Shown here: positions 1 through 64,000 of the stretch, in pieces
How the letters are laid out: the number at the start of each line of letters is the position of its first letter
Numbering within the stretch: the first letter of the stretch is position 1
Assembly (NCBI GenBank): GCA_040285745.1
Contig: JAUFOR010000002.1
Coordinates: forward strand, 1,240,001 to 1,304,000
Length of the DNA: 64,000 bases
Direction: 5' to 3'
Source of the DNA: Barthelona sp. PCE
Lineage: Eukaryota
Notes under the pieces: generated by a model
What the model was told of the DNA's origin: nothing
Databases searched by the model: none
Seen by the model: only the letters and a program-made list of their open reading frames with translations
Translations under genes and position numbers: made by a program

Positions 1-2282
1 ACGTCCTTGAGTTCAACGTAATGATCCTTACCCTTATCAGAAATGTCTCCCTTGGGATCACGCCAACATAGACGCGTCCTATCTTGGTTCAAGTGTACAT
101 ACCTAAGATGAGGCTTACCTGAACGACCAAACTTGATTGCAATGATACCTGCATTTTGTACATACTCGATAATACGTTCATAGAGATCGATAGTTGACTG
201 ATGACCGAATGCACTTTCATACTCCTCATCTTCCATTTCCTCATCACGTCCTCTTCTGAGCAGCATTTCAGGATTACGTTCAACACGGTTTTGACCAAGA
301 TCATCGATTTGATCATTATCAATCCAATCATCACCAGGTAGTTTTGATCGAAGCTCCATAATAACATATTCCAGTTCTTCTCTCTTCTTCTTTTCATCCT
401 CAAGCTGGTTCTGAAGATCCTCATACATAGCCTCCAGTTCAGGATTGACAACCTGTTGTACAGATTCTTCTGGTGGTGGTGGTGGTGGAAGTTCCTCAAG
501 CCTCTCCTTAAGTTCAGACTCTTTCTTCTTTAACTCGTTCTGAAGCTTTTTAATCTTCTTATCCTTCTTCTTCAAGTCAGCCTTACTTGATTCCATACGT
601 TTTTTCAAACGAGCAAGCTCTTCCTCAACCTTTTGTAATTTTGCAATTTTTTTACGCAACTCCTTCTTCAGACCTTCTACTTCATCGTTAAACTGGTTTT
701 GGGCCTCACCTCTGTTAGATTTCATGGTTTCTACAGCATCTTCCAACTCAGTAACACGTTTTAGTGCTTTAGAAAGAGAAATACGAAGGTGCTCATGTTC
801 GCGTTCATTTTCATTAGATTCAGAACTCTGGTTGCGCAACTGATTCTTTAGATCTTTAATCTTATCTTCAAACTTACGACGTGCTTCACTAAAGTCATGA
901 ACCAGTTTCTCCTGCTTTGCTTGAGCATCTGTTCTGAACTTCTTCAATACATTTTCTTGCTCACGTTCGTATTCCTGCTTGTACTCATCAAACTCTTCTT
1001 TCAACTCCTCTCTCAATTCATCAAGTTCAAGTTTCAAGTTACTATCAACACTCCTCTTGCGATCATTCTCGAGTCTAGCCAACTCTGTCTTCAATTTCTT
1101 GATTATGAGCGTGATTTGACGCTCAAATTGAGGATTATGCACATCATGATCATCAAACTGAGTACTATAGCCATATACTTCCATGCAAACACGCAGTTCA
1201 GCCTCCAGCCTGATAATTTCATCACTGTTGACCTCATCAGGAACGCTACCGCTAGAAAACTGACTGTTTAAAGAACTTGTTGAAGCAGTGCTACTGGCAC
1301 GAACTCGGGAAGCCTCAGGAAGAATGTCTGAGAATGAAGGGTTCTTATGCGACAACCTTCTTGTGAATTCTAGTGAAATAGCACCACATGGGTCTGTTGG
1401 GGGAAGACATAAACAAAAAAGACAATTACTGTATCCAGATAATGCTGGTTCAAGATATCTCGTCAATAAACACCCTTCTGTGGGAATGGAAAGCTTACCT
1501 TGGTTCATTGCAGCGATACAGCAACCAAGTTTATCAAGAGTAGATGAGACAAACCTAATTTCTTGAGTTTTTTTTGATTTCGACGATGGTTCCGGTGGTA
1601 CACATTCTAAAAAGTACAAAGATGAAGATATTTTCACAGTGGGAGAGATGGGATCAGGTCTTGTGATAATAATGCGAAGCAAAAAAAAAGAATTATCCTT
1701 TCGCTTATGTTGTGAAACTTTCTCGAGAAAAGCTGCTGCTGCGAGCTCATTGGTGATCTTCACGCTCTCTACGTTACGTAATTCAACTTCTTCTGAACGT
1801 GTGTTGACAGATACAGGTTGACTTCCGTTAAGAACATCAAAGAATGTATCACAAAAGTATTCAACGGCCTGTACATGGAGCTCTACGTCATCTTCCAACT
1901 CAGCAAAAATTTGTCCAATGGCCTGATAAGCGAGACCCTCTTGTCCACGACGATAATCAAATAAAGTTGTTGATTTTCCGCCTGTTGCAGGTCCAAAACC
2001 AACAAACAGAGTGGACATTGGTTCTTCATCGAGTGCTAGATCAACTAAAACCTCTCCTTCACCATCTAAAAATACAGTTTCAGGTTCTTCTGTTTCACCA
2101 AAAACCTGATAAAAATCGTAAGATTTTTGGAAAAGCCCATGTTTGGAGGTGTCGATTACCTGAAGCTTTGAGTTAACAGGCTGATACAAATTGAGAGAGC
2201 GTTTCTCATTGTTGTATTTATCGACTTTCGGTCGTAGCCTTGTGACCATGTATACAACTTTGTCGTCTTCGGCTTCTGCCAT
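1..2282 (-). CDS. Divergent kinesin-like protein: degenerate motor domain, coiled coil and C-terminal PH-like domain; 3' end lies outside the window
   Basis: Not in the ORF track because it has no stop codon inside the window. Manual translation from ATG 2282: MAEAEDDKVVYMVTRLRP, SYDFYQVFG, Walker A GPATGGKS, VQAVEYFCDTFFDVL, STLDKLGCCIAAM and IPTEGCLLTRYLEPALSG follow kinesin motif order. Then a coiled coil and IKFGRSGKPHLRYVHLNQDRTRLCW (PH-like). Confidence 0.8.
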   Translation of the reverse strand, partial: MAEAEDDKVVYMVTRLRPKVDKYNNEKRSLNLYQPVNSKLQVIDTSKHGLFQKSYDFYQVFGETEEPETVFLDGEGEVLVDLALDEEPMSTLFVGFGPATGGKSTTLFDYRRGQEGLAYQAIGQIFAELEDDVELHVQAVEYFCDTFFDVLNGSQPVSVNTRSEEVELRNVESVKITNELAAAAFLEKVSQHKRKDNSFFLLRIIITRPDPISPTVKISSSLYFLECVPPEPSSKSKKTQEIRFVSSTLDKLGCCIAAMNQGKLSIPTEGCLLTRYLEPALSGYSNCLFCLCLPPTDPCGAISLEFTRRLSHKNPSFSDILPEASRVRASSTASTSSLNSQFSSGSVPDEVNSDEIIRLEAELRVCMEVYGYSTQFDDHDVHNPQFERQITLIIKKLKTELARLENDRKRSVDSNLKLELDELREELKEEFDEYKQEYEREQENVLKKFRTDAQAKQEKLVHDFSEARRKFEDKIKDLKNQLRNQSSESNENEREHEHLRISLSKALKRVTELEDAVETMKSNRGEAQNQFNDEVEGLKKELRKKIAKLQKVEEELARLKKRMESSKADLKKKDKKIKKLQNELKKKESELKERLEELPPPPPPEESVQQVVNPELEAMYEDLQNQLEDEKKKREELEYVIMELRSKLPGDDWIDNDQIDDLGQNRVERNPEMLLRRGRDEEMEDEEYESAFGHQSTIDLYERIIEYVQNAGIIAIKFGRSGKPHLRYVHLNQDRTRLCWRDPKGDISDKGKDHYVELKD

Positions 2283-2576
2283 GATGTTGATGGATAGAAA
2301 CCGTTAGAACAAAGGGAAAAAATGTTAAACAGGTTTCTTCTTCTTGAACGCGTTTTAAGCGGTGTGTAGAAACTAAACAAACCACAGCCCAGGCACTGAT
2401 CCAAAAGAATAGCGTTGCAACATTTCTTTCATTGCTTCAATTTTTATTCACTTAAGAAATAATGACTGGACCATACTTTCACCGAATAAACTGAACCTTG
2501 ACAATAAAATAACTTAAACTTTCAGCAAGGAATTGAAAAAAATATCTTAATCAATTTTTTTTAGTTTACAGCAACA

Positions 2577-3263
2577 TTAGAATGTTTCTTTAGGTTCCAT
2601 GGGCGTTATTGGGTCCGGGAGTATATCACGCGTGACATGGATACGAGAAACTGAATCAATAAAAGAGTCAACAAACACAACAAACTCTTCACGATCCATT
2701 GAATGACTTTCGTCAACATCAAATGCTTCCATCATCTCAGAAGCCTGGCGCACGAGACACCGTCCCTTATCGAATGAATCACCAGGGAACAAGAAACTGA
2801 GCATCTGAGCTAATTCGTGAGAATCTAATAATCCGTTTTTATCACGATCAAAATGCTCCCACATCATGTCTACGAAGTCTGGGTCATCAAAGCACTCTTT
2901 AATTAAGGTAGCAACGAAACTAGGATTATTCTCATGAACTTTCTCCCATAATGCTTTGAATTCATCATAGTCAAAGATATCATTTCCATCCAAATCATGT
3001 TTTTCAACAAACGTGGCCAAACAACGAACATATACACGTGGAATACGACCTCTAAAACTATCCTGTACTTTATCCAGTAATAGGTTAACTACATCATTAC
3101 AACCCAGTGTTCCGAGCTCACGCTCCAGTTCCAAATACTCTGCCCTAATCTCATCCACCAGGGTTGGAACTTCAATTTTTTGACGACGATAGTCTTCGAT
3201 AACTAATTCATTGTGTTTCTTGGTTCGCGGTTTATACTTTCTACGTGATCTTCTGTATCCCAT
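2577..3263 (-). CDS. EF-hand calcium-binding protein
   Basis: EF-hand loops DLDGNDIFDYDE, DRDKNGLLDSHE, DVDESHSMDREE. Confidence 0.85.
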   Translation of the reverse strand: MGYRRSRRKYKPRTKKHNELVIEDYRRQKIEVPTLVDEIRAEYLELERELGTLGCNDVVNLLLDKVQDSFRGRIPRVYVRCLATFVEKHDLDGNDIFDYDEFKALWEKVHENNPSFVATLIKECFDDPDFVDMMWEHFDRDKNGLLDSHELAQMLSFLFPGDSFDKGRCLVRQASEMMEAFDVDESHSMDREEFVVFVDSFIDSVSRIHVTRDILPDPITPMEPKETF

Positions 3264-3580
3264 ATGAGTTTAAATGATAATAAAAGGGTGATAAAAAAGT
3301 TTTCGAACTTTCTGCTTTGGAATGTAATTCTAAAGCCTCAATAAGGAACCATATACTAATGCATAGGCACATTAAGCAATGAAATAGGAAAATACAAGCA
3401 AATTGGAAAAAGCCCATTTTAGTAAGGATATGAAATATGTCCGGCAGATAAAAATATTTTCTAATCTCAGTTTACTTACCATGATAACTACGTAAAACAG
3501 TTATACTTGTCATGTATTATGCAAAATTTTCAATATTTCCACTTCAACTGTTTCCCATTTAATACCTTTTTCAATTCAAT

Positions 3581-5281
3581 CTAATCTGACAGATCCGACA
3601 GCCCATCCTCATCCTGCTCCTCCATCATACCGCCACTGTCACAAGTAAATAGGAAACTTTCTTCGAGTGAATCAACGAGTTGTTTGAATGGTGTTAGCAC
3701 TTCGTTCACATCAACACGTGTTTTGAGCAGATAGGGTCTACCTCCCCAAGTTACCACATCACCTGTTTGTGAAAAAATTGAGGTCAAATGTTGAGTGCAC
3801 TGATTTGTGAGTTTCGAAAGACTAGTAAACAAGGCCTGTAGGCGTGGATACGACTTCATGGGTATTTCTCTTTGCTCCTCATCCTTTGCCTGTTGAAATA
3901 TGGTTGTGATTTCTGATAAAGTTGCTTCTCTTTGTACAATTATAACAACAGCGTGTTCCCATTCAAGAAGGATCTCTCTCAAGCGGTGAAAGAACTGTGA
4001 TGACGTATACTTAACCATGAAATCCAGTCGTTGCATTAGTGGCATGAGGAGCGCCTCCCACATATTTGTTAATCTCGACTGCAAATCTTTAGGTACCCGT
4101 TCCACAGTGAATTTTGAGTCCTCAAACACATCCAGATCAAGCTGATCAAGTTCATCAGGCGTTACCTCTATGACGTTAGCGAATCTCTTTTCTGATATCA
4201 TACTAACTAACTTTTGAATCTGAAAATCACCTTCCTCTGGCAGCATTTCATCGAATACACCATCAATCTGTCGTAATTCACTTTGTGCAAAATGTTCTGT
4301 TCCTAAAGCATCAACTGGGTTTAGATCAACTTCAAAACTATCAACGTCAATCGCTGAAAGAAGGCGGTCAACGTCAGCCTCGGTGATAGTCTCTCCTTTG
4401 GGTACAACTAAATCTGGTGGAGTTTCTGGTTGTACTTCTAACAGTGGATCGATCTCATCAGGGATAGGCAGAGGTTCTAACATACGCAGCGTCGTTCCTT
4501 CGGGGCCAGGGACGTTGGAATACTGTGCTGATATACCCTTAGGCATTCTATTAAGAGCATTTCTTACCTTTTCCTGACGATCTTTAAAAAGTGCTTCTTC
4601 CTCTTCACTCATCTTATACAATTCTCCAGTTTTTGCACTTTCGAGTTTATCCTTGAATGCTTGATGCTGTTCTTCTTCAAGGTTCTTAATATGTTCAGTG
4701 AGACGCTCGGTTGCTAAAGAATTAAAATCTTTGATTGAATCCATAAATTTCTGTTGACGTTTACGTGCAATTTCACTGATGTTTAGGACCTGTGGACCCT
4801 CTTCAATCTTTGGAATTTCCATCTCAACTAAATGATGATCATTATTATCCTCTGTAAAAATTTTTTCTATTGATTCCATTACAATATCCTTTATACTGAC
4901 ATTTTCAAGCGCCTCTAGAATATCGTTGACATCATCAATCATATTCTCTCCTTTATCACTGAAAATTGAAATGTTTTTCTTGTTTGATTTGGATTTGGAT
5001 TTGCTAGTTTGCTTCAAAGATTGGACTTCTTCCATGGCCGATTCAACACAAATCTCAATAACACGTTGTTTTTGAGAATCATTTAGCTTCTTCTTAGTAC
5101 GAATGAGAGAATCATCTATTAAATCGCTGAACAACTCTTCAAAAGGACTAAGTTTTCGCTTATTTAGATTTTGAAATCTAAACTTCTCATAATCTACGTC
5201 AGGCTGTGGAATAGCTCTGCTAAATCTTGGTTTTGGTACAGGTAGCGGTTGTAAATCCCATATCTTATACTCTGGTGGCAT
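3581..5281 (-). CDS. CCDC87-like / MAP65-ASE1-related coiled-coil protein
   Basis: 566-aa ORF; LQSRLTNMWEALLMPLMQRLDFMVKYTS resembles the conserved C-terminal motif of CCDC87 (recalled, not searched). Confidence 0.5.
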   Translation of the reverse strand: MPPEYKIWDLQPLPVPKPRFSRAIPQPDVDYEKFRFQNLNKRKLSPFEELFSDLIDDSLIRTKKKLNDSQKQRVIEICVESAMEEVQSLKQTSKSKSKSNKKNISIFSDKGENMIDDVNDILEALENVSIKDIVMESIEKIFTEDNNDHHLVEMEIPKIEEGPQVLNISEIARKRQQKFMDSIKDFNSLATERLTEHIKNLEEEQHQAFKDKLESAKTGELYKMSEEEEALFKDRQEKVRNALNRMPKGISAQYSNVPGPEGTTLRMLEPLPIPDEIDPLLEVQPETPPDLVVPKGETITEADVDRLLSAIDVDSFEVDLNPVDALGTEHFAQSELRQIDGVFDEMLPEEGDFQIQKLVSMISEKRFANVIEVTPDELDQLDLDVFEDSKFTVERVPKDLQSRLTNMWEALLMPLMQRLDFMVKYTSSQFFHRLREILLEWEHAVVIIVQREATLSEITTIFQQAKDEEQREIPMKSYPRLQALFTSLSKLTNQCTQHLTSIFSQTGDVVTWGGRPYLLKTRVDVNEVLTPFKQLVDSLEESFLFTCDSGGMMEEQDEDGLSDLSD

Positions 5282-5465
5282 TTTATGACAATGTTCTATG
5301 CAATGAACGCAAAAAAAATATGCGTGAAATGATACAAAAAAGAGAAAACAAAAAAATTTTAAGCTAATTATTTACACAGTGTTAATGATGTTCCACCTTC
5401 TATAAGCCCACAGGAGAGCTGCTAATTTTAATAAATCTAAGTCTAAAAATAACTAAAAAAATAGA

Positions 5466-5936
5466 CTATGTTCTTGCCTTACGAATCCAACCAATATGGG
5501 GCATCAGATCACAACCAACTTTGAGGTTGATGTTTGAGATTGGAAGTACCTCATTTTCCACGAGGAAATGATACTTTGGCTCTCCCTTAATGGCAAATTG
5601 AGATTCTCCCTGTAAAACTTCATCAAATAAAACAAACTCATTCTTATGATCCTTATTATCACCGTATTCTGCCACCACATAGCAGTAAAGTGCTTTAACA
5701 TTCCAATTGTATAAAGAACTCACATCCACATCCACATTGATTTCTGAAGGAATATGAGTGTATGGAACCGACTCTATGGGCTGAAGTTCTCCCATTTTAA
5801 TGGTGAGAGATGCTGGTTCATGAATTGTCAAAGAAGAAGGTAATGTAATGAGGAATGATGTGACCCCACCTACCACAAGACAAACTATAGCGAAAAACGC
5901 CATAGAATATAGCCTTAGATACCATTTATGCAACAT
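5466..5936 (-). CDS. SPCS3: Signal peptidase complex subunit 3 (SPC22/23)
   Basis: N-terminal TM helix and DVSSLYNWNVKALYCYVVAEY...NEFVLFD signature; the C-terminus may be extended by an intron. Confidence 0.85.
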   Translation of the reverse strand: MLHKWYLRLYSMAFFAIVCLVVGGVTSFLITLPSSLTIHEPASLTIKMGELQPIESVPYTHIPSEINVDVDVSSLYNWNVKALYCYVVAEYGDNKDHKNEFVLFDEVLQGESQFAIKGEPKYHFLVENEVLPISNINLKVGCDLMPHIGWIRKART

Positions 5937-6266
5937 TTATGTTCTTTATCTTTGATAAGGGATATAAATTTGTAAACTTGTAACAATTTCAATTTATCAT
6001 CATTAAACTGTCAGAATTCCCCTTTAATGCCCTTATTTAGTGTGATGAAAGCACTGCTTGCCCATAAAACTCACTCTAAAGACAAATAACTCTAATATTC
6101 TCAAAGAACATTATATGAGACATGTAATAGGTCAATATTCTCCAAAATATACAATTCTAATAGACGCTCTCATCAATGTATGATGTTTATGAAGCGAAAA
6201 ATTTTCGTATTGTTTTTTCTATTCTACTTCTCTTCCTTTTGCAAAATTATTGGGATTCGTGGGAAA

Positions 6267-7940
6267 ATGAGTCTCCAGCTGCTCCATAGATTCACAGTTC
6301 AACCCAAACCGACATGTATGGCATTTTCTTCGTTACAGCCAAACATTTTCGTTGTTGGATACGAAAATGGTTCCGTAACAAGCTTTGAGATCATGAGGGA
6401 CGGGTCAACACGTGCATATCGTACATATAAGGGTCATAAAAGTTCCATATCAAGTATTTGTGTAGCTAAAGATGTCAATACTTTCGCAGCAGGCTCAGTA
6501 GGAGGATCCATCAGAATCTGGGACCTCAACTCTGGAGAATCTTTGGGTTCTTTACGTGGTCATGGTCAGACAGTAACTGGATTAGGGTTCTTTTCTGATG
6601 CTCTCTTTCTTGTATCATGTGGTCATGATGCAAAGGTACGTGTCCACGACCTGAGCCGAATGGGCACGATCATGCAGGTTGAATTTGAAGGATTTCCAAC
6701 TTGGACATCCTTTTCCCCTCATGGTAGATGGATTGTTTGTGCAAATGATGAAGGATTGATTAGAATCTGGGACCTACAGGACAGCAAGTCACCTGTTGCA
6801 TCATTTAATGATTTTAATAATGCTGTGACTGATATCATTTTTCATGACAGTGATTGTTACATGGTTGCAGTCAGTGAAGATCGCAATTGCATATTTTATA
6901 ATCTTGAAACTTTTGAAAAACTTGCTGTTTGTGAACCGAATATGGGACCTATTCATAAGTGTTTCCTTGATGCAACATCAGGATATTTGGTTACCGTTAC
7001 TGGGAATTGCATCAGATCATACACCTCCCCGGGTGCTGGTCTTGCAGGACACATGCCTGCAGGGTGGAATCAAGCTCCATTAGCAATTTCTCCTGCTCCT
7101 TTAGGCATGGATGGCTCAATGGTTTTTGCATGCATAAATAGAAGCACAATTGAATTATATGTAGGTGATGCACCAACTGATGTACAGTCAAGGAGTCAAA
7201 ATACTGGTGCACAATCGCCTAAACGCATAAGAACACCCGTACACGAACCCAAACCACATCATATAGAGGCTGTCCCCATCAGACCTGAGGTTTCAATGGT
7301 GACGCCAACACAACAACCCACACATGCTCCAGGTAAGACGATCATTGGGGTTTCGGATACACCTATTGGCATTTCACCTTCAGCTTTTCTTGCTACCAAC
7401 ACACCTATAATGCAGACTGTACCGAATGAACGTGCTGTTATGAGACAAGTCAGTGAAGACAGTACGTCAATGCTTACAGTACTAAGCACTCGTTTAACTC
7501 ATTTAAGGACAGCAGCAGCTTTATGGCAGAAAAACCAAGCTAAATGTATCTCAACACTTGCACACAACAGAGACGAAAGTGTTTTGGCAGATTTTATCAA
7601 GCATGTTATACTTGGCAAGAACCTATCTCTGAAAATAGCTGCTCTGGTTTTGCCTCATATTAGTCCATTGCTAAACTCAAAGTATGAAGCTTTTGTTAGT
7701 GCTGGACTCACACTTATTGGTGATGTGTGTGATGCTTTTAGAGGAGTTATACGTACTTCTCTTGCAGTGAAACCAACTGGTGTAGATATCAGTCATGAAG
7801 AAAGATATAATCGATGTCAACGTGTTGTGGAATGTCTAATCAATTTTAGAAAAATTTTACAAACCCTTTCTTCACGTGAAAGTAATATAGGTGCTAGTGC
7901 AGCAGATGTAATGTCAAGGATTGATGAATGTGTCAGATAA
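6267..7940 (+). CDS. KATNB1: Katanin p80 subunit (WD40 repeats plus con80 domain)
   Basis: N-terminal WD40 repeats (GSIRIWDL, GLIRIWDL), Pro-rich linker, C-terminal MLTVLSTRLTHLRTAAALW...GVDISHEERYNRC; ATG 6267 is the likely start. Confidence 0.88.
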   Translation: MSLQLLHRFTVQPKPTCMAFSSLQPNIFVVGYENGSVTSFEIMRDGSTRAYRTYKGHKSSISSICVAKDVNTFAAGSVGGSIRIWDLNSGESLGSLRGHGQTVTGLGFFSDALFLVSCGHDAKVRVHDLSRMGTIMQVEFEGFPTWTSFSPHGRWIVCANDEGLIRIWDLQDSKSPVASFNDFNNAVTDIIFHDSDCYMVAVSEDRNCIFYNLETFEKLAVCEPNMGPIHKCFLDATSGYLVTVTGNCIRSYTSPGAGLAGHMPAGWNQAPLAISPAPLGMDGSMVFACINRSTIELYVGDAPTDVQSRSQNTGAQSPKRIRTPVHEPKPHHIEAVPIRPEVSMVTPTQQPTHAPGKTIIGVSDTPIGISPSAFLATNTPIMQTVPNERAVMRQVSEDSTSMLTVLSTRLTHLRTAAALWQKNQAKCISTLAHNRDESVLADFIKHVILGKNLSLKIAALVLPHISPLLNSKYEAFVSAGLTLIGDVCDAFRGVIRTSLAVKPTGVDISHEERYNRCQRVVECLINFRKILQTLSSRESNIGASAADVMSRIDECVR

Positions 7941-7945
7941 TTTTA

Positions 7946-8626
7946 CTACAGTAAAGGATTATTGTTTGGATCTCTGTTTTCTAAGTATTCTTTCAAATTT
8001 TCCCTTGTCTTTCGTTCTTCTTCCTCTTCTTCTCTGCGTTGTTCTTCCATTTGTTCATCTATTAGCACCGTCAACTCCTCGAAATGTGACCTAATATACT
8101 GATAAAACCAATCAAATCCATCTGTTATAGTAGAATCCCTTGATCCTGATATGTTTTTTGCACTAATTCCAATTGAATTGAATGTCAGTGTTTTGTGTTC
8201 GTGTAGGCCAAGTCTATCACTCACTTTATCAACAGGAAGTGCTTCGTCTAGATCTTGTTTGTTCATTACAAATAATACAGGTTTTTTGCCAAATCGATCG
8301 TTAGTTATAAGATTATCCAACACCTCCTTCACCTCACCAAGGCGCATATCGTCTGCACAGTCAATGACGAAGATGAATCCATGACATTCAGCAAGATAAC
8401 TTGACCAAATACCACGAATACTACGACCGCCTCCTAGATCATAAAGCGCAATGTCAAATCCCTGTGACGCGTATGACCCGTGTGAAAAACCTACTGTTGG
8501 TGCTAGAAACTCTGAATCAGGATCTTGCCCTTGAAGTTTCTTGAATAGTGTTGTTTTTCCAGCATTATCGAGGCCCAAAAATGTCACATTTATGTTACTC
8601 ACCACATTTGATGCGAAACAGCCCAT
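7946..8626 (-). CDS. ARL13: ARF-like ciliary GTPase ARL13
   Basis: GLDNAGKTT, DLGGGRSIRGIW (Gly in place of the catalytic Gln is typical of ARL13), NKQD, C-terminal coiled coil. Confidence 0.85.
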   Translation of the reverse strand: MGCFASNVVSNINVTFLGLDNAGKTTLFKKLQGQDPDSEFLAPTVGFSHGSYASQGFDIALYDLGGGRSIRGIWSSYLAECHGFIFVIDCADDMRLGEVKEVLDNLITNDRFGKKPVLFVMNKQDLDEALPVDKVSDRLGLHEHKTLTFNSIGISAKNISGSRDSTITDGFDWFYQYIRSHFEELTVLIDEQMEEQRREEEEEERKTRENLKEYLENRDPNNNPLL

Positions 8627-9049
8627 GATAATTCACGAAACAGGATGAAATATTATTAGCAAATGTTTTGAACTCTAAATTTAGACTCTGATACACATGC
8701 CCGTTTATGATATACATACTTCTCGGTGCCCAGAGCCAAAATTTGTTATGTTTCAACCTATCCTTAGTAAATAAGAAATAAACAATAGTATTTCTGTTAT
8801 TCATCACCTAAAATGATATTCTTTGGATGTATATGATACTTATACCCACACTGATATGTGAGAAAGATAATTTCACTGCTCTACCAAGAAAAACCCGGCT
8901 TGAAAAATTGTGTGGAAGAACAATAAATTTTGTATAAAAAAGGCCATAAAATCATTAACATCTCCATGGAAATGATATCTTAACTATGTTAAAAAGATGT
9001 ATACTTCTTTTTCTCCTTTTCAACACTATTTTGCACTTTTTGTTACGGT

Positions 9050-10561
9050 ATGCACAGTGACAAACTAAGACATTTTTACATCAAGGGTGTCAGGAGTTTA
9101 GGTGTTTGGGCCAGTGGTGTTAAATTCAGCTTAGATTCAAAAGGAATATTGTATATGCGCTTTGATCAGTGCGGGAATACGCAATCGAGTGGTCTTGTAC
9201 AGTGCGCCCTTTATGACGATCTTCCTTACCTAAAAGAGCTTCTTAGAGTTCGAAATATGTATCATTTGCAACCTACTGCTTCTGTTCTTAAATTTGATGT
9301 GGAAGATTCAAGCAAATATCTGCAGGCTAGCAGCATAATTAGAACGGCTATTTTTCCCACACCAAAACAATCCACAGTGTTTTGTCGTCAATTCTCGATT
9401 GACTCAAAGGGAACATGTCGTCTAATTTCAATGGATGACAATTTAGCAATCTCACTGCATCCCAGTCGTCGCTTTTTTGATTTAGAATGTTGTTTTCCAG
9501 TTCCATCAGACCCCAACTCCAAAATTTTCAAACAAAGTGATAAATTTCCCTTTCATTATTATCACTTCAAGGTACATTCAACTGTTTCGGTGCAGCAATG
9601 CCCCACGTACCTGAGGAACGTGCTGAAGATGTTGGTACAACTATCAATTGAAGAAGAAAAAAAAGTTCCACATACCATTCGGAATCACATTGATGTCCCT
9701 TCACATTTTGTTCCTGATCGTACATTTACTCGTTCAGAACTGGTAGCCTACCAAACAGGGTATTTCACAGTGGAACTTCCTAACTGGACGCATCTTGATA
9801 ACACAGTTGATGAAGTATATACGTATAAAGAGGGGGCGACTCTTGTCACTTTAGGTGACATGTTATTGGATATAAAGTATGGTGACAACGTTCTTAGCGT
9901 CGATTTCGCCTCAAATGAATACGTTTTATTTACTATAGACCATATCAACCCTTTTAGTTATAAGGTATTTAATTCATCTGAGGCTCTCACTCTGTTAACT
10001 TCTTCATTGGTCACTGGTATGTTCGATGTGGCAAAGCGAGCAGTAACTATTTTTAATAGTGATACATTATGGTTGGATAAATTGGCTGCTTTCGTTACTT
10101 ATGTACCACCAAAACGTGAACCTGACAGTCAATTTGATACCCCACAACCAGGCATGTTCCGTGGCATCTTCAAAGGCTATGAGCTCATTGTCAGACCAAA
10201 AGACAGTATATGTACGATTCTGTTCTACGATTCTGAGTCAATTTCGTTTGCATTAAACTCACAAGATGCCCTCTATTATAAGGATGAGATATCGGCTGTA
10301 CTCGAATATGCATCAAGAATGGCACGTGAACTGAAAGCTGTGGATGATGTGGCAGAAATTATAACAAAAAAAGAAGTTGAAGATAAAGTATTAACTGTTT
10401 CTGAGTCTCCACAGCTTGTCAGCAGTTCCGTGCGCATATCTGAGCTCCGTGAACATGTACCACTTCGTCTATCAAGGCCAACAGGCACAAAAGAAATTTC
10501 ATTTGAGAATGCTGATAAAGAAAGGAAACTAAGAGCTTTGGATTTATTAAAACGCATGTAA
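9050..10561 (+). CDS. Hypothetical protein, possibly C5orf34/DUF4524-like
   Basis: 503-aa ORF; LKELLRVRN, GTCRLISMD..ISLHP and SVQQCP segments recall C5orf34 (weak, from memory). Confidence 0.4.
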   Translation: MHSDKLRHFYIKGVRSLGVWASGVKFSLDSKGILYMRFDQCGNTQSSGLVQCALYDDLPYLKELLRVRNMYHLQPTASVLKFDVEDSSKYLQASSIIRTAIFPTPKQSTVFCRQFSIDSKGTCRLISMDDNLAISLHPSRRFFDLECCFPVPSDPNSKIFKQSDKFPFHYYHFKVHSTVSVQQCPTYLRNVLKMLVQLSIEEEKKVPHTIRNHIDVPSHFVPDRTFTRSELVAYQTGYFTVELPNWTHLDNTVDEVYTYKEGATLVTLGDMLLDIKYGDNVLSVDFASNEYVLFTIDHINPFSYKVFNSSEALTLLTSSLVTGMFDVAKRAVTIFNSDTLWLDKLAAFVTYVPPKREPDSQFDTPQPGMFRGIFKGYELIVRPKDSICTILFYDSESISFALNSQDALYYKDEISAVLEYASRMARELKAVDDVAEIITKKEVEDKVLTVSESPQLVSSSVRISELREHVPLRLSRPTGTKEISFENADKERKLRALDLLKRM

Positions 10562-10577
10562 AAAGATTGTAAATATA

Positions 10578-11111
10578 CTAAAAGCGAATAGTCATTCTAT
10601 TTTCAACATCAGAATCTTTAAGCAACTCAGAAAATTCTTCAAAAGTGATTTCTCCATCACCATCAAGATCAACTTCGCGGAATGTTTTATCTACAATTGA
10701 ATTCAGCTGGGTTTCTGTGAGATTACAACCTACCATTGTCTGTAATACTTCAAGTAGCTCATGTTTACGAATTACACCATCTTCATCCAAATCATACAAC
10801 CGGAAGCTAAATCTGAGCTTCTCCTCACGGCTTGCGCGTGCGGTGAATACTGACAACACACTTACAAAATCTCTAAAATTCACAGAACCACTACTATTAG
10901 CGTCCAACAATATTAGAATCCGATCTCGTAGAGGATTCATGGCAAGTTCTGGGAGAGCTAGGAATTCAGCACGTGTAAGGGTACCAGTGGAAGATGTGTC
11001 AAGGTCTTTGAAACGTTTATAGAGTCGCTTGAGTTCTTTTGCAGTAAACTTAGAAATTCTTTGCAAGTCTCTGAGCTCGTCTGAAGTGAGCTGGCTTTGC
11101 GATTGTCCCAT
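10578..11111 (-). CDS. CNB1: Calcineurin B regulatory subunit
   Basis: MGQSQS myristoylation start, ELKRLYKRFKDLD, LPELAMNPL, KLRFSFRLYDLDEDG, MVGCNL, four EF hands. Confidence 0.92.
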   Translation of the reverse strand: MGQSQSQLTSDELRDLQRISKFTAKELKRLYKRFKDLDTSSTGTLTRAEFLALPELAMNPLRDRILILLDANSSGSVNFRDFVSVLSVFTARASREEKLRFSFRLYDLDEDGVIRKHELLEVLQTMVGCNLTETQLNSIVDKTFREVDLDGDGEITFEEFSELLKDSDVENRMTIRF

Positions 11112-11416
11112 TTATGTGTATGTGAAAGGTGTTGGAAAAACAAAACAAGCTTCTTAACATATTATTTGGATTGATGAATCACTATATGTCAGATAAATAG
11201 AGTGTCAAATCACAACACCAGGATAAAACCAACCGAAAGTAAAATAATCAATTTTCTCAGCATGAAACATGTTTTCATGGATGGTTAACCTGTAATTGTG
11301 GACCTCTGATATGTATTGCAACACATAACATTCATATCAAAGTGTGAAGAGCTGGTTTTCTATTCTTAACCACATTTGCAATTTTGCAAAGGGCTAATTG
11401 TTCTACTTTGTATACA

Positions 11417-13126
11417 ATGGTACCTCCTTTAAAGTACAAATCTGCTGATGCACATTTAAAGGCAATTGAAGAGTTTCAAACCACAACAAAATTTCCATCC
11501 CAAGCATTCACTGCTAAAACAAAAAAGGCACGAAGGAAAGCAAAGAAGCTGTCCGAAAAGCAACAGTACTTGTTGGATATGAGAGGGTTATTTAAGGAAC
11601 AACGCGAACTAGAACGCTCTATTGAAAAAGATCTCCGCCATTACAGTGATGAGAATGATACCGACGCAGTTAACGCGTTTGTCGATGAGGTTCTAGCGCT
11701 GCAGACCAGCAGTGAGCATTATAAATATCAGTTGAAACAAGAGCTACATTCAACGCAGGTGTATTGTTTGCGTTTAATCAATGAAACAGAGGCATTGGGA
11801 GAACGGGGTGACTTAAACGGCACATGGGAGGCTGTTAATTCAATAACAACTTCTTTTAAACAGCGAAATGATGCATCAAAAGAACATTTGGAGTATCTGT
11901 TTCTAGAGCTAGAGCAAGAAAGTAAGACGAATAACGTTCTTGCGCTTCCAAAAATGCCGATCTCAAGCACTTTTTTTGATACTTACAAGTTCGAACAAGG
12001 GTATTTCCAGCAGTTCCCGACCGAACTGCAAAGAACTTTATTTTCTCTTTTGGAAGACGTTTTATCTGGTTGCATTGAGGCACATGTTGCTGCTAGAGCG
12101 AAGATAGATGATTTGTTTGCTCCAATCGATCCATTGGAAAACTACCCTGATGTTGCTCTATTAATTCGAGCAGAACTTGAAAAACCAACACCCAATATCA
12201 TATCTGAACTGATTCCTTACGCACTACAGACTGCGGGTGTGCCAAAGGATGAATGGCCAATCATTGGGGCACTATCACTCGAATATATCGAGCATTACCG
12301 TGGAGTACAAGCTTACAATAATTCTGTAGTTGATATACAAACAAAGTTGAGGAGAACTTTTGATGCGGTTGTTAAAAACCTGTCTCGTCAGTCTGAAAAA
12401 ACAGTTTCAATGTACTTTCAAAGAAAACAGCGTCAAGAAGAATATGAGTTGCGAAGAAACGAAATTGAATCGGCGAGGCAGACAATGGTTGAGCATAATC
12501 AACATCAGGAACTCATCATGAATGCAGTGGAGGATGAACTTAGTGAGATGGACGAGTATTTTATTGAAAGGAAAGAAATCAATCAATATCTAAAGGACAG
12601 TATTGGACATATTAGGAGTTGTTTGTTAATGTTACATAACCATAGAGATGAACAACGTGCATTGTTCGAGTCTCTATCTGAACACCTTGAGGAGTTAGAA
12701 GAAAACCAGAGAAAGAAGGAACTCTATCATAAAAACATTGCAGTAGTTAAGAAGCGACGCGAAAAAGATGAGGCTAAGAATAAGATTCTTGCTGAAGACG
12801 ATGAGAAACGCCAAAAACAATTAGCTGAAAAACAAGCAAGACTCGAGGCATTTTTCAAACGTGTTCGACCAAAAGTAGAACGTAGCTTTGAAAGAGCTGT
12901 CAAAGGAACCGTTAGCTCAACTGCAATCCCAGAAAAACATATGCGTTTATTTGTTAATGATAGCTATGAAGACAAACAAATTTGGGCTGATGAACGTACG
13001 AAATTATACTATGCTTTCCGTGAAGCTGGATTACTACATTCTGAATATGCTGTCCAGGCAATCAAAAATGCACCTGTTAAGGTAAATTTAGCTCATCTGA
13101 AACCATCTACTGACCTTCCTTACTAA
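11417..13126 (+). CDS. CCDC148-like coiled-coil protein
   Basis: Long coiled coil; C-terminal SYEDKQIWADERTKLYYAFREAGLLHSEYA resembles the CCDC148 end; first ATG at 11417. Confidence 0.65.
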   Translation: MVPPLKYKSADAHLKAIEEFQTTTKFPSQAFTAKTKKARRKAKKLSEKQQYLLDMRGLFKEQRELERSIEKDLRHYSDENDTDAVNAFVDEVLALQTSSEHYKYQLKQELHSTQVYCLRLINETEALGERGDLNGTWEAVNSITTSFKQRNDASKEHLEYLFLELEQESKTNNVLALPKMPISSTFFDTYKFEQGYFQQFPTELQRTLFSLLEDVLSGCIEAHVAARAKIDDLFAPIDPLENYPDVALLIRAELEKPTPNIISELIPYALQTAGVPKDEWPIIGALSLEYIEHYRGVQAYNNSVVDIQTKLRRTFDAVVKNLSRQSEKTVSMYFQRKQRQEEYELRRNEIESARQTMVEHNQHQELIMNAVEDELSEMDEYFIERKEINQYLKDSIGHIRSCLLMLHNHRDEQRALFESLSEHLEELEENQRKKELYHKNIAVVKKRREKDEAKNKILAEDDEKRQKQLAEKQARLEAFFKRVRPKVERSFERAVKGTVSSTAIPEKHMRLFVNDSYEDKQIWADERTKLYYAFREAGLLHSEYAVQAIKNAPVKVNLAHLKPSTDLPY

Positions 13127-15181
13127 TTAAATGATAGGTGCATTACCACCACTACTGAATGACAAGCGAGAAGGTGTTGAAGGCAAAGGTGATTTATGTG
13201 ATGGGCTGGGCTGAGTCAATGGACGCTCTAATGTTGCATTTATCTCTCGTAAACGCATGGCAAATACAGCTTTCTGTCGTGGACTCATACCTGGTGTAGT
13301 ATTTTTAGGGCTGAGCTTACGTCTAAACGCAGGGCTTGTATTTGGCCTTGTGTTCACCCTCGGTGATGATACAGTACTGGGGCGAGGCGAACGAGGCAAG
13401 GGTTTCTTCTCTCGTGGCGATAATAAATCCACTGCTTTCTTTAACTTATGTTGATTGTGTTGCACTGATGTGATATCATCAAACAGCAACTGCGTTTCTT
13501 GTAAACGTGATTTCGTCTCTGCATCTATTCTCTTCTCTAATGAAAAAACCCGTGCCTCACTGACTGGCTTCCAACTCTTCTCCAGCTTGGTGAGATTACC
13601 CTTCATCTCGTCCAGATCGTTCCTTAATGAGTTTGCATGAGCGTATATCTCTCTTGTAGTATCTTTCATACCCGAAATGAGGCGATCCTCCAGTGTATCG
13701 GCTTTATCCAATAAATCAGTTGATTCATGAGTTAGGTGGGTAAGCTCTCGCTCCGAAGCACTTAGTTTAACCTGTACTGTTGACATCTGATGCTCTAAAC
13801 GTGACATTTGTGCTTCAAGTCTGGAATTAGCACTGGACAACTGTGCAGTTTGAGAGAAATAACTCTCACTTTGACTTGATAGCTCTTTAAATCCGTTTTG
13901 AAGACGATAAACACGTTTTCTTTCCAAACTGAGTTGAGTGGAAATATCATTAACTTGTGTTGAAAAATCTTTCCTAAACTCTTCAAATCGACTCCGCACC
14001 ATATCCATTCCCTCCTTCGCACCTTTTGTGTTTTCTTTGAGGGTTGTTTCAACTAAAGTTCGGTTCGATTTTAGGGATTTCTTCAGTTCTTCCGATAGTG
14101 TCTCAAGACGATTCGATAAGAACATATTTGTGGAGCTGGATGACTGGGAGAAGCTTGTGTGTTTAGTATTTAATCCATCAAGTTCGCTATCGAGTTTGGT
14201 CACAGCTTTTCGAAGTGATGGGATATCAAGGTGATCAATGTGGTCCATCACTCTACTTTCCATGCTCTCAAGCTCAGAAATAATTGCTCTGGAGTCATTG
14301 TTTAGTCGATCTTCAATGTTTCGTATCTTCTTTGTGAGGGAAGCACTAGTCGTGCCCAACAGTTCATTAAAACCACGGTTAAATGAATCTAGCTTGCCTT
14401 GGGTTTCTTTCGAAAAAGATTCCAGCACCTTAGTACGTTTAACCAAAGCAGGCAACTCCTCGTTCAAAGTCTGACAGTGTTGCGCTGATTCTGTTGCCAT
14501 CCCCTCGATGTTAACAAGTTCTTCCTCATGCTTACTAATTCGATCATTGTGTTTTGCCAGTTCTTGATTCATGCGAGTATGTTCCGCCTGACATTCTGTG
14601 ACAAGCTCCTCTACACGGTCCACCATTGCTTCCAACTTACGTATGTTATCACTCTGAACAATATCACCCTCAAAAGCGGTTGGAAGACGACCTACCGCAA
14701 GTACATGATGAGATGGTACAATGCTGGTGATATGATCACTGCCACCAAGCTCAGAAAAGCGGTTGATAAGCATATTTTCGGTTCCAAATATGTCATCGAT
14801 CTCTGTGGGTGAGAATAACTCCTCACTATCAACTATGCCTGAATTCTTTTGGAAGCCATCATCGACGTTTCCATCAAATAAAAATGTGTTAATGACAGAT
14901 ATCTTAGACGACATGTTGTTTTCAAACAACAAAAAACGATGCGATAGCTTTTCGAGTACATCACAACAGTAGCTACTTACTCTTCCAATTTGCTGGGCTA
15001 ACGTTGATATTGTCGGGTTGACCGCATTCTGTGCCACGTCCCAAGACTGTAGCATTTGAATAACCCCATTCACGCGTGTTACTAGCAATTGAAAAAGCTT
15101 TGTAACGTTTGCAGGAATCATTTTCCATTCGGAAGAGAAGTCAGGATCGATTGAAACTAAATCTCTGATGGTAGTTGGCAT
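13127..15181 (-). CDS. Hypothetical coiled-coil protein with Ser/Pro-rich tail
   Basis: 684-aa ORF with a heptad-rich middle and an SPR-repeat basic tail. Confidence 0.75.
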   Translation of the reverse strand: MPTTIRDLVSIDPDFSSEWKMIPANVTKLFQLLVTRVNGVIQMLQSWDVAQNAVNPTISTLAQQIGRVSSYCCDVLEKLSHRFLLFENNMSSKISVINTFLFDGNVDDGFQKNSGIVDSEELFSPTEIDDIFGTENMLINRFSELGGSDHITSIVPSHHVLAVGRLPTAFEGDIVQSDNIRKLEAMVDRVEELVTECQAEHTRMNQELAKHNDRISKHEEELVNIEGMATESAQHCQTLNEELPALVKRTKVLESFSKETQGKLDSFNRGFNELLGTTSASLTKKIRNIEDRLNNDSRAIISELESMESRVMDHIDHLDIPSLRKAVTKLDSELDGLNTKHTSFSQSSSSTNMFLSNRLETLSEELKKSLKSNRTLVETTLKENTKGAKEGMDMVRSRFEEFRKDFSTQVNDISTQLSLERKRVYRLQNGFKELSSQSESYFSQTAQLSSANSRLEAQMSRLEHQMSTVQVKLSASERELTHLTHESTDLLDKADTLEDRLISGMKDTTREIYAHANSLRNDLDEMKGNLTKLEKSWKPVSEARVFSLEKRIDAETKSRLQETQLLFDDITSVQHNQHKLKKAVDLLSPREKKPLPRSPRPSTVSSPRVNTRPNTSPAFRRKLSPKNTTPGMSPRQKAVFAMRLREINATLERPLTQPSPSHKSPLPSTPSRLSFSSGGNAPII

Positions 15182-15357
15182 TATTAAAAGATATTCATTG
15201 TGAGAAAAGGAATATAATAATCGTTACACCATAATATGCAAAATTATGCTGGTTAGAATGCTTATAAACAGCGTGAATGGACCATGCAACAGGTAAAATA
15301 GTCTTAAAAGTACACATTCAAAAATGTTTTGGAATCAAACAACTATTTACTAATCTA

Positions 15358-17620
15358 CTAGAACAATCCCTTTCTTCTTTTCTTCCTTCCCTTTGGCTTT
15401 GAAACATCAGCACTTGGAGCACGAAGTGCCTTTGTGGGTTTAGGAGGCTGTACAACATTAGGACGAGGTTGTACAGGTTTTGTGGGTACAGGAATCGGAT
15501 CATTGTCCTCATCATCACTGAACCTTATGGATGAACGTTTTGGTCTAACAGCAACTGGTTTTTTAGGAACAGGAACTTTTGCTTCAATCTTATTTCGAAC
15601 ACTCTTCAACTTTGGAAGTGTTCCCAGGCCAGGCAATGCAGTTGCACCGGAAAGCTTGACACCACTCTTTGTCGTAACTGTATTCTTTGGCTCAGACTTA
15701 GGCACATGTTCAGGTTCAGACTCGGACTCGCTACTGCTGTCGAGATCAAAAGATATTTTTGACTTTGCTTCAACAACAGCAGTTCTAAGAGGTGTTGCTG
15801 TCGGTTCTTTTGCTGTATTCATCTGTCTGTTCATTGAAATAGACGGCTTCGCAGTGGGAATGATGTCTTCGCCTTCACTTTCACTCTCTGACTCACTGAC
15901 AACAAAAGTCCTTTTTGGTGCAACTACTGGCTTAACTTCAGCTAAAGGATCAACTTTAACAACCTTCTTCACAGGTTCAGGTTCAGGTTCTGATTCAAAA
16001 TCACTTTCTTCACTATCGGTGTCAACAAACATTAAATGGGTTTTAGATGGTTTCTTATCAACTTCCTTGACAGTCTTCACCTCCAATTTTTCTTCTTCTT
16101 CTTCCTCACTTGAAGTATCACTAAAGGTGAGAGAAGGTTTCTGAGGTTTTTTAGGCTCCACCTTCTTCTCCACTTGAGGTGCAACAGCAACTTCTTCCTC
16201 CTCAGAGGATGTAAAGTCACTATCCTCTAACATAATTGTTTCTTTCTCGGCAATCTTCTTGGGTTCTATGACTGCAGCAGGTGGGGGAACAACATTTGCA
16301 GGCTCTTCTTCTTCGCTCTCTTCATCAGTAAAGTTCAAATTAACCTTTGGTTTTTCAACTTTTTCTGGCTTTTTAGGTGAAGGTTTCTTAATATCAAAAT
16401 CAAAATCTTCTTCTTCTTCACTGTCAGTGTCTGAGAAGTTCAATAGATACGCTTTCTTCTTTGGTTTCTTCTTTTCAACAACCTTTGTTGGTGTTGCAAT
16501 CGACAAACCTTCCTGTAGGAACGACTGTTTACCCATTGATAGTTCTTCATGCTGCTCAGGGCTATTGATCACGTCATGTTGCATGATTTCAATTTCTTCT
16601 TCTTCCTCTTCATCAGATGAAAATGATAATAAAAACTTCTTCTTATCCTCTTTCACCGGTTTAGGTTCTTGAACATGCTTGGATTCGGGTTCTGTAATCG
16701 GTTCAACAGGCTGCTCAACAACGGGCTTAGGTTCCTCTTTTACCTCTGCTTCTACCTCTTCTTCACCCTCAGAATCCCAAAAATCTGAATCTTTATCTTC
16801 ATCACTGAACTCAGCAAGAATCGACTCCCGTGTGGGTTTCTTCGCTTCCTCAACTGGAACTTCAACTGTTTTGGTGGTAGTCTCTTGACTTTCAACATCT
16901 TCGGAATCTTCAACAACTTCAGGTTCCTCAACTTCCATAGTTAGACCAACGTCCGGATCAGACACCCACTCTCTAGTGCCCAATAAGTGCGCAAGATCAC
17001 CGATCTGTTCTCTATAATCAACAAAATATGAACGGTGAGACTTGGGCTCCTCTTCCGATTCTTTCTCAAGATCTTGTTTAGGATCAATGCCAAAGATATT
17101 GAATGCGTTCGAAAGAGCTGTCCTATAACGTGGGAGAACAATATTTTGCTTCTCCTGACGTGAAAGCTCCTTGCTTTGTACTTCCTCCTCATTTTCACTG
17201 TTCTCATCAAGTTCTTCCAACTGGTAAACACGGGATTCGATGAACTGATGATGTGTAAGTAAACGGAATTCATTGAGTGTGTTGCGAAAGTTGATGGTGG
17301 TTACCGCAGTTTCGTGATTTAGTTTATCAACATCTTTTTTAACGGTAGATACTTCGTTTAAAAGCTCCTCAGACATCTTAGTAATGACTTCAAGCACCTA
17401 AATGTGAGATACAATTACTCATTGCAAAAATTGAAATTCATACGCCCAGATCACCAGCAAGTGTCCAATTATCGATTTCTTTTCGGACAGTAGGAATATC
17501 CCAATCCCTCTTATCGGCAGGAAGGATTTCCTCAGCTTCCATCACTATTTCTTCTGTAGGTAAGGGAATCTCAACGGATGTCTCCTCCACGTCCACTTCT
17601 GCAGGTGGTGGAACGGACAT
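15358..17620 (-). CDS. WASH complex subunit 2 (FAM21)-like; two exons (17620-17444 and 17397-15358)
   Basis: Exon 1 ends WTLAGDLG; exon 2 has INFRNTLNEFRLLTHHQFIESRVY, matching the FAM21 N-terminal domain, followed by a long acidic tail with repeated hydrophobic-x-F-(S/T)-D/E motifs. Splicing joins the exons in frame. Confidence 0.8.
17398..17443 (-). other. 46-nt spliceosomal intron (GTATGA...TTTAG), phase 0
   Basis: Canonical GT-AG ends; removal fuses the 59-codon exon to the 679-aa ORF, which otherwise starts at GTG. Confidence 0.85.
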
Positions 17621-17921
17621 ATTGTGTGTATATGCTTGAAAAGGGGTGAAAAATTATAACAAGTCAGGTCAGTATCACACTAGTTTTTAACACTTAAAGT
17701 GAATCTATATATGCCAATTGTCCTAGTATTACAAGAGATGCTAGTTTGAAAAGTAAATACAATTGGAAAAAAAGAACAGGGTTGCATATACCACAAGTTA
17801 CATAACTAATCCCTACTTTACAGAGCTAACTCGCAGGATGGGTCGGATGGGCGATACTTAATCAGTGATTATCTTGTTATACGCTTTTTTTACTCATTCA
17901 AGATATTGGGTTGTTATTCAA

Positions 17922-19085
17922 ATGAACAGACAAGAGACCATTGAACGACTGAAGCGCTGCGCAAAAGAACACATGGAGAATAGCGCTAAAGTGAAGGATC
18001 TACAGCAGAAACTTGCCGAAGCTCAAGAAGATCTAGATGTGACAGAAGAGACAATCAGCTGTCTACATATGGTAGGCCACAACATTGGAGAGATCCTTAG
18101 ACCTCTAGGAGAAAACGAGTACGCCATTACGACAAAAGCTGGTTCTAGATATCTTGTGCACGCCAGATCAACTATCCCCAAAGATAAACTTGTGACTGGT
18201 GCCCGGTGCGCCCTAGATATGGCTACAATGACGATTATGCGTGTACTCCCCAATGAAGTTGATCCAACAGTTCATGCAATGTCAGCAGAAAATCCAGGTG
18301 ATATCAAATTCAGTGACATTGGCGGCCTTGGTCCCCAGTTGCAAGAATTACGTGAAGTTGTAGAAATTCCCCTCACATCACCAGAGATCATTGAGAAAGT
18401 TGGTATTCATGCACCCAAGGGATGTCTTCTCTATGGTCCCCCGGGAACAGGAAAGACCCTAATGGCTCGTGCCATTGCAGCCAACACAAAAGCAACCTTC
18501 CTTAAGATCGTTGCATCGAGTATTGTTCAGAAATACATTGGTGAGTCAGCCAGAATCGTTCGTGACATGTTCCAGTACGCAAAGGATAATTCCCCATGCA
18601 TCATTTTCATTGACGAAGTTGATGCGATTGGTGCTAAACGTAGTGACCGAACTGATGGACCTGATCGTGACGTCCAAAGAACTTTGATGGAGCTTCTGTC
18701 TCAATTAGATGGCTTCGAACAGTTATCACAGGTCAAGGTTATCTGTGCCACCAACAGACCGGATATTCTGGATCCTGCTTTGCTTCGACCTGGTCGCCTT
18801 GATCGTAAGGTTGAGATTCCATTACCTAATGAGATTGGTAGAGAACAGATTCTTGAGATTCATTCAAAGAAGCTCAATATTGCTGAAGAAATCGACAGAG
18901 AGACACTAGTTAAGATGACAGATGGGTTCAATGGTGCTGATATTAGGAATTTATGTACAGAAGCTGCAATGCATGCAATTCGTAGTGAAAGGGATCATGT
19001 TTTGAACGTAGATTTTATGAAAGCTGTACGTACTGTTGAAGAAATGAAGAAGTTAGAGACAAAACTGGATTATTCAAAGGTTTAA
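17922..19085 (+). CDS. RPT4: 26S proteasome AAA-ATPase subunit RPT4
   Basis: GCLLYGPPGTGKT, CIIFIDEVDAIG, VQRTLMELLSQLDGF, RPGRLDRKVEIPLPNE, C-terminus KKLETKLDYSKV. Confidence 0.93.
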   Translation: MNRQETIERLKRCAKEHMENSAKVKDLQQKLAEAQEDLDVTEETISCLHMVGHNIGEILRPLGENEYAITTKAGSRYLVHARSTIPKDKLVTGARCALDMATMTIMRVLPNEVDPTVHAMSAENPGDIKFSDIGGLGPQLQELREVVEIPLTSPEIIEKVGIHAPKGCLLYGPPGTGKTLMARAIAANTKATFLKIVASSIVQKYIGESARIVRDMFQYAKDNSPCIIFIDEVDAIGAKRSDRTDGPDRDVQRTLMELLSQLDGFEQLSQVKVICATNRPDILDPALLRPGRLDRKVEIPLPNEIGREQILEIHSKKLNIAEEIDRETLVKMTDGFNGADIRNLCTEAAMHAIRSERDHVLNVDFMKAVRTVEEMKKLETKLDYSKV

Positions 19086-19143
19086 TTAATAAAATAAGAA
19101 TAATAGGCTAAAAATTTACTAAGGGGGAATTTTGTTATAAACA

Positions 19144-20694
19144 TTAAAATTCGAAAATTTGTCCAGTCCACTTGCTCAAACCAACGTGAAGACCAGTGGA
19201 TCGTAAATCATCAATGTTACGAGAATAAGTTGTACCTGAAATTAGTTCCTTGAATTCAACTGCAGCACCACCAGCATGATCTGGTTTGTAATCTAATTTG
19301 ATTGACTCCCACTGATTATCGTTACCGGAATAGTTGACAACAACCAAAACATTCTTCTTTGTTACCTTTGATGACCAAACCCATGCAACAACATTGTTAT
19401 TGGAGGTAGGAATCCAAGTCCAATACTCTGGATCTTGATTCAGTGTAGGGTGAGCATAAACATTTGCTAAACGCTGATAAAACCCGAATAAATCACTGTC
19501 AACAGGGTTCAGATGCCTTCTAAGAAATTGTACCTTCAGGCGTGTCTTCTGACCTGTCATCTGACCAGCCCAGAAAAATCTGGGACCAGGGAGTGTGAAA
19601 GCAATCATGCCTGCTGCTTTAGAAATTTGGAAATTATGATGGAATTCCTCCCAAATAGTTGGTTCATCATGGTTACCAAGGAACTTTACCATATGCACCA
19701 TCCATCTCTTCCTCCAGCCAACATAACTGCTTACGCTTCTGACATTGAGGGATTTCAAATCATCAAGCAGATTCTCTTTATCATAAAGCGCATCAAAACC
19801 AAGGTTTTGTAAAGGTCCTTCAGAATGCCAATATTGTTCACCAATAATATAAGTACCAAACTTAGCCTTCACCTGCTTGATAGCATAGGACCAGAACTCT
19901 TGCGTAGGACGAGAATAACCCCATGCATCAAGCTGAGGCTTCCAAGAATTCTCAAAGTTATCATTCATAACAACCATAGCCATATCAACACGAAGAGCAT
20001 CACACATGCTTGCAGCAGCCAACATGTTGTTGATGCTGTAGTGCATCGTCTTGGGTTCCCAATAATTAAGCTGAGCAACATCTCTCCAATGATCACCCTT
20101 ACCACTTGAGCCAAACGCTATACCGTTCTTATAGTAGACTTCGGGGTCACAGTCCCATCCCTCCGGACAACGAATGTAACACTCAGGGCATGCTTCAACG
20201 TTGGGGCTGTCGAGAGCAGTATGATTAGGAACGTAGTCGAGCATAAGACCAACACCATGACGTTTCAATTGCTGACGAAGAACAGCAAGGCCTTCGTTGC
20301 CACCAAACTCTTCAGCAACCACGAATTCGACAATGCTAAAAGGTGAACCAATAATATCAACTTTAGGATTACAGTTATCCATCAGCTTATGACAGTCTTC
20401 AAGGATATCTGGGTTATTGCGATCGAGGTTGGGACCAATCTCGCCCTTTTGCCAGACACCAAGTAGATAAAGCAGATCAAACTTGAAATCAACGATAAAG
20501 TTAATTTCAGCATCAGGAATGTTTGCAAAAGTGATCTTTGTACCATACTTCTGGGACAATGCGTACAACCAAGGGGCTGCAGATTGCTCAAATATGGCTG
20601 CATTTTGGTACTTATAAGAATTAGAAACTACTTCCATTTGGCCCAAAGTTATGCAAAAGATCAACAAGGTCACAAAAAGAATCCGTTTGAACAT
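19144..20694 (-). CDS. Secreted GH13 alpha-amylase-family glycosidase
   Basis: Signal peptide; GSPFSI, LMLDYVPNH, and catalytic motifs LRVDMAM, IGEQYW, FLGNHDE. Confidence 0.88.
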   Translation of the reverse strand: MFKRILFVTLLIFCITLGQMEVVSNSYKYQNAAIFEQSAAPWLYALSQKYGTKITFANIPDAEINFIVDFKFDLLYLLGVWQKGEIGPNLDRNNPDILEDCHKLMDNCNPKVDIIGSPFSIVEFVVAEEFGGNEGLAVLRQQLKRHGVGLMLDYVPNHTALDSPNVEACPECYIRCPEGWDCDPEVYYKNGIAFGSSGKGDHWRDVAQLNYWEPKTMHYSINNMLAAASMCDALRVDMAMVVMNDNFENSWKPQLDAWGYSRPTQEFWSYAIKQVKAKFGTYIIGEQYWHSEGPLQNLGFDALYDKENLLDDLKSLNVRSVSSYVGWRKRWMVHMVKFLGNHDEPTIWEEFHHNFQISKAAGMIAFTLPGPRFFWAGQMTGQKTRLKVQFLRRHLNPVDSDLFGFYQRLANVYAHPTLNQDPEYWTWIPTSNNNVVAWVWSSKVTKKNVLVVVNYSGNDNQWESIKLDYKPDHAGGAAVEFKELISGTTYSRNIDDLRSTGLHVGLSKWTGQIFEF

Positions 20695-20989
20695 TTTGAG
20701 CTTTCAAAGCAACAAAAATAAGGATAAAAATATTTACACGTCATATGATCCGTTTTCGATCGCTTCATCTGTTCTAAGCGTTAGGGCCATTCGAATGCCA
20801 TCAATTCACCTTACTAAAATAAGAAAAGCTCATGCTGTAATTAATTACCAAATTGTAAAGAAATATCGATTGTATTTTTAAAGCTATAATTACAAGATGA
20901 GGTTAAATTCTTTCCAAGACATATAGCACAACCATGGAAATGGTATATTAGGCGTTCAACAAAAGTCTTGGGGTAAAACGAAAAATGTT

Positions 20990-22819
20990 TTATTGCAAGA
21001 ATATTGACTTAATTTGTGTCTGTGTAAACTCTGTGTTACATGTGGGACATGTCCTAGATCGTTTCGATCGTAATGTAGCAACACATTGACGACAAAAACA
21101 ATGACCACAATTTGACAGAACCACATTTTTCTCGTTCTTATAATCACACAATGAACAGCGGACCATGTGCGTGAGTGTATCAAGAGCACGTTGTGTATTT
21201 TCATCAACCGTAGTAACAGAATCAGGATCAATACCCTTATGACGAAGAATAGATTCAAGCCTACTGATTTTCTCCCTGAAATTCTCACGTTCAGTCGTAA
21301 TTTGCATCATCTCCTGTGTAAGAACATCAAAACGTTCATTAAATGTTTTGTTCTTTGATTCACTAATCTTCAATTCACTCTTCAGACTGTTAATTTTCGC
21401 TTCGCTCTTCTGGAACAGCTTCTCGAACTGTTTAATGTGTTTAGAATTGCGCTCTTGTTTAGTCTTTAGTGCATCATAATGCTCAACCTTCTTCTTAAAC
21501 TTGTTCTGTGTGTTGTCCAATCTGAGCTTCAGCTCCTCAATTAACTGGTTCTTACCAACCAATTCTTCATGTAACTCACTATTTGCTTTGGCTAAATCTA
21601 TCTTCTCAGTCTCCAACTTTGTGTAGTTTTCGAGGATACTCTTTAACTTATTCTCAGATTGCAGCAACCGGTTGTTAAGGCGTAACATCTCTTGTGCGTT
21701 AGTCTCATATATTTCACTGACTTCATCAAGTTCATTGAGTAGACCATCCTCACCTTCAACGCGACGTAACTTACACATCATTGTGAACTGTTTGGAGAGC
21801 TCCTTAACTTGCACGTTGATAGCCTCGTATTGTGCTGTAATATTACTGACCTCTTTTTCCATATCAAGGCTAAGATCATTCTCCGGAATGGCTTCCATCC
21901 CCTTATTACTTTGTTCTTTTTTATGAGATGAAATGAGCTTTAGTGCTTCACTCTTAAGAGTTGAAATACGTTCATTGATTGTAGCATTCAAATTCTTTAC
22001 CTTTTCGTCAAATACTTCTCTCATAAGATCTATCTCTGCATCTTTTTGTTTTAACTCGCTCTCAAGAACATCATTCTGCGATTTAAGCTCCTTGATCATA
22101 AGATTCTGTTCACGTTCACGATCTCCTTTATGCTCTTGCTCAAAAAACTCTCCATTCAACAACTTCTTGGTTTGCAAGAACTTTTCTGTATGAATAAAAG
22201 CGGCAAACATCTTGTTCTTTTCGTTCAGTTGATGTTGGAGACGTTCATGTTCTTCCTTCAAATTGGAATAATCCTCTGTCTTAAAAACATTGATAGTATT
22301 TTGGGGGACACGTTCAACAACTTCCTTCGTCTCCAATTGACGAATGATCTTCTTGTTCTCCGTTTGAAGACTCATAATCTCCTGTTTCTGACCCTGAACT
22401 CGTTTAGAAATCTGAATTATAGTGTGTTGTTGGCGTTTATCGACCTCATAGTTCCCCAGTGCAGTGGCAATACGGTCAAAGTCAAACAAGTTATCAATGT
22501 CTGACACGAGGTTCTTAACAGCCTGAATTGCTTCACCAACCTCTGTGGATAAAGCAGCTTGATTAGGGGATCCCATCATAAGTTTGGTGTAAAGAGCAGT
22601 GTGTTCTTTGACCTGACCGCTCGACAGGAACTTTAACTGAATCAGAGCACGTGCAAACCAATCCAATGAATCAGAAAGCTTCTTATTCTCAGCCTCAAGC
22701 GTTTTTACCTTGGTTTTGGACTGGTTCAGATCGTGTTTGTGTTCCAAAAGGCACTGCCGAAGACCGAAAAGCGCCTGATGTTCAATTTCATACTTATCGT
22801 CCGATTGAACAGCTTCCAT
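20990..22819 (-). CDS. BRE1: BRE1-like RING E3 ubiquitin ligase
   Basis: Long coiled coil and terminal C3HC4 RING (CSLC...CGHCFCRQC...RSRTCPTC...IFL). Confidence 0.75.
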   Translation of the reverse strand: MEAVQSDDKYEIEHQALFGLRQCLLEHKHDLNQSKTKVKTLEAENKKLSDSLDWFARALIQLKFLSSGQVKEHTALYTKLMMGSPNQAALSTEVGEAIQAVKNLVSDIDNLFDFDRIATALGNYEVDKRQQHTIIQISKRVQGQKQEIMSLQTENKKIIRQLETKEVVERVPQNTINVFKTEDYSNLKEEHERLQHQLNEKNKMFAAFIHTEKFLQTKKLLNGEFFEQEHKGDREREQNLMIKELKSQNDVLESELKQKDAEIDLMREVFDEKVKNLNATINERISTLKSEALKLISSHKKEQSNKGMEAIPENDLSLDMEKEVSNITAQYEAINVQVKELSKQFTMMCKLRRVEGEDGLLNELDEVSEIYETNAQEMLRLNNRLLQSENKLKSILENYTKLETEKIDLAKANSELHEELVGKNQLIEELKLRLDNTQNKFKKKVEHYDALKTKQERNSKHIKQFEKLFQKSEAKINSLKSELKISESKNKTFNERFDVLTQEMMQITTERENFREKISRLESILRHKGIDPDSVTTVDENTQRALDTLTHMVRCSLCDYKNEKNVVLSNCGHCFCRQCVATLRSKRSRTCPTCNTEFTQTQIKSIFLQ

Positions 22820-23207
22820 CGCTTATTTGTCAACAATGTATTGAAAAAGTAAAGGGCGGAGGGGGTACAGGGATGCTCCGACGAATAGAGCTTGTGATAT
22901 AAGTAAGATTCGTGAAATATTGATTTCTTGTAATAACTTGTGATAACAAAAAATTTAAAATAGTGAGTGCCACGTTTATGATGTATTCCACTCTCTCTCC
23001 ATTCTATAATGTACTGTTGAGAATATCCCTGTATAAGAACCTGTTTTATGGCTTTTTCACAAGAACAAGGAATTGGTCGTCAACAAAAGTACTGTACTTA
23101 CGTTTTTACACCACATACCTCAATATAAAACAAAAAACATCCTTGTTTCGATTTCTTATCCTTATCCTTGTTTCTTGATTTTAATCAGTTGTCTCAGCTT
23201 TTTTTTA

Positions 23208-24158
23208 ATGCCCACAATCGTTGAACATGATGACAGCGTAAATGAACTTAATGCTGTGCCATTAAATTTTAGTATAGATAAAAGGATGACTTATAACAAC
23301 TCAATGTCTTCAAACGGTCGGTATTTGGTTATACGCCAGGATGAATTTATTGTTTTTGAATACTCAGAAGAGAATAAGTGTTATGAGAAACTTTCATCAA
23401 TCAATTGCGATAAAGACGTTGTCTGGTGTTTTATGACCAATGATGGGTATGTTGTTCTAGGTGATCACTACTCCAACAACGTGTACGACGGTATCAGTGG
23501 TAAACTAACTGTCGAAACCGATATGTATGGTTTTGAGGAAGAAGCTTATGGATTATGCGTGTCCAATACCCTTGTCAATGGCTACATATGTGCCGCTGGT
23601 ATGTGCGGAGAGCTTCTGATTATGCAGTGTTTATTAGAAGATGAAACATGTCGCCTTTCAGTAATGACAGAAGACGTTTTCTGCACTGAAAGTGGTAGTG
23701 ATGATGCACCTGAAACCGGATACAGCTCTGTACATATTGCAGAGGATAACAGACATGTTTTTGGACTTTCTGACGAAAACCAAGTATACGTGTATTGTAT
23801 CGATACTGAAGAGATGATTGTACGACAGGTGGATACATCTGTAGATGGCTGCTTTGTATCAGGATCAGTAGACACTGGATTTTGGTTGAGCAGCTATAAT
23901 TGCAAAACACTCTATTATATCGACCCTGAATTCAACTTTGGCACATGCATAGAACGTGAAAATGCTAAATTTGTCACTTACAACAAAGACTATACCCATG
24001 GAAAATACGTAATTGATGGTAATATTGTAACGATTGATTTGAATAGCTCTGAGCAAGTTTCCGTAGTCCCAATTGGTGTTGAAGGACATCGCTGTATTGA
24101 TGGCAGCATATATTATTGTGTCGACGGTGTATCTTATATTGTAAGATGTGGCTTCTAG
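23208..24158 (+). CDS. Hypothetical beta-rich (propeller-like) protein; paralog of 49976-50833
   Basis: First ATG at 23208; shares the LGD(H/D)Y...EE..G..VS...C..G.L pattern with ORF 49976. Confidence 0.65.
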   Translation: MPTIVEHDDSVNELNAVPLNFSIDKRMTYNNSMSSNGRYLVIRQDEFIVFEYSEENKCYEKLSSINCDKDVVWCFMTNDGYVVLGDHYSNNVYDGISGKLTVETDMYGFEEEAYGLCVSNTLVNGYICAAGMCGELLIMQCLLEDETCRLSVMTEDVFCTESGSDDAPETGYSSVHIAEDNRHVFGLSDENQVYVYCIDTEEMIVRQVDTSVDGCFVSGSVDTGFWLSSYNCKTLYYIDPEFNFGTCIERENAKFVTYNKDYTHGKYVIDGNIVTIDLNSSEQVSVVPIGVEGHRCIDGSIYYCVDGVSYIVRCGF

Positions 24159-24182
24159 TAAACTTAATGTATTGATGGGTAA

Positions 24183-24629
24183 CTAATCAGGAACTGCAAA
24201 ACAATAATATAGAGCTTCTTTCCTCAATGATTCAACAAAGGAAGGATTGGCAAACTTAATAATATACACACAATCAACAAAATCTTCTAGATCATAGGTA
24301 TCTAGAGAATCATTAAAGTTTGGGTAATCTGGCTTGGAATGAGATGAACTGATCAGCTGTATCTGTGAAATTACCTGATTCATGATCTGATAGGCCCATT
24401 TCTCATTGTGATAAGCGTGTGTTCGGAAATCTTCGCGAGATATCTGTTGTGAAAGGCACCATGGAAGATCTTTGCTATTTTCATGGACAATCATATCCGC
24501 GTAAGCCCTAAGAAACCATAATTTTGTATTGGGAATGGTGTTAAAATCTGGATGAGCGCTTATAATATTTAGCTTCACAACATCATCATTTATCTCATCT
24601 GTGATGACCTCAAATATAGGAATGAACAT
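24183..24629 (-). CDS. Hypothetical protein
   Basis: 148-aa ATG-initiated ORF that fills the gap and converges on the previous gene. Confidence 0.5.
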   Translation of the reverse strand: MFIPIFEVITDEINDDVVKLNIISAHPDFNTIPNTKLWFLRAYADMIVHENSKDLPWCLSQQISREDFRTHAYHNEKWAYQIMNQVISQIQLISSSHSKPDYPNFNDSLDTYDLEDFVDCVYIIKFANPSFVESLRKEALYYCFAVPD

Positions 24630-24810
24630 CTTGAGCCAATTTAAAAAAAAAGGCGATGCAAAAGAGAAGATAAAACAGAATAAAAGTGTTTACTCGAATA
24701 AATAGCGAAGAATTAAGCTGGCCTTACACATGGTACACATTTTGAGAACCATACAAGTGTATAAAGAAGGCAATTGAAAATCAACAAATCAAGAAGAAAA
24801 TTCAATATTC

Positions 24811-24943
24811 GGTGACATACAGGCGCTAGCCTTCAGACTTTATACTTGAGGTAGTAAACAGCGGAGGGGGACGAAGCGAACCGTCATGTGTAGTAGGTGT
24901 CCGTAGGACCCGATACGGTTTTTCTTACCTTTTTCAAAAAAAA
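24811..24943 (+). repeat. Split direct repeat A1
   Basis: Identical to 30661-30794 apart from the terminal A-run (8 vs 9 A). Confidence 0.97.
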
Positions 24944-24980
24944 TCTTACTTTAGTATTGCTGCGCAAGAAATTAATTGCA

Positions 24981-25346
24981 ATGACATACTTTAGAGCGGA
25001 AAGGCAAACGAAAGAACAAGTTGCGCGCGCTATCCAGCATAGATGCGAGACGTATATTGCGCGCCTGAGTGTCGTGGTTATGGAGACCTTGTGCAAGGTC
25101 CACGAGGCGGATCCCGCCGGTAAAGCCCACTTGATTGAGGCTCTCCCGAGTTACGGGTGCGGCGAGTACGCCGACGTAATGCTCTCACCGTGCGTGTTGA
25201 GCGAGGACTTCCGGGGGTGGTTACAAGCATTGGGCGAAGATGAAAGTCAACAAGGTGTTGACAAGGTCCTTCCAGCAATTTCCTTTAGCCTAGAGAGGTT
25301 TAGGGAACTTGCAAATCTTTTGGCATGCGCCCATCCAAGTCATTAG
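24981..25346 (+). CDS. Retrotransposon ORF0, unknown function (121 aa)
   Basis: First ATG after A1 (MTYFRAERQ...); overlaps the start of ORF1 by 22 nt. Confidence 0.5.
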   Translation: MTYFRAERQTKEQVARAIQHRCETYIARLSVVVMETLCKVHEADPAGKAHLIEALPSYGCGEYADVMLSPCVLSEDFRGWLQALGEDESQQGVDKVLPAISFSLERFRELANLLACAHPSH

Positions 25347-26476
25347 CCAAGAATATTGAGGAGTCGGACATTAGAGGAGTCCGGGAGATGATTAGAGCTG
25401 CCGAAAATCACTGGAAGGCAGCTCCGGCTCTCATAACGCAGGAACTGGATGCGTTCAGGGCAGCAAAGAGGGAGGCCGACAAGATCGAGGGAATATCGGA
25501 CGTCGACAAGAAACAGCTCATCAAGACGATTACGCAACAGGTAACGCATGCGAAGGAGCAGGCGCTGAACGAGACGCGGAAGCAGACAATGGCCGCGTGG
25601 GAAGAAGAACCATCCGATGACGAGACCGACACCCAGCACACGTCTTCGAACGCAGGAATGAACACCGCCATGCAGATCGCAAGGGACGCTACCGCTTTGG
25701 TGAGCGAGACGATGAAAGAGGCCAGGCAGAGTAGGATGAGAGCCACAACCTATAACGAACCTTTCGATGCGGGCATCCAACAAGACAAACTACTCAGGAA
25801 GGTCAAACACCAATGGCAAAGAGGTCTGACATACGATAAGTTTACTGCCGCCATGGACAAGTTCCTCGAGGCGGAGATAAAGCGCAACCCCACGATCTTC
25901 GCTGGCGATATTGATCTCGGGCTCTGGAAAGCGGACGACGTCCTTCCGGACGCGTTTGTTGAGGAGGTGACGGACGACCACAAGGATAATTGGTTCCGCG
26001 AGTGGCAAATTCGTCTGAGGGACTTCAAGACGATCTACGAGGACAAGGTCGGATCCCAGTATGAACACGAGTGGCAAACCAAGCGTTTGTACTTGCTGAT
26101 GGAAGCCGCAGCGGAAATGGCGTTGGGAGACACTCTCCTACTAATCGGCAAGCTGTATGAGGAACGGCCACACCTCATCCCGACCTTCATCGCTGCCGTC
26201 TCTCCATATGGTCCCAGCCGGGCCAACAGGGCGTCAGGTATCTACAACGACGAACTCAACGTCGACCACGTGCCTGACAACTGGGTTGACGAGAATCGCG
26301 TGAAGCAATTCCTCACTAAGACGCTGGGAGTCGGTAGCTCCGGCATCATGGTCGAGTTTGACCCCACCGCCACCAAGAAGGCGTTCAACCATTCCACGAG
26401 AGCCCCCAAGCGCACGCACCGTCCTAAGACGCAAAAGAAGAAACAAGCGTTTAGCGCCAAAGAGGAGGAGAAGTGA
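25325..26476 (+). CDS. Retrotransposon ORF1, putative Gag-like protein
   Basis: 383 aa, helical with a basic C-terminus; assigned by position upstream of RT. Confidence 0.7.
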   Translation: MRPSKSLAKNIEESDIRGVREMIRAAENHWKAAPALITQELDAFRAAKREADKIEGISDVDKKQLIKTITQQVTHAKEQALNETRKQTMAAWEEEPSDDETDTQHTSSNAGMNTAMQIARDATALVSETMKEARQSRMRATTYNEPFDAGIQQDKLLRKVKHQWQRGLTYDKFTAAMDKFLEAEIKRNPTIFAGDIDLGLWKADDVLPDAFVEEVTDDHKDNWFREWQIRLRDFKTIYEDKVGSQYEHEWQTKRLYLLMEAAAEMALGDTLLLIGKLYEERPHLIPTFIAAVSPYGPSRANRASGIYNDELNVDHVPDNWVDENRVKQFLTKTLGVGSSGIMVEFDPTATKKAFNHSTRAPKRTHRPKTQKKKQAFSAKEEEK

Positions 26477-28834
26477 AATCGTTCGTCTCCCCCCGCGCGC
26501 GATAGTAAATATCTATCCGACAAGGGCGTGGGAGACGCAAATGATCCCAATGCGGTCACAGCGCTCGCGGACAGGGTCGGCGAGCTCTCCATCGAGAACG
26601 TCAAATTGAAGAAGGAGATCAAGAGCCTCAAGAAGGAAATCCCTAAGAAGCAACTCAAAGCCGCGAAGATGGAACTTCGCGCAGCTACCAAACTCGTGGA
26701 GCTCGAAGACAAAAGACTAGAAGCCATCAAAGCTCGGGAAAGGAGCACACAGAAAACAAAAGCACCTGAGGACGTTAAACGGGATAAGCCCCGTAAGGAG
26801 AAAGCACCAACAGCTACTAGCGTGCAGAAGATGATCTCCAAGGAGATCAACAAACTCAAACACGAGGTTGTAGATGAGCGGAATAACGTCCAAATCTCAA
26901 GAAATCCGAAGGAGGTAGTCGGCACAGACACCATGCAGTGGCCGGCCGCGGCGCCACCAGTAGCTCTGCTGAAGCACCTCCCACCCGACATCTTCCAGAA
27001 GGGCGGCCCAAGTCAACGAGTACTCAAAGAGGTGGTCCTAGGGGTTACCGGAACATGGGATATCCTCGGAACAGACCAGATGAAGATCAATTCAGCCGAC
27101 ACGCCCACGGAACAGTTCGTTAGGGACGCCGCGCGCGTCGCTGGCCTCAGCTGCGAAGAAATTGAGAAGACAGTCCGACTGCTCGTGACTGAGGGCGTAA
27201 CGCGCGACATGGTCGTTATCGAAGGAAAGAAGCCTCGCAGGCAGGAGCCAGTACGTCACTGGTACAAAGACGACGCTGTCGAATTGAACCTGGCCGTAAC
27301 CGCGCTCAAAAGTAAGGACCTGATCAAAGAGGTCCCCATCGAAGAGATCGAGGACGAACGAAGGGCATTCATTTCCATCGGCGCGGTCCCGAAGAATGCA
27401 GAACCGGACTCAAACAACATGTTCGCTCCGACGCAGAAGTTCGAATTTGACGTCACATCGCCGGACAACGAGCACAGGGTTATCGTCGACTGTACTAACA
27501 CGAACTCTATGTTCGCCAACATTCCAATGGAACTCATCAAAACCCACTCTCTCGAGATTGTCATGGGTGGCAATCTCATGTATTCCGTCGACGCAAAGGA
27601 TGGTTTCACGCTCATTCCACTGGACGAAGAGCTACAAAAACTGTTCTCATTTACACACGAAGGTAAGCTTTATCAATGCACTAGAATGCCGTTCGGAGTT
27701 TCATTCGGCCCGGCCATCTTCGCCCGCATGATGAACCTGGCAACGACCGCAATGCGTGCGTTGGGATTCAACATCTGGAGCTACGTCGACGACGCTTTCG
27801 GATGGGAACGATCCCTCAGCAAAGCGAGGAACTCGATGATGCTGTTCATAATCATCGCGTCGAAACTTGGCATCAAGCTAAACTACAAAAAGTCCGTCAG
27901 TCCTTCGTACAAATTGGACATCATCGGCTACACGCTGAGCACCGACGACCAGTCTGACGGCGGCCGGCTAGTCTCAACAATTAGACCGTCGGACAAGAAC
28001 ATCAGAAAGATCAGAGAGATGGCTCGCGTAATGCGAAATAGAATCGACACAGCAGAACAAATCCCTGTCAGGGACATCATGAAGCTCGATGGCAAACTTG
28101 TATCATTTGCCAACGCCTCGACGATTCTTCAGCGGGTTCACCTACAGCTACAAGCAGTACTGAAGGATCTCGACGCCCAATACGATAACGCGATATTTGA
28201 CTCGAGCAGGAACAAGGGCCTACGCCTTCTCCTACCTCTTCCACTAGCCGACGCACTCACGAGCATCGTTGAATGTAACTTTGAACCGAAGACGCTGAGC
28301 TGCGGTAGAGCTAAGGTAACATTACTGAGCGACGCCATGAAGGACCAGAAACATATAGGCATTGGAGCGAAGGCATACCCAGACGACGACCAAGAGCTCT
28401 CGTTCGAACTTCTCCACAGGATGGGAGTGAACGAGCAAGGAGCAAGAAGGATGTTGACACTTCTCGACGATCTGCCAGAACAGGAAAGAGTAGACATCGA
28501 GCAGAACACTGTCGCAACAATCGCGGAGCAGGAGATGGTACCGATCGTCGAGCTACTCAAGACTAAGGGCAGACAGCTGAGGAACACCGAAGTCGTCTGG
28601 TATTGCGACAACACGAACGTATGCGCCGCTGTCGCGAAGGGCTACAGCAAAAACAAGGTCCTCAACAAGGGGGGCCCGCATAGTGATGGAACTGTGCGAA
28701 ATGTGGGACGTGATCGTCACACCAATCTACATCAACTCAGAACAGAATTATCTTCCAGACAGCATCTCAAGAGGAGCATCGTCGGAGTCGTGGACCAACT
28801 CTACGACATTCGTGCACGAGATTCTCCCAGCTAG
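26477..28834 (+). CDS. Reverse transcriptase plus N-terminal part of RNase H
   Basis: RVIVDC, MYSVDAKDGF, YQCTRMPFGVSFGPAIF, SYVDD, LGIKLNYKKS; RNase H motifs LLSDA, AEQE, WYCDN. The frame is open from the ORF1 TGA; first ATG at 26669. Confidence 0.93.
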   Translation, partial: NRSSPPARDSKYLSDKGVGDANDPNAVTALADRVGELSIENVKLKKEIKSLKKEIPKKQLKAAKMELRAATKLVELEDKRLEAIKARERSTQKTKAPEDVKRDKPRKEKAPTATSVQKMISKEINKLKHEVVDERNNVQISRNPKEVVGTDTMQWPAAAPPVALLKHLPPDIFQKGGPSQRVLKEVVLGVTGTWDILGTDQMKINSADTPTEQFVRDAARVAGLSCEEIEKTVRLLVTEGVTRDMVVIEGKKPRRQEPVRHWYKDDAVELNLAVTALKSKDLIKEVPIEEIEDERRAFISIGAVPKNAEPDSNNMFAPTQKFEFDVTSPDNEHRVIVDCTNTNSMFANIPMELIKTHSLEIVMGGNLMYSVDAKDGFTLIPLDEELQKLFSFTHEGKLYQCTRMPFGVSFGPAIFARMMNLATTAMRALGFNIWSYVDDAFGWERSLSKARNSMMLFIIIASKLGIKLNYKKSVSPSYKLDIIGYTLSTDDQSDGGRLVSTIRPSDKNIRKIREMARVMRNRIDTAEQIPVRDIMKLDGKLVSFANASTILQRVHLQLQAVLKDLDAQYDNAIFDSSRNKGLRLLLPLPLADALTSIVECNFEPKTLSCGRAKVTLLSDAMKDQKHIGIGAKAYPDDDQELSFELLHRMGVNEQGARRMLTLLDDLPEQERVDIEQNTVATIAEQEMVPIVELLKTKGRQLRNTEVVWYCDNTNVCAAVAKGYSKNKVLNKGGPHSDGTVRNVGRDRHTNLHQLRTELSSRQHLKRSIVGVVDQLYDIRARDSPS

Positions 28835-30644
28835 GGTAATCGAGTTCAAGACATCCGTCGTCGCAAGCCTCTACGAACCTGGACACATCCCAGCACTGTA
28901 CGTCCGCGGTTTCCAGCCCACAAAAGGAAAGTCCAGGAGATCAACGAAAGCCGCACATGTGACAAGACAATGTCTCGGACAAGACCTTATCTCTCTAGGC
29001 GAGTATGACCTCAAACGGAATGCGCTCAAGGTCGACAATGTTGCGAACGGGACTGCACACTGTACAGGTAAGCTCAAAATCGTCGAAGGATTCGATGACA
29101 CAAGATACACCGTCCCTCTATCGAATATGGCGATCATCACGAGAGACAACGAAAGAATCGAGGCAACAGTTCCGACTTACTCCGCAGCCACAAGCTTAGA
29201 GATAGTCATTCTCAAAGTGTGCAGAACCGGCGCGGAAGTAGATGTGATCCTCCCCGGACCACTCCCGTCTTGCCCATTGTGGGCTACAATCACACAAAAG
29301 ACCATCCCATTAAGTGATGGATCCATAAAGATAAGAGTTACGAGAGAAAAGGTTCTCGGCGGCGAACCCGAGGACTACAAGCCCGCTGGAGCACGCACTC
29401 AGAACCCGGTACAGGTACGGGGCAAATCACTATCTCTGGCAGATCTGTTCGCCATCCCACCGTCGATGGACTACGACGAAGTGCTCGAACTCTTTCTGAA
29501 AAAAGGAGCGCACCAACCAACGAGGAACATGCTACATCGCTTCGGGAACTTCGTTCAAAAGGTGCACAGCACAGAAATAGTGGACGTCGCATGCCCAGGA
29601 AACGAAAAGAGACTTGAAGAGCTGATAATCGAGTTCAGATTCAGACTCGAACAGGAAACAAAATCGAAGAGGCGTGCGAACGGCGACACCACCGAAGTAT
29701 GGAGGTACACCTCAGATACGATTAACAGTTACATTTTCCACCTGCGTAAAGGACTGCTGGTTCTGAAAATGTTCATCACCGACAAGAAATCTCTCCTCAC
29801 GACCGAAGAACTCGAGCAACTCGTCCAGCTTAGGGCGGCAGTAATCAGATGCACACTGAGCGAGAGCTCAGAAACACAGAAATTCGCCATCAGCACGTCA
29901 GCAATCAGATTCCTGGCGGCAAGAGAGATTGAAGAGCTTAAAGCACTGGTCCAGGAAGGTACCACGAAGAAGAAGGCCCTTCAGAAGCTAAACAAAGTAA
30001 GAAGAAGAATTGCTATGATGTCATCAATGTACAACTTAGGATGCAGAGCGGCGTCTCTTGCCGCAGTCAAGACCCACCAAATTGAAGTCTCAAAATCCGG
30101 CGATGTCACGGTAACGCTGGACAAAGTGAAGAACCAACAGGGTCGACCAACCAGCTACATGATCCCCAGAAACGTATGGGAGCTGGGCACACTGCACGAC
30201 TATTTAAACGACGCTGTGCAAAGAGCAAAAGAAGGAGGTAAAGAGTTTATTTTCTCGAACGGCGGAGAAGCCCAGAGCGTCTCGAATGCATTAAACACCA
30301 TGTTCCGAGATTACAACGAGAAAATCAAGCAATCTGACCACAAGAATGCAAGCAAATTCAGAGTATTCAAAATGACAGCTCATGGCCTTAGAGCCGGCAG
30401 GGCAAAAGAGATAGCACAACATCCAGATGCGACTGTACGAGTATCAGCGCAAGGAATGGGTCTCTGGAAGGATGTGAAGGCGATGAACCTTGACTATCTC
30501 ACGAAACCACTATTGACGTTTGAGGAACGAGAGGTGTTGAGTCCGATGGAATTGGAAGGATGGGTTTTAGGCCACTTCCCGGACGAAACACCCTCTACAC
30601 GTGAAGGCGAGCCTTCCCACGTGAGCGTTCCCCGACGTCAATAA
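28683..30644 (+). CDS. RNase H C-terminus, degenerate methyltransferase-like region and tyrosine recombinase
   Basis: IYINSEQNYLPDSISR (RNase H end); YR catalytic set LGCRAAS (R), DKVKN (K), AHGLR (HxxR), MGLW (W), LDY (Y). Confidence 0.9.
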   Translation: MMELCEMWDVIVTPIYINSEQNYLPDSISRGASSESWTNSTTFVHEILPARVIEFKTSVVASLYEPGHIPALYVRGFQPTKGKSRRSTKAAHVTRQCLGQDLISLGEYDLKRNALKVDNVANGTAHCTGKLKIVEGFDDTRYTVPLSNMAIITRDNERIEATVPTYSAATSLEIVILKVCRTGAEVDVILPGPLPSCPLWATITQKTIPLSDGSIKIRVTREKVLGGEPEDYKPAGARTQNPVQVRGKSLSLADLFAIPPSMDYDEVLELFLKKGAHQPTRNMLHRFGNFVQKVHSTEIVDVACPGNEKRLEELIIEFRFRLEQETKSKRRANGDTTEVWRYTSDTINSYIFHLRKGLLVLKMFITDKKSLLTTEELEQLVQLRAAVIRCTLSESSETQKFAISTSAIRFLAAREIEELKALVQEGTTKKKALQKLNKVRRRIAMMSSMYNLGCRAASLAAVKTHQIEVSKSGDVTVTLDKVKNQQGRPTSYMIPRNVWELGTLHDYLNDAVQRAKEGGKEFIFSNGGEAQSVSNALNTMFRDYNEKIKQSDHKNASKFRVFKMTAHGLRAGRAKEIAQHPDATVRVSAQGMGLWKDVKAMNLDYLTKPLLTFEEREVLSPMELEGWVLGHFPDETPSTREGEPSHVSVPRRQ

Positions 30645-30660
30645 ACCTACTTCAGTATAA
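30562..30660 (+). repeat. Split direct repeat B1 (99 bp); contains the YR stop codon and AATAAA
   Basis: Identical to 30795-30893. Confidence 0.97.
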
Positions 30661-30794
30661 GGTGACATACAGGCGCTAGCCTTCAGACTTTATACTTGAG
30701 GTAGTAAACAGCGGAGGGGGACGAAGCGAACCGTCATGTGTAGTAGGTGTCCGTAGGACCCGATACGGTTTTTCTTACCTTTTTCAAAAAAAAA
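30661..30794 (+). repeat. Split direct repeat A2
   Basis: Copy of 24811-24943 directly abutting B1. Confidence 0.97.
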
Positions 30795-30893
30795 GGGTTT
30801 TAGGCCACTTCCCGGACGAAACACCCTCTACACGTGAAGGCGAGCCTTCCCACGTGAGCGTTCCCCGACGTCAATAAACCTACTTCAGTATAA
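30795..30893 (+). repeat. Split direct repeat B2 (99 bp), right end of the element
   Basis: Copy of 30562-30660. Confidence 0.97.
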
Positions 30894-31036
30894 ATTTACA
30901 GATTCATCTGCTACTGTATGATTCCCCTGTACCAGCCACAATGAATCATAAATCTGATGAAGGAACAGCTTCTGTAACAATTTTCACGGATTCAATCAAA
31001 AATTTTTTCAATTAAAGGTATAAGGTATATATTATA

Positions 31037-31600
31037 TCACTGATATTTAATCTTTTTGGAAGATATTTTGGAACCTACAATAATTGTAACAATTCCAATA
31101 AGCAAACCAATGATTGCTCCGATAAAAAGTTGCAAAACACTATGACAACCAAGATAATACCGAGAATAACACACAAACAGGCTCAATCCGATACTCCCTA
31201 CATATAATAAATTGTGATACATAAATGCGAAAAATGGTTTTTGACTGACAGAAGATTTTGCCAATCTGTGAGTCCCTAGATCGTATATAAAGATAGCTAA
31301 CCAGCAGAACATGAACTGTGCGTGGTCTGAAGGCATCCCATATCCTTCATTAACACATAGATCACGACCACTTGATGCGACACGTTCTCCTTTTAGTACA
31401 TCCTTAATAATACCATTGAGCATTGTGTTCAGTAGAAGAATAGCTGCTGTGCGCAGATATTTTAAGTCAAACTTCAGAAATCCTTGATAAAGTGCTGCAC
31501 CAAACAAAAAAGCCGGTATTATACTCCCAAAACATGCTAAAAACGATATAAAATCTCCGTCATCGTACACAAAGTACGTTAATTTGAACGGAACAATCAT
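31037..31600 (-). CDS. DOLPP1: Dolichyldiphosphatase (PAP2 family)
   Basis: PFKLTYFVYDDGD start, GYGMPSDHAQFM, SRYYLGCHS...QLFIG, TM helices. Confidence 0.82.
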   Translation of the reverse strand: MIVPFKLTYFVYDDGDFISFLACFGSIIPAFLFGAALYQGFLKFDLKYLRTAAILLLNTMLNGIIKDVLKGERVASSGRDLCVNEGYGMPSDHAQFMFCWLAIFIYDLGTHRLAKSSVSQKPFFAFMYHNLLYVGSIGLSLFVCYSRYYLGCHSVLQLFIGAIIGLLIGIVTIIVGSKISSKKIKYQ

Positions 31601-31795
31601 GAAACGGATATAAATATGAAAATACAACTTTTTCCAAATTCTTTCTTACCTTAAAATCTATAAAGCAAGGTTTACGTGAACTATATACCAATTCACATTG
31701 ATTAAAATAGAAAAAGAATATTAGAACAAAACCTGCATGTAATGAAATTGATCAAATTTACTATTAACAAAAATTCGTTCACCACAACGAAGTTA

Positions 31796-33886
31796 TTAGA
31801 AGTCTTGGAAGTCTCTGATCGAGTCAATAATCTCAAGAGAACTCGTCATTAACTCCAATTCCTGACGCAACATTTTGCGCTTTGCAACAGCAGATGCATC
31901 CTCTGCCAAGAGTTCTTCAACATTCTCACCCATCAACTTACTCAAAAGAACGTTATGCAAATCACGTTTTGAGCTGTCGATCAAGAAATGTTGAATCGCC
32001 TTCGGAACACTATCCAGAACCTTCTTACTAATAATTCGATAATAGTCTGTGAGCATGCGTTCCAACTGTGAAACATAAAATTCTTCATGATTGGACAGTT
32101 CACTATTAGGGATAAGGTGCTGGGGCAGGCCGGTATCAAGCAAAGTTACACGTGGAGCTGCAACCTTAGGTTCCGATGCTGCTGCTGGTTGACTGTTTTG
32201 CTGCTGCTGAAACTTACGACGGATCTTGGAAGTCATAGCATCAAAATCCTTGGCGACACCACCTTTCTGCTGTTGGTTCTGCTGCTGCAGTTGTTGGGCC
32301 TGTAATTCAAGCTCCTGTTGCTTCATCTTCTCGTTGATGATATCATCCATGTACTTATCTGGCGTTTGGAAATCTGGATGATTAATGTTGACGTAACTGA
32401 GCTCAATAGCAATGAGGTTATCAATCAATTTAACTGTTGGCTTAGCACAGTCTTCCAATACTGAACTGGAAATGGTTGCGACTGCTTCAATTAACCGATT
32501 GTAACGGGAAAAGTATTTATGAATACAAGCATGGAGAAGGGAGCTGAGTTCCTTGCACACAAGAGAAACAGCCAATTTAGATGGACGATGAAGCAATTGG
32601 AGTTGCTTCTTAGCCAAAGACTCAAATGCACTGTTTGGAGTGAAAACCGCCGTCTTTGTTCCCATTGCATTAAGAATGGCAATGCGAATGTCCTGCCTGT
32701 TGACTGTATTTGAAGGGTCTAATGTCTCAAAGTGTGCTGGTAGCTTATCGTTCAGAATGTATCCAATACGAGCACCGGGACTCAAATGCTTGGTCTCCTG
32801 AGATGAAGACCCGTCGAGGGCTGCGCGGTAGCTCTCTGTGAATGAAGCAAGCATGTCTACCAATGCGGCTTGAGGGTTACCGTCCAAAATGGAATTACCC
32901 ATCCTCGCCAGCTCCCTGTTAAGGTGTGTGATCGAACGCCTGATCGAATCTCTGATGCCCGGCAAACACGTCTTGATGTGCTGGATGAGGTGGTAGTTGA
33001 GAGTCTTTGCGAGGAACGGAACACCAAGCTTGGAAGCGTAAGGAGCATACTTCTCGTGAGTGTTAAAGTACACTGCTTCATCTCTGATTGCGTTTTTGAC
33101 CGTCTTTCCGTTCTGGATGTCCTCCTGGCTACGTAAAACGAGACCGATATAACCTAGCTGAAGAGGATAAACCTTGCCCTTCAAAATGTCAACGGCATCG
33201 GTTCCTCTGTCCATTAGATCAACCTTTGTGATGACACCCAGTGTTCTAGAGTGGTCAGGGTCGACTTCTGCTGCAAGTTGAAGTGCATCTGAAGTTGCGA
33301 TATCTGTGTTAGCTGGGGTAACGGCAAGAATAAATGCGTTGGGACGTCTGATGTATTTGAGACACATTTCCCTAATGAGGTGCTCGATATTCTTGTTTTG
33401 GTCACCAACTGGAACACGTGTGATTCCAGGAAGATCCACACAAGTTAGATTAACCACATCAGGTGAATATACCTTAAGATTGATTGGTAAATCGGAGATG
33501 TCTCGGCCAACACCAGTGATACGTTCAGTATCACGAACGATCTCAGCCTTAATTTCTTCAAAATCAACAAAAATTTCTCCTTTGCGATGAAGGAATTCAC
33601 CCCACTCGCGGTACTCCTTATTCTTGACAACAATGGGTTGCTCAACGCGAATAAGCTGAAGAACAAGTGGACGACGAGTACAAATACCGGATGATCGTGG
33701 AATACATTCTTTCTGCACAAGCGCATCAAGAACGGAACTCTTACCCGACGATTGGCTTCCAATAACGACGATTTGGGGCAAATCTAATGGGGGAAGCGAA
33801 TCAGAATTTTCGCGGTCATGCTGCTTTGATCGGATAGTAGTGTACAAATCTTGTAGCTGGTTGATGATTGGAATAAGTTTCTGCAT
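31796..33886 (-). CDS. Dynamin-related GTPase (Drp1/Vps1-like)
   Basis: LPQIVVIGSQSSGKSS, TRRPL, DLPG, TKVD; middle domain; GED (DSVPKAIQHFLI); no PH domain. Confidence 0.93.
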   Translation of the reverse strand: MQKLIPIINQLQDLYTTIRSKQHDRENSDSLPPLDLPQIVVIGSQSSGKSSVLDALVQKECIPRSSGICTRRPLVLQLIRVEQPIVVKNKEYREWGEFLHRKGEIFVDFEEIKAEIVRDTERITGVGRDISDLPINLKVYSPDVVNLTCVDLPGITRVPVGDQNKNIEHLIREMCLKYIRRPNAFILAVTPANTDIATSDALQLAAEVDPDHSRTLGVITKVDLMDRGTDAVDILKGKVYPLQLGYIGLVLRSQEDIQNGKTVKNAIRDEAVYFNTHEKYAPYASKLGVPFLAKTLNYHLIQHIKTCLPGIRDSIRRSITHLNRELARMGNSILDGNPQAALVDMLASFTESYRAALDGSSSQETKHLSPGARIGYILNDKLPAHFETLDPSNTVNRQDIRIAILNAMGTKTAVFTPNSAFESLAKKQLQLLHRPSKLAVSLVCKELSSLLHACIHKYFSRYNRLIEAVATISSSVLEDCAKPTVKLIDNLIAIELSYVNINHPDFQTPDKYMDDIINEKMKQQELELQAQQLQQQNQQQKGGVAKDFDAMTSKIRRKFQQQQNSQPAAASEPKVAAPRVTLLDTGLPQHLIPNSELSNHEEFYVSQLERMLTDYYRIISKKVLDSVPKAIQHFLIDSSKRDLHNVLLSKLMGENVEELLAEDASAVAKRKMLRQELELMTSSLEIIDSIRDFQDF

Positions 33887-34046
33887 GTAAAATACGTTAT
33901 TGCAAAAAGAGAAAAACTAGATAAAATCGAAAACATTGTATTCTACCTTTTAAGCTTTATCATATTGTATGAACATTAGTAAAATCATTCTATACAAGAA
34001 ACCGAGCTCTATAAAGATGTAACAACATTATTTATTATAGAAATGA

Positions 34047-35744
34047 TTATTCACCACGCTTGATTTCAAAAGGCCACATAAGAATACCACCCATCATAAC
34101 GATGACGTTGTCGAAGCCATAACGACGAAGCATGGTCTGAGCCTGATAAGCACGGGCACTAACCTTACAGAAAATGATAATTGGCTTGTCACGGGGTAAC
34201 TCTTCATGACGAGTATGCAGCTGACCAAGAATAATGTGATCTGCCTGAGGAATACGCATCATTTTACGTTCACCAGGTGTACGAACATCAAGGAAAACAA
34301 AGTCTTTCTCCTCATCAAGCATCTTCTTGACTTCAAGGTTACGGACAACCTTAACACGGTTCTCTAAAATGTTCTTTGCAATGTTACAGGCTACGGCAAG
34401 GTTATCCATTGCCTTGGAGAAAGGCGGAGAGTAGCAGAAATCAGCCATGGCAACTTGGTCAATTGTGGCTTTCATCGTCATGGCCATAACAGCAACGTCA
34501 ACGTGCTTGACACCGTTGCTTGATGGACCGACAGTACTGAAACCAATAAGCATGCGGGATTCATTCTCAACAATCAACTTTGTGAATAAAGGTTTCATAC
34601 CTTTCATAAACCACACACGATCAGGTCCAGGGCTGAGAACAACAGTATAAGCAACACCTCTCCTCTCGGCCTCTTTCTCGCTAAGACCAGTACGACAACA
34701 ACAAAAATCAAAGACCTTACAGACTGCACTTCCAAGAACACCAGTCATTTTCTCATCCTGACCTGTCAAATGTGAGCCGATGACATGACCAGCACGGTTG
34801 GAAACGGAACCGAGAGGGGCATATACCTGTTCACCGGTAATGATATTGGTAACTAAAGCAACATCACCACCAGCATAGATGTTGGGATCGGAAGTCCTGC
34901 AGAACTCATCAACGAGAATACCACCTTTAGCATGACATGTGATACCGCATTCCTTAGCGATAGCATCGTTAGGACGAACACCAACAGACATGATTACAAG
35001 ACTGGCATCAATGGTGTTTTCTTCACCGAGTTTAATACGCTTAACGACACCGTCTTCTCCCTCAAATCCCTTGCAGAATGTGTTGAGATGGATTTTAACA
35101 CCCTTTGATTTAACATGACGACGAACTAATAGTTCCATATCCTTATCCATCATTGTGAGGATTTGATCCATACCTTCAACAATTGTAATGTTACGGAAAC
35201 CCATCTCGTAGAACTCAGAAGCCATCTCCATTCCGATAAGACCTGCTCCGACAACAACAACGGGGTAAGTTTCCTTCTCCTCTTCAGGAACACTCTTCAG
35301 GTGCTCAACGAGGGGATGGGCCTCTTCATATCCCTTAACAACGTGTACACCCTTGAGATCAGCACCCTCAATAGGGGGTACAAAAGGGCGTGAACCGGTT
35401 GCGATAACAAGCTTATCGTAGTCCATCTCAAAAACATTACCCTCCTTGAGATTCTTGACCTGAAGCTTCATGTTCTGTCTATCAATGGAGACAACTTCGT
35501 GCTCCATGAGCGTATCAACCATTTTGGCCTTCTTTAACCACATGGGAGTTCTCTCGACACCAACAGGGGTCATTGTCAAAAGAGGTACTCTGTCGCTTGC
35601 AATCAGGTAGGGTAAGCCACATGTGGCGGGTGTGATATAGCTTCTTTTCTCAATAATTGTGACATCAGCATTATCAACAGCACGTGCAAAACGTGAGGCA
35701 GCTCGAGGTCCACAGGCGGATGCTCCAATACAGACAACTTTCAT
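34047..35744 (-). CDS. CoA-disulfide reductase/NADH oxidase family flavoprotein with C-terminal rhodanese domain
   Basis: FAD-binding start, redox Cys in ATCGLPY, LVIATGS, GAGLIGME, IYAGGD, CYSPPFS; rhodanese FLDVRTPGE...FCKVSAR...GGILMW. Confidence 0.92.
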   Translation of the reverse strand: MKVVCIGASACGPRAASRFARAVDNADVTIIEKRSYITPATCGLPYLIASDRVPLLTMTPVGVERTPMWLKKAKMVDTLMEHEVVSIDRQNMKLQVKNLKEGNVFEMDYDKLVIATGSRPFVPPIEGADLKGVHVVKGYEEAHPLVEHLKSVPEEEKETYPVVVVGAGLIGMEMASEFYEMGFRNITIVEGMDQILTMMDKDMELLVRRHVKSKGVKIHLNTFCKGFEGEDGVVKRIKLGEENTIDASLVIMSVGVRPNDAIAKECGITCHAKGGILVDEFCRTSDPNIYAGGDVALVTNIITGEQVYAPLGSVSNRAGHVIGSHLTGQDEKMTGVLGSAVCKVFDFCCCRTGLSEKEAERRGVAYTVVLSPGPDRVWFMKGMKPLFTKLIVENESRMLIGFSTVGPSSNGVKHVDVAVMAMTMKATIDQVAMADFCYSPPFSKAMDNLAVACNIAKNILENRVKVVRNLEVKKMLDEEKDFVFLDVRTPGERKMMRIPQADHIILGQLHTRHEELPRDKPIIIFCKVSARAYQAQTMLRRYGFDNVIVMMGGILMWPFEIKRGE

Positions 35745-36636
35745 TACAACGTAAAAAGTGAATAGAAACTTGAAACGATAAGGGAAGAAAAATATAATTC
35801 AATAGGATTGAGAAGTAAAGACTTCCATACATCAGTCTCTTCGCTTTCAGTGAATATAAGCACATTTATACTAATGAAAGAAGCTTATATAGCTTAGAAA
35901 ATCAGATAGCATAATATGGTTAACAACCAGCTTTATTGATCTCTTTTTCGGCTATGATCATACGTATTCTGCAGTTTTTCATCAAAAACAGGTTAAAAAA
36001 GAATGAAATATCAAAAACCAGTTTTCCGGTGAAATATCATTTAACATCTTGATATGCACATAGCACACGAGTTTAAATTCCTTTTCATGGTAAAGCACAG
36101 CTGAAAAACATTTTAAGAATGGTTAAATATGTAAAAACTCACTTCGCAAATATACAGTAAATAAGATAGCTTGACTGTGTATAACTTACATCAAATGGCT
36201 GCTGGGGAGTTTAACTTGGAGAAAAATTGTGCAAAATTGCTCATCAACTTCATTTGGGCTTTTCACATGTTATTTTGATGGTTGTACGAAAATCAGCGTT
36301 CATAACATTTATAAAAAACTGTGAATATTGTTAAATGAACAACCTGCATTTTCCTCACCTCACACACCTTAACCATTTATTGTCAAATACATAACAAAAA
36401 TCAGGTATATACCTTCAAACCATGCTTTATTCACTGAATTTGAAAAGAATAAGCCCGAGAAAAAGAAGAAAAAATCAATAGCGACTCCAACTTGCTGCTA
36501 TCATGGTTTCTGTTTCCATTTTAGTTTCGACAGTGTTTTTTTAGTTTTGGCAGTGTAAACGACGCCCCCGCGGTGCACATCGCGAAACCGGAGCCGTTAG
36601 GTCTGAACGAAGATACAGAAACTATTTATTCTAGAT

Positions 36637-37791
36637 CTACTCCTCGGCGGGGCGAGCGGGCTCCTCGACATCTTCGGTCTCCTTGGGGGTGGGGTAGAAG
36701 AAACCAGGGACCTTGAGGGACTTATTGTAAATAAGAGTAGCGATGACGAGCACGATGAAACCGAAGAGCTCAAGATAAGAGTAGATAGTCCATGCCTCAC
36801 CGAAGTCCTTGGAAATCCAGTAGTAGATACCGAGATCGACAACCCAGATAGCGACAGTACGGAGAGCCTCGAAGAGAGTTCTGTGAGTGGCGGAAAGAGC
36901 GCTGGTGATCATCATACCGAACATGTTAAGACCAAGGATACAGCCGAAGTAGATGCCGGTGAAGACCTTGATATGAAAGTTGGTTCTGAGAACGTAGAAG
37001 TCATCAATTACGTCTTCACCCCAGGACTTGTGCTTGAACAATTGGGCAAGAGGAAGGAAGACGACAAGACAGAGAATGGATCCCCAGCCACCTTCACAGC
37101 CAACGACAAGAGCATCGGGAGCATCATGGGACTTGAGAAGGAAGCGCTCGCAGATGATCTGAGAGGCCTGGATGAACTGAGAAATAACAACGAGGAGGCA
37201 GCCAATGAGCTGAGCAAAACCATCGTTATCGTTCTCATCAGCACCAGCGCCGGAGAGGACTGAGGAGTAACCAACGAAGAAAACACCGACGAAAGCAAGA
37301 ATAACACCAAACCACTGGGCACCAATCTTCTTCTCAGTTTTCAACTGCTTGGCGAAGAAAACTTCAAGAATGGCGGCGAAGGCGATCATGACAGCACGAA
37401 GGCACTGCATGACGGAAACGCTGATCAAAACGAGACCGAAGCTCATAACCGTGGTGGCAAGGAGATCAAGAGTGGCGGGAATGGCAACAAGGAATGCAAC
37501 GATGGGCTCTGGGACGCCAGGAACCTTCTCGGACTTGTCGAAGTTGTCGCCTAGGAGGGGCTGAGCCTCACGATGCTTCTTCTTCAACTTCTTCATGTCG
37601 ATAGCGTTCTTGATCAGGGCAAGTGACATAGCAAGGAACATAATCAATGTTTGGAACCAAGGCCTCTCAAAAAAAACGGTTAAGCCGTGGGAATTAACAA
37701 CCTTCGTTTGCATGAGGATCTTGGCGCTGATCATCGTGCCTGTTCCAAAAAGGAAGAAGAATGGAAGTATAATTGACAGAGGAAGACCCAT
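36637..37791 (-). CDS. SLC35F6-like drug/metabolite (nucleotide-sugar) transporter
   Basis: About 10 TM helices; FERPWFQTLIMFLAM, AIPATLDL, VGCEGGWG, LSATHRTLFEALRT. Confidence 0.85.
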   Translation of the reverse strand: MGLPLSIILPFFFLFGTGTMISAKILMQTKVVNSHGLTVFFERPWFQTLIMFLAMSLALIKNAIDMKKLKKKHREAQPLLGDNFDKSEKVPGVPEPIVAFLVAIPATLDLLATTVMSFGLVLISVSVMQCLRAVMIAFAAILEVFFAKQLKTEKKIGAQWFGVILAFVGVFFVGYSSVLSGAGADENDNDGFAQLIGCLLVVISQFIQASQIICERFLLKSHDAPDALVVGCEGGWGSILCLVVFLPLAQLFKHKSWGEDVIDDFYVLRTNFHIKVFTGIYFGCILGLNMFGMMITSALSATHRTLFEALRTVAIWVVDLGIYYWISKDFGEAWTIYSYLELFGFIVLVIATLIYNKSLKVPGFFYPTPKETEDVEEPARPAEE

Positions 37792-38156
37792 GAAAGAGAA
37801 GATTTAGAAAAAACTAAGAATTTCCTCACATCAATGGTTTCGTTTCGTGTGTATAGCACTGCTAGCAGTAGTAGCAATGTACAAAAACGGAAAAGACCAC
37901 TACATTTTGAGATAATATTTTCCATACTTTTAGAATTACTATTTTTACATATGACGACCTAAAAACCTGAAAAAGGACTATTTAAATGCTGCTTTACGTT
38001 TCAACCAGTGTTTATTCTTCTATATATACTATGAAAACACTTCCTGATTTCATATTACACTTGAATACAAAAATGTTCAAATAGAACATTTGCTGATGAT
38101 TTACGCCACAAAAATATACCTATATCTCTGTAAAGGTTTTGCAACAAAAAGCATTT

Positions 38157-38196
38157 GGCACGCTTGTGAATAACACGCTATTTCGTAGGAGTAAAT
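38157..38196. repeat. Dispersed ~40-bp motif, copy 1
   Basis: GGCACGCTTGTGAATAACACGCTATTTCGTAGGAGTAAAT; differs from 50834-50871 by 1 substitution and a 2-nt indel. Confidence 0.9.
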
Positions 38197-38442
38197 CTAC
38201 TGGAGGAGTAGACACGCGATCTTCCCTCTTGTACTTACATCATTTAAAATCATTATTTCATGTGTAAATATGGTAGTAAAAGAAGCTTAGCCCTGCACGC
38301 GGTATATTCTGTTAAAGTGGGCCCACCAAGGTTGTAAAAAGAAATGTAAAAGGGATAAAAACAAATACTAAAAATTGGCCATAGTTCAGAATATCTTCCT
38401 TTTCTTGGGCTTAGTACTTTTCTATTCTTTAACGAGCGTAAT

Positions 38443-39558
38443 ATGATCAGCACAAATCCAACCAATGCACAAAATGAGAATTTAGAACTCATGCTGGAAC
38501 AGCCAAAAACCATTCGTGCTTTTGTTCACGGCACAACAGACGAGGAGTTCGAAAGTGACATGGACAGTGTTTTAAACTTCGACTTATCTGACAGTGTTTA
38601 TGGCTATGCTAACGCAACGTTTGCAAACACAGAAAAAACTATTTTGGGGTGTGCACACTATCAGCGAGGATGTCTCACACGGTGTCCGGACTGCGACAAG
38701 TTCTATACATGTCGTGTTTGTCATGATTCATCGGAGGACCACAAAATTGACAGACGTCGTGTTAAAGAGATCATTTGCATGCGTTGTTCAACAATACAGG
38801 AACCTCACGGAACCTGCAAGGAGTGTGGCCTAGTGATGGGAGAGTACTACTGCGATAAGTGCAGATTGTGGAGCAATCGTGATTTTGATGATTATCCCAT
38901 CTATCACTGTGATGACTGTGGTGTCTGTCGCATTGGGCGCGGGCTGGGCATAGACGCCAAGCACGACCATAAGAACGGCTTGTGTATCATGTTGTCTGAC
39001 GTCGTCCAATCAGCATCAGTCATTGAATTGTTCAAGACCAGATGTTGCATCTGCTACGAGTCTTTGTTTGAAAAGAACACGGAGAACGGCCCACTGCACG
39101 GTCTTCCATGTGGGCATGTATTGCATCATGCTTGTTTTTTGAAGCTCATTGAGCACCAGCAGCAGAACTGTCCTCTCTGTAGGAAATCAATTATCCCGCC
39201 TGAGTTGGCTGCCCAGACATGGAGCAATGTTGACAAAATGCTGATAGATGTTAGGGTTGAAGAGCCATACCGACATATCTTGACGATAATCAAGTGCAAT
39301 GACTGTGACAAACAAACAATAGCACCTTTTGATTTCCAGTATCACTGCTGCGACTGGTGCAAGAGCTACAACACATGTAGCATGAGAAAAATATGGGATC
39401 CAGAAAAAATCTATTTAGAAGTATCAGAAGAAGAGATTCAAGGCAATCCATCTGTTGAAACCATGTCTTTGCGCAGATTTAACAGGCTTAGGGAACACAT
39501 TTTAATTGAGAATGATCAAAAATCGGAAGTTATTGAATTTTCTCCTTTTTATCATTGA
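38443..39558 (+). CDS. RCHY1: RING and CHY zinc-finger protein (Pirh2-like)
   Basis: GCAHYQRGC...CRVCHD, YYCDKCRLW, YHCDDCGVCRIG, RING-H2 CCICYE...CGHVLH...CPLC, zinc ribbon CNDC...CKSYNT. Confidence 0.9.
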   Translation: MISTNPTNAQNENLELMLEQPKTIRAFVHGTTDEEFESDMDSVLNFDLSDSVYGYANATFANTEKTILGCAHYQRGCLTRCPDCDKFYTCRVCHDSSEDHKIDRRRVKEIICMRCSTIQEPHGTCKECGLVMGEYYCDKCRLWSNRDFDDYPIYHCDDCGVCRIGRGLGIDAKHDHKNGLCIMLSDVVQSASVIELFKTRCCICYESLFEKNTENGPLHGLPCGHVLHHACFLKLIEHQQQNCPLCRKSIIPPELAAQTWSNVDKMLIDVRVEEPYRHILTIIKCNDCDKQTIAPFDFQYHCCDWCKSYNTCSMRKIWDPEKIYLEVSEEEIQGNPSVETMSLRRFNRLREHILIENDQKSEVIEFSPFYH

Positions 39559-39783
39559 TTATGTGCCAGTTAATGATCAATTAATAGATACGGCCTCACT
39601 TGAGTCACGATGGTAAGTCAAAACATGATTACACCGTTGATGTAGGATGAGCTTTTTTTAATAAAACATTACATTCAGCTGTATTTCGTTCTCATGATAT
39701 CGTTGAGGTGGTTGAGGTGATAATAGAGATCCAGACACATTAAAAAAAAGGATTTTCCTGTTGTTCGAATAGTATTCCTTTTC

Positions 39784-42213
39784 ATGGCTTCTCGTCATCT
39801 TTACACATATACCACGAAGAAAATCAAGTGCGTGGACTTCCACCCGAGCGAGCCTCTGATTTTGCTCTCTTTCTTTAATGGTACCATCGAGATTTATAAT
39901 CATGAATCCCGTAAAGTAGTTAAATCTGCTAGTGTGTCTGCTAAAACGATAAGAAGCGCCAAATTCATTGCTAGAAAGGGTTGGTTCATCACCATTGATG
40001 ATGCTGCACGTGCTAAGGTTTTTGATATTATGACCTTTGAGAAGGTTGCAGAGTTTGAGGCTGGTCTTGACTTTCTCCGATGCGTCACTGTGCACAATGA
40101 GAAACCTTACGTTATTATATCAGGTGATGATATGTACATCCGTATTTTCAACTGGGAAAAGAACTGGAAATGCGAGAAATCCTACGATTCACACACTTAC
40201 TACGTCATGCAAACAGAGCTGAACCCTAAGAACAAGGATCAGTTTGCGTCTGCAAGTCTTGATGGTGTTTGTTACATTTGGTCTGTTAATTCTGAGCAGC
40301 CTCTCATGATTTTGAACCCTCGGTCAAAGGCACTGAACACAGTTGATTACTGCTTCGACGAATCAAAGCCCTACGTGGCTGTTGGTGGTGATGATTTCAT
40401 GGTTCGTATCTACGATTACCAGACCCGATCACCCATTCATAGATTCGAAGAGGCTCATCTTGATAACGTCACTGCTGTCCGTTGGCACCCAATGAACCAG
40501 AATATTCTGCTGAGTACCGGTGAGGACGGTAAGGTTAATGTCTATAACACTAGTTCTATGCAGATCATCAAATCGTTTCACCCTAACATGGGCATAGGCT
40601 GGAGTATCAGTGTTTTCGATGGATCAAACAAGTTTGCCGTTGCGTTTGATGAGGGTGTAGCCTTTTATACATTGGGTGATGAAGAACCTATTGCTTCGAT
40701 GTCGAAGAACAAACTCTTACTGGCACACGGTCGTGAGGTTAAGTCTTATGATCAGCGTGGAGAAAATACACTCGGACAGTGGGACTTTGATATTACAAGT
40801 TTGGCACATAATACTAATGGACGTTTCACAATGGTTTCTTCTGCTCAACAAGGAAAATGGGCTGTTTTCAGCACTTTATCGTGGCGTCTGCGTTTCCAGG
40901 GCAAGGGAACGTCGCCTGTTTGGTCGGGAATCAATGATTCATTTGCTTTCCTCGACCGCAACACTGTAGAAATCCACTCCTCGAAGGACAACACTCAGAT
41001 TATATCGATCAAGGTCGACTCTGTCTCATCGCTTTTTGGTGGATCAATGCTCGGTGTCTACTCCAAGAGAGACAACACCATTGATTTTTATGACTGGGAG
41101 ACATGCGAACTCGTTGATTCTTTAGAAGCTGAAGTGCTTGATGTACTTTGGGACGGCAATATGCTTGCTATCCGCACGTTTGATACAGTTTTTGTTCTTG
41201 CTCTCGGCGAAGAGGGCTTTGAGTTTTTGGAGGAAATTGTCATTGATTGCAGTAGTTTCTTCTTTGTTTCTCGCTGTTTATTCATGGTTGGTAACTCAAA
41301 GGTGAGTATCTGGACAGATCAGTTGACATTGGACATTCACGTGCTTGATGAGAAGGTTTGGATTATGGGCTACGTGTCAAAGGATCGTTGTCTTCGTGTT
41401 ATTAACAAGAAGGGTAAAATTATTGACATCCCTCTTTCCTTCGAGTTCCTTAAGTTCGCTACTACGCTTGAGATGGATCTCATCCCCAGTATTGAAGATG
41501 GTCTCCGTGACAAACTCAGTAGACACTACCACCTTCATGATGAAGTTGAATTAGCTTTCTCTCTCGCAGTATCCAACGATTTCAAGTTCAGGATTGCAAA
41601 GGAGCAACAGTGGCTTGAAAGAATGCTCGAGGTCGCGTCAAAATCAGATTTGCCTGATGTCGCTGATTTGTGTTTGAAGAAAAATGATGTGGACCAAGCC
41701 ATCAAGTGTTATCGCGAGGCTAACGATTATTCTTCATTGTTGATGATTGCTTCTACAGTAGGTGATGCCGCATTGGTTGAAGAGTGTGTTGAAAATCTTG
41801 AAGGTGCAGTGCAAACACTGTTTGGCCTCCAATATTTGGGTCGCAAAGATGATATTGTTAATCTTCTGAACGATAACCAAATGCAAGTCGAGAAGCGTAT
41901 CTACGAGAGGACATACCCGGAGATGACACCCGTTCAGATGCAAGTTGCAGTAGAAGAAGAGGTTGTTGCCCCTGTTGAAGAAGAGGAATCCATTATTGTT
42001 GAGGAAGAGCCGAAGAGTGTTGATGAGGAGATCACTGAAGAACTCGAGTCCGAAGTGCCTGTTAAACGTGAAGCAGAGCCTGAATCCACAACCACAGTTG
42101 AGGAGGAAATTCAGGAAGAACCTGAAAAAGTAGAGCTAGATACTGATCTGAGTGAAATTGAGTTTTCAGATGATGAAATTCCAGTTCAGGAACCTAAAAA
42201 GAAGGCTGACTAG
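39784..42213 (+). CDS. COPB2: Coatomer subunit beta'
   Basis: KIKCVDFHPSEP, KFIARKGW, HTYYVMQ..NPK...FASASLD; second propeller, solenoid and acidic tail. Confidence 0.92.
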   Translation: MASRHLYTYTTKKIKCVDFHPSEPLILLSFFNGTIEIYNHESRKVVKSASVSAKTIRSAKFIARKGWFITIDDAARAKVFDIMTFEKVAEFEAGLDFLRCVTVHNEKPYVIISGDDMYIRIFNWEKNWKCEKSYDSHTYYVMQTELNPKNKDQFASASLDGVCYIWSVNSEQPLMILNPRSKALNTVDYCFDESKPYVAVGGDDFMVRIYDYQTRSPIHRFEEAHLDNVTAVRWHPMNQNILLSTGEDGKVNVYNTSSMQIIKSFHPNMGIGWSISVFDGSNKFAVAFDEGVAFYTLGDEEPIASMSKNKLLLAHGREVKSYDQRGENTLGQWDFDITSLAHNTNGRFTMVSSAQQGKWAVFSTLSWRLRFQGKGTSPVWSGINDSFAFLDRNTVEIHSSKDNTQIISIKVDSVSSLFGGSMLGVYSKRDNTIDFYDWETCELVDSLEAEVLDVLWDGNMLAIRTFDTVFVLALGEEGFEFLEEIVIDCSSFFFVSRCLFMVGNSKVSIWTDQLTLDIHVLDEKVWIMGYVSKDRCLRVINKKGKIIDIPLSFEFLKFATTLEMDLIPSIEDGLRDKLSRHYHLHDEVELAFSLAVSNDFKFRIAKEQQWLERMLEVASKSDLPDVADLCLKKNDVDQAIKCYREANDYSSLLMIASTVGDAALVEECVENLEGAVQTLFGLQYLGRKDDIVNLLNDNQMQVEKRIYERTYPEMTPVQMQVAVEEEVVAPVEEEESIIVEEEPKSVDEEITEELESEVPVKREAEPESTTTVEEEIQEEPEKVELDTDLSEIEFSDDEIPVQEPKKKAD

Positions 42214-42239
42214 AAAATAAACAATGTTTACATTATCAT

Positions 42240-45158
42240 TTATACATAGAAATCATCATCGCTCTGATCTGGATGATCAGGAGATGGTACGGGGTTAAGC
42301 TTCAACTGGATTTTCTTATCACTCATTGATCTGTTCAGATAGCGCTGGATGTGCTCTCTTGTCATCACTTCCTCTCCTTCACTCTCGTCATCAATCGGGG
42401 TGGGTCCCTCATCAACTGACTCTGCTGTAACAGGTCTGGTGATGGCAGGACTGGGTGAAAGTAATGCCAGCTGCGTCTCTAACTGCTGTGCGAAATCTGC
42501 AATCTCTTCAGTGTTCATGTTACCGTCAACGTAAACACCACTGATTGCCTCCTTCATACCGTCTGTTGATGCATCATGTCTTTCTGTAATATTTAGAACA
42601 AGGTACGACCAACCAATCTTGCCAGAATCTGTAAAAATATCAGCCGTCATGTCCAAACCCAGCTCATAGTCGGTTGCTAGTTTGAGTTCTTCGGTGTCTG
42701 GTACAGGTACAGCAATGGAGCACAGGCGCTTTGAGCTTATGACATGGATGCGACCGTACGCCAACTGTGTGAACACATAACTGAGACTCTTAGGTTTGCA
42801 TACAACCTTGAGCACCAGCTTCACGGTCATTGGTTCGACCTTGGCCTCATCCTCCGATATCTGTGATGCGAATACGTTTTCAGTCTCGATGACACTATGG
42901 TTGCCAAGGTTTAGACTGAAATCACATGTTTGTGGCTTCATAAGATCTTCAACCTGGGTGAAATCAGTAAAAAACAAAGATATTAGCTTCATTTCAATGA
43001 TGTACTCCGTGAATTGCGCACGCTCATCTGCTGCGACAGTCAAATCAAGCACACTCTGCCTTCTCTCACTGCTCTTGAAATTTGAACTCCTATTGCGTAA
43101 CATTTTCTTCTTCTTTTTCTTAGGGAGAATGGCGGCAAAGTCGCCTGGCATCCCATCACACGTGAAGAAGTGAGGGGGAACTCTGTAAAGCTGTGTTTCC
43201 TCAATCGGGTGTACCTCAACACATGCTGCATTGATATGAACGAGCTGCTGCATCTGATAACTAACGCGAAGGTTGACAGGAGTTACAAATGAATTTGTTG
43301 ACAGCGTAAATACGCCCTCTTGCTTTTGTAAGTGATCCTCAACAGCGAAATTAACAAACCATGAACCAAGGTACTCACCACTATCTGTTGTTAAATCGAA
43401 ATTGAATGGTTTTTCGCTTAAAAAGTCGTGCACATCGTCGTAAGTGCAATACAGAGGAATATTGAGCAATCTATGAATTGTGAAGCATGTATCGACAGAG
43501 GCATCAGACTTGAACACAGGAACATCAATTACATATTCCTTATTGAACAGAACAAACGATAGATTCACCTTGTTGGCCTCAAAGTGTAGACCAGGCTGCA
43601 GGCCAATGATATCATGAACGAAAAACATGAGCCGGAAGAATTGGAAATCTTTCTTCATAGCAATGAAACTCTCATCAGCAGCACACTTGTTCAGATACGA
43701 AACCTCGCTGAATTTAAAGAAAAACTCGTTCGGTTCGAATGTTTTAAGGTTGCCTTTGATGGGTATCCCCAGGTCCTTAGCGTGTACCTTCTCGAGATTC
43801 ATGAGCTGGATCTCGGTTTGATGTAGGGAATAGCAATTGGAGCAAACAGAGCACTTCTTGAAATCACGGATTGGTGAGCTTGTGATACTCTCATCAAAAT
43901 CTCGTGGAATTCTAAACTCAGAACGATAACACCATGGTAAATCCTGGTTTCGTCGGATGAGATGCATAGCGAACTTGCGAATCTGAGAAAATGTGAGAAA
44001 GTGCGTTAGATCGTTGGAATTAACAAAAGATGACTGACAACAATGGCAAAAAATATTTTTGCGATTATACTTCAGATTTCGCTTAACGATATTAAAATTG
44101 AACGCCTTAACCTGTAGTGTCCATATCCTCCCGTGACTGTCACAGATAAAATCAACTGTGAAATTGGTAAAGGGAAACGGTAAGAAATGTAACAAACTCT
44201 CCATCGACGATTTCAATCCAGGACTAATTGTACGACACTTAAAGATATCAACCTGCTTCCAGTTGATCAGCTTGCATTCGTCCAACTTCTCCCACGAATT
44301 AATACTATACAATGTTCTGCTTGGGTGAATGTATCTATACAATGACACCTTGGAGGAACGGGGTGGGATAAACGTCTGTATGATTGTAGGTTCTTGGATG
44401 GCAAGGCTGAGGTTAATTTGCTGCTTGAAATCTTTAACGTTCAACAGTAATGTGTCTGTTGACCACCCATTTCCTGACTTTTTCAAAACCGCAATAAGTT
44501 GATTTTCTTCAAGCCCATCGGATAACATAAGTGCATCTACGTTGCTGAAATCATCATATCTGTGAACATTACCATCTTTCTCATTTGTAGCAAACCATGT
44601 TCTTGTGATTTCACCATCTCGTTCATAAAAAACTAAAGTATCAGGCACCCAGATGGATAAACGACATCCTCTATACACAACTGGGCTCCACCCATCCGAG
44701 GATGTGGGTGAATGAATTGCTAACCATACGAAAAAACCTACACCGGCTGCAAACTGATTAGTTTCACAAAAATCAAGATCTTTCATCTGTACTTTACGAA
44801 CAAGAGTCTTACGTGCCTCTTTTTCATGCTCCTGTCTCAATAATTCTGCTTGAGAGACCTCTTTGTTTTTTTGAACAATCATACGTTGACTTTGAAGCAA
44901 GCGCGTCTCTGTTTTGATATCAAAGACGGACGCCTTCTCGTTACTCCACCCTCTCTTACTTCCATCTTCTGTTAAAATGGATCGAGAACGCTCAAAAAGT
45001 GGATGCTTTTTTGAACGCGGTTTTCTCCTTGACCTTGACCCCTTTGACGACATCCTAGACGAAGAACTTCGCGAGGAATGCATTAAATTGTGTGAGTATG
45101 CAAATGAAAAGGGTAAAATTTGTAAACGAATTTTTAGTGGATCATTACTTCTTAACAT
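42240..45158 (-). CDS. Hypothetical protein (972 aa)
   Basis: Long ORF; IIQTFI and VDFICDSHGRIWTLQV suggest an ATP-grasp-like fold; CxxC pairs present; start uncertain. Confidence 0.7.
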   Translation of the reverse strand: MLRSNDPLKIRLQILPFSFAYSHNLMHSSRSSSSRMSSKGSRSRRKPRSKKHPLFERSRSILTEDGSKRGWSNEKASVFDIKTETRLLQSQRMIVQKNKEVSQAELLRQEHEKEARKTLVRKVQMKDLDFCETNQFAAGVGFFVWLAIHSPTSSDGWSPVVYRGCRLSIWVPDTLVFYERDGEITRTWFATNEKDGNVHRYDDFSNVDALMLSDGLEENQLIAVLKKSGNGWSTDTLLLNVKDFKQQINLSLAIQEPTIIQTFIPPRSSKVSLYRYIHPSRTLYSINSWEKLDECKLINWKQVDIFKCRTISPGLKSSMESLLHFLPFPFTNFTVDFICDSHGRIWTLQVKAFNFNIVKRNLKYNRKNIFCHCCQSSFVNSNDLTHFLTFSQIRKFAMHLIRRNQDLPWCYRSEFRIPRDFDESITSSPIRDFKKCSVCSNCYSLHQTEIQLMNLEKVHAKDLGIPIKGNLKTFEPNEFFFKFSEVSYLNKCAADESFIAMKKDFQFFRLMFFVHDIIGLQPGLHFEANKVNLSFVLFNKEYVIDVPVFKSDASVDTCFTIHRLLNIPLYCTYDDVHDFLSEKPFNFDLTTDSGEYLGSWFVNFAVEDHLQKQEGVFTLSTNSFVTPVNLRVSYQMQQLVHINAACVEVHPIEETQLYRVPPHFFTCDGMPGDFAAILPKKKKKKMLRNRSSNFKSSERRQSVLDLTVAADERAQFTEYIIEMKLISLFFTDFTQVEDLMKPQTCDFSLNLGNHSVIETENVFASQISEDEAKVEPMTVKLVLKVVCKPKSLSYVFTQLAYGRIHVISSKRLCSIAVPVPDTEELKLATDYELGLDMTADIFTDSGKIGWSYLVLNITERHDASTDGMKEAISGVYVDGNMNTEEIADFAQQLETQLALLSPSPAITRPVTAESVDEGPTPIDDESEGEEVMTREHIQRYLNRSMSDKKIQLKLNPVPSPDHPDQSDDDFYV

Positions 45159-45351
45159 TTACTTAATGTTTAACAAAGTAGTTGTATGTTCACTACATTT
45201 TCCTAAAACGTGCTTGAATTCTGAATAACTTCTACAGGTAAGCGTTTTCAGAATTTTCTTCCATACCAGTTTACGTAAGTATTCGTAAACGTTACAAAGG
45301 GTTATCTTTCTCACTTTTACTCCTTGATACACATACACTTTAACCAAAAAC

Positions 45352-46815
45352 ATGTTTCCTTTGTTTGTGGCTTTCAGAGTTCATGAAATGAAGATGAGGG
45401 TTGATCAATGGACACGGCTGAGGCGTGCATCCTTTCGCCGCGCATCAAAGATTCTTTCAATGATTGCATTAATCATGCTAGCAATAGTATTTGGAATCAC
45501 AGCTGAGTTTAGTCGTTCATTATGGCATCAGGGCGATTCAAAGGAATGCATCGACCTTGTTAACAGCGTTACTGGTCAAGATTTTGATGTTGTTTTGATC
45601 AACTACATTGTTGAAGACTCAACAATCATCGACATCATCAATTCATTTGTAGAAGACTTTCTATGGGACGGAGAGGCAATCGTAGAGGAGCTACACAAGG
45701 ATGAATATGGATCACTCCCTTCTACACAAATGTCTGTCGACTCTGCAGTTTTTGCAACATCGCTTCCTTTAGCTCTGACTATTAACCACCATTCAGTCAA
45801 TGTACTTAATGTTTCACACACCGTTGTGAATATATCACTGAGCCACGCATGTTACGGTGACGGTATCACAAATTTAATCAACGTATTCTATCCGCACGGA
45901 GTGTTTTACAACAAAATGAACAGAGGTATCATTGTATCTGAGGAAGCAGAGGCAGTTTTTATTAGAGGAAGTGAACCATCCATATTTTTTGTCTTGATAA
46001 TATCATTTATAATTTCAGCTGTAGTTTTACTAACACGTGGAATGTTTTTCTTTATGGCAAAACCGCCAACAAATAACGTTCCTATCGTTGCAGAACATTT
46101 CATTATACAAAACCCTTTTGTCATTATCAAATTGGCTTTGTTAGGTTTTATTTTTTGGTCTGTTAAGTTAATTCTTTTATTTGTTATTAGTATTGGTCTA
46201 CATAACGTCTGCTTTTTGTTCATGAACGTGTTACCAAGCAGGAGTATGATATTTATGTTACTCGTCACCAATGTGTTTTTTGAATCCTTGATGTTTAGAA
46301 CTACGTTCCATAAAAAAGCTCTTAAAAAAGGATATTTTTCTTTTTTGGGGGCTAGGACAATCTTAGCGTTGGCATTTTTCAAGTTACCTTACTGTACGAT
46401 TCTTCTATTCGTTATGTCATTTTGTGGATCAAGTCTTTGCTTTGTAATTGCTCTTGTTTCCGATTTAAACATATATTCAAAGGTGTTCAGGCGAAATCCA
46501 GAAAGATACAGATATCAAAGAAACGAATCACGTATTAATATGCTACAGCTTGTGCCCCCTGATGCATTTGTGGCTAAATTAACACCGTGGGACACATCAG
46601 TCGAGGTTCACCTACTGACTGGCGATAACGCAACAGTCCCTCAACAAGAAGCAATGTTGAATAACAGGTTCTTACATCATGATACTATGAACACCCCCCA
46701 GCGCCATCCTGTTGGATATGTTCAACGTGATACCGATGAGTTCCATTATGCTGACATCTTTTTATACGCTCATGAGCATTCTACTGCCCCTGTGCAGCTG
46801 CAACATGATGAGTAA
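45352..46815 (+). CDS. Multi-pass membrane protein, possibly membralin (TMEM259)-like
   Basis: N-terminal TM, luminal loop with CYGD, several C-terminal TMs. Confidence 0.5.
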   Translation: MFPLFVAFRVHEMKMRVDQWTRLRRASFRRASKILSMIALIMLAIVFGITAEFSRSLWHQGDSKECIDLVNSVTGQDFDVVLINYIVEDSTIIDIINSFVEDFLWDGEAIVEELHKDEYGSLPSTQMSVDSAVFATSLPLALTINHHSVNVLNVSHTVVNISLSHACYGDGITNLINVFYPHGVFYNKMNRGIIVSEEAEAVFIRGSEPSIFFVLIISFIISAVVLLTRGMFFFMAKPPTNNVPIVAEHFIIQNPFVIIKLALLGFIFWSVKLILLFVISIGLHNVCFLFMNVLPSRSMIFMLLVTNVFFESLMFRTTFHKKALKKGYFSFLGARTILALAFFKLPYCTILLFVMSFCGSSLCFVIALVSDLNIYSKVFRRNPERYRYQRNESRINMLQLVPPDAFVAKLTPWDTSVEVHLLTGDNATVPQQEAMLNNRFLHHDTMNTPQRHPVGYVQRDTDEFHYADIFLYAHEHSTAPVQLQHDE

Positions 46816-46864
46816 TCTTGTGAATAAATTTCTTAGTAATTGTTTATTTATAAATGTTTTCTGT

Positions 46865-48775
46865 TTAACTGATCATAATCATGTTCTTAAGGTCTCTCAG
46901 CATACATAGATATGTTCTATATGTAGATACCCCATAACGATCCAATACTGCCTTTGGAAAACTAACTCTGTGAAATGTGGAAGTGTACGAATGTGCTTGA
47001 AGTGCAATATGAGTACATTTCAACACGGCTTCTCTGCAAACCTTGCTTGATAGTATTGATTCAGTACATGTTACTTCAAGATATTGACAAATAATTATCA
47101 AAAGTGTATCACAAAGGCCTATCAAATCTCCAACGCTAAGATTAAATTCTGTTGAAAAAATCTGAAGGAATTTGGTTACATAGGACATCAAAAAATCTGT
47201 TGGTACATCATTATTTAATAATGAACGAAATAACAAATGTGCCTCCACACCTTTAAAGTAAAAAACATTGCAAATGGTATCTGTTGTTATGTTCAGCTGT
47301 TTCCTAACTCTGTTGAAGTGCTCTATGTTACTATGGGCTCCATATAACAAAACAGCAAGAATATCGTAGTGACCAGAGCCTGCATTCTTGTAATTTAAAA
47401 AGCAAGTTTCCATTATCGATTTAAAAGCCTTTGGATATAATGTAGGGATCTGCGCGATGAGATCCTTGTCAAGGTATGGTAAGGACATTGCAAAAGAGGA
47501 AGCTGCTGCGCTTTGAAAGAACGTCATTTCCGGATCTCTGAATAAAGCCATCAAAAAAGACAATGGTGTAAAAAGTTGATTAGAATATACTGAAAAAGAA
47601 CGTGATGTGCGCAATAAACTGCTCATGGACGGATAATGACTGAGTATATTTGTGAAAAGCTTTATATATTCAGTAAAAATCTCATTTAGCAATGTAGCCA
47701 ACGTCTTTGCAAGATTGTCAGGCTCCTTATTGCTCTCAATGACCCTAAGAACAGCACTAGTGCGTAAATAATAAAAAAATCTGTTGAAGCCTTGAAGAAT
47801 GTCATTTTGAAGGAAAAATTTGTGTTCAAGCCTTAGAACCTCGCTAATAACCGTTGCTACTTGCCCTAAGAAAGGAACAGCATTGCTTAACATTGCAAAG
47901 TCCGTTGCATCCGCTCCGTGCAAAAAATCTGTGATGCCTCCAATATCTTTTGTAGAAAAGAGCACATTATCCCATGTCATGTCCACAATAGCGGCACAAT
48001 CAGCATATAGACTCTCTTCAATATATAAAATAAGAGGAGAAAAAGCATTGAACAACTTTAATAACTTCCTCTTAAATCTTGATACAAACCTTAAATTCTT
48101 CATTTCTATTCTACTTTTCTCCAACATGGTCTTCTGTGGTAGTTGGACAATACCCGTCTTACACTTGTTAAAACAAAATAATGATCGTAACCCATCATAA
48201 GAAACTGAGCACCCAATCACTAACCCTGTCAAAGACATGATCATTTGAAAGCATAGAGGTGGCATAGAATCAATAAGATCGTAGCTTAAATAGTCTTCCA
48301 ACACAATAGCGTCTGAAAAAGTCAAGATGCATGTGAGTGGAATCTCAACGTCATATAACAACCCGAAATCAATACGTAAGATGCTTTCGATGTGTCTCAT
48401 AAGGAATCCATGCATGCATTCATCCTCCATATGACTGAAAAGCGTTAGAACATTGAGAAAAACACGTAAACCTTCTAGATCCATAAAAACATTGTCTAAG
48501 ATAGCGTACGTATCTTTATCCACGTAAACGTCAAACCACATGTCACAGAATTCTTCACAGAACGAGTAAAAACCAGCGTTCTTAATTAATCCATAGTCTT
48601 CTTTTGCGGAACAGTTCATAAAGCAACTTAGATAGTGACTAAACTCTGGGTTTCCACCGATGTAGGCCCCCTTTAGACTCTCCACAAGGCCAAGCGCCGA
48701 ATGGGAGGTTGAGCCAGTTTCATAACCTTTAAGAGCAATACTGGAATCTCCAATATGGCACAGTTGATGGATCAT
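46865..48775 (-). CDS. Hypothetical helical-repeat-like protein
   Basis: 636-aa Leu/Phe-rich ORF with no recognisable motif. Confidence 0.7.
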   Translation of the reverse strand: MIHQLCHIGDSSIALKGYETGSTSHSALGLVESLKGAYIGGNPEFSHYLSCFMNCSAKEDYGLIKNAGFYSFCEEFCDMWFDVYVDKDTYAILDNVFMDLEGLRVFLNVLTLFSHMEDECMHGFLMRHIESILRIDFGLLYDVEIPLTCILTFSDAIVLEDYLSYDLIDSMPPLCFQMIMSLTGLVIGCSVSYDGLRSLFCFNKCKTGIVQLPQKTMLEKSRIEMKNLRFVSRFKRKLLKLFNAFSPLILYIEESLYADCAAIVDMTWDNVLFSTKDIGGITDFLHGADATDFAMLSNAVPFLGQVATVISEVLRLEHKFFLQNDILQGFNRFFYYLRTSAVLRVIESNKEPDNLAKTLATLLNEIFTEYIKLFTNILSHYPSMSSLLRTSRSFSVYSNQLFTPLSFLMALFRDPEMTFFQSAAASSFAMSLPYLDKDLIAQIPTLYPKAFKSIMETCFLNYKNAGSGHYDILAVLLYGAHSNIEHFNRVRKQLNITTDTICNVFYFKGVEAHLLFRSLLNNDVPTDFLMSYVTKFLQIFSTEFNLSVGDLIGLCDTLLIIICQYLEVTCTESILSSKVCREAVLKCTHIALQAHSYTSTFHRVSFPKAVLDRYGVSTYRTYLCMLRDLKNMIMIS

Positions 48776-49100
48776 CTCGCCTATCCTGCTTGAAGCTTTT
48801 TCTTGAAAAAGGATGTATAAAGAAAAACGTTGTTTTTTAACATATGAATGTATTTTGTCAGTATTTACACCTTGAAAGGGGCTTTGTGCTGCATATCCAT
48901 CGTCTTATAAGAATAAATAGTTCGCTGAAGCAGAACAGTGAATTTGAGCCAAAATTTTTTTTTGCTTATGAATACTTTAATGTACTATCTGTGTATGTCG
49001 CAACACTTTTGGACAAGATATACGGCAGCAGAGACTAAAGATGCATTACAGGAACATGTATTTATCATTTCATTCAATATCGTTACTTCTTTTTGTGTGA

Positions 49101-49766
49101 ATGTCAGAATCATCGCGGGGACCAACAAAGACCGCCGAGATATTTAGTTCTGAGGCGAACGACGTGCTTCACTTATTGCGGGAAGAGATAACAGACTTAA
49201 AGCTCACTTTGCAGCTTTTAAGCAAGGTCAATCATGATGGGGAGATACGACAAAACATATCTTCAGTCAAGGAACACATTTTGCGCATTGCATCTCAACG
49301 CACAAGAAGCAGTCTGGTACAAGACTTAGATATGCTTGATATTGATGTGTTTAATGCTTCAAAACAGGGGGATATTGAACGCTCTATATTGGAAAATGAA
49401 GAGAAATCGGAGTTGTTGAAGAAAGATGTTGAAGACAGATTGAACAAGGTTGTACAGCATCTGAGTGACTTTACCGTTGCGCAGGAAACATACCAGACAA
49501 TGGAAGAGCAACTTTCCAACCAAGTAGATACGCTAAAGTTGATTATGAACGAGAAAATTTTCCAATCTGATTTTGATGAGCGGAAAGCAACAATAACTGC
49601 TGAAATTGATGATTTCAATCAAAAAATAGCTGACATCGATAGCCAAACAGCTGCTTTACGAGTAGAACTGGAAAATAATGAAGAAGAGGTGCAGGAATCT
49701 TCGTTGGAATATCAGAAACTTACATTTTTGTGCGATGTAATGGGGAAAATCACCGGTCCTGATTAG
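49101..49766 (+). CDS. Hypothetical coiled-coil protein
   Basis: 221-aa heptad-rich ORF. Confidence 0.65.
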   Translation: MSESSRGPTKTAEIFSSEANDVLHLLREEITDLKLTLQLLSKVNHDGEIRQNISSVKEHILRIASQRTRSSLVQDLDMLDIDVFNASKQGDIERSILENEEKSELLKKDVEDRLNKVVQHLSDFTVAQETYQTMEEQLSNQVDTLKLIMNEKIFQSDFDERKATITAEIDDFNQKIADIDSQTAALRVELENNEEEVQESSLEYQKLTFLCDVMGKITGPD

Positions 49767-49975
49767 AAATTGGTTTAGAGTGTGATTTAATGGTTGTGTA
49801 TGATATTGTTGAAACTTTTTTTTTTAATAACGTTAAACAGGTTATTGAGATTAATGTATAGCGCTTTTTCCGTTTCACTGGCAAACAGCGACTGTTTTAG
49901 TGTAAATTTTCTTACAATTTATGTGAAGGAAAAATGAATTTCTAAACAAAACCTTTTTCAAAACATATAAGTTGA

Positions 49976-50833
49976 ATGTTCAGGGCTTGTTCAGATGACG
50001 GGGAGCTTTGTATATGTTCAAGAATCTGGGAAGACGGACGAACTGATATATCAGTTTTTGATACGAGAAGTTTAAAGCCTCTGTATAAATTTTGCATCGA
50101 CTACCATCTTGTTTATGTCATAATAAGCAAAGACAAAGAATATATGTTGTTAGGAGATGATTATGCATTTTACATTTACACAATTGAGGGAGATTTCCTC
50201 ATGTCAACTCGTCAATGTGATATCTCATTGGGAGGCGAGGAACTTGCAGGCATTAATGTTTCAAAAGACTTCAAGAGAGTACTTACATGTTGTATAACTG
50301 GTGATTTGATGTTTTTCGACATCAATCCAGATGAAAACGTTAAATCAATTGAATTGGTGAGCAAACAGTATTCAATGGGTGGATGGCGCACATTTGAGAC
50401 TGATGAAGGCTGTATCATCTTGTATGACGATGAACCTACTCGTATTAATATTCAAACAATGGAGTGTGAAGAAATTTCCATTCCATTTAGACCATATGGA
50501 AGAAACAACAGGAAATATATTATGACAGAAAAAAGAGAAGTGCGGCTTAATTCCATCGATTTTGATTGGAAGATTCTTTACACGTTTGAAGAACAAGAGC
50601 AACGTGTACAATATGCTTTAGGTTTTTCTGGATCTGATCAATACGTGATCATTCCAAAAGACAATAATCAACTGGAGGTTGTTGAAGTGTTGCAAGATGG
50701 GCAAATTCGTCTTGCATTTTCTTCTACTGAGATTATTAGAGTTTGGACTGTTAGGGTTATTAATGATAAACTGCTACAATATGATAAAAAAAATGATAAG
50801 CTATGTTGCTTGGCAGAGTTGAGAGAATTATAA
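49976..50833 (+). CDS. Hypothetical beta-rich protein; paralog of 23208-24158
   Basis: LLGDDY...GEELAGINVS...CCITGDLMFF aligns by eye with the 23208 ORF. Confidence 0.7.
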   Translation: MFRACSDDGELCICSRIWEDGRTDISVFDTRSLKPLYKFCIDYHLVYVIISKDKEYMLLGDDYAFYIYTIEGDFLMSTRQCDISLGGEELAGINVSKDFKRVLTCCITGDLMFFDINPDENVKSIELVSKQYSMGGWRTFETDEGCIILYDDEPTRINIQTMECEEISIPFRPYGRNNRKYIMTEKREVRLNSIDFDWKILYTFEEQEQRVQYALGFSGSDQYVIIPKDNNQLEVVEVLQDGQIRLAFSSTEIIRVWTVRVINDKLLQYDKKNDKLCCLAELREL

Positions 50834-50871
50834 GGCACGCTTGTGAATAACACACTATTTCGGGAGTAAAT
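50834..50871. repeat. Dispersed ~40-bp motif, copy 2
   Basis: GGCACGCTTGTGAATAACACACTATTTCGGGAGTAAAT, starting immediately after the stop codon at 50833. Confidence 0.9.
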
Positions 50872-51106
50872 GTGCCTGAGGAACAGTTCTCAGCGCAAGC
50901 GCAGCACTCGGGGGAGCTCGCCTCTCCTGTTCAAGTGTACGACTCTGAAATAAATTTCCATTCTTCCATCTACGAAATTATCGTATGAAAGTTTTTGTGG
51001 TTTTAAACGTCTGAATATCTGGAAATGTTTCATATTTCCATAGACACAGTGTTAAGATTTGGAAACACCATGCTGTTCTAAGTTTTATAACCATATTATC
51101 TTTATT

Positions 51107-53203
51107 ATGCCACGACCTAGACAGAGCAGGCATCAAATATCTGCCGAAAAGTACAGGGACTTTGTAATTGACTTTGAAAGGGACAATATTCAGATTAGCG
51201 TTCATCAAACTCCTGTTGCTCTTGAAAATATGCATGATACTTCATTTATTGGCCAACACATTCATGATTTGGGAAGCCATATGATGACCAAGTACATTTA
51301 CACGTATTGTGATGGGTATTACTTTGCTGAACTGAACCCTCCTGAATCTCAAGAAGACCCATGGACAATTACCATTGTCACAGCAAAGGACTTTGAGGAG
51401 CAGTTAAAGGAAGAAAGGGATCCTATCAAAATGCCCGTTGAAGTTGATAGAAGGCAACGTTACTTAACTGACCCTTTTAGATTTTTAAATGAATCTTACT
51501 TTGTTTATGGATATGAAGAAGATGTAGCACCCGACTATCCTTTGGTCTTTGTGCTGTCAGATGTGCAACAAAACCATCACAAGTATACGAATTACAGTTC
51601 TGTCAAGGTTCGTGATAGTAATTGTGTTACCTTCATCAGAAATCATGTTAACGAAAACAGCCCTATCTATGCAATTGTCTTCGATGGAACGTTGTTTCCC
51701 AATGCCGAAGATCACTTGAGGGAGATTATTTTCGACGATGCTTGGGATTTGCACAATTATAATGCCGTAGAGTGTTCCAATTTAAAGGTTGTTTTGTTCT
51801 GGAAGAGAGATGAGGAAGAGAAGTTGGAGAAATTACATGCAGTAGATGTTGAAGGTAATACTATGAATCTCCTTACCAAATATCCACAGTTGAGTGAGCT
51901 AGAGAATTTTGATACAAGTCGTCTTTTTATTCATATCTTTACTGATGATGAGTTCTGTTTCACGTTTACTAACCGCAATTTCGCAACAACTGTCCATATG
52001 TATGATGGAGTGATGAAGAAGACAACAGGGATGCTTGATTTGTTTAATTCTCATGTTAAGCATGACATATCTCTACTAGAACCCTGCTTCAACAACCCAG
52101 TCACGGAATACTATGGCACTGATCCATCACATAGCAATACAATGAAGTATAGAGTCATTGATTCAAAGTACGAATTGTTTCACACCGATTGTTTCAATGT
52201 TTCCAATGTTCTCCCTGGTGTTTCACGCATCGAGTGCGATAACTATTTTGTTTATTTCTTTTTGTCCGAAAAAAGAATCGTCTTTGTTCATCATAATCGC
52301 AAGCAAAAAATCGAGTCTATGATTCGTATGGACACTGATACACCACAGATCTTATACAGGGAGGGGCAGGTCGTTAAGTTGGTGCAGTATAACCGTGATA
52401 TAAGTCAGTATGATGTTCTGTTTTCACATGAAAATCTGGAGGTCCGACACATGAAAGCATGGTACGTTATTTCTGTTGTTTATGAGGACGGAGAGGCTAA
52501 AATTCATCTGAATAATACGTGTATTCTGACGCTAAATGCTGAAGAAGAGTACATGAAGAGTTGTAAGGCAGAAGAAGGATTTGTCTTCATTCACACATCA
52601 GAAAGATCCATTTTGTTTATTTTAGATGAATCTTTCAGAGTTATCAACAAGCATGGTTATGGAACTCCCATAAAGGGTAAGCCATCCATCAAGATATGCG
52701 ACGGAAAGTATTTATATCTAGCGGAAACTGACGTTAATTTCAGGGAAAATCTACTCAGCTTGAATATTACGGTCATTGATGTTGTTACAGGAATGAAATA
52801 CCACAAGGACGGATGCCTTGTAGGTGAAATGATTGATAACAAGTACGGGATGCGAGATTGGGTTTCTGATCGAACATTCGTTACTCTCCCATTGAACGGT
52901 GTTGTTGAATGCTGTTTCAATGAAGATACAAAGGAAATAAGTACTTTTTATTACGAAATATCAGCAGAACTGCCTTTAATAGGTGAAAGTTGGAGTAGAA
53001 AGTTTGGATATTTAGAAGAGTTAACATACAAACCGGAAACTAAGGGGATGCTATGGAAAAAGTGGCTCATTGATCTTCACGTTGAGAACTACGTTGAAAT
53101 ATCAGAAGACCATTACTTAGTTGCTGATTTCTTTGCTGAGGCCAGTATTGAACATATATTACTTCCGGATGTTAGTGAGACTGATATATTATCAACTATT
53201 TAA
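51107..53203 (+). CDS. Hypothetical beta-rich protein
   Basis: About 700-aa ORF from the first ATG (MPRPRQSRH). Confidence 0.75.
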   Translation: MPRPRQSRHQISAEKYRDFVIDFERDNIQISVHQTPVALENMHDTSFIGQHIHDLGSHMMTKYIYTYCDGYYFAELNPPESQEDPWTITIVTAKDFEEQLKEERDPIKMPVEVDRRQRYLTDPFRFLNESYFVYGYEEDVAPDYPLVFVLSDVQQNHHKYTNYSSVKVRDSNCVTFIRNHVNENSPIYAIVFDGTLFPNAEDHLREIIFDDAWDLHNYNAVECSNLKVVLFWKRDEEEKLEKLHAVDVEGNTMNLLTKYPQLSELENFDTSRLFIHIFTDDEFCFTFTNRNFATTVHMYDGVMKKTTGMLDLFNSHVKHDISLLEPCFNNPVTEYYGTDPSHSNTMKYRVIDSKYELFHTDCFNVSNVLPGVSRIECDNYFVYFFLSEKRIVFVHHNRKQKIESMIRMDTDTPQILYREGQVVKLVQYNRDISQYDVLFSHENLEVRHMKAWYVISVVYEDGEAKIHLNNTCILTLNAEEEYMKSCKAEEGFVFIHTSERSILFILDESFRVINKHGYGTPIKGKPSIKICDGKYLYLAETDVNFRENLLSLNITVIDVVTGMKYHKDGCLVGEMIDNKYGMRDWVSDRTFVTLPLNGVVECCFNEDTKEISTFYYEISAELPLIGESWSRKFGYLEELTYKPETKGMLWKKWLIDLHVENYVEISEDHYLVADFFAEASIEHILLPDVSETDILSTI

Positions 53204-53206
53204 GCA

Positions 53207-55249
53207 CTAATCAAACGAATATAAATTGTATTCATTATATTTTCTTGGAAGAGGAAGCTTCAGCTCAAAATATTCAGCTCTAGTTAATAAATCTGTTAAT
53301 GGAAAATCACTTTTTGAAATAGTAAACTCCAAAGGATCATCAGTATCAAGTTCTATTGTTGTCTCAACAACCGTACGATTCTCTATCTTGATGGAGTATA
53401 TCACCCCATCATGAATACAAGTTCTGCCCAATGGTAAATCAAAAGTAACAACCTCATTCGGGATGGGACACTGTTTATCCCAATAATAAATTCCATTTTC
53501 AAGTACAAAATGCTGTTCTGTCCATCCAATGATAGCACACTTATTCTTTTGCTTCGTATATGCTACGTTACCCGTTTCCAAATCGATTAACGCTAACTTT
53601 GTTTTGTTAATGTAACTAGCCAATAGTGTGGGATTTTCTGGTGATATTCTTGCCATGTGAGGTGTGAAAAGTAAATTTGTGTGATAAACGCTGGAAATTC
53701 CCTGTTCTAGATCAAAAACATGAACATCATGCTTGAACTCAAGCACAACATAGGGTAATGCAATCATAAGCACATTAAATGAAGAACCAAAGGCATAGGT
53801 TTGTAGCAATGTGTCCCCAGTGCTCGACACCAACCTAAAATACCTTCGATCCACGTCACCGTAATGAATTTGCAGATCAATGTGTTTTTCGTGCTGTAAT
53901 ATATCATCTGTGTACTTCTGGATCGCATATAACATGGCCCCGCTGCGCTCATCTTTGAAAACGTTCATGTAAAGATTGGGATCATACTCAATATAAAAGC
54001 TATCGACAGAACGCTTTAAACTGTCTACCAAATGACAACTAATAACCCAACACCGCGCATATAACTTGTGTAGTGTCTCATGTATAAACGGAGATGATGA
54101 AGTAGTTATACAATTTGCATTCATACTTAGTTTCATATTTAGGTATGTTAACGTTGGATCTTCAGTGAGTGTAATGTGCACAGCTGAGATTTCACTGCCA
54201 AATAAAACCAGTCTCTGATCTCCATCCATGCTGAGTTTTGCGTTAGAAAACTCCCCAGCCAGTATACAGTTGGACACATCCTTGAGCATATGAAAATCTA
54301 GTATTCCTGTATGTTCTTGTAGATTTCCTCTGGTGGAACGGGTAAAGAGGGACCTTACCAGTCCAAAGCGATTAAAATCACCGAAGAACTGATAACATTC
54401 GCCATATCGCAATGAATTCGAAATAGTACGAATGCTATCGTTAGTAGCATGATATATATGCAGTTTTCCGTGCTCTTCCGTACAAAATATTCCGTTTAAA
54501 GGCGAATAACTAAAAATAAACCCAAATTTCACAAAACCATCCATGCGAAAAACAAAAGATTCAACATCTATATCGCAATCATATATCTCACACGTTTCAT
54601 AAGGCATGGGTATGATTCCCATTGCGTTTCTATTAACAATTGGAAATATTCTACAGCTCGGAAATGTACGAACATGCTCAAAAGTCTTGGATTCAATATC
54701 AAATCTATGAATCAAGGTGTCTTGGTTCTGTTGGCTGTCAAATGCTATTAAACAACCTGAAACACACCTAAAACAACGTGAGTAAATCGCAGTTTCAATT
54801 ATCTCGTTGCTAATAAGATCGCAACATAGCAGTGGTGTATCATTTCTTCTCACAATTATGAGAGCAATGTCAGGTGTCATGGCTGCAACTGTGAGTCTTG
54901 TTGGTTGAAAATTGGATATAGTGAAACTACGATGAATGGTCTCTGTAACATTACATGATTCATCGATAAGGAAAAATACAAATCTGAACTCATCAGCTTT
55001 GATGCGCTGAAGAAAGTAAAAATGATCAGAAAGTTGACAACGTTGAAACAAACGATTCTTACCTGAGTTACACACATCAACATGATGGTCCAGTCTACAC
55101 AGAGCAATTTCTCTATCGCTGTCTAAACTTGGAATGCCTTCAAAATCCAAAAAGTTGGTTGTGCCATCCTCAACAGCAAAAACGCTATTTCCGTAAGAAA
55201 GAATCCCACCTATGTGATCAACTATGTGATTTTCGATTCTTCTAGGCAT
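53207..55249 (-). CDS. Hypothetical beta-rich protein
   Basis: About 680-aa ORF from the first ATG (MPRRIENH), convergent with the previous gene. Confidence 0.75.
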   Translation of the reverse strand: MPRRIENHIVDHIGGILSYGNSVFAVEDGTTNFLDFEGIPSLDSDREIALCRLDHHVDVCNSGKNRLFQRCQLSDHFYFLQRIKADEFRFVFFLIDESCNVTETIHRSFTISNFQPTRLTVAAMTPDIALIIVRRNDTPLLCCDLISNEIIETAIYSRCFRCVSGCLIAFDSQQNQDTLIHRFDIESKTFEHVRTFPSCRIFPIVNRNAMGIIPMPYETCEIYDCDIDVESFVFRMDGFVKFGFIFSYSPLNGIFCTEEHGKLHIYHATNDSIRTISNSLRYGECYQFFGDFNRFGLVRSLFTRSTRGNLQEHTGILDFHMLKDVSNCILAGEFSNAKLSMDGDQRLVLFGSEISAVHITLTEDPTLTYLNMKLSMNANCITTSSSPFIHETLHKLYARCWVISCHLVDSLKRSVDSFYIEYDPNLYMNVFKDERSGAMLYAIQKYTDDILQHEKHIDLQIHYGDVDRRYFRLVSSTGDTLLQTYAFGSSFNVLMIALPYVVLEFKHDVHVFDLEQGISSVYHTNLLFTPHMARISPENPTLLASYINKTKLALIDLETGNVAYTKQKNKCAIIGWTEQHFVLENGIYYWDKQCPIPNEVVTFDLPLGRTCIHDGVIYSIKIENRTVVETTIELDTDDPLEFTISKSDFPLTDLLTRAEYFELKLPLPRKYNEYNLYSFD

Positions 55250-55556
55250 AAACAAAACTATTTAACCACTAAAAAATTGGTTGAACTGTATAAAAAAGCC
55301 GAATACGAGTCTTTCAGGAACAAGCAGTGTACTGAGAGCCACATTCGAACTTAAATCCATGTACTTTATCTATTCACTCTGTTTCAATACTGCCAGTCTC
55401 TAAAAGAAAAATAAAGTATTGAATTTCATAAATTTTGGAGCTTCAAATTGACAGGAGACCAGATTTACCCTTCATATTGTGTGCAACAACGAGAGACATA
55501 CATCAATCTCCTCGTTAATGTGATTTATTCCTATTTCCACAGTTAAATATCTTAGT

Positions 55557-56567
55557 ATGTCAGATCCTACTCACAAGAACGATATCACGCCGATTTATGA
55601 AATTCAAACGGAAGAGAAATCTTCAAACGAGAATTCTTCCGTTAGTTCGGCTCCTGTTCAAGTTTTAGATGTTTCAGCACCTCTCATTGATAGAATCCCG
55701 CCAAATTCCGATAATGTTACGGTCAGAACAAGTTCACTGATCATATTCCTATCATTTTTGCGTGATAGAACCTGGACAATAGTTACGACATCAATGGGTA
55801 GATGGAACGAGCTGGGAGTTGCTCTGATGTTCTTTGCCATTCAACTGATTCCTTTATTGATCCCTGAACTTTTTGATTCTATCTTTGTCATGATTGTTAT
55901 GCCGATTATGTTCTACTCTCAAATCCGTTACTTCAAGACTGGGTACTGGACTGTTGAAAATAATCTCTTTATTAAAGGTTTAGTATTCTGCTTGAACTTT
56001 TGCGATTGGTTTTTCCTGTTTGCTGTTCTCAGTATGGTTGCTGCTAAACTTGTTGCTGAAGCTGTGATTGTTGTACTTCTTCTGCCTACTATCTATTTAT
56101 TTGTTTTTGCAAAGCGTGCCTGCCAAGGCGGTGAAATTATTGATCGTTTTTGTTTTACTATCTTTGTTTTTTGTATTTTTGCTGCTTCTACCGCAGTTTT
56201 AATGACCAGAATTGTTTCATCTGGCAGTTTCATTGTTCCGTTACTGCTATATATTGTATTAATCATTATCATAGCTTTGTTTTTGATTAAATTCTTCCAG
56301 TTGGAAGATCGAAAGTCGTTGAATATTTTTGAAAAGTTTGCTTTAGTTAACGTCTTGGTGCCTATCTTATACCACGGTGCCTTGTTTGCCTACTGTTTAC
56401 GTGCCTTGTTCTGTTATTTTGCTAATATTGATATCGTTTATCGCTTTGAAGATGCGTTTGTATCTCTTCTCGGTGGTATAGCTCTCATTTCGTTAGTGTA
56501 TGTTGCATACAATGTCTTTAGTGCATGCTCCAAGTCAAGCGTTGATGATTATTTGGAAAGTGTATAA
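55557..56567 (+). CDS. Hypothetical multi-pass membrane protein
   Basis: 336 aa; disordered N-terminus followed by about 8 hydrophobic segments. Confidence 0.75.
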   Translation: MSDPTHKNDITPIYEIQTEEKSSNENSSVSSAPVQVLDVSAPLIDRIPPNSDNVTVRTSSLIIFLSFLRDRTWTIVTTSMGRWNELGVALMFFAIQLIPLLIPELFDSIFVMIVMPIMFYSQIRYFKTGYWTVENNLFIKGLVFCLNFCDWFFLFAVLSMVAAKLVAEAVIVVLLLPTIYLFVFAKRACQGGEIIDRFCFTIFVFCIFAASTAVLMTRIVSSGSFIVPLLLYIVLIIIIALFLIKFFQLEDRKSLNIFEKFALVNVLVPILYHGALFAYCLRALFCYFANIDIVYRFEDAFVSLLGGIALISLVYVAYNVFSACSKSSVDDYLESV

Positions 56568-56632
56568 CACTCCATTATTCCACTATGTCTATTTTTTCCC
56601 TTATCCTTTGTTTATATGTAAATAAATTTGTT

Positions 56633-59600
56633 TTATTCGGTGGTATTCTTTAATGTAGGCAATTTTTTGAAGATACTCTCAATAGGAACTATGAAATTTT
56701 TATGCAAGCTCTTTGGAATAATAACTTCAGGGTTATCAAAGCCCAACAATCCAAGAATCTTATTGAAATCTGCCTTTGCACCGCCAATAGCATCCAATCT
56801 AGGAGCTAAATTAAAGCTACGCACTTCATAGTGGAAAGGTAAAACCTGTTTGATCGATTTGACCTTATCAGCTTCATTCTCTTCTCCCTTTTCTCTTGTT
56901 TGTAACTCTTCCACGTACGATGATACGGTGCTACGGAAAAGATCGTAAAGATTCTTGTTCAGACTGACCTTTATAGCATCTTCAAAGTGTGATTCAAAAG
57001 CAACAACAACATCTATGCAATCAGTGGGTTCCTTCTGCACTGATATCATCTTCATTTCACCATTCGGGATCCGGAGAATGCTCGTAGCTGTGTGGTCGGA
57101 CAATCTCTCAGACATTTGTCGGGCAACTGGGTTGTTTGCAGCAAGCATGCTCAGGAAAACATCATTAATTACCAGAAGACAGTCCCTGGCAATGTGGTTT
57201 TGAAGCGTGTAAGCGTTAAGTTCCATCTCGAACCCTTCTATCATAACACTCACCCATTGCCTACTGTATATGTCTGCTGGGAAAATATTTGCACGCACGT
57301 TACGTATGTTTGCAGTGAAAAAGAACGACATAGAATCATAAAACTCATCCTTCAGTGTTTCAGCAGCAGCTTGTGTGGTTATTTCATGAATAATAGATTC
57401 ATCACTCAATGATGGCGATGGAGACTGCGATGGAGACGAAGAACTGGCGTATCTGAACCCAATTTCTTCAGTTGCCTTGTTGATGTACATTTCTTGTATG
57501 CTCTGCAAAACATCCAGCAAAGAAGGAACAGTTTGCGCGCTGAGTACAATGTCGATCGTATCTATATCCAACAAAGCAATGTGTTCATAGATGTGCTCTC
57601 CTACTGCCTCAACAACCTCATCGGGCATGTCTGCGATTAAAACAACGATTCCATTGTTCGTGAAACTTAACAGGTGGTGTAATCTGTATTCTAGAACACC
57701 GTTGATACTGTCAATAGAAAAGCGTGAACCTGACTCTCCGCGATTGGGGTACATGAACCGAGAAAAGTTGAGATTGGCGAACTGGAATCCGCCCTTAAGT
57801 GCACCCATAGCCTCCAATTCGATGTGCGCGAGCATAAAGTTCAGGTAGAGTTTCGACTCGTCAAAAAGACGGGCAGTAAACACGGGCTGCGAAAATGTGA
57901 GGGAGACCTCACCAACCTTTGAGCCCAAATCAGCACTAAGACGGATATGTTTCAAATTACAAGATACAACAACAGTCTTAAAGGCTTTCTTCCTCTTCCT
58001 CTTCTTTTTCCTCTTCTTGTGCTTCTTTCGTTTCTTCTTCAACTGCTGGGGAGGAGATTTGATGGCAACTAGCTTCTTATCATGTTCAAGCTTCTCGTTA
58101 ACCTCAGCAATGTCGTCGACGGCGGGTTTGTAATTCTCAATCATGGTCTTCAGTAACTCAATGTTGGGGAGCTCGACGTTGCTTTCCAGAGAACCGAGCT
58201 CGGTTGTAATGATGATATGGGGATTCTCAGTAATTCCTGTGCACATCTGGACGTTTGTCTTAAAACCATTAATCTTACTCTTGAAGAAGGTCGTCAACGA
58301 ACGATGCACCCTCGATGACAACTGGCACGTGATATTGGGTGCCTCAATCGTTGCAGCTGAGATGACTGCCCCTGTTGCAAGTGTAGACGAAAATGTCAGC
58401 GCTGTACGTTTCAGATCAACAGAGAGTGTTGTAGATACGTCTTCGGCTGGAATTGATACGCCAACACGATCTATATACAGAGCGACTGCGAAGGAAGAAT
58501 TCGACGTTGACATTAAGCTCTTCTGCTCACGCATCCTACGTGTCTGTACTTCTAGTTTCAGTTTCTTTTTCTGCTTTTCCTTTGTCTTCGACACTTCATA
58601 ATTGTAAAGCAACTGGTTAGTTAACTCCGCTGTCGCATGCGTCTCCCATGTGCTGACAGAGTCAACCATCTGATGGAATAAATCGTTACCGTTTGGAATC
58701 TCAGACAAGATACTAACAGTATTAATAACATAATCTTTAAACTGCGGTGTGAAATCGATAACAAACTTTGAAATACGAACCATACAGCCAAAATTCAGAG
58801 GTATATCAACTGCATTCGAGAATTGACCGTTCATAATAGTTACAGGGAATATTATCTCCTGAACAACATCCTCAGTATCTTCACGGCAAACAACAGCTAT
58901 CTTATCAATTTGAATATTGTAGTTGATAACAATCGTCTTCTTTGGCGTCGTGCTTAAGGAAACAAGCACAGAATTAATTGGATCACCGGTCTCCTGGTCC
59001 ATCGACACATCAGTAGCAGTGGTGATTGTTACACCAGACTTTCCACTGAGAGTAGATCTGTTATCGATCGAACCCACGCCCAACACATTCATCTGCTTGC
59101 GGACAAATAACGAGTCGAGCTGCCACTGCGAAAGAATCACCTTGAAGTGCTTCAGATGCGCTGGCAATACATTAAATATGAGGGGACGGCAGTTAAGAAC
59201 AGATGTTAACGAGAGCTCGTTTTCTGTCATTGGACCGCTAATTTTAACACTCAGACCACTGAAATCAACAAAAACTCCGCTGTTTGTGAGTGCGGTCAGC
59301 TGTGATACACGTAATAACGTAGTAAGTATGGACTTTTTCAGATCATGTCTTCTTCGACCAACAATGCTAAGATCCCGTAAGTTGATCTCCAGGATGTGGG
59401 GATCATTAGTTACGTCATCAAGCGGTGAAACACTTGGGAGGAATACCCCGATTGTTCGTAACTCGACCCCAAAACCAATGGACTTGAGGATGCTCGACGT
59501 TGAGCTCTTTGTCTTCTCCATCATGTCGTTAATGGCCTGCTGTGTCTCCGCAAACGAAGCACCAGGTGGTAATGAACTGACGACACTCTTCTGCTTGTTA

Positions 59601-62600
59601 GAGGAGAAAACCTTTGCGAAGAAACGGCTGAACATATTAAGTGAGCGAATACTGGCTGGGTATATTGTGCAGTCGATATCATGCAACATAAGAGAAATGA
59701 AAGGTACGTCGATGGTCGACAGTTCGTTACTGATAACCATGCTCAGCTTAGAATCAATTAGACAGACTGAATCATGTACAACACCTCTCACATTGAACTT
59801 ATGTGCCAGAAGCTGAATTGATGTGTCAGTAAACTTGATATTGAAATTCGTCTTCAGTTCTTTACGCACGTCGATCTCTATAAGACCAGTCTCAAGTTTG
59901 ACACTGCTAGCTGGACTTTCTGCGGTAATGCCTATTCCATTAAAGAAAATCTTCACGTCAATAGGTTTAACATCGATTGATTTGCTACTGGCACGCATCT
60001 CTTTGCGCTCAGTCCAAATCTCCTTGGTTCCGCTGATGAGCTGCTGAGTCGTTGATTGCTTGCCGAACTGGACCATTTTCTCCATCACTGGCAACAAACT
60101 CTTCTGAAGCGTTTCCTGCAAAGATAAAATTTGTTGAATGAATGCTGATGTAACTGTTGTTTCCATACGCGCAATGCAAAGTGCAATTTCACTACATCCA
60201 CTTTCATTTTGAGTCTTCCACACAGTTGTTTTGGGTAACTGAACCTCCGTAACGTTATCGGAAGATGTTGTTGTAATAACTGTCTTTGTCAGCTCAAACG
60301 CTAATAAAGGTGAGTGGCGATTGTTAAACGAAAGAAGTACAGGGGTGAACTTGATAGATATATTATGATTATCGCTGGGAAGGTTAACCGTAATTTCAGG
60401 AATATTACAGTTAAAGAGGACAACAGTCGGTACGGTGTGCTCGGGTACAGCAAGGCCTGAAGCTGAACGCGTGTGCTTGCGTGACCCTGTTGCAACACTA
60501 CCACTGAAATCTGTTCCCTGTTCACTAGCATTGGGCAAGAAGAGCGATAGGGATTTAGTAACGTTATCGGGAAGATTATCCCCGTAAACGTTTATGATAT
60601 GTGAAAACAACTTTGCCTTTGTACTTTCACTGACAGCAGTCGGAATACTGAGTGAATCACTCTGCGCACGGTTATTGATGAGGGGTTTGGGCGCCGCATA
60701 CCAACCCGGCAGCAAACTCTCAAAAAATGTTCCCAACGTAACCCAGAACACCGAATTTGCTGGAACATGAAGAGCAATGTTCATATTAAGCGCGTTGTTT
60801 AACGTCCTAATAACATCCTCATCGGCAGCCTGATGTGGTGTGAGAGCAGCTAAATTGAAGAACATGTTCTGAATGGAAAAGAGTGATTCAAACTTTTCAT
60901 CATAACCAGCACTGAAAACGATACTGTTAATATTGACTGATGATGATCTTTCGAGAACGAGGTAGTTTTCGCAGTGGATTCGACCACCCGTCGTTGGGTA
61001 TTGCGTATCAACAATACTGCACTGTGAAAGTGATACAGCTATTGCTGAATGCAAATTTGAATTCTCCAAAACCACAGAGACCTTACTGATGTTAATCAGT
61101 AGAGTTTGTACATCGTTGTTACCAGAAAAGCTTACAGTTTTCTTCCTCGAGAAAGAATCCATCTTACCAATTACATCAATAGCCAAATCAACGTCCTCTT
61201 CAGACATTTGTGGAGAAATGTAAGGTCCAAGGATCTCCATAAGATCCTTTGTTGATTTACGCATAGGGGAGCGCGGTGTGATGACGAGGTTCATGTTCTC
61301 AACCTGTTGTGGAGAAGCAAAGTTAAACGGTGTCAAGGAATTCTTATCATTCTTGAAAATGAACGGATCAACCATTGAAGATATCGTGTCCGAACGCTTA
61401 GGAGTGGTTAAGTACTGTAGAGGTTCCTCCTCATCCTTTTGAGCTTGTCTCAAAATCTCTCTCAGCTGACGAGTGGCACTGGCTTTGTTGAACTGCCTCT
61501 CAGAACGCTGCTGTGCCTTATACCCCTTGCTAATACGGCTCAGATACTCACGTGCAATGTGCTCGTGGTTGACCATCTCCAAATATGAAAATACAGTCTT
61601 GTATAGTTCGGGTTCGCCATGAACAAGCACCGATTCAACAATAACAGATGTAATATAGCGTTTTGCGTTGTTGAACCCGAGAACAAACCTTCCGTTATTG
61701 ATCACAACATCCATATCATTCTTAACCTCATTATTGCCATTAATATGCATACTGAGACGACTGACTGAAATCTGCAAATCATGCTTCTGCTTCTTAATCT
61801 TGCCGGTCGTCTTCTGCTTCTTAGGTTGATCATTTTGAAGCTCATAAAGCACCAACAGTTGATCAATAATGGATTCTTTAACATCTGCTGGTAGGAAGAA
61901 AAGATCTTCAAACAGTTTCTCGATAGATGTATTATACTCATCTTTAAGTGGTGTCATTACGCGTAGGGCAAACATTTGCTGTAATTCTGGTTTCGAGACT
62001 GTTTTGAGCGTCTTAAACGCGCTCTTAAGCCGATCGCTCGCCAGATCTTTATACGTTGCAATAAGACGATGCACCACATGCGGTAAACACGGTGCAATGA
62101 CCGTTTTAAATGATTCAATACTGACAATCTGCTTGTCTGCAGACTTATAAGCAGCCAAATACAGCTGTGGTTTCTTAACTGACATTGCAAAGACACTCAT
62201 TCCGACAGCTGAGACTGAACCAGGGAGCATACTGCATGCAACACCAGTAAAATACTTTGGCGATCCAAGACATGTCAGGTTACATGTCAACTCGTCCACT
62301 GATACGCATAGTGCGCTGGACTGTTGAGATGTGTTACGCCTCTGAACGAATGAGAGCATGCGCACATCAACTGCAAGTATCATATCCAATGACTGGATCA
62401 TAGGAATTGCTGTTGTCACTGTCCTGTTCATCTCTTGGGCAAACGCAGGAGGAACAGTGCCCACAAAAGCGTTTGTGTATAAAGGAACATCGAAACGAAT
62501 ACCAATCAGGTGGGTTTCCATAAGGGAACGTATCTTGACGTTGTCGGTGTTTGTGCTAAAGACACCCGAGATACTCTTATCTAATAATTGGTCGAAAGAG

Positions 62601-64000
62601 ACCTTGAGTCCATCTTTTAATACAGGAATAATATTCAAAAAACTTGATACCACTGCTGGTGATATAAACACGTCAATAGGCTTTGGAGCCAAAAGAATAA
62701 GCTTATTCGTATTGTCATGAACCTTATTAGCGGTTAAAACACTCTCTTTAATTTCAAAAAAATTGCTGTATGGTTCAATAAACAAAATACTATCATAACT
62801 GATGTCTGATGATTCTCCACTCATTGGTACCCGTTGAACACGTGATTTAACTAACTTCAGATCAATATCCAACGACGATGAATCATTTGGCTTGTCTAGA
62901 GTATAGAAATTATGAACATTCTCATGGTTATTAATGTAATCCTTCTCAGGATTCAAAAATCCATACGCCTCTTTTGCTGAAATACGATTCTTTGAGATAT
63001 CATCCTTGACTGTCTTCTCTTCAAATTCGTTTGAATCCATACTTTGCAAACTGTTGATATCAGTCATTGTAGTTGCTCCGAATCGATCCGAATCCTTCAT
63101 AAAGTAGTTCTCACTCTCGTCCGAATACAGAGATGACTCCCTATCGTAGTCCATGTGAAGCCAGGACAGGCGCTTCTCCACATCGTGTTTGATACAGAAC
63201 TCCCTTTGCTCCTGCATAATCTCCTTTGCTTCTTTTGTTTCAAACGTCTTAAACAATTGAACAGATGTTTCAACTGAAAACACCTCCTTAAATGTATTCG
63301 ATTCATCAATACAATTCAAAAGAGATGCTGCGATCCTTCCCACAGAAACTGTTAGACTATTCTCGCTCGTTGAAGAAGCTATGTTGGTCTGACCCAGGCT
63401 CATAGATGACAATTTTGAATAAAAAACATCAGCATCAGTAAGATGTAGTGCTATATTGATGCAATTCACAGCAACTAACCTCTGAAACGGTACGACCATC
63501 TTCTGAGGTTCGTAGACCTCATCCATGATGTGATGGGAGCCAGGCCAGCCATTAAGATTGGACAAAAAGCTGGCTATAAAGTTCTGCAGCTGCAAGAATG
63601 CATCAAAATCTGAGGCAACATTGATGCTGTCGATTGTATATATCTCATCGTTGAAATAAGGAACTCCATCATTATTGAAGCCCAAACGCTTGAGAATAAT
63701 CTTCTTACAGTGAGCAATTCTCTTTGATTTGAGTAATGTTGATATCTGCAAATTTGGCAACGCTACCTCCATGATTCCCGATCCAGGCTTGTTAGCACCG
63801 AGCATATTAAAGTTAAGCTCTTGTGCAAATCCAACTAAACAGTCATTTGACTCTTTTAAAACACACCGTTCACGACAGGTGTTAATCATTTCCTCACTGA
63901 GCTTAATGTTAACCTTACGTTGTTTTGTCAGTGTGACAATACACGCGTTAATATCAGGGAACGTAATTTTTGGTAACAATACAAAAAGATTATGACAATC
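56633..64000 (-). CDS. Bridge-like lipid transfer protein BLTP1/KIAA1109/Csf1-like; 5' end lies outside the window
   Basis: More than 2450 aa, open to the window edge; beta-groove-like composition; C-terminal FESHFEDAIKV and FNLAPRL...ILGLLGF...IIPKSLH resemble the KIAA1109 end. Confidence 0.75.
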   Translation of the reverse strand, partial: DCHNLFVLLPKITFPDINACIVTLTKQRKVNIKLSEEMINTCRERCVLKESNDCLVGFAQELNFNMLGANKPGSGIMEVALPNLQISTLLKSKRIAHCKKIILKRLGFNNDGVPYFNDEIYTIDSINVASDFDAFLQLQNFIASFLSNLNGWPGSHHIMDEVYEPQKMVVPFQRLVAVNCINIALHLTDADVFYSKLSSMSLGQTNIASSTSENSLTVSVGRIAASLLNCIDESNTFKEVFSVETSVQLFKTFETKEAKEIMQEQREFCIKHDVEKRLSWLHMDYDRESSLYSDESENYFMKDSDRFGATTMTDINSLQSMDSNEFEEKTVKDDISKNRISAKEAYGFLNPEKDYINNHENVHNFYTLDKPNDSSSLDIDLKLVKSRVQRVPMSGESSDISYDSILFIEPYSNFFEIKESVLTANKVHDNTNKLILLAPKPIDVFISPAVVSSFLNIIPVLKDGLKVSFDQLLDKSISGVFSTNTDNVKIRSLMETHLIGIRFDVPLYTNAFVGTVPPAFAQEMNRTVTTAIPMIQSLDMILAVDVRMLSFVQRRNTSQQSSALCVSVDELTCNLTCLGSPKYFTGVACSMLPGSVSAVGMSVFAMSVKKPQLYLAAYKSADKQIVSIESFKTVIAPCLPHVVHRLIATYKDLASDRLKSAFKTLKTVSKPELQQMFALRVMTPLKDEYNTSIEKLFEDLFFLPADVKESIIDQLLVLYELQNDQPKKQKTTGKIKKQKHDLQISVSRLSMHINGNNEVKNDMDVVINNGRFVLGFNNAKRYITSVIVESVLVHGEPELYKTVFSYLEMVNHEHIAREYLSRISKGYKAQQRSERQFNKASATRQLREILRQAQKDEEEPLQYLTTPKRSDTISSMVDPFIFKNDKNSLTPFNFASPQQVENMNLVITPRSPMRKSTKDLMEILGPYISPQMSEEDVDLAIDVIGKMDSFSRKKTVSFSGNNDVQTLLINISKVSVVLENSNLHSAIAVSLSQCSIVDTQYPTTGGRIHCENYLVLERSSSVNINSIVFSAGYDEKFESLFSIQNMFFNLAALTPHQAADEDVIRTLNNALNMNIALHVPANSVFWVTLGTFFESLLPGWYAAPKPLINNRAQSDSLSIPTAVSESTKAKLFSHIINVYGDNLPDNVTKSLSLFLPNASEQGTDFSGSVATGSRKHTRSASGLAVPEHTVPTVVLFNCNIPEITVNLPSDNHNISIKFTPVLLSFNNRHSPLLAFELTKTVITTTSSDNVTEVQLPKTTVWKTQNESGCSEIALCIARMETTVTSAFIQQILSLQETLQKSLLPVMEKMVQFGKQSTTQQLISGTKEIWTERKEMRASSKSIDVKPIDVKIFFNGIGITAESPASSVKLETGLIEIDVRKELKTNFNIKFTDTSIQLLAHKFNVRGVVHDSVCLIDSKLSMVISNELSTIDVPFISLMLHDIDCTIYPASIRSLNMFSRFFAKVFSSNKQKSVVSSLPPGASFAETQQAINDMMEKTKSSTSSILKSIGFGVELRTIGVFLPSVSPLDDVTNDPHILEINLRDLSIVGRRRHDLKKSILTTLLRVSQLTALTNSGVFVDFSGLSVKISGPMTENELSLTSVLNCRPLIFNVLPAHLKHFKVILSQWQLDSLFVRKQMNVLGVGSIDNRSTLSGKSGVTITTATDVSMDQETGDPINSVLVSLSTTPKKTIVINYNIQIDKIAVVCREDTEDVVQEIIFPVTIMNGQFSNAVDIPLNFGCMVRISKFVIDFTPQFKDYVINTVSILSEIPNGNDLFHQMVDSVSTWETHATAELTNQLLYNYEVSKTKEKQKKKLKLEVQTRRMREQKSLMSTSNSSFAVALYIDRVGVSIPAEDVSTTLSVDLKRTALTFSSTLATGAVISAATIEAPNITCQLSSRVHRSLTTFFKSKINGFKTNVQMCTGITENPHIIITTELGSLESNVELPNIELLKTMIENYKPAVDDIAEVNEKLEHDKKLVAIKSPPQQLKKKRKKHKKRKKKRKRKKAFKTVVVSCNLKHIRLSADLGSKVGEVSLTFSQPVFTARLFDESKLYLNFMLAHIELEAMGALKGGFQFANLNFSRFMYPNRGESGSRFSIDSINGVLEYRLHHLLSFTNNGIVVLIADMPDEVVEAVGEHIYEHIALLDIDTIDIVLSAQTVPSLLDVLQSIQEMYINKATEEIGFRYASSSSPSQSPSPSLSDESIIHEITTQAAAETLKDEFYDSMSFFFTANIRNVRANIFPADIYSRQWVSVMIEGFEMELNAYTLQNHIARDCLLVINDVFLSMLAANNPVARQMSERLSDHTATSILRIPNGEMKMISVQKEPTDCIDVVVAFESHFEDAIKVSLNKNLYDLFRSTVSSYVEELQTREKGEENEADKVKSIKQVLPFHYEVRSFNLAPRLDAIGGAKADFNKILGLLGFDNPEVIIPKSLHKNFIVPIESIFKKLPTLKNTTE

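Follow-up and report, generated by a model that had tools for sequence, protein, structure and literature searches.

A probable young family of tyrosine-recombinase retrotransposons in Barthelona sp. PCE with an in-frame UGA between gag and pol

Results

The element, its ends and its genomic setting

The window, i.e. the whole stretch of 64,000 nucleotides of Barthelona sp. PCE (Metamonada) that was analysed, contains at 24811-30893 (+ strand, counted from its first letter) a GC-rich insertion of 6083 bp, which is very probably a tyrosine-recombinase (YR) retrotransposon. A repeat search of the element recovered two families of direct repeats where an earlier note on this DNA had placed them:

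24811-24943, + strand: A1, the left split direct repeat (133 nt), equal to A2 except for A8 versus A9 at its end
30562-30660, + strand: B1 (99 nt), carrying the last 27 YR codons, the YR stop codon and an AATAAA at 30640-30645
30661-30794, + strand: A2 (134 nt)
30795-30893, + strand: B2 (99 nt), the right end of the element, with an AATAAA at 30873-30878

In an exact comparison B1 and B2 are identical at 99/99 positions and A1 differs from A2 by one A only (A8 versus A9), just as the earlier note had described them, and the layout is therefore flank-A1-internal-B1-A2-B2-flank. Together with the coding regions presented below, the repeats bear out the claim of a complete DIRS-order element with the A1...B1A2B2 arrangement of the PAT/Ngaro/VIPER type. 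The repeats are direct, and the search for inverted repeats within the element returned just one weak pair of 20 nt (80%). The insertion point is a 326-bp intergenic spacer, and no target-site duplication was found in the flanks, of which the left one ends in ...ATATTC and the right one starts with ATTTAC... Host genes directly adjoin both boundaries of the element, which are base-exact, and the composition shifts sharply at both of them: the GC content is 0.515 in the element versus 0.396 in the remainder of the window, and GC3 is 0.55-0.70 in four ORFs of the element versus 0.38-0.45 in five host ORFs.

Coding regions

The internal part of the element comprises the following features, all on the + strand:

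24981-25346, + strand: "ORF0" of the ORF list, the N-terminal part of gag, severed in this copy; in four of five gene models it runs into gag ("ELANLFGMRPS")
25318-25321, + strand: T4 run, site of the ORF0-to-gag frame change (-1); other copies behave as T5
25325-26476, + strand: gag-like ORF of 383 aa, counted from its own ATG, with TGA as the stop codon
26474-26476, + strand: in-frame TGA at the gag/pol boundary; the frame is kept and is open over 26477-28834
26478-26545, + strand: predicted stable RNA hairpin that follows the TGA immediately on its 3' side and may stimulate readthrough
26669-28834, + strand: pol ORF (open from 26477), with RT and with RNase H except for its last quarter
about 27542-27937, + strand: stretch of RT matched by Pfam RVT_1, with YVDD at 27782-27793
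28322-28345, 28520-28537 and 28601-28618, + strand: RNase H catalytic residues D, E and D, respectively, in the pol frame
28669-28674, + strand: G6 run, site of the pol-to-YR frame shift (+1); other copies behave as G5
28686-30644, + strand: YR ORF of the ORF list, open from 28581
28728-28775, + strand: last RNase H motif, YINSEQNYLPDSISRG, with the fourth catalytic D (PDSISRG), in the YR frame
28776-29450, + strand: conserved region of about 225 aa in the interval between RNase H and YR, with 31 columns invariant between the two Barthelona families
29466-30644, + strand: N-terminal helical part and catalytic domain of YR, with the stop codon inside B1
30045 (R), 30123 (K), 30381-30392 (HxxR), 30465 (W) and 30495 (Y), + strand: YR catalytic residues

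No Pfam family was found in ORF0 or in the gag-like ORF. By eye, the C-terminal part of gag resembles the N-terminal part of P0004, the polyprotein of a second family described below. The RT matches Pfam RVT_1 with 55 bits (E 1.1e-14) versus a cut-off of 29.6, and its phmmer matches among PDB sequences are RTs of caulimoviruses, foamy viruses and Ty3. A profile comparison of the RT/RNase H with 17 DIRS/PAT-type RT-RH-MT proteins extends over 437 columns (hhalign probability 100%, E 6.1e-40), and all four D-E-D-D positions of RNase H align to RNase H of the DIRS type; for the fourth motif, the alignment across the frame change has a probability of 95.4% and an E-value of 1.8e-8. Since the fourth D lies in the YR frame, RNase H is split in the window copy by the +1 change at G6. 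The earlier statement that the catalytic residues are intact thus holds residue by residue, but not for an RNase H read from one frame of this copy. Aspartic protease and DDE integrase had no Pfam match in any ORF, nor in the full-length models P0153 and P0158.

The two Barthelona families, 25% identical in the YR, have the YR residues R149, K175, H261, R264, W289 and Y299 in common without exception. Phage_integrase (PF00589) is the top Pfam family for both of them, yet with 21.4 bits (2.4e-4) for the first and 16.8 bits (6e-3) for the second family it stays below the curated cut-off of 27.1. Sequence searches found no relatives of the YR outside Barthelona and matched no relative of solved structure among PDB sequences. 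The AF2 model (pLDDT 40) is too poor for fold comparison; the neighbours of the YR in the Atlas, which serve as a lead only, are eukaryotic Tyr-recombinase clusters at 0.86-0.88.

The conserved region that precedes the YR matches no Pfam family, and its Atlas scores do not exceed 0.80. A methyltransferase was sought in this region with hhalign (E 0.07-0.12, probability <1%) and with Pfam, where Dam was absent. A profile built from the MT domains of 18 DIRS/PAT-type proteins matches 59 of the 188 collected proteins, including all the nearest RT neighbours; it has no match in the first Barthelona family and reaches the second at E 6-9 only (5.9-8.6). Over a single stretch of 30 residues the Barthelona proteins bear a faint, unproven likeness to methyltransferases.

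Copies of the element and their reading frames

Five near-identical public gene models, all annotated as "hypothetical protein" and located on at least three contigs, correspond to the element, and one of them (P0154) is the window copy. The earlier note had regarded the element as young, with which the identical repeats and the 97.9-99.5% identity of the five proteins agree. Contigs from two sequencing runs, which span the interior of the element only, show 0-1 differences each and carry G at 29292, the majority variant implied by the other copies.

The joint "NLFGMRPS" is present in the proteins P0003, P0153, P0155 and P0156; because it needs one extra T, these sister copies are taken to have T5. 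Likewise, the joint at the G run, "LNKGARIVMEL", occurs in four of the five models and is absent from P0154. It should be kept in mind that T5, G5 and the shared TGA of the sister copies are deduced from the proteins of gene models, whose predictor is prone to false short introns. In four of the five copies ORF0 and gag form one frame, as do RT, RNase H and YR. The TGA is the only place at which P0153 (1876 aa) departs from collinearity, while P0003, P0155 and P0156 have local skips or out-of-frame stretches of their own, elsewhere. In the second family, P0004 is unbroken from the C-terminal part of gag through RT-RH into the region after RNase H.

As predicted from its frames, the window copy in its assembled form could not produce from single frames a complete RNase H or a gag that includes the N-terminal portion, and its unusual gene arrangement appears to stem mostly from two one-base changes of homopolymer length. 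The "non-standard gene organisation" proposed earlier is therefore not upheld for the family: the separate ORF0 and the split RNase H are peculiar to the window copy, four of the five copies are continuous, and so is the second family at the junction of RNase H and YR. The order gag, RT/RNase H, YR is the standard one of Ngaro and PAT elements, according to the available parts of PMC3783388 and PMC6681497, and the sole oddity that is family-wide is the in-frame TGA between gag and pol. The same two frame breaks tell against the suggestion that this particular copy is possibly active, unless they are assembly errors. Both indels fall in homopolymers, and the available text of the Barthelona genome paper describes an assembly of Nanopore R9.5 data that was corrected using Illumina reads. 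We consider it somewhat more likely that T4 and G6 are errors of the long reads that escaped correction in repeated DNA than that the copy is dead.

The in-frame TGA and the adjacent hairpin

All five public models bypass the TGA by one identical 33-nt GT..AG "intron" at 26473-26505. As a stop codon, TGA is rare in host ORFs (2/30). The stretch 26474-26548 has a predicted folding energy of -29.1 kcal/mol versus -17.3 +/- 3.0 for shuffled sequences (z -3.97; one of 200 shuffles was as stable), and a longer fold of 127 nt gives z -2.66. We read this TGA as a putative site of stop-codon readthrough between gag and pol. In the readthrough known from gammaretroviruses, gag and pol likewise share a frame interrupted by one stop codon, and a structured RNA lies a few bases downstream; in Barthelona the stop is a UGA followed by A and the structure is a predicted hairpin. 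An A after UGA is not known as the leakiest context for readthrough. The presence of the TGA in all five copies would equally be expected if the family descended from a defective master.

Relationships of the RT/RNase H

The same Barthelona genome harbours a second family, 30-36% identical to the first. Outside Barthelona, the best RT match among 1.84 billion representatives has an E-value of 1.3e-18 and about 27% identity, in keeping with the earlier description of a divergent family in a poorly sampled protist. Most of the best non-Barthelona matches that could be typed carry the methyltransferase domain of DIRS/PAT elements. In two trees, whose neighbours are metagenome proteins rather than named references of DIRS1, PAT, Ngaro, VIPER or TATE, the two Barthelona families come out together (100 and 99) in the non-Gypsy part, where the surrounding RTs have the DIRS-type methyltransferase; the deep placement of the Barthelona clade, with support of 85-86, is tentative. 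Judging by these comparisons, the RT/RNase H is of the DIRS-order type and sits on its own long branch, and the element would represent a new lineage of a known but rare kind.

Discussion

The proposed family and its alternatives

In our opinion the insertion is, with good probability, a copy of a young multi-copy DIRS-order family of Barthelona sp. PCE with A1...B1A2B2 ends, whose one-frame plan is broken by a UGA between gag and pol and expressed by readthrough, the window copy having two homopolymer changes in addition. The ground plan would be a single frame of about 1,890 codons that encodes gag, RT, RNase H, the conserved region and the tyrosine recombinase, with the UGA as its sole interruption. 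Transcription would proceed from A1 towards the B repeats; most ribosomes would halt at the UGA and release gag, while a minority, aided by the adjacent hairpin, would read through to produce gag-RT-RH-YR. The RNA would be reverse-transcribed, and the repeats would permit a cDNA of full length whose ends are juxtaposed or joined, according to the model established for the DIRS order. The tyrosine recombinase would then insert this cDNA by conservative recombination, without the target-site duplication that is indeed absent from the flanks.

It could be argued that the family is dead, or that the window contains a dead copy moved in trans, with the TGA inherited from a defective master and with real frame breaks, so that the copies are recent but non-autonomous. 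The TGA common to all copies, the two frame breaks of the window copy and the local skips or shifted stretches in three of the four other models fit this scenario, which we nonetheless regard as unlikely. P0153 is collinear throughout except for the TGA, and about 1,890 codons are otherwise open in copies that differ by 0.5-2%. Moreover, indels restricted to homopolymers and accompanied by few substitutions are better explained by long-read error than by decay, and a hairpin right after the stop codon is not expected by chance (1/200 shuffles).

Another scenario, to which we assign a slightly smaller likelihood still, is that the GT...AG segment at 26473-26505, whose length of 33 nt is divisible by three, is a real, TGA-bearing intron, the unspliced RNA serving for gag and as the genome and the spliced one for a gag-pol-YR polyprotein. 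In its favour, five of five public models use exactly this intron, the annotation pipeline included mapping of RNA-seq according to the available text of the Barthelona genome paper, and the acceptance of introns of 33-40 nt by the predictor suggests that real host introns are short. However, in P0154 the predictor placed "introns" of 38 nt and 40 nt exactly at the two frame breaks, in sequence that is coding in the four other copies, which shows that broken frames lead it to invent bridging introns. In addition, both the 5' site of the 33-nt segment, GTGAAA, and its GC-rich body differ from the AT-rich host, and the segment forms the 5' arm of the strong predicted hairpin.

Far less credible is programmed frameshifting, by which a -1 shift at the T run and a +1 shift at the G run would express gag and YR from a functional layout of this copy: both changes fall in homopolymers, which can allow slippage, and overlapping, frameshifted ORFs have been described for DIRS-order elements (PMC3783388, in its available part), but four of the five copies need no shift at either site and the second family is unbroken at the RH/YR joint. 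Equally improbable is that the A1...B1A2B2 arrangement or the whole insertion is an artefact of collapsed repeats, for which one may cite the long-read basis of the assembly and the failure of the sequencing-run contigs to reach the flanks or terminal repeats, but against which stand the canonical layout, the base-exact boundaries with host genes on both sides and a sharp change of composition, and the sister models that continue into host genes differing from one model to the next (upstream in P0003, an ABC transporter downstream in P0156), as expected of real dispersed insertions.

Comparison with known elements

Among the known groups, the proposed one-frame, readthrough-expressed element shares with Ngaro the A1...B1A2B2 ends, the order gag-RT/RNase H-YR and the lack of methyltransferase, protease and DDE integrase (available parts of PMC3783388 and PMC6681497). 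It differs from Ngaro, to which it is likened by description and not by named sequences, in its single frame with an in-frame UGA and in the extra conserved region of about 225 aa in the RNase H-YR interval. Ngaro elements were described from opisthokonts (PMC3783388) and later from the stramenopile Cafeteria (PMC8547959), as far as the available parts of these papers go, whereas Barthelona is a metamonad. PAT has the same split direct repeats with the YR downstream of RT/RNase H, the RT/RNase H of Barthelona aligns end to end with the methyltransferase-bearing pol of DIRS/PAT, and its nearest tree neighbours carry that domain. A PAT-like identity is not favoured, as neither the profile comparisons nor Pfam detected in the Barthelona element the methyltransferase-like domain located after RNase H in the pol of DIRS1 and PAT. 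VIPER and TATE of kinetoplastids are likewise YR retrotransposons of protists with A1...B1A2B2 ends, and single-ORF copies of TATE are reported from Bodo saltans in the available part of PMC6681497; their order, given there as gag, YR, RT/RH, speaks against a VIPER-like element, as the YR is last in Barthelona. With DIRS1 the element shares the type of RT/RNase H and a presumed YR-mediated integration; however, a DIRS1-like element requires inverted terminal repeats, an internal complementary region and a YR that precedes or overlaps RT, while in Barthelona the repeats are direct and the YR is last.

It is tempting to go further and to consider the two Barthelona families as a fifth lineage of the DIRS order at the superfamily level, so far confined to barthelonids, which kept the split-direct-repeat ends, lost or never had the methyltransferase, gained a conserved domain, encodes a single polyprotein, controls its gag:pol ratio through UGA readthrough that the hairpin stimulates or through splicing of a stop-containing 33-nt intron, and is still transposing. 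We regard this broader proposal as possible but doubtful.

Significance

Tyrosine-recombinase retrotransposons are rare, their distribution is patchy and their deep history is unsettled. Two very divergent families from a metamonad that branches deeply may provide a distant point for rooting the trees of DIRS-order RT/RNase H and YR. Our literature search, conducted in part by titles and abstracts, found no report of a tyrosine-recombinase retrotransposon in Metamonada, and the words "retro", "recombinase", "reverse transcriptase" and "mobile" are absent from the accessible text of the Barthelona genome paper. If the proposed expression is true, the UGA with its adjacent hairpin would offer a simple and testable case of gag-pol expression controlled by readthrough outside retroviruses. 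The Barthelona genome, of 10.2 Mb, is described in the available text of the genome paper as the smallest of any free-living eukaryote, and still it harbours young full-length retroelements, which the public annotation lists as "hypothetical proteins", in part as chimeras with host genes.

Structure of the element and its insertion site

The element is a genuine and young retrotransposon of the DIRS order, and it represents a new, very divergent lineage. Tyrosine recombinase (YR) retrotransposons with split direct repeats are well known as a kind; what is new is the host group, the depth of the divergence, a conserved region of 225 aa and, as far as it can be read from the sequence, a probable polyprotein encoded in a single frame that contains an in-frame UGA with an adjoining hairpin. 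The earlier note had described a complete, recent element of this kind, and its account of the repeats, their order and the coding content agrees with our analysis. We found no report of such an element for metamonads or barthelonids in those parts of the literature that were accessible.

Repeat search and exact comparison delimit a block of 6083 bp (24811-30893), arranged as flank, A1, internal region, B1, A2, B2, flank. ORFs were called under the standard code, which gives four on the plus strand.

Features of the element and its host neighbours
24183-24629, minus strand: left host neighbour, an ORF whose 5' end faces the element
24811-24943: direct repeat A1, the same as A2 except for A8 versus A9
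24981-25346, plus strand: ORF0, first frame
25325-26476, plus strand: gag-like ORF, frame -1 relative to ORF0
26477-28834, plus strand: pol, open, in the frame of gag and directly 3' of the gag TGA
28581-30644, plus strand: YR ORF, open from 28581, first ATG at 28686, +1 relative to pol, stop inside B1
30562-30660: direct repeat B1, identical to B2 over 99 nt
30661-30794: direct repeat A2, partner of A1
30795-30893: direct repeat B2, partner of B1
31037-31600: right host neighbour, a PAP2-family gene whose 3' end faces the element

The insertion occupies a former 326-bp spacer between two host genes. There is no target-site duplication, as the two flanks of the element have no duplicated bases in common, and the 64-kb window holds no second copy (blastn returned one 21-nt match with E 0.33, tblastn none). 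The host bases immediately to the left of A1 (24801-24810, ATTCAATATT) resemble the end of B (30651-30660, CTTCAGTATA), which is why the repeat search stretched A by 10 nt. Comparison of the left flank with the B end (TTCAATATT versus TTCAGTATA) gives from 7/9 to 7/11 matches, depending on the register. This likeness possibly reflects the choice of a target by homology with the B-A joint, and it is within chance for AT-rich DNA. Both B repeats contain AATAAA (30640-30645 and 30873-30878), which overlaps the recombinase stop codon and lies 15 nt from the end of B; it may be a polyadenylation signal, in which case transcripts would end at the boundary of the repeats.

The GC content of the element is 0.515 compared to 0.396 in its surroundings, and GC3 is 0.55-0.70 in the four ORFs of the element versus 0.38-0.45 in five host ORFs. 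It is possible that this contrast marks a recent arrival or, alternatively, a bias of the element itself. The GC-richness stands in contrast to the presence of two diverged families, which suggests long residence in the Barthelona lineage.

Coding regions

Pfam identifies RVT_1 in pol (1.1e-14) and no family in ORF0 or the gag-like ORF. The reverse transcriptase (RT), with YVDD at 27782-27793, resembles those of caulimoviruses, foamy viruses and Ty3 in a sequence search of the PDB. The catalytic D, E and D of RNase H lie in the pol frame and the fourth D, in the last motif YINSEQNYLPDSISRG, in the YR frame; in the window copy the whole RNase H needs the two frames joined, the change falling at the G6 run at 28669-28674. 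An hhalign comparison across this frame change gives a probability of 95.4% (E 1.8e-8), and the entire RT-RNase H aligned to 17 pol proteins with a DIRS-type methyltransferase domain gives a probability of 100% (E 6.1e-40, 437 columns).

Sister copies and a second family

A HMMER scan with pol over 1.84 billion representatives returned 5551 proteins at E <=0.001, only two of them at E <=1e-30: the Barthelona gene models P0003 (99% identical, 1923 aa) and P0004 (36%, 1127 aa). The best match outside the Barthelona group has E 1.3e-18 and about 27% identity, and a word-indexed protein search with pol gave two weak matches among 8000 candidates scored. Family 1 comprises five models (P0003, P0153, P0154, P0155 and P0156) on at least three contigs, with pairwise identities of 97.9-99.5%. 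Family 2 (P0004, P0005, P0157, P0158, P0187 and P0188) includes at least one model of 1836 aa and several fragments, and its pol is 30-36% identical to that of family 1. In the cluster look-up, the Barthelona sp. PCE records of both families are all named 'hypothetical protein'.

The window copy has its public gene model in P0154, which is 100% identical to it in ORF0 (95 aa), gag (382 aa) and the YR frame (667 aa). Exactly at the two frame changes this model has short 'introns', of 38 nt and 40 nt. In the public models, introns of 33-40 nt are placed over frame breaks and over the stop codon. The public annotation also merges copies with host genes: an exon from upstream is joined to the copy in P0003, and in P0156 (2533 aa in total) an ABC-transporter-like protein follows downstream.

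Contigs from sequencing runs X1 and X2, which belong to one study and carry two organism codes, match the interior of the element only (parts of 25.3-30.6 kb). The pieces show 0-1 differences each and cover neither the flanks nor the terminal repeats nor the T run; one X2 contig begins at 28673, inside the G run, and a third run of the study, X3, has no matching contig. Both X1 and X2 carry G at 29292, as implied by the proteins of the other four copies (ATIAQ, where the window has ATITQ). The pattern is compatible with a multi-copy element at low sequencing depth. X1 and X2 may derive from one culture or from related strains, or the element may have passed between organisms.

Frame breaks of the window copy

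In four of the five family 1 models ORF0 is continuous with gag ('ELANLFGMRPS'), which requires T5 where the window has T4 (25318-25321), and in the same four RNase H is continuous with the YR frame ('LNKGARIVMEL'), which requires G5 where the window has G6; the T5 and G5 of the sister copies are read back from the gene-model proteins. In family 2 (P0004, P0158) the frame is likewise unbroken from the C-terminal part of gag into pol, and from RNase H into the downstream region. Since the sister copies are continuous at both places, it is only the window copy that has ORF0 detached from gag and RNase H split, and both traits must be withdrawn as features of the element. The interpretation offered in the earlier note thus stands with respect to a young, very divergent lineage of the DIRS order, while the 'non-standard organisation' mostly vanishes. 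Programmed frameshifting as the expression mode of the family is rejected, because the sister copies lack the frame changes and need none.

Both frame-breaking indels are changes of homopolymer length, and on balance we lean towards residual assembly error as the origin of both. According to the accessible part of its description, the Barthelona genome assembly was made from Nanopore R9.5 reads with Illumina correction (PMC11316075). The models of the other copies have local skips or shifted stretches of their own, at different sites.

The in-frame TGA between gag and pol

All five family 1 models bypass the gag TGA (26474-26476) by an identical 33-nt GT...AG 'intron' (26473-26505), and therefore all copies appear to carry the stop. 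Directly 3' of the TGA an RNA hairpin of 68 nt is predicted, with a GC-rich stem beginning 7 nt past the stop. Its fold has -29.1 kcal/mol compared to -17.3 +/- 3.0 for shuffled sequences (z -3.97; 1 of 200 shuffles equal), and a longer, 127-nt segment at the TGA folds with z -2.66. We read the TGA and the hairpin as a putative signal for stop-codon readthrough, which would set the ratio of gag to gag-pol. In gammaretroviruses this ratio is set by readthrough of the gag stop codon, and it is by likeness to them that we propose this mode for the Barthelona element from its sequence.

Alternatively, the segment 26473-26505 could be a real intron that contains the stop, as all five models would have it. 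This reading is weakened, because the same predictor made up the 38-nt and 40-nt introns in P0154 to bridge the frame breaks. The TGA could also be an inherited nonsense mutation in a family that has ceased to produce pol, a view disfavoured by the approximately 1,890 codons otherwise open in P0153 and by the hairpin adjoining the stop. TGA is unlikely to encode an amino acid in the host: the standard code leaves host ORFs of up to 2,455 codons uninterrupted, and TGA does serve as a stop, if only in two of 30 host ORFs.

The recombinase and the region preceding it

In Pfam, the top match of the C-terminal 347 residues of family 1 is Phage_integrase (2.4e-4, 21.4 bits), which is also found in the matching part of family 2 (P0157; 6e-3, 16.8 bits), both under the curated threshold of 27.1 bits. 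The residues R149, K175, H261, R264, W289 and Y299 are invariant between the two families despite an identity of 25% in this part. In the ESM Atlas, the YR ORF lies nearest to eukaryotic clusters labelled 'Tyr recombinase' (0.86-0.88), which we count as a lead. Searches of the PDB sequences with YR, singly or as a profile, returned chance-level rows only, the word-indexed protein search gave no match, and the alignment of both families used as a query matched only two Barthelona fragments. We accept the C-terminal domain as a probable tyrosine recombinase from its motif, position and context.

Between RNase H and the recombinase lies the conserved region of 225 aa, for which the ESM Atlas gives a top score of 0.80 and no family. 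The AlphaFold2 models of the two parts are too low in confidence for a fold search, with a pLDDT of 40.1 for the YR domain and 35.3 for the post-RNase H region.

Classification

Two RT trees were calculated by quick IQ-TREE searches, from database RTs in place of the named reference elements suggested in the earlier note; in both, the Barthelona sequences form a clade of their own on a long stem. The first comprises 146 rows and leaves out P0003, P0004, P0154, P0155 and P0156, which are near-identical or partial Barthelona sequences; here families 1 and 2 form one clade (support 100), which lies outside the Gypsy part of the tree and is loosely (86) associated with the database protein P0024 and with the group of P0054. 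The second, under a site-heterogeneous model, comprises 72 rows hand-picked from the 146 to retain every major group and is rooted on eight Gypsy-type RTs; the Barthelona clade (99, stem 1.28) joins the DIRS-type clade (85) at its base, in a polytomy.

A Dam or PCIF1-like methyltransferase domain was detected by Pfam in 18 of the 98 matches of the pol scan that were scanned. The profile built from these 18 proteins matched 59 of the 188 proteins collected, all nearest RT neighbours among them; it did not match family 1, and gave only E 5.9-8.6 with family 2. The idea that the 225-aa region is a methyltransferase remnant found no support in hhalign E-values of 0.07-0.12, compared to 0.35-0.68 for reversed controls, or in the profile results. 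By sequence comparison, RT/RNase H is thus nearest to the methyltransferase-bearing pols of the DIRS1/PAT type, while the element itself appears to be without that domain.

The architecture (split direct repeats; gag, RT/RNase H, YR) is shared with Ngaro-like elements, a likeness of architecture only, as the trees contain no named Ngaro sequence. The Barthelona element differs from DIRS1-like elements in terminal structure and gene order, from VIPER and TATE in gene order, and from PAT-like elements in missing the methyltransferase domain. YR elements with a single ORF exist, such as TATE of Bodo saltans, according to the accessible part of the source (PMC6681497). Because of these mixed superfamily tests and the affinity of RT/RNase H, we assign the element to the DIRS order only, as a distinct lineage, and to no superfamily.

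The host sequence

The window is very compact, with about 35 long ORFs in 64 kb and no evident introns; its longest ORF (56633-64000, minus strand) exceeds 2,455 codons. A tRNA scan found no tRNA genes in the window and an Rfam scan found nothing. On the minus strand, 34047-35744 encodes a 565-aa protein with pyridine-nucleotide-disulphide oxidoreductase domains and a C-terminal rhodanese domain (Pfam). This architecture is typical of bacterial CoA-disulphide reductases, and the protein is a possible lateral acquisition in an anaerobic protist.

Follow-up and report, generated by a model that had tools for sequence, protein, structure and literature searches.

Anatomy of the element

The window, a 64,000-nt stretch of DNA from the free-living metamonad Barthelona sp. 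PCE, carries a tyrosine-recombinase (YR) retrotransposon of the split-direct-repeat kind. The element is 6.1 kb long (24811-30893) and contains the TGA at 26474-26476. Further copies of the element were found as NCBI proteins. The main features are:

24811-24943, +: split direct repeat A1, 5' end of the element; 133 bp, 133/133 identical to A2
24981-26476, +: ORF1, Gag-like by position; ends at the TGA with a basic C-terminus; 498 aa long in each of the four other copies
25318-25321, +: T-run lacking one base relative to the other copies; either an assembly error or a frameshift confined to this copy
27542-27937, +: reverse transcriptase (RT) core with YVDD; PF00078, E=1.2e-14
28313-28775, +: DIRS-type RNase H, 5' limit approximate; its C-terminal part runs across the G-run lesion
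28669-28674, +: G-run with one extra base relative to the other copies; again either an assembly error or a frameshift confined to this copy
28776-29462, +: 229-aa domain (X) where the DIRS methyltransferase would lie; also in a second Barthelona family
29964-30419, +: catalytic region of the tyrosine recombinase; PF00589, E=8.6e-4, 19.6 bits, below the cut-off of 27.1
30562-30893, +: 3' repeats B1 (30562-30660), A2 (30661-30794) and B2 (30795-30893); B1 and B2 identical at 99/99 positions

The combination of RT and RNase H with a tyrosine recombinase instead of a DDE integrase (Pfam gave no rve match in the element) places it among the YR retrotransposons of the order DIRS. The layout A1..B1A2B2, in which the internal repeats follow the YR domain and lie 3'-terminally, is that of Ngaro-like elements. 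No terminal inverted repeat of the DIRS1 type was present among the 25 longest of 34 repeat pairs, the ends carrying direct repeats only, and no methyltransferase, as found in PAT-like elements, was detected after the RNase H. No protease was detected in the element. The recombinase ORF terminates at TAA 30642-30644, its last 27 codons being overlapped by B1, and contains an R, an HxxR motif (HGLR) and a later Y that, by the YR consensus, would be the catalytic residues.

ORF1 gave no match in Pfam, the Atlas or the homologue search. Its position and size fit the Gag-like ORF of YR retrotransposons, and we refer to it as Gag, a designation by position only. A profile of the DIRS RNase H C-terminus gives an uninterrupted match to amino acids 1191-1270 of copy P0151 (E=4e-11 in a set of 3 sequences). 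Domain X may be a decayed methyltransferase. The best hhalign stretch coincides with the C-terminal motif of the methyltransferase, at a probability of 0.5%, and the methyltransferase profile scored -1.8 bits, below shuffles; the Atlas returned unnamed matches only (<=0.76), and the AlphaFold single-sequence model was unusable (pLDDT 32). In a quick tree of 75 of the 148 RT hits, which held no labelled references, Barthelona sits on a long branch; the 'MT' labels in this tree are unreliable, since the seed included RNase H.

The stop codon, the linker and the hairpin

The region between ORF1 and the RT holds the following features:

26473-26505, +: 33-nt GT..AG 'intron' of the NCBI models, judged to be a gene-finder bridge
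26474-26476, +: in-frame UGA, context AAG-UGA-AAU; bypassed by the same gap in 5/5 models
26477-26483, +: 7-nt spacer, able to pair with 26540-26545 in naked RNA
26477-26668, +: 64 open codons upstream of the first ATG; resembles coding sequence beyond the hairpin and includes a coiled-coil-like stretch
26484-26537, +: hairpin; outer 8-bp stem 26484-26491/26530-26537 extended by 3 pairs, inner stem 26501-26505/26513-26517

As an earlier note on this DNA had stated, ORF1 and the RT ORF (25304-26476 and 26477-28834) share one frame and are split only by the TGA, with no in-frame ATG before 26669. The true start of ORF1, ATG 24981, had escaped that note; in the window the ORF is broken into two pieces, 24981-25346 and 25304-26476. 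Readthrough sites have this arrangement, one in-frame stop with a long open frame behind it. TGA is the rarest host stop in the window: outside the element it closes 3 of 33 ATG ORFs with a length of 100 aa or more, and 1 of 26 when the limit is raised to 200 aa, in line with the 2 of 30 counted earlier. Reassignment of UGA in the host was considered and rejected as unlikely, because TGA does terminate host ORFs. The context UGA-AAU fits none of the leaky types I-III (UAG-CAA-UYA, UGA-CUA/CGG, UAG-G); these three standard contexts exclude UGA-A, but exceptions have been published (PMC3159437).

The linker 26477-26668 looks coding-like. Its frame-0 score of 12.4, reached by 0/2000 shuffles, compares with 10.1 +/- 3.1 for coding windows (n=47) and -24 +/- 7 for other frames, and its amino acids 27-59 match bZIP_1 at E=0.001, below the Pfam cut-off. 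When the linker is split, the first 72 nt, which hold the hairpin bases, score -1.0 and the following 120 nt score 13.2. The in-frame GTG 26528 is located where this coding signal begins, as might be expected if Pol and YR were translated apart from Gag. An internal promoter would then supply a subgenomic RNA, or ribosomes would reinitiate, and translation would begin at a non-AUG codon such as this GTG or else at ATG 26669; the common frame would be left over from an ancient fusion of gag and pol. The junction of Tca2 contains a minor promoter (PMC2194720). However, GTG 26528 is buried in the 3' arm of the hairpin, and translation from 26669 would not account for 40 coding-like codons and has two out-of-frame ATGs (26541 and 26550) upstream. 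Separate synthesis, which we regard as unlikely, also leaves the stem 7 nt after the stop unexplained.

The spacer and the hairpin of the earlier note were both recovered, the outer and the inner stem being part of the minimum-energy fold. For 26474-26545 this fold reaches -28.7 kcal/mol (z -4.57, 0/200 shuffles as good), and the predicted stem start falls in the published window of 7-12 nt after the stop. The inner pairs of the outer stem have a probability of 0.98-0.99 when folding starts from 26484 and of about 0.76 once upstream context is included; in the naked fold, spacer positions 26478-26483 additionally pair with 26540-26545, which had gone unmentioned. In a post hoc test, a perfect 8-bp stem 6-10 nt downstream was present at 20/5800 element positions, in 4 loci with the TGA among them. 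The hairpin came third in a scan of 502 windows, behind two windows at 28628-28723, where the element folds more strongly (z -5.2), and its z falls to -0.55 in the 121-nt window 26460-26580. The 70 nt after the final TAA of the element fold at -24.5 kcal/mol, versus -29.1 at the TGA. No Rfam family matched at E up to 1, and there was thus no SECIS-like match.

Copies of the element and the predicted intron

The other copies are known as gene models, not as DNA, and the comparison of the junction rests on those models. The copies are near-identical (0-10 substitutions, two of them differing from the window by 10 residues each) and the element is young. In 5/5 NCBI gene models the TGA is bypassed by an identical 33-nt 'intron', and in P0151 this bypass is the sole gap across 1876 residues. 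A spurious predicted intron would recur in all copies, since they are so alike. The homopolymer breaks are different: at the T-run and the G-run only the model of the window copy, P0152, has predicted introns (38 and 40 nt, respectively). Because both breaks are private and are read straight in 4/4 other models, the intact element looks like one frame, Gag (498 aa)-UGA-RT/RNaseH/X/YR (1388 aa); that in the four other copies the recombinase lies in the pol frame had been overlooked. Contig pieces from three DNA runs numbered 21 (X1 11, X2 10, X3 0), and none of the 16 listed covers the TGA; the binned depth is explained by a contig piece ending at 26374.

The earlier note would have given way to a sense codon in other copies. 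The same break is carried by 5/5 models, from which, as gene models rather than DNA, we infer that the TGA is probably shared among copies. This bears on the possibility that the TGA is a nonsense mutation and that functional elements have one open frame; the mutation would be either private or fixed in a non-autonomous sub-family that is mobilized in trans. Against it, 5/5 models need the identical bypass, including the otherwise unbroken P0151, and at the stem frequency given above a random nonsense mutation would seldom land both in the basic end of gag and 7 nt ahead of a perfect stem. On the other hand, the window copy has two further private breaks, the DIRS-1 RT can act in trans (PMC7192593), single-ORF TATE copies are known in Bodo saltans (PMC6681497), and at 0-10 substitutions the copies are too similar to show selection. 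We consider a nonsense mutation quite unlikely.

The GT donor at 26473 would survive any codon beginning with T in place of the TGA. Inefficient splicing of 26473-26505 would remove the stop in frame, the hairpin over the 3' splice site limiting it, and the acceptor AG does fall within the inner stem; exactly this intron is used in all five models, and the annotation pipeline used RNA-seq for training as well as PASA checks (PMC11316075). The segment itself, however, contains no adenosine from +7 to -5 and no branch motif, and has 64% GC against 40% for the host. Among the 18 AGs between the TGA and ATG 26669, none has a yUnAy branch motif in the preceding 40 nt. Moreover, the predictor made up introns at the private 1-nt lesions of the window copy, conserved host genes in the window (RPT-type AAA ATPase, dynamin, COPB2-like, katanin p80 and Arf-like) have their Pfam domains in single ORFs, and spliced genomic RNA would yield intronless copies. 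From its sequence we judge 26473-26505 to be a gene-finder bridge and implausible as a spliceosomal intron. Expression of pol from a spliced mRNA, which would also have overturned the earlier note, thus loses its only predicted splice, and we hold splicing to be very improbable.

Relatives were sought more widely. Scans for related loci confirmed 0/99 and 0/166 pattern matches in metagenomes, 0/95 and 0/50 in viral contigs, and 0/3 and 0/1 with two distant DIRS queries; an alignment of 18 DIRS sequences proved too divergent for use in a scan. Word-index protein searches gave no match, the method being weak, since known Barthelona proteins were missed too. In the second family, P0002 is not derivable by splicing from a continuous P0156, a test that also failed in 3/5 controls (probably owing to private indels), and the linkers of the two families have no detectable similarity (E=0.29). 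RT-plus-YR proteins such as P0017 were rejected as parallels, as they leave the RNase H frame.

Proposed programmed readthrough and comparison with known systems

The best reading of the locus, and one to which we incline, is programmed UGA readthrough. Most ribosomes would halt at the UGA and release Gag (498 aa), while a minority, aided by the stable stem 7 nt downstream, would insert an amino acid and produce a Gag-RT-RNaseH-X-YR polyprotein of ~1887 aa; a single leaky stop would fix the ratio of the structural protein to both enzymes. The earlier proposal that readthrough sets Gag:Pol gains from the bypass common to 5/5 gene models, the implausibility of the only predicted splice and the coding-like segment before the ATG; readthrough as such and the stimulatory role of the hairpin are suggested by analogy only. 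The UGA-A context, the stronger fold at 28628-28723, the loss of z in the 121-nt window and the low coding score of the hairpin bases count against it, as does the very large unprocessed fusion that would result, given that no protease was detected. We see about an even chance for the wider proposal that a YR lineage collapsed to one frame, with hairpin-stimulated UGA readthrough as the sole switch between Gag and a protease-less Gag-RT-RNaseH-X-recombinase, and that leaky gag stops may be general.

The portions of the DIRS-order literature consulted describe three, often overlapping ORFs and do not address translation of the downstream ones, and our literature search found no published case of readthrough in this order. 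If the reading is true, gammaretrovirus-style Gag:Pol control would extend to YR retrotransposons, recoding of the retroviral type would occur in the DIRS order and in a metamonad, and the divergent translation system of a metamonad would have yielded a readthrough signal; leaky gag stops may then be a general, overlooked route to downstream-gene expression in YR elements. The locus would also show that a gene finder can mask such a site with a short predicted intron. The element makes an unusually clean test case, as it has a single frame with one stop and one hairpin, is present in several young copies and comes from a host in culture.

Among YR elements, the Ngaro-like Ngaro1-4 of Cafeteria burkhardae, which have three ORFs, share with the Barthelona element a GC-rich insert of ~6 kb, the layout A1-[ORFs]-B1A2B2 and the order gag/RT-RH/YR, and no methyltransferase was detected in either (PMC8547959). 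Unlike them, the Barthelona element has RT, RH and YR joined in a single ORF in four copies, and only one UGA separates this ORF from gag, which shares its frame; a 229-aa domain follows RNase H, and the RT is on a long branch. PAT-like elements also have split direct repeats and an extra domain at the methyltransferase position (PMC4157794), whereas in the Barthelona element no methyltransferase was detected and ORF1 has no zinc-finger Pfam match. TATE/VIPER elements of kinetoplastids share the split direct repeats, and two Bodo saltans TATE copies are single-ORF; however, their RT/RH is treated as the third ORF rather than one ahead of YR, and the part of the source considered mentions no in-frame stop or recoding (PMC6681497).

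Among recoded genes, Tca2 of Candida albicans likewise has gag-UGA-pol in frame with a predicted structure after a short spacer, yet it is an LTR element whose junction gave no readthrough in reporter tests in S. cerevisiae, the bypass mechanism being left open in that report (PMC2194720). MuLV uses a pseudoknot, whereas the Barthelona structure is a simple bulged hairpin, and the known cases are backed by conservation or assays, whereas ours is predicted from sequence. MuLV, alphaviruses, furoviruses and Drosophila kelch all have, as in Barthelona, an in-frame stop before a polymerase or C-terminal extension and a stem starting 7-12 nt past the stop, and kelch, with its 8-nt spacer, also uses UGA-A (PMC3159437).

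Anatomy and surroundings of the element

The host DNA of the window is compact, AT-rich and eukaryotic (40% GC outside the element), and the element forms a 52% GC insert at 24811-30893, in an intergenic position flanked by two minus-strand ORFs. No target-site duplication was present at its ends (24796-24810 compared with 30894-30908).

Terminal repeats of the element
24811-24943: repeat A1, 5' end; A1 and A2 identical at 133/133 bases
30562-30893: repeats B1-A2-B2, 3' end; B1 and B2 identical at 99/99 bases

The reverse transcriptase (RT) matches PF00078 (E=1.2e-14), and the tyrosine recombinase (YR) gives a weak, below cut-off match to PF00589 (E=8.6e-4). Elsewhere, 34047-35744 (minus strand) encodes a rhodanese-domain fusion of a pyridine nucleotide-disulphide oxidoreductase; the enzyme is of bacterial type, and lateral transfer may account for it. 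An alpha-amylase-family protein whose N-terminus is hydrophobic lies at 19144-20694 (minus strand). At 49976-55249 and 23208-24158 there are several ORFs (285-698 aa) without obvious family; the one scanned, at 23208-24158, had no Pfam match.

The UGA junction and the linker to pol

The gag-like ORF1 and pol share a frame interrupted by TGA 26474-26476, with the first ATG at 26669 and a hairpin after a 7-nt spacer (outer stem 26484-91/26530-37, inner stem 26501-05/26513-17), all exactly as the earlier note had described. Its count of few TGA among host stops (2/30) was borne out as well, since TGA is the terminator of 1/26 host ORFs when the minimum length is 200 aa and of 3/33 when it is 100 aa. 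Folding of the 72 nt that begin with the stop gives -28.7 kcal/mol (z -4.57; 0/200 shuffles as good), while a 121-nt window taking in upstream sequence reaches a z of only -0.55. The junction fold ranks third among 502 sliding windows in the element, behind two at 28628-28723, and the junction stop is one of the 4 loci (20/5800 positions) with a perfect 8-bp stem beginning 6-10 nt downstream. In a comparison confounded by GC content, the 70 nt 3' of stops fold at -1.2 to -21.4 kcal/mol for 26 host stops, -24.5 for the element's last stop and -29.1 at the junction. The strongest local fold of the element (28628-28723; three short hairpins, -41.4 kcal/mol, z -5.2) sits at the RNase H end and spans a lesion in a G-run, and the lysine-rich linker 26780-26900 holds further local hairpins (z -3.2).

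Separate initiation of pol at ATG 26669 is opposed by the 64 codons upstream of it, which score as coding in frame 0 (12.4 in a codon-position model for which the remainder of the element served as training set, against 10.1 +/- 3.1 for coding windows; 0/2000 shuffles reach this value, 6% being stop-free), and by two out-of-frame ATGs that come first. However, it is the 120 nt 3' of the hairpin that carry the signal (13.2), whereas the hairpin's 72 nt score -1.0; this fits a non-AUG start near GTG 26528, and it also fits an RNA constraint laid over codons. We consider internal initiation of pol, on balance, unlikely.

Copies, gene models and predicted splicing

Among 1.84 billion representatives, a protein search returned one match at 99% and two at 37%; the one after these had E=6e-19. 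The 99% match belongs to a cluster of five NCBI predicted proteins of Barthelona sp. PCE. None of the contigs and loci recovered spans the junction, and it is from these models, not from junction DNA, that other copies are known. The models were produced with AUGUSTUS from an assembly of nanopore reads with Illumina correction (PMC11316075), and six searchable supplementary files contained no intron data. P0152 has zero substitutions and is most likely the window's own copy; the distance to the window is 1 residue for P0153 and P0154 and 10 for each of P0001 and P0151.

All five models link gag to pol via an identical 33-nt GT..AG excision (26473-26505) that deletes the TGA. Genuine splicing of this segment appears very improbable: it is 64% GC, with adenosines only at +4 to +6, -4 and -2. 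Branch points generally follow the motif yUnAy, and it is absent from the 40 nt before each of the 18 AGs that lie between the stop and ATG 26669, although the Barthelona intron consensus may differ from this general rule. Moreover, 14 of 24 scanned host ORFs have Pfam matches, and several conserved ones hold near-full-length domains in a single ORF, which suggests an intron-poor host.

Besides the TGA, the window's frame is broken at T-run 25318-21 and G-run 28669-74. In P0152, predicted introns (38 nt and 40 nt) bridge these two sites; the other four models read on without a break there and differ by one base. Across the G-run site, P0151 aligns unbroken with a profile built from DIRS RNase H C-termini, so the break there is a lesion, not an ORF overlap by design. 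Other models have gaps too: two private ones, next to homopolymer runs, could not arise by excision from the window's DNA and seem likewise to bridge private indels; one of 81 nt in P0153 could, and may be unneeded. For the most part, then, the introns that the predictor invents mark places where the copy itself is broken. The TGA is the sole break common to all copies' models, and P0151 has, besides its excision, no gap in 1876 residues. Near-identical DNA would share a spurious intron too, and any T-initial codon retains the GT donor; nevertheless the models indicate that the stop is very probably common to the copies, and a nonsense lesion at the TGA is a rather improbable reading.

An intact copy would run from ATG 24981 through 498 codons, UGA and 1388 codons to TAA 30642-44, the last part carrying RT, RNase H (RH), a 229-aa domain and YR. 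A second family in the same genome (a cluster of five plus one singleton, comprising P0156, P0002, P0155, P0157, P0158 and P0003) has the same domain order and 37% RT identity, with RT-RH-X-YR continuous in P0156, and an identity of about 33% across the end of RNase H plus the 229-aa domain. This domain (28776-29462, between RNase H and YR) is possibly a decayed methyltransferase, without statistical support.

Proposed readthrough and known systems

Programmed readthrough, by which the earlier note had the Gag:Pol ratio set, best explains the junction and is reasonably probable, since one mechanism would cover the common frame, the coding character of the linker and the placement of the stem. 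Ribosomes would pass the UGA, helped by the stem, to yield a gag-pol product; the stimulatory role given to the hairpin is a prediction from its fold and placement. Published stimulatory stems begin 7-12 nt after the stop (PMC3159437; PMC13517186 on spacers); standard leaky contexts are UAG-CAA-UYA, UGA-CUA/CGG and UAG-G, but in kelch the context is UGA-A and the spacer 8 nt (PMC3159437). The literature searched yielded no account of readthrough in a YR retrotransposon, although it could be mentioned in Repbase entries and in the reviews by Poulter and Goodwin, and neither DIRS nor Ngaro is named in a recoding review over the first 300,000 of its 449,034 characters. The closest retrotransposon parallel, Tca2, has gag-UGA-pol and a predicted 3' structure; its junction gave no readthrough in yeast, with a minor promoter present, and pol is nonetheless made from gag-pol RNA (PMC2194720), a warning against reading such a junction as readthrough.

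The split-direct-repeat layout is that described for Ngaro, PAT and VIPER elements (PMC8547959; PMC4157794). With its split direct repeats, YR last and no detectable methyltransferase, the element works like the Ngaro type; we stop short of assigning it to Ngaro, since that would take a phylogeny and since the 229-aa domain lies where PAT and DIRS1 carry a methyltransferase. Distant RT matches (33 proteins scanned) include RT-plus-Dam-domain proteins and Gypsy-like polyproteins. DIRS-order elements have been described with three, often overlapping ORFs (PMC3266345; bioRxiv 2021.08.05.455354; PMC5633606), and TATE copies in Bodo saltans with a single ORF (PMC6681497). The junction in Barthelona is a genuine feature, and its interest exceeds what the earlier note conveyed, because a single frame with a lone stop seems to make up the entire element.

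Follow-up and report, generated by a model that had tools for sequence, protein, structure and literature searches.

A retrotransposon with split direct repeats

Within the window, which is the whole 64,000-nt stretch of DNA that we analyzed, positions 24811 to 30893 are occupied by a retrotransposon of 6.1 kb, probably of the tyrosine-recombinase kind, the direct repeats of which are split. The repeats are arranged in the order A1, ORFs, and then B1-A2-B2, so named from left to right, with the internal repeats located downstream of the recombinase (Table 1). The flank upstream of A1 is unlike the sequence that precedes A2, and the element is inserted between ...TTCAATATTC on its left and ATTTACAGAT... 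on its right. No target-site duplication was apparent as doubled bases at the two ends of the element (one copy only). The GC content of the element is higher than that of the neighboring DNA. A repeat finder (seed 11, minimum of 25 nt) detected no inverted repeat joining the ends of the element, and only a degenerate, G-U-dependent complementarity is present between A and B.

Table 1. Coordinates of the repeats, ORFs, sequence motifs, and predicted RNA structures of the element (window positions).
Feature	Position	Strand	Remarks
Repeat A1	24811-24943	+	Left element end; 133 nt; 133/133 positions identical to A2
AGTAAA inside A (A positions 43-48)	24853-24858; second copy, 30703-30708	+	Class [AT][AG]TAAA
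CTTTTTC, 3' end of A	24929-24935; second copy, 30779-30785	+	Host-like upstream (promoter-like) motif
ORF1, gag-like	24981-26476	+	Without Pfam family
GT..AG stretch between gag and pol	26473-26507	+	35 nt; in-frame stop TGA at 26474-76
Reverse transcriptase ORF	26528-28834	+	Pfam RVT_1; RNase H region assigned by position
ORF with conserved unknown region, then putative tyrosine recombinase	28683-30644	+	Last 27 codons and stop within B1
Repeat B1	30562-30660	+	99 nt; 99/99 positions identical to B2
B1 5' part, alternative lower rod	30562-30607	+	Helices 1-3 with 30731-30761 (predicted)
Hairpin I (predicted)	30626-30723	+	Arms: last third of B1 and A2 positions 30-63
AATAAA in B1	30640-30645	+	Overlaps recombinase stop TAA (30642-44); B1 ends 15 nt later
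Repeat A2	30661-30793	+	133 nt; single extra A after A2 at 30794
Hairpin II (predicted)	30731-30840	+	A2 positions 71-93 paired with first third of B2
Repeat B2	30795-30893	+	Right element end
AATAAA in B2	30873-30878	+	Element end, 30893, 15 nt later

The frame of ORF1 is broken in this copy at a T-run near position 25320, as shown by tblastn with protein P0010, residues 1 to 115 of which aligned in frame 3 and the part from residue 114 onward in frame 2. The 35-nt stretch between gag and pol is skipped in five gene models of family 1, to which the element belongs (P0006 and P0010-P0013), which read ...EEENKYLSDKG... across the junction. The reverse transcriptase ORF matched Pfam RVT_1 with an E value of 1.1e-14 (55 bits versus a cut-off of 29.6), and the sister family matched it as well (E value of 4.5e-9). 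No Pfam match to RNase H was obtained in this ORF, the frame of which is broken in this copy at a G-run near position 28670. On the recombinase ORF, Pfam Phage_integrase scored 19.6 bits (E value of 8.1e-4), under its cut-off of 27.1, and it was not detected when whole polyproteins were scanned. Families 1 and 2 agree at the recombinase residues R135, H247, R250, W275, and Y285, which make up the R, HxxR, W, and Y columns. As a lead, 19 of the 30 matches of the recombinase in a protein atlas carried PF00589 (top score of 0.97). The AlphaFold model of the recombinase was unusable (pLDDT of 39.5), and a PDB sequence search with this protein returned nothing relevant.

Pfam searches of the element proteins found neither an rve nor a protease family, and no methyltransferase family was detected at E values up to 0.05 in P0010 or in P0015 of the sister family. 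The 287 amino acids that separate RNase H from the recombinase had no convincing atlas match (best score of 0.86, recognition 1590); a divergent methyltransferase domain may still be present. A word-index protein search with the reverse transcriptase gave 3 weak matches, all of them gypsy-like with a protease or an integrase. For the recombinase ORF, a full HMMER search found 4 matches, 2 of them from the same organism and 2 of them weak (P0008, E value of 3.6e-4; P0009, E value of 5.9e-4). The 27-residue recombinase tail that is encoded by B1 is without counterpart in the sister-family recombinase, and B is therefore hardly constrained by coding.

The five recorded copies of family 1 are ∼99% identical as proteins. 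Sequencing runs X1 and X2 contained only low-depth pieces, 99 to 100% identical to the element, with 4 variable sites, none of which lies in A or B; positions 30699 to 30935 were uncovered. None of 95 candidate stretches in a viral set was confirmed as a related locus, nor was any of 80 and 99 candidate stretches in two scans of metagenomes.

Comparison with known split-repeat elements

The presence of a reverse transcriptase domain and the lack of a target-site duplication (one copy) agree with the order DIRS, and the A1-[ORFs]-B1A2B2 arrangement, with no methyltransferase detected, agrees with the Ngaro superfamily. The split repeats of PAT-like elements are present, but the methyltransferase domain that also marks these elements was not detected, and the inverted terminal repeats and inverted internal complementary region of DIRS1-like elements were not found. 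The Ngaros of Cafeteria burkhardae have been described as A1-[ORFs]-B1A2B2 (PMC8547959). As far as the available text describes the Ngaro type, our element resembles it in its length (∼6 kb), in its gene order (gag-like, reverse transcriptase/RNase H, tyrosine recombinase), in its split direct repeats, the internal ones of which come after the recombinase, in the absence of a detectable methyltransferase, and in a GC content above that of the surrounding DNA. In contrast to the Ngaro type, its proteins are very isolated (3 weak matches for the reverse transcriptase and 4 matches for the recombinase), and its A and B repeats are hidden complements predicted to form strand-specific RNA hairpins.

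In the available text on Trypanosoma cruzi, VIPER/SIRE has the order A1...B1-A2-B2 with repeat pairs that are 100% identical, and SIRE is a separate short element made of the A2+B2 unit (PMC6681497). Our element shares this order and the identity of the repeat pairs but belongs to another lineage, encodes other proteins, and has no solo A-B unit within the window; A-B pairing is not reported for VIPER/SIRE in the available part of that source (PMC6681497). In the open literature searched, we found no mention of A-B pairing in Ngaro, PAT, or VIPER elements, although older model papers may differ.

B and A are predicted to pair in the sense RNA

B and A are hidden complements that are predicted to form very stable hairpins in the sense RNA only. 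The initial annotation had described a 200-nt rod made of five colinear helices between B1 and A2, with five G-U pairs on the plus strand. All five helices were recovered in place in the minimum-energy fold of the plus strand of 30562-30761, and all five G-U positions are among the six G-U pairs of this fold, the sixth being 30638/30711. The fold comprises 55 B-to-A pairs (29 G-C, 20 A-U, and 6 G-U). Comparison with shuffled sequences supported the structure, as the plus strand folded at -77.8 kcal/mol versus -58.5 ± 4.3 kcal/mol for the shuffles (z = -4.45), none of 200 being as stable. The minus strand folded at -66.7 kcal/mol (z = -1.01), and 31 of 200 shuffles were as stable. When only the duplex between B and A was considered, the plus strand had a z score of -4.16 (1 of 400 shuffles as stable) and the minus strand a z score of -1.51 (35 of 400). 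All folding energies are those of the nearest-neighbor model.

Windows of natural sequence, evaluated with 25 shuffles each, served as controls. Among 74 plus-strand tiles over 24062-31561, z fell below -3 only in the two that overlap the rod (-4.35 and -5.43), and the best remaining tile reached -2.71. In 95 random windows elsewhere, the minimum z was -3.52, with none below -4. The difference between z(plus) and z(minus) was -4.31 at the rod, ∼3.5 SD away from the other 72 tiles (-0.18 ± 1.17; minimum, -2.76).

Complementarity limited to Watson-Crick pairs was weak: the local alignment of B with the reverse complement of A scored 20, and shuffles averaged 14.8 ± 2.3, the best of 1000 reaching 27. 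The wobble count alone (6 G-U pairs versus 2 C-A mismatches in symmetric loops) was not significant (binomial, ∼0.14). With DNA energy parameters, neither strand of the rod stood out (z of -1.22 for plus and -0.13 for minus). Of the proposal that the structure is selected in plus-strand RNA or single-stranded DNA (ssDNA), a preference for the plus strand as RNA is supported (z of -4.45 versus -1.01), but ssDNA as the folding species is not, its folds being at chance. On the same DNA folds, we rejected a folded ssDNA hairpin as a recombinase substrate. A search of Rfam gave 0 matches at E values up to 1.

A2 is predicted to be shared between the two copies of B

The single 200-nt rod did not hold for the full RNA, since it is predicted only if the RNA is cut exactly at the first base of B1. 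The probability of the B1 helices H1 to H3 was 0.00 once upstream sequence or B2 was included, and the alternative lower rod reached a probability of 0.90 to 0.98 only if the RNA started at 30562 and B2 was absent. The predicted folds agreed with the further claim that A2 could pair with either B1 or B2. In these folds, A2 is split between the B copies, its near arm pairing with the last third of B1 (hairpin I) and its far arm with the first third of B2 (hairpin II), and this partition was unchanged across four sequence contexts.

The apex of hairpin I consists of the B/A junction plus a 29-nt loop that contains a small hairpin (30671-82), and an internal loop places AAUAAA of B1 opposite AGUAAA of A2. 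When folded as 30624-30725, the plus strand reached -43.9 kcal/mol (z = -7.33; 0 of 200 shuffles) and the minus strand -27.9 kcal/mol (z = -1.43; 20 of 200 shuffles). The minimum-energy structure accounted for 18.5% of the ensemble. The pair probability of H5/H5b was 0.92 to 1.00 in every context tried, and that of H4 was 0.99 with B2 present and 0.45 to 0.64 without it. Hairpin II, which has a U5/A9 mini-helix at the A/B junction as its apex, folded at -39.0 kcal/mol on the plus strand of 30728-30842 (z = -3.47; 0 of 200), and the minus strand reached -36.9 kcal/mol (z = -2.44; 2 of 200). The probabilities that H2 and H3 form with B2 were 0.96 and 0.91, respectively, in four contexts.

Poly(A)-like and promoter-like motifs

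Of 25 host stop codons, 16 are followed within 60 nt by a motif of the class [AT][AG]TAAA (20 occurrences versus 2.6 expected). This class is ∼nine-fold depleted on host sense strands, with 5 occurrences in 16 host ORFs (30,852 nt), for which shuffles predict 43 and the antisense strand has 75. As in B1, AATAAA overlaps the stop codon of the host ORF at 20990-22819 (caataaAAC). From these 25 ORFs in one window, we infer that [AT][AG]TAAA is probably the host poly(A) signal. The 5.6-kb interior of the element contains 1 occurrence versus 4.05 expected, and 38 of 500 shuffles had as few. As B ends 15 nt after AAUAAA, its end resembles a host-type cleavage/polyadenylation site.

The predicted accessibility of these sites differs between the repeats. 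The AAUAAA hexamer of B1 is itself unpaired, with a predicted probability of 0.95. For the 15 nt that follow the hexamer, the predicted unpaired probability is 0.07 in B1, 0.27 after AGUAAA of A2, and 0.86 in B2 (0.71 with flank).

Of 25 host ORF starts, 7 have CTTTTT[CG] in the 80 nt upstream (8 occurrences versus 0.88 expected), an enrichment that is inflated by the AT-richness of intergenic DNA and that concerns a motif chosen post hoc. The CTTTTTC of A1 lies 46 nt before the ORF1 ATG and is the sole host-like upstream motif in A. Because it sits at the 3' end of A, it suggests that transcription of the element starts 3' of the A1 pairing region.

A candidate device to mask the first poly(A) site

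To our knowledge, the replication of split-direct-repeat elements (Ngaro, PAT, and VIPER) is known from paper models only, and we know of no role assigned so far to the A and B sequences themselves. Our preferred reading, to which we assign a probability of roughly 0.4, is that the predicted sense-RNA structure hides the first poly(A) site and thereby lets B1-A2 be included in the genomic RNA. Since B1 and B2 are identical, discrimination between the two sites must come from outside B. Once transcribed, A2 would pair with B1 and bury the stretch between the B1 hexamer and the cleavage point, and the same pairing would also bury the region after AGUAAA of A2. Burial of this stretch would hand processing on to B2, the last third of which has no free partner and would stay open. 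Use of the B1 site would yield an mRNA without A, and read-through would yield a replicative RNA with an intact B1-A2 junction, which would be the sole full copy of A in the RNA if the transcript begins close to the end of A1. What we infer in this scheme is where transcription starts, where the RNA is cleaved, and how the hairpin affects this cleavage. A strand-specific RNA structure built from A and B would give the repeat layout an explanation that is specific and open to experiment: the internal B1-A2 junction has to travel with the RNA, and the element has to pass over the earlier of its two identical end signals.

Control of a retroviral poly(A) site by RNA structure is exemplified by the HIV-1 poly(A) hairpin, which lies in the repeated R region. 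In both cases, terminal repeats provide two identical poly(A) signals per transcript, a local hairpin (predicted here) covers the region from signal to cleavage site, and the choice of copy is set by context (as proposed here). Unlike in HIV-1, masking would affect the more upstream of two copies that are both 3'-proximal, and the masking strand would be a different repeat, A2, located 30 to 60 nt downstream. Several observations fit the masking model poorly. The B1 hexamer itself is predicted to be open, burial being limited to the downstream stretch. Hairpin I alone would do, which leaves unexplained the complementarity along all 99 nt of B and a rod arm that starts at the first base of B and ends at the last. 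In addition, masking by A2 might in principle extend to part of B2 at equilibrium, and the model is drawn from one family.

The extent of this arm, exactly B from 30562 to 30660, is in line with a function in replication, as is the fact that the B/A junction, which has the circle-junction sequence, borders the apical loop. B-A pairing would then join the ends of the RNA or cDNA: A1 and B2, located at the two transcript termini, would bind one another or the internal B1-A2 junction, which would act as a same-strand splint for template switching or end joining and re-create the B/A circle junction. The direct internal copy of the junction would also be a degenerate inverted copy, because B approximates the reverse complement of A. 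In DIRS-1, according to the available text, the internal complementary region is required for retrotransposition (PMC7192593). We nevertheless consider a replicative function somewhat unlikely, since its pairs would turn into C-A mismatches in the minus-strand cDNA, where folding is at chance (z of -1.01 with RNA parameters and -0.13 with DNA parameters). It would also need positions 30 to 101 of A1 in the RNA, but the host-like upstream motif lies 3' of them (24929-35), which makes circularization through A1 and B2, as put forward in the initial annotation, possible but doubtful. Cyclization of the 5' leader with the 3' region was rejected, as the leader (24930-25080) showed no complementarity to B1, A2, or B2 (z of +1.41, -0.18, and +1.58, respectively). 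Self-priming of cDNA from the 3' end of B2 on A2 was likewise discarded; its product would lose A positions 30 to 133, and this variant therefore fails logically.

The core sites of tyrosine recombinases are inverted repeats that flank the crossover, and known core sites have spacers of 6 to 8 bp. Both repeat junctions of the element lie at or beside hairpin apexes and hairpin II is almost as good on the minus strand, as would be expected if the junction-centered imperfect palindromes acted in DNA as binding or crossover sites for the recombinase, or if they were decayed DIRS1-type inverted terminal repeats (ITRs) without a role in RNA. Such a DNA-level feature should show no strand bias, and the strand specificity of hairpin I (16 kcal/mol apart; z of -7.33 versus -1.43) therefore counts against it. 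Watson-Crick-only complementarity and DNA folds are also near or at chance, and 29 nt separate the apical arms, well above the core-site spacers, so that we regard this explanation as very unlikely. Structured 3' regions serve packaging and dimerization, reverse transcriptase binding, or similar roles in other retroelements, and no datum links the hairpins to one particular role. They could accordingly be a packaging/dimerization signal for the gag-like protein, a reverse transcriptase-binding site, a Dicer substrate, or an unselected by-product. We hold this set of possibilities to be unlikely: the low z score of hairpin I and its well-defined fold argue against a chance by-product, and the structure matched no Rfam family. 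Among these readings, masking of the first poly(A) site is the one that we favor.

Relation to elements with inverted repeats

Since B corresponds, in degenerate form, to the reverse complement of A, the ends of the element, A1 and B2, are degenerate inverted repeats, in agreement with the initial annotation. The link that this draws between ITR-type and split-direct-repeat elements is logically sound, but it rests on one family. In the available parts of the sources, DIRS-1 and DIRS1-like elements resemble ours in having an internal circle-junction copy directly before the right terminal repeat (PMC7192593, PMC3266345) and in having ends that are inverted complements, albeit only degenerately in our element. 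The tips of the inverted repeats of DIRS1-like elements are themselves only 50 to 85% complementary (PMC3266345). In contrast to DIRS-1 as described there, our element has a direct and full-length internal copy (B1 and A2 complete) instead of an inverted copy of 85 to 130 nt, has no long exact inverted repeat between its ends, and has a pairing that is favored in the sense RNA, whereas the DIRS-1 model needs it in the cDNA strand.

According to the available text of Szitenberg and colleagues, conversion from split to inverted repeats would need intermediates that "are not observed" (PMC4157794). Our element could be an intermediate of the two terminal architectures, its B1-A2 junction being at once a direct copy of the circle junction and an imperfect inverted one, and possibly a same-strand splint at the RNA level, as the internal complementary region is in DIRS-1; we consider this rather improbable. 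If the same pairing occurred in other families, it would explain how inverted-repeat (DIRS1) and direct-repeat architectures could interconvert.

The source organism is a small anaerobic protist of a barely studied metamonad lineage. As a by-product, the motif statistics provide candidate poly(A) and promoter motifs for this lineage.

Anatomy and classification of the element

The insertion carrying the rod, the ~200-nt B1-A2 pairing at its right end, spans 24811-30893 (6.1 kb, GC 45-53%) and lies in gene-dense, apparently intron-poor surroundings of 37-43% GC. Because of the positions of the copies of direct repeats A and B, with a single additional A at 30794 between A2 and B2, the order of the element is A1, ORFs, B1-A2-B2. 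By this anatomy, we place the insertion in the DIRS order, as a split-direct-repeat retrotransposon of Ngaro type. In the last ORF, the R, HxxR, W, and Y columns are invariant relative to a sister family, supporting its reading as a recombinase; the protein atlas gave a further lead (PF00589 in 19 of 30 matches), and structure prediction failed (pLDDT 39.5). Methyltransferase, integrase, and protease families were not found in the element's proteins with Pfam or the protein atlas. The ORFs of the window have ~99% identical counterparts on record, five hypothetical proteins from Barthelona sp. PCE, and the word "retrotransposon" does not occur in the accessible text of the genome paper (PMC11316075). 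The sister family (P0015, outside the window) is a second, divergent gag-RT-recombinase family of the same organism, 1836 aa long and ~26-29% identical, and its recombinase stops about where B starts in the family of the present element.

Repeats, proteins, and predicted hairpins of the element
Feature	Position	Size or folded segment	Result
Repeat A	24811-24943 and 30661-30793	133 nt	copies identical at 133/133 positions
Repeat B	30562-30660 and 30795-30893	99 nt	copies identical at 99/99 positions
Gag-like protein ORF			no Pfam family
Reverse transcriptase ORF			Pfam RVT_1, E 1.1e-14
Last ORF			weak Phage_integrase match, E 8.1e-4, under the Pfam cut-off
Hairpin I	30626-30723	30624-30725	plus -43.9 kcal/mol, z -7.33, 0/200 shuffles; minus -27.9 kcal/mol, z -1.43
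Hairpin II	30731-30840	30728-30842	plus -39.0 kcal/mol, z -3.47, 0/200 shuffles; minus -36.9 kcal/mol, z -2.44, 2/200 shuffles

B and A are predicted to pair on the plus strand

The initial annotation proposed that B1 and A2 pair through five nested helices into a single rod, selected in plus-strand RNA or single-stranded DNA. All five helices are present in the minimum-energy fold of 30562-30761, which contains 55 B-to-A pairs, 6 of them G-U. The plus strand folded at -77.8 kcal/mol (z -4.45), with none of 200 shuffles as stable, versus -66.7 kcal/mol for the minus strand (z -1.01; 31 of 200). The B-against-A duplex alone gave z -4.16 for the plus strand (1 of 400 shuffles) and -1.51 for the minus strand (35 of 400). 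Only two of 74 plus-strand tiles covering the element and its flanks had z below -3, a pair overlapping the rod (-4.35 and -5.43), and the lowest value among 95 random windows elsewhere was -3.52 (25 shuffles per natural-sequence control window). The z difference between plus and minus strands was -4.31 at the rod, compared to -0.18 ± 1.17 for the other 72 tiles. Therefore, only the plus strand folds at an energy below that of shuffled controls. Three findings weaken the case. Under DNA parameters, both strands were unremarkable (z -1.22 and -0.13 for plus and minus, respectively), which argues against a fold selected in single-stranded DNA. Watson-Crick-only complementarity of B to A was weak (score 20; 1000 shuffles gave 14.8 ± 2.3 and reached up to 27), and the excess in raw number of G-U pairs over C-A mismatches (6 versus 2) was not significant when taken alone. 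The structural claim rests on thermodynamic prediction in a single family. The random control with z -3.52, at 36161-36360 (25 shuffles, randomly chosen strand), lies between the ORFs at 34047-35744 and 36637-37791.

In context, the rod is predicted to resolve into two hairpins

In fold predictions, the continuous rod depended on where the RNA was cut. Once the RNA contained B2, or upstream sequence (62 to 562 nt), the three lower helices with B1 fell to a probability of 0.00, whereas the apical helices persisted (0.92-1.00 for H5 and H5b; 0.99 for H4 with B2 present). The partner of the far arm of A2 was then B2, in its first third (H2 0.96, H3 0.91), with no difference among four contexts. 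Thus, of the single rod only the apical part holds in context, and the suggestion that A2 could pair with either copy of B is borne out, with the near arm on B1 and the far arm on B2. The predicted stable form is two adjoining hairpins that have A2 in common. The minimum-energy structure of hairpin I represents 18.5% of its ensemble. In hairpin I, the B-A junction sits at the 5' edge of the apical loop; in hairpin II, the apex has a U5/A9 mini-helix that contains the A-B junction.

Putative processing signals within the repeats

The recombinase stop codon (30642-44) is contained in an AATAAA hexamer (30640-45), with the end of B 15 nt further on; in B2, the same hexamer precedes by 15 nt the end of B, which is the end of the element. 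The motif [AT][AG]TAAA occurs within 60 nt past 16 of 25 host stop codons in the window (20 occurrences versus 2.6 expected). Host ORFs strongly avoid it in the sense orientation: 16 of them, totaling 30,852 nt, contain it 5 times versus ~43 expected and 75 antisense, a depletion of which the exclusion of in-frame TAA explains, by our arithmetic, at most about a third. We regard this motif as a candidate signal for polyadenylation or termination in the organism and, judging from this one window, as the likely poly(A) signal of the host. In hairpin I, an AGTAAA in A (30703-08) faces the AAUAAA of B1 across one internal loop. The 15 nt past the B1 hexamer had an unpaired probability of 0.07, compared to 0.86 past the B2 hexamer, or 0.71 with flank.

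At its 3' end, A carries CTTTTTC (24929-35), 46 nt upstream of the ORF1 ATG. Of 25 host ORF starts, 7 have CTTTTT[CG] in the preceding 80 nt (8 occurrences versus 0.88 expected), 12 to 43 nt ahead of the start codon and often followed by A; the motif was picked post hoc, and its enrichment is inflated by AT-rich intergenic DNA. We regard it as a candidate for a core promoter or an initiator; repeat A ends with the same motif.

Possible functions of the pairing

We tentatively propose (probability about 0.4) that, in the sense RNA, B-A pairing is a device that selects one of two identical poly(A) sites. By pairing with B1, A2 would cover both the first cleavage region and the stretch past its own hexamer; the last third of B2, without a free partner, would leave its site in use, and the product would be a replicative RNA with a complete B1-A2 junction. 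Such a device would explain the plus-strand preference, the place of the signals within hairpin I, and the requirement for a second B. Left unexplained is the extension of complementarity over all of B.

The 5' arm of the rod is exactly B, which favors a replication role, widened from the one put forward in the initial annotation, whereby template switching or end joining is guided by pairing of the ends or of the internal junction. Its model is the internal complementary region of DIRS-1, described as essential in the accessible text of PMC7192593. This is the main rival, at a lower probability. Against it, most of A1 would be required in the transcript, pairing of the cDNA strand is at chance, and no complementarity was found between the leader and the 3' region. 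Less probable still is a feature of the DNA, either a recombinase site or a decayed inverted repeat. Hairpin II would fit such a feature, but the asymmetry of 16 kcal/mol between the strands of hairpin I does not. According to Szitenberg and colleagues (PMC4157794), a change from split direct repeats to inverted repeats would require intermediates, which are not observed; the present element matches such a form in a degenerate way. Neither pairing of A with B nor RNA structure was found described for split-direct-repeat elements in the main texts of the open literature searched; among the open papers word-searched, the sole related mention was a hairpin in DIRS-1, in the accessible text of PMC7192593.

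Peculiarities of this copy and its surroundings

Between gag and pol, a 35-nt GT..AG stretch with an in-frame TGA (26473-26507) is spliced out in all five gene models read from the same family; it is either a mini-intron for pol expression or a read-through stop bridged by the gene predictor. Relative to the other recorded copies, a T-run at ~25320 is one T shorter and a G-run at ~28670 one G longer, and each change shifts the frame; the defects may be genuine, or the assembly may contain homopolymer errors here. The host flank left of A1 (24801-24810, ATTCAATATTC) and the end of B (30651-30660, CTTCAGTATAA) are alike at 7 of 11 positions, which, at this one insertion site, could reflect homology of the target site with a circle junction. 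In a copy outside the window (P0013), the recombinase tail, from inside B, runs in the gene model into an ABC-transporter-like protein located downstream; the two parts separate after ...EPSH, at CAC/GTGAGC in B, a splice-donor-like site. Elsewhere in the window, the minus-strand ORF at 34047-35744 has rhodanese as well as pyridine nucleotide-disulphide oxidoreductase domains, an arrangement that looks bacterial and lies within a eukaryotic gene neighborhood, and another minus-strand ORF (56633-63979; 2448 aa) reaches the window edge.
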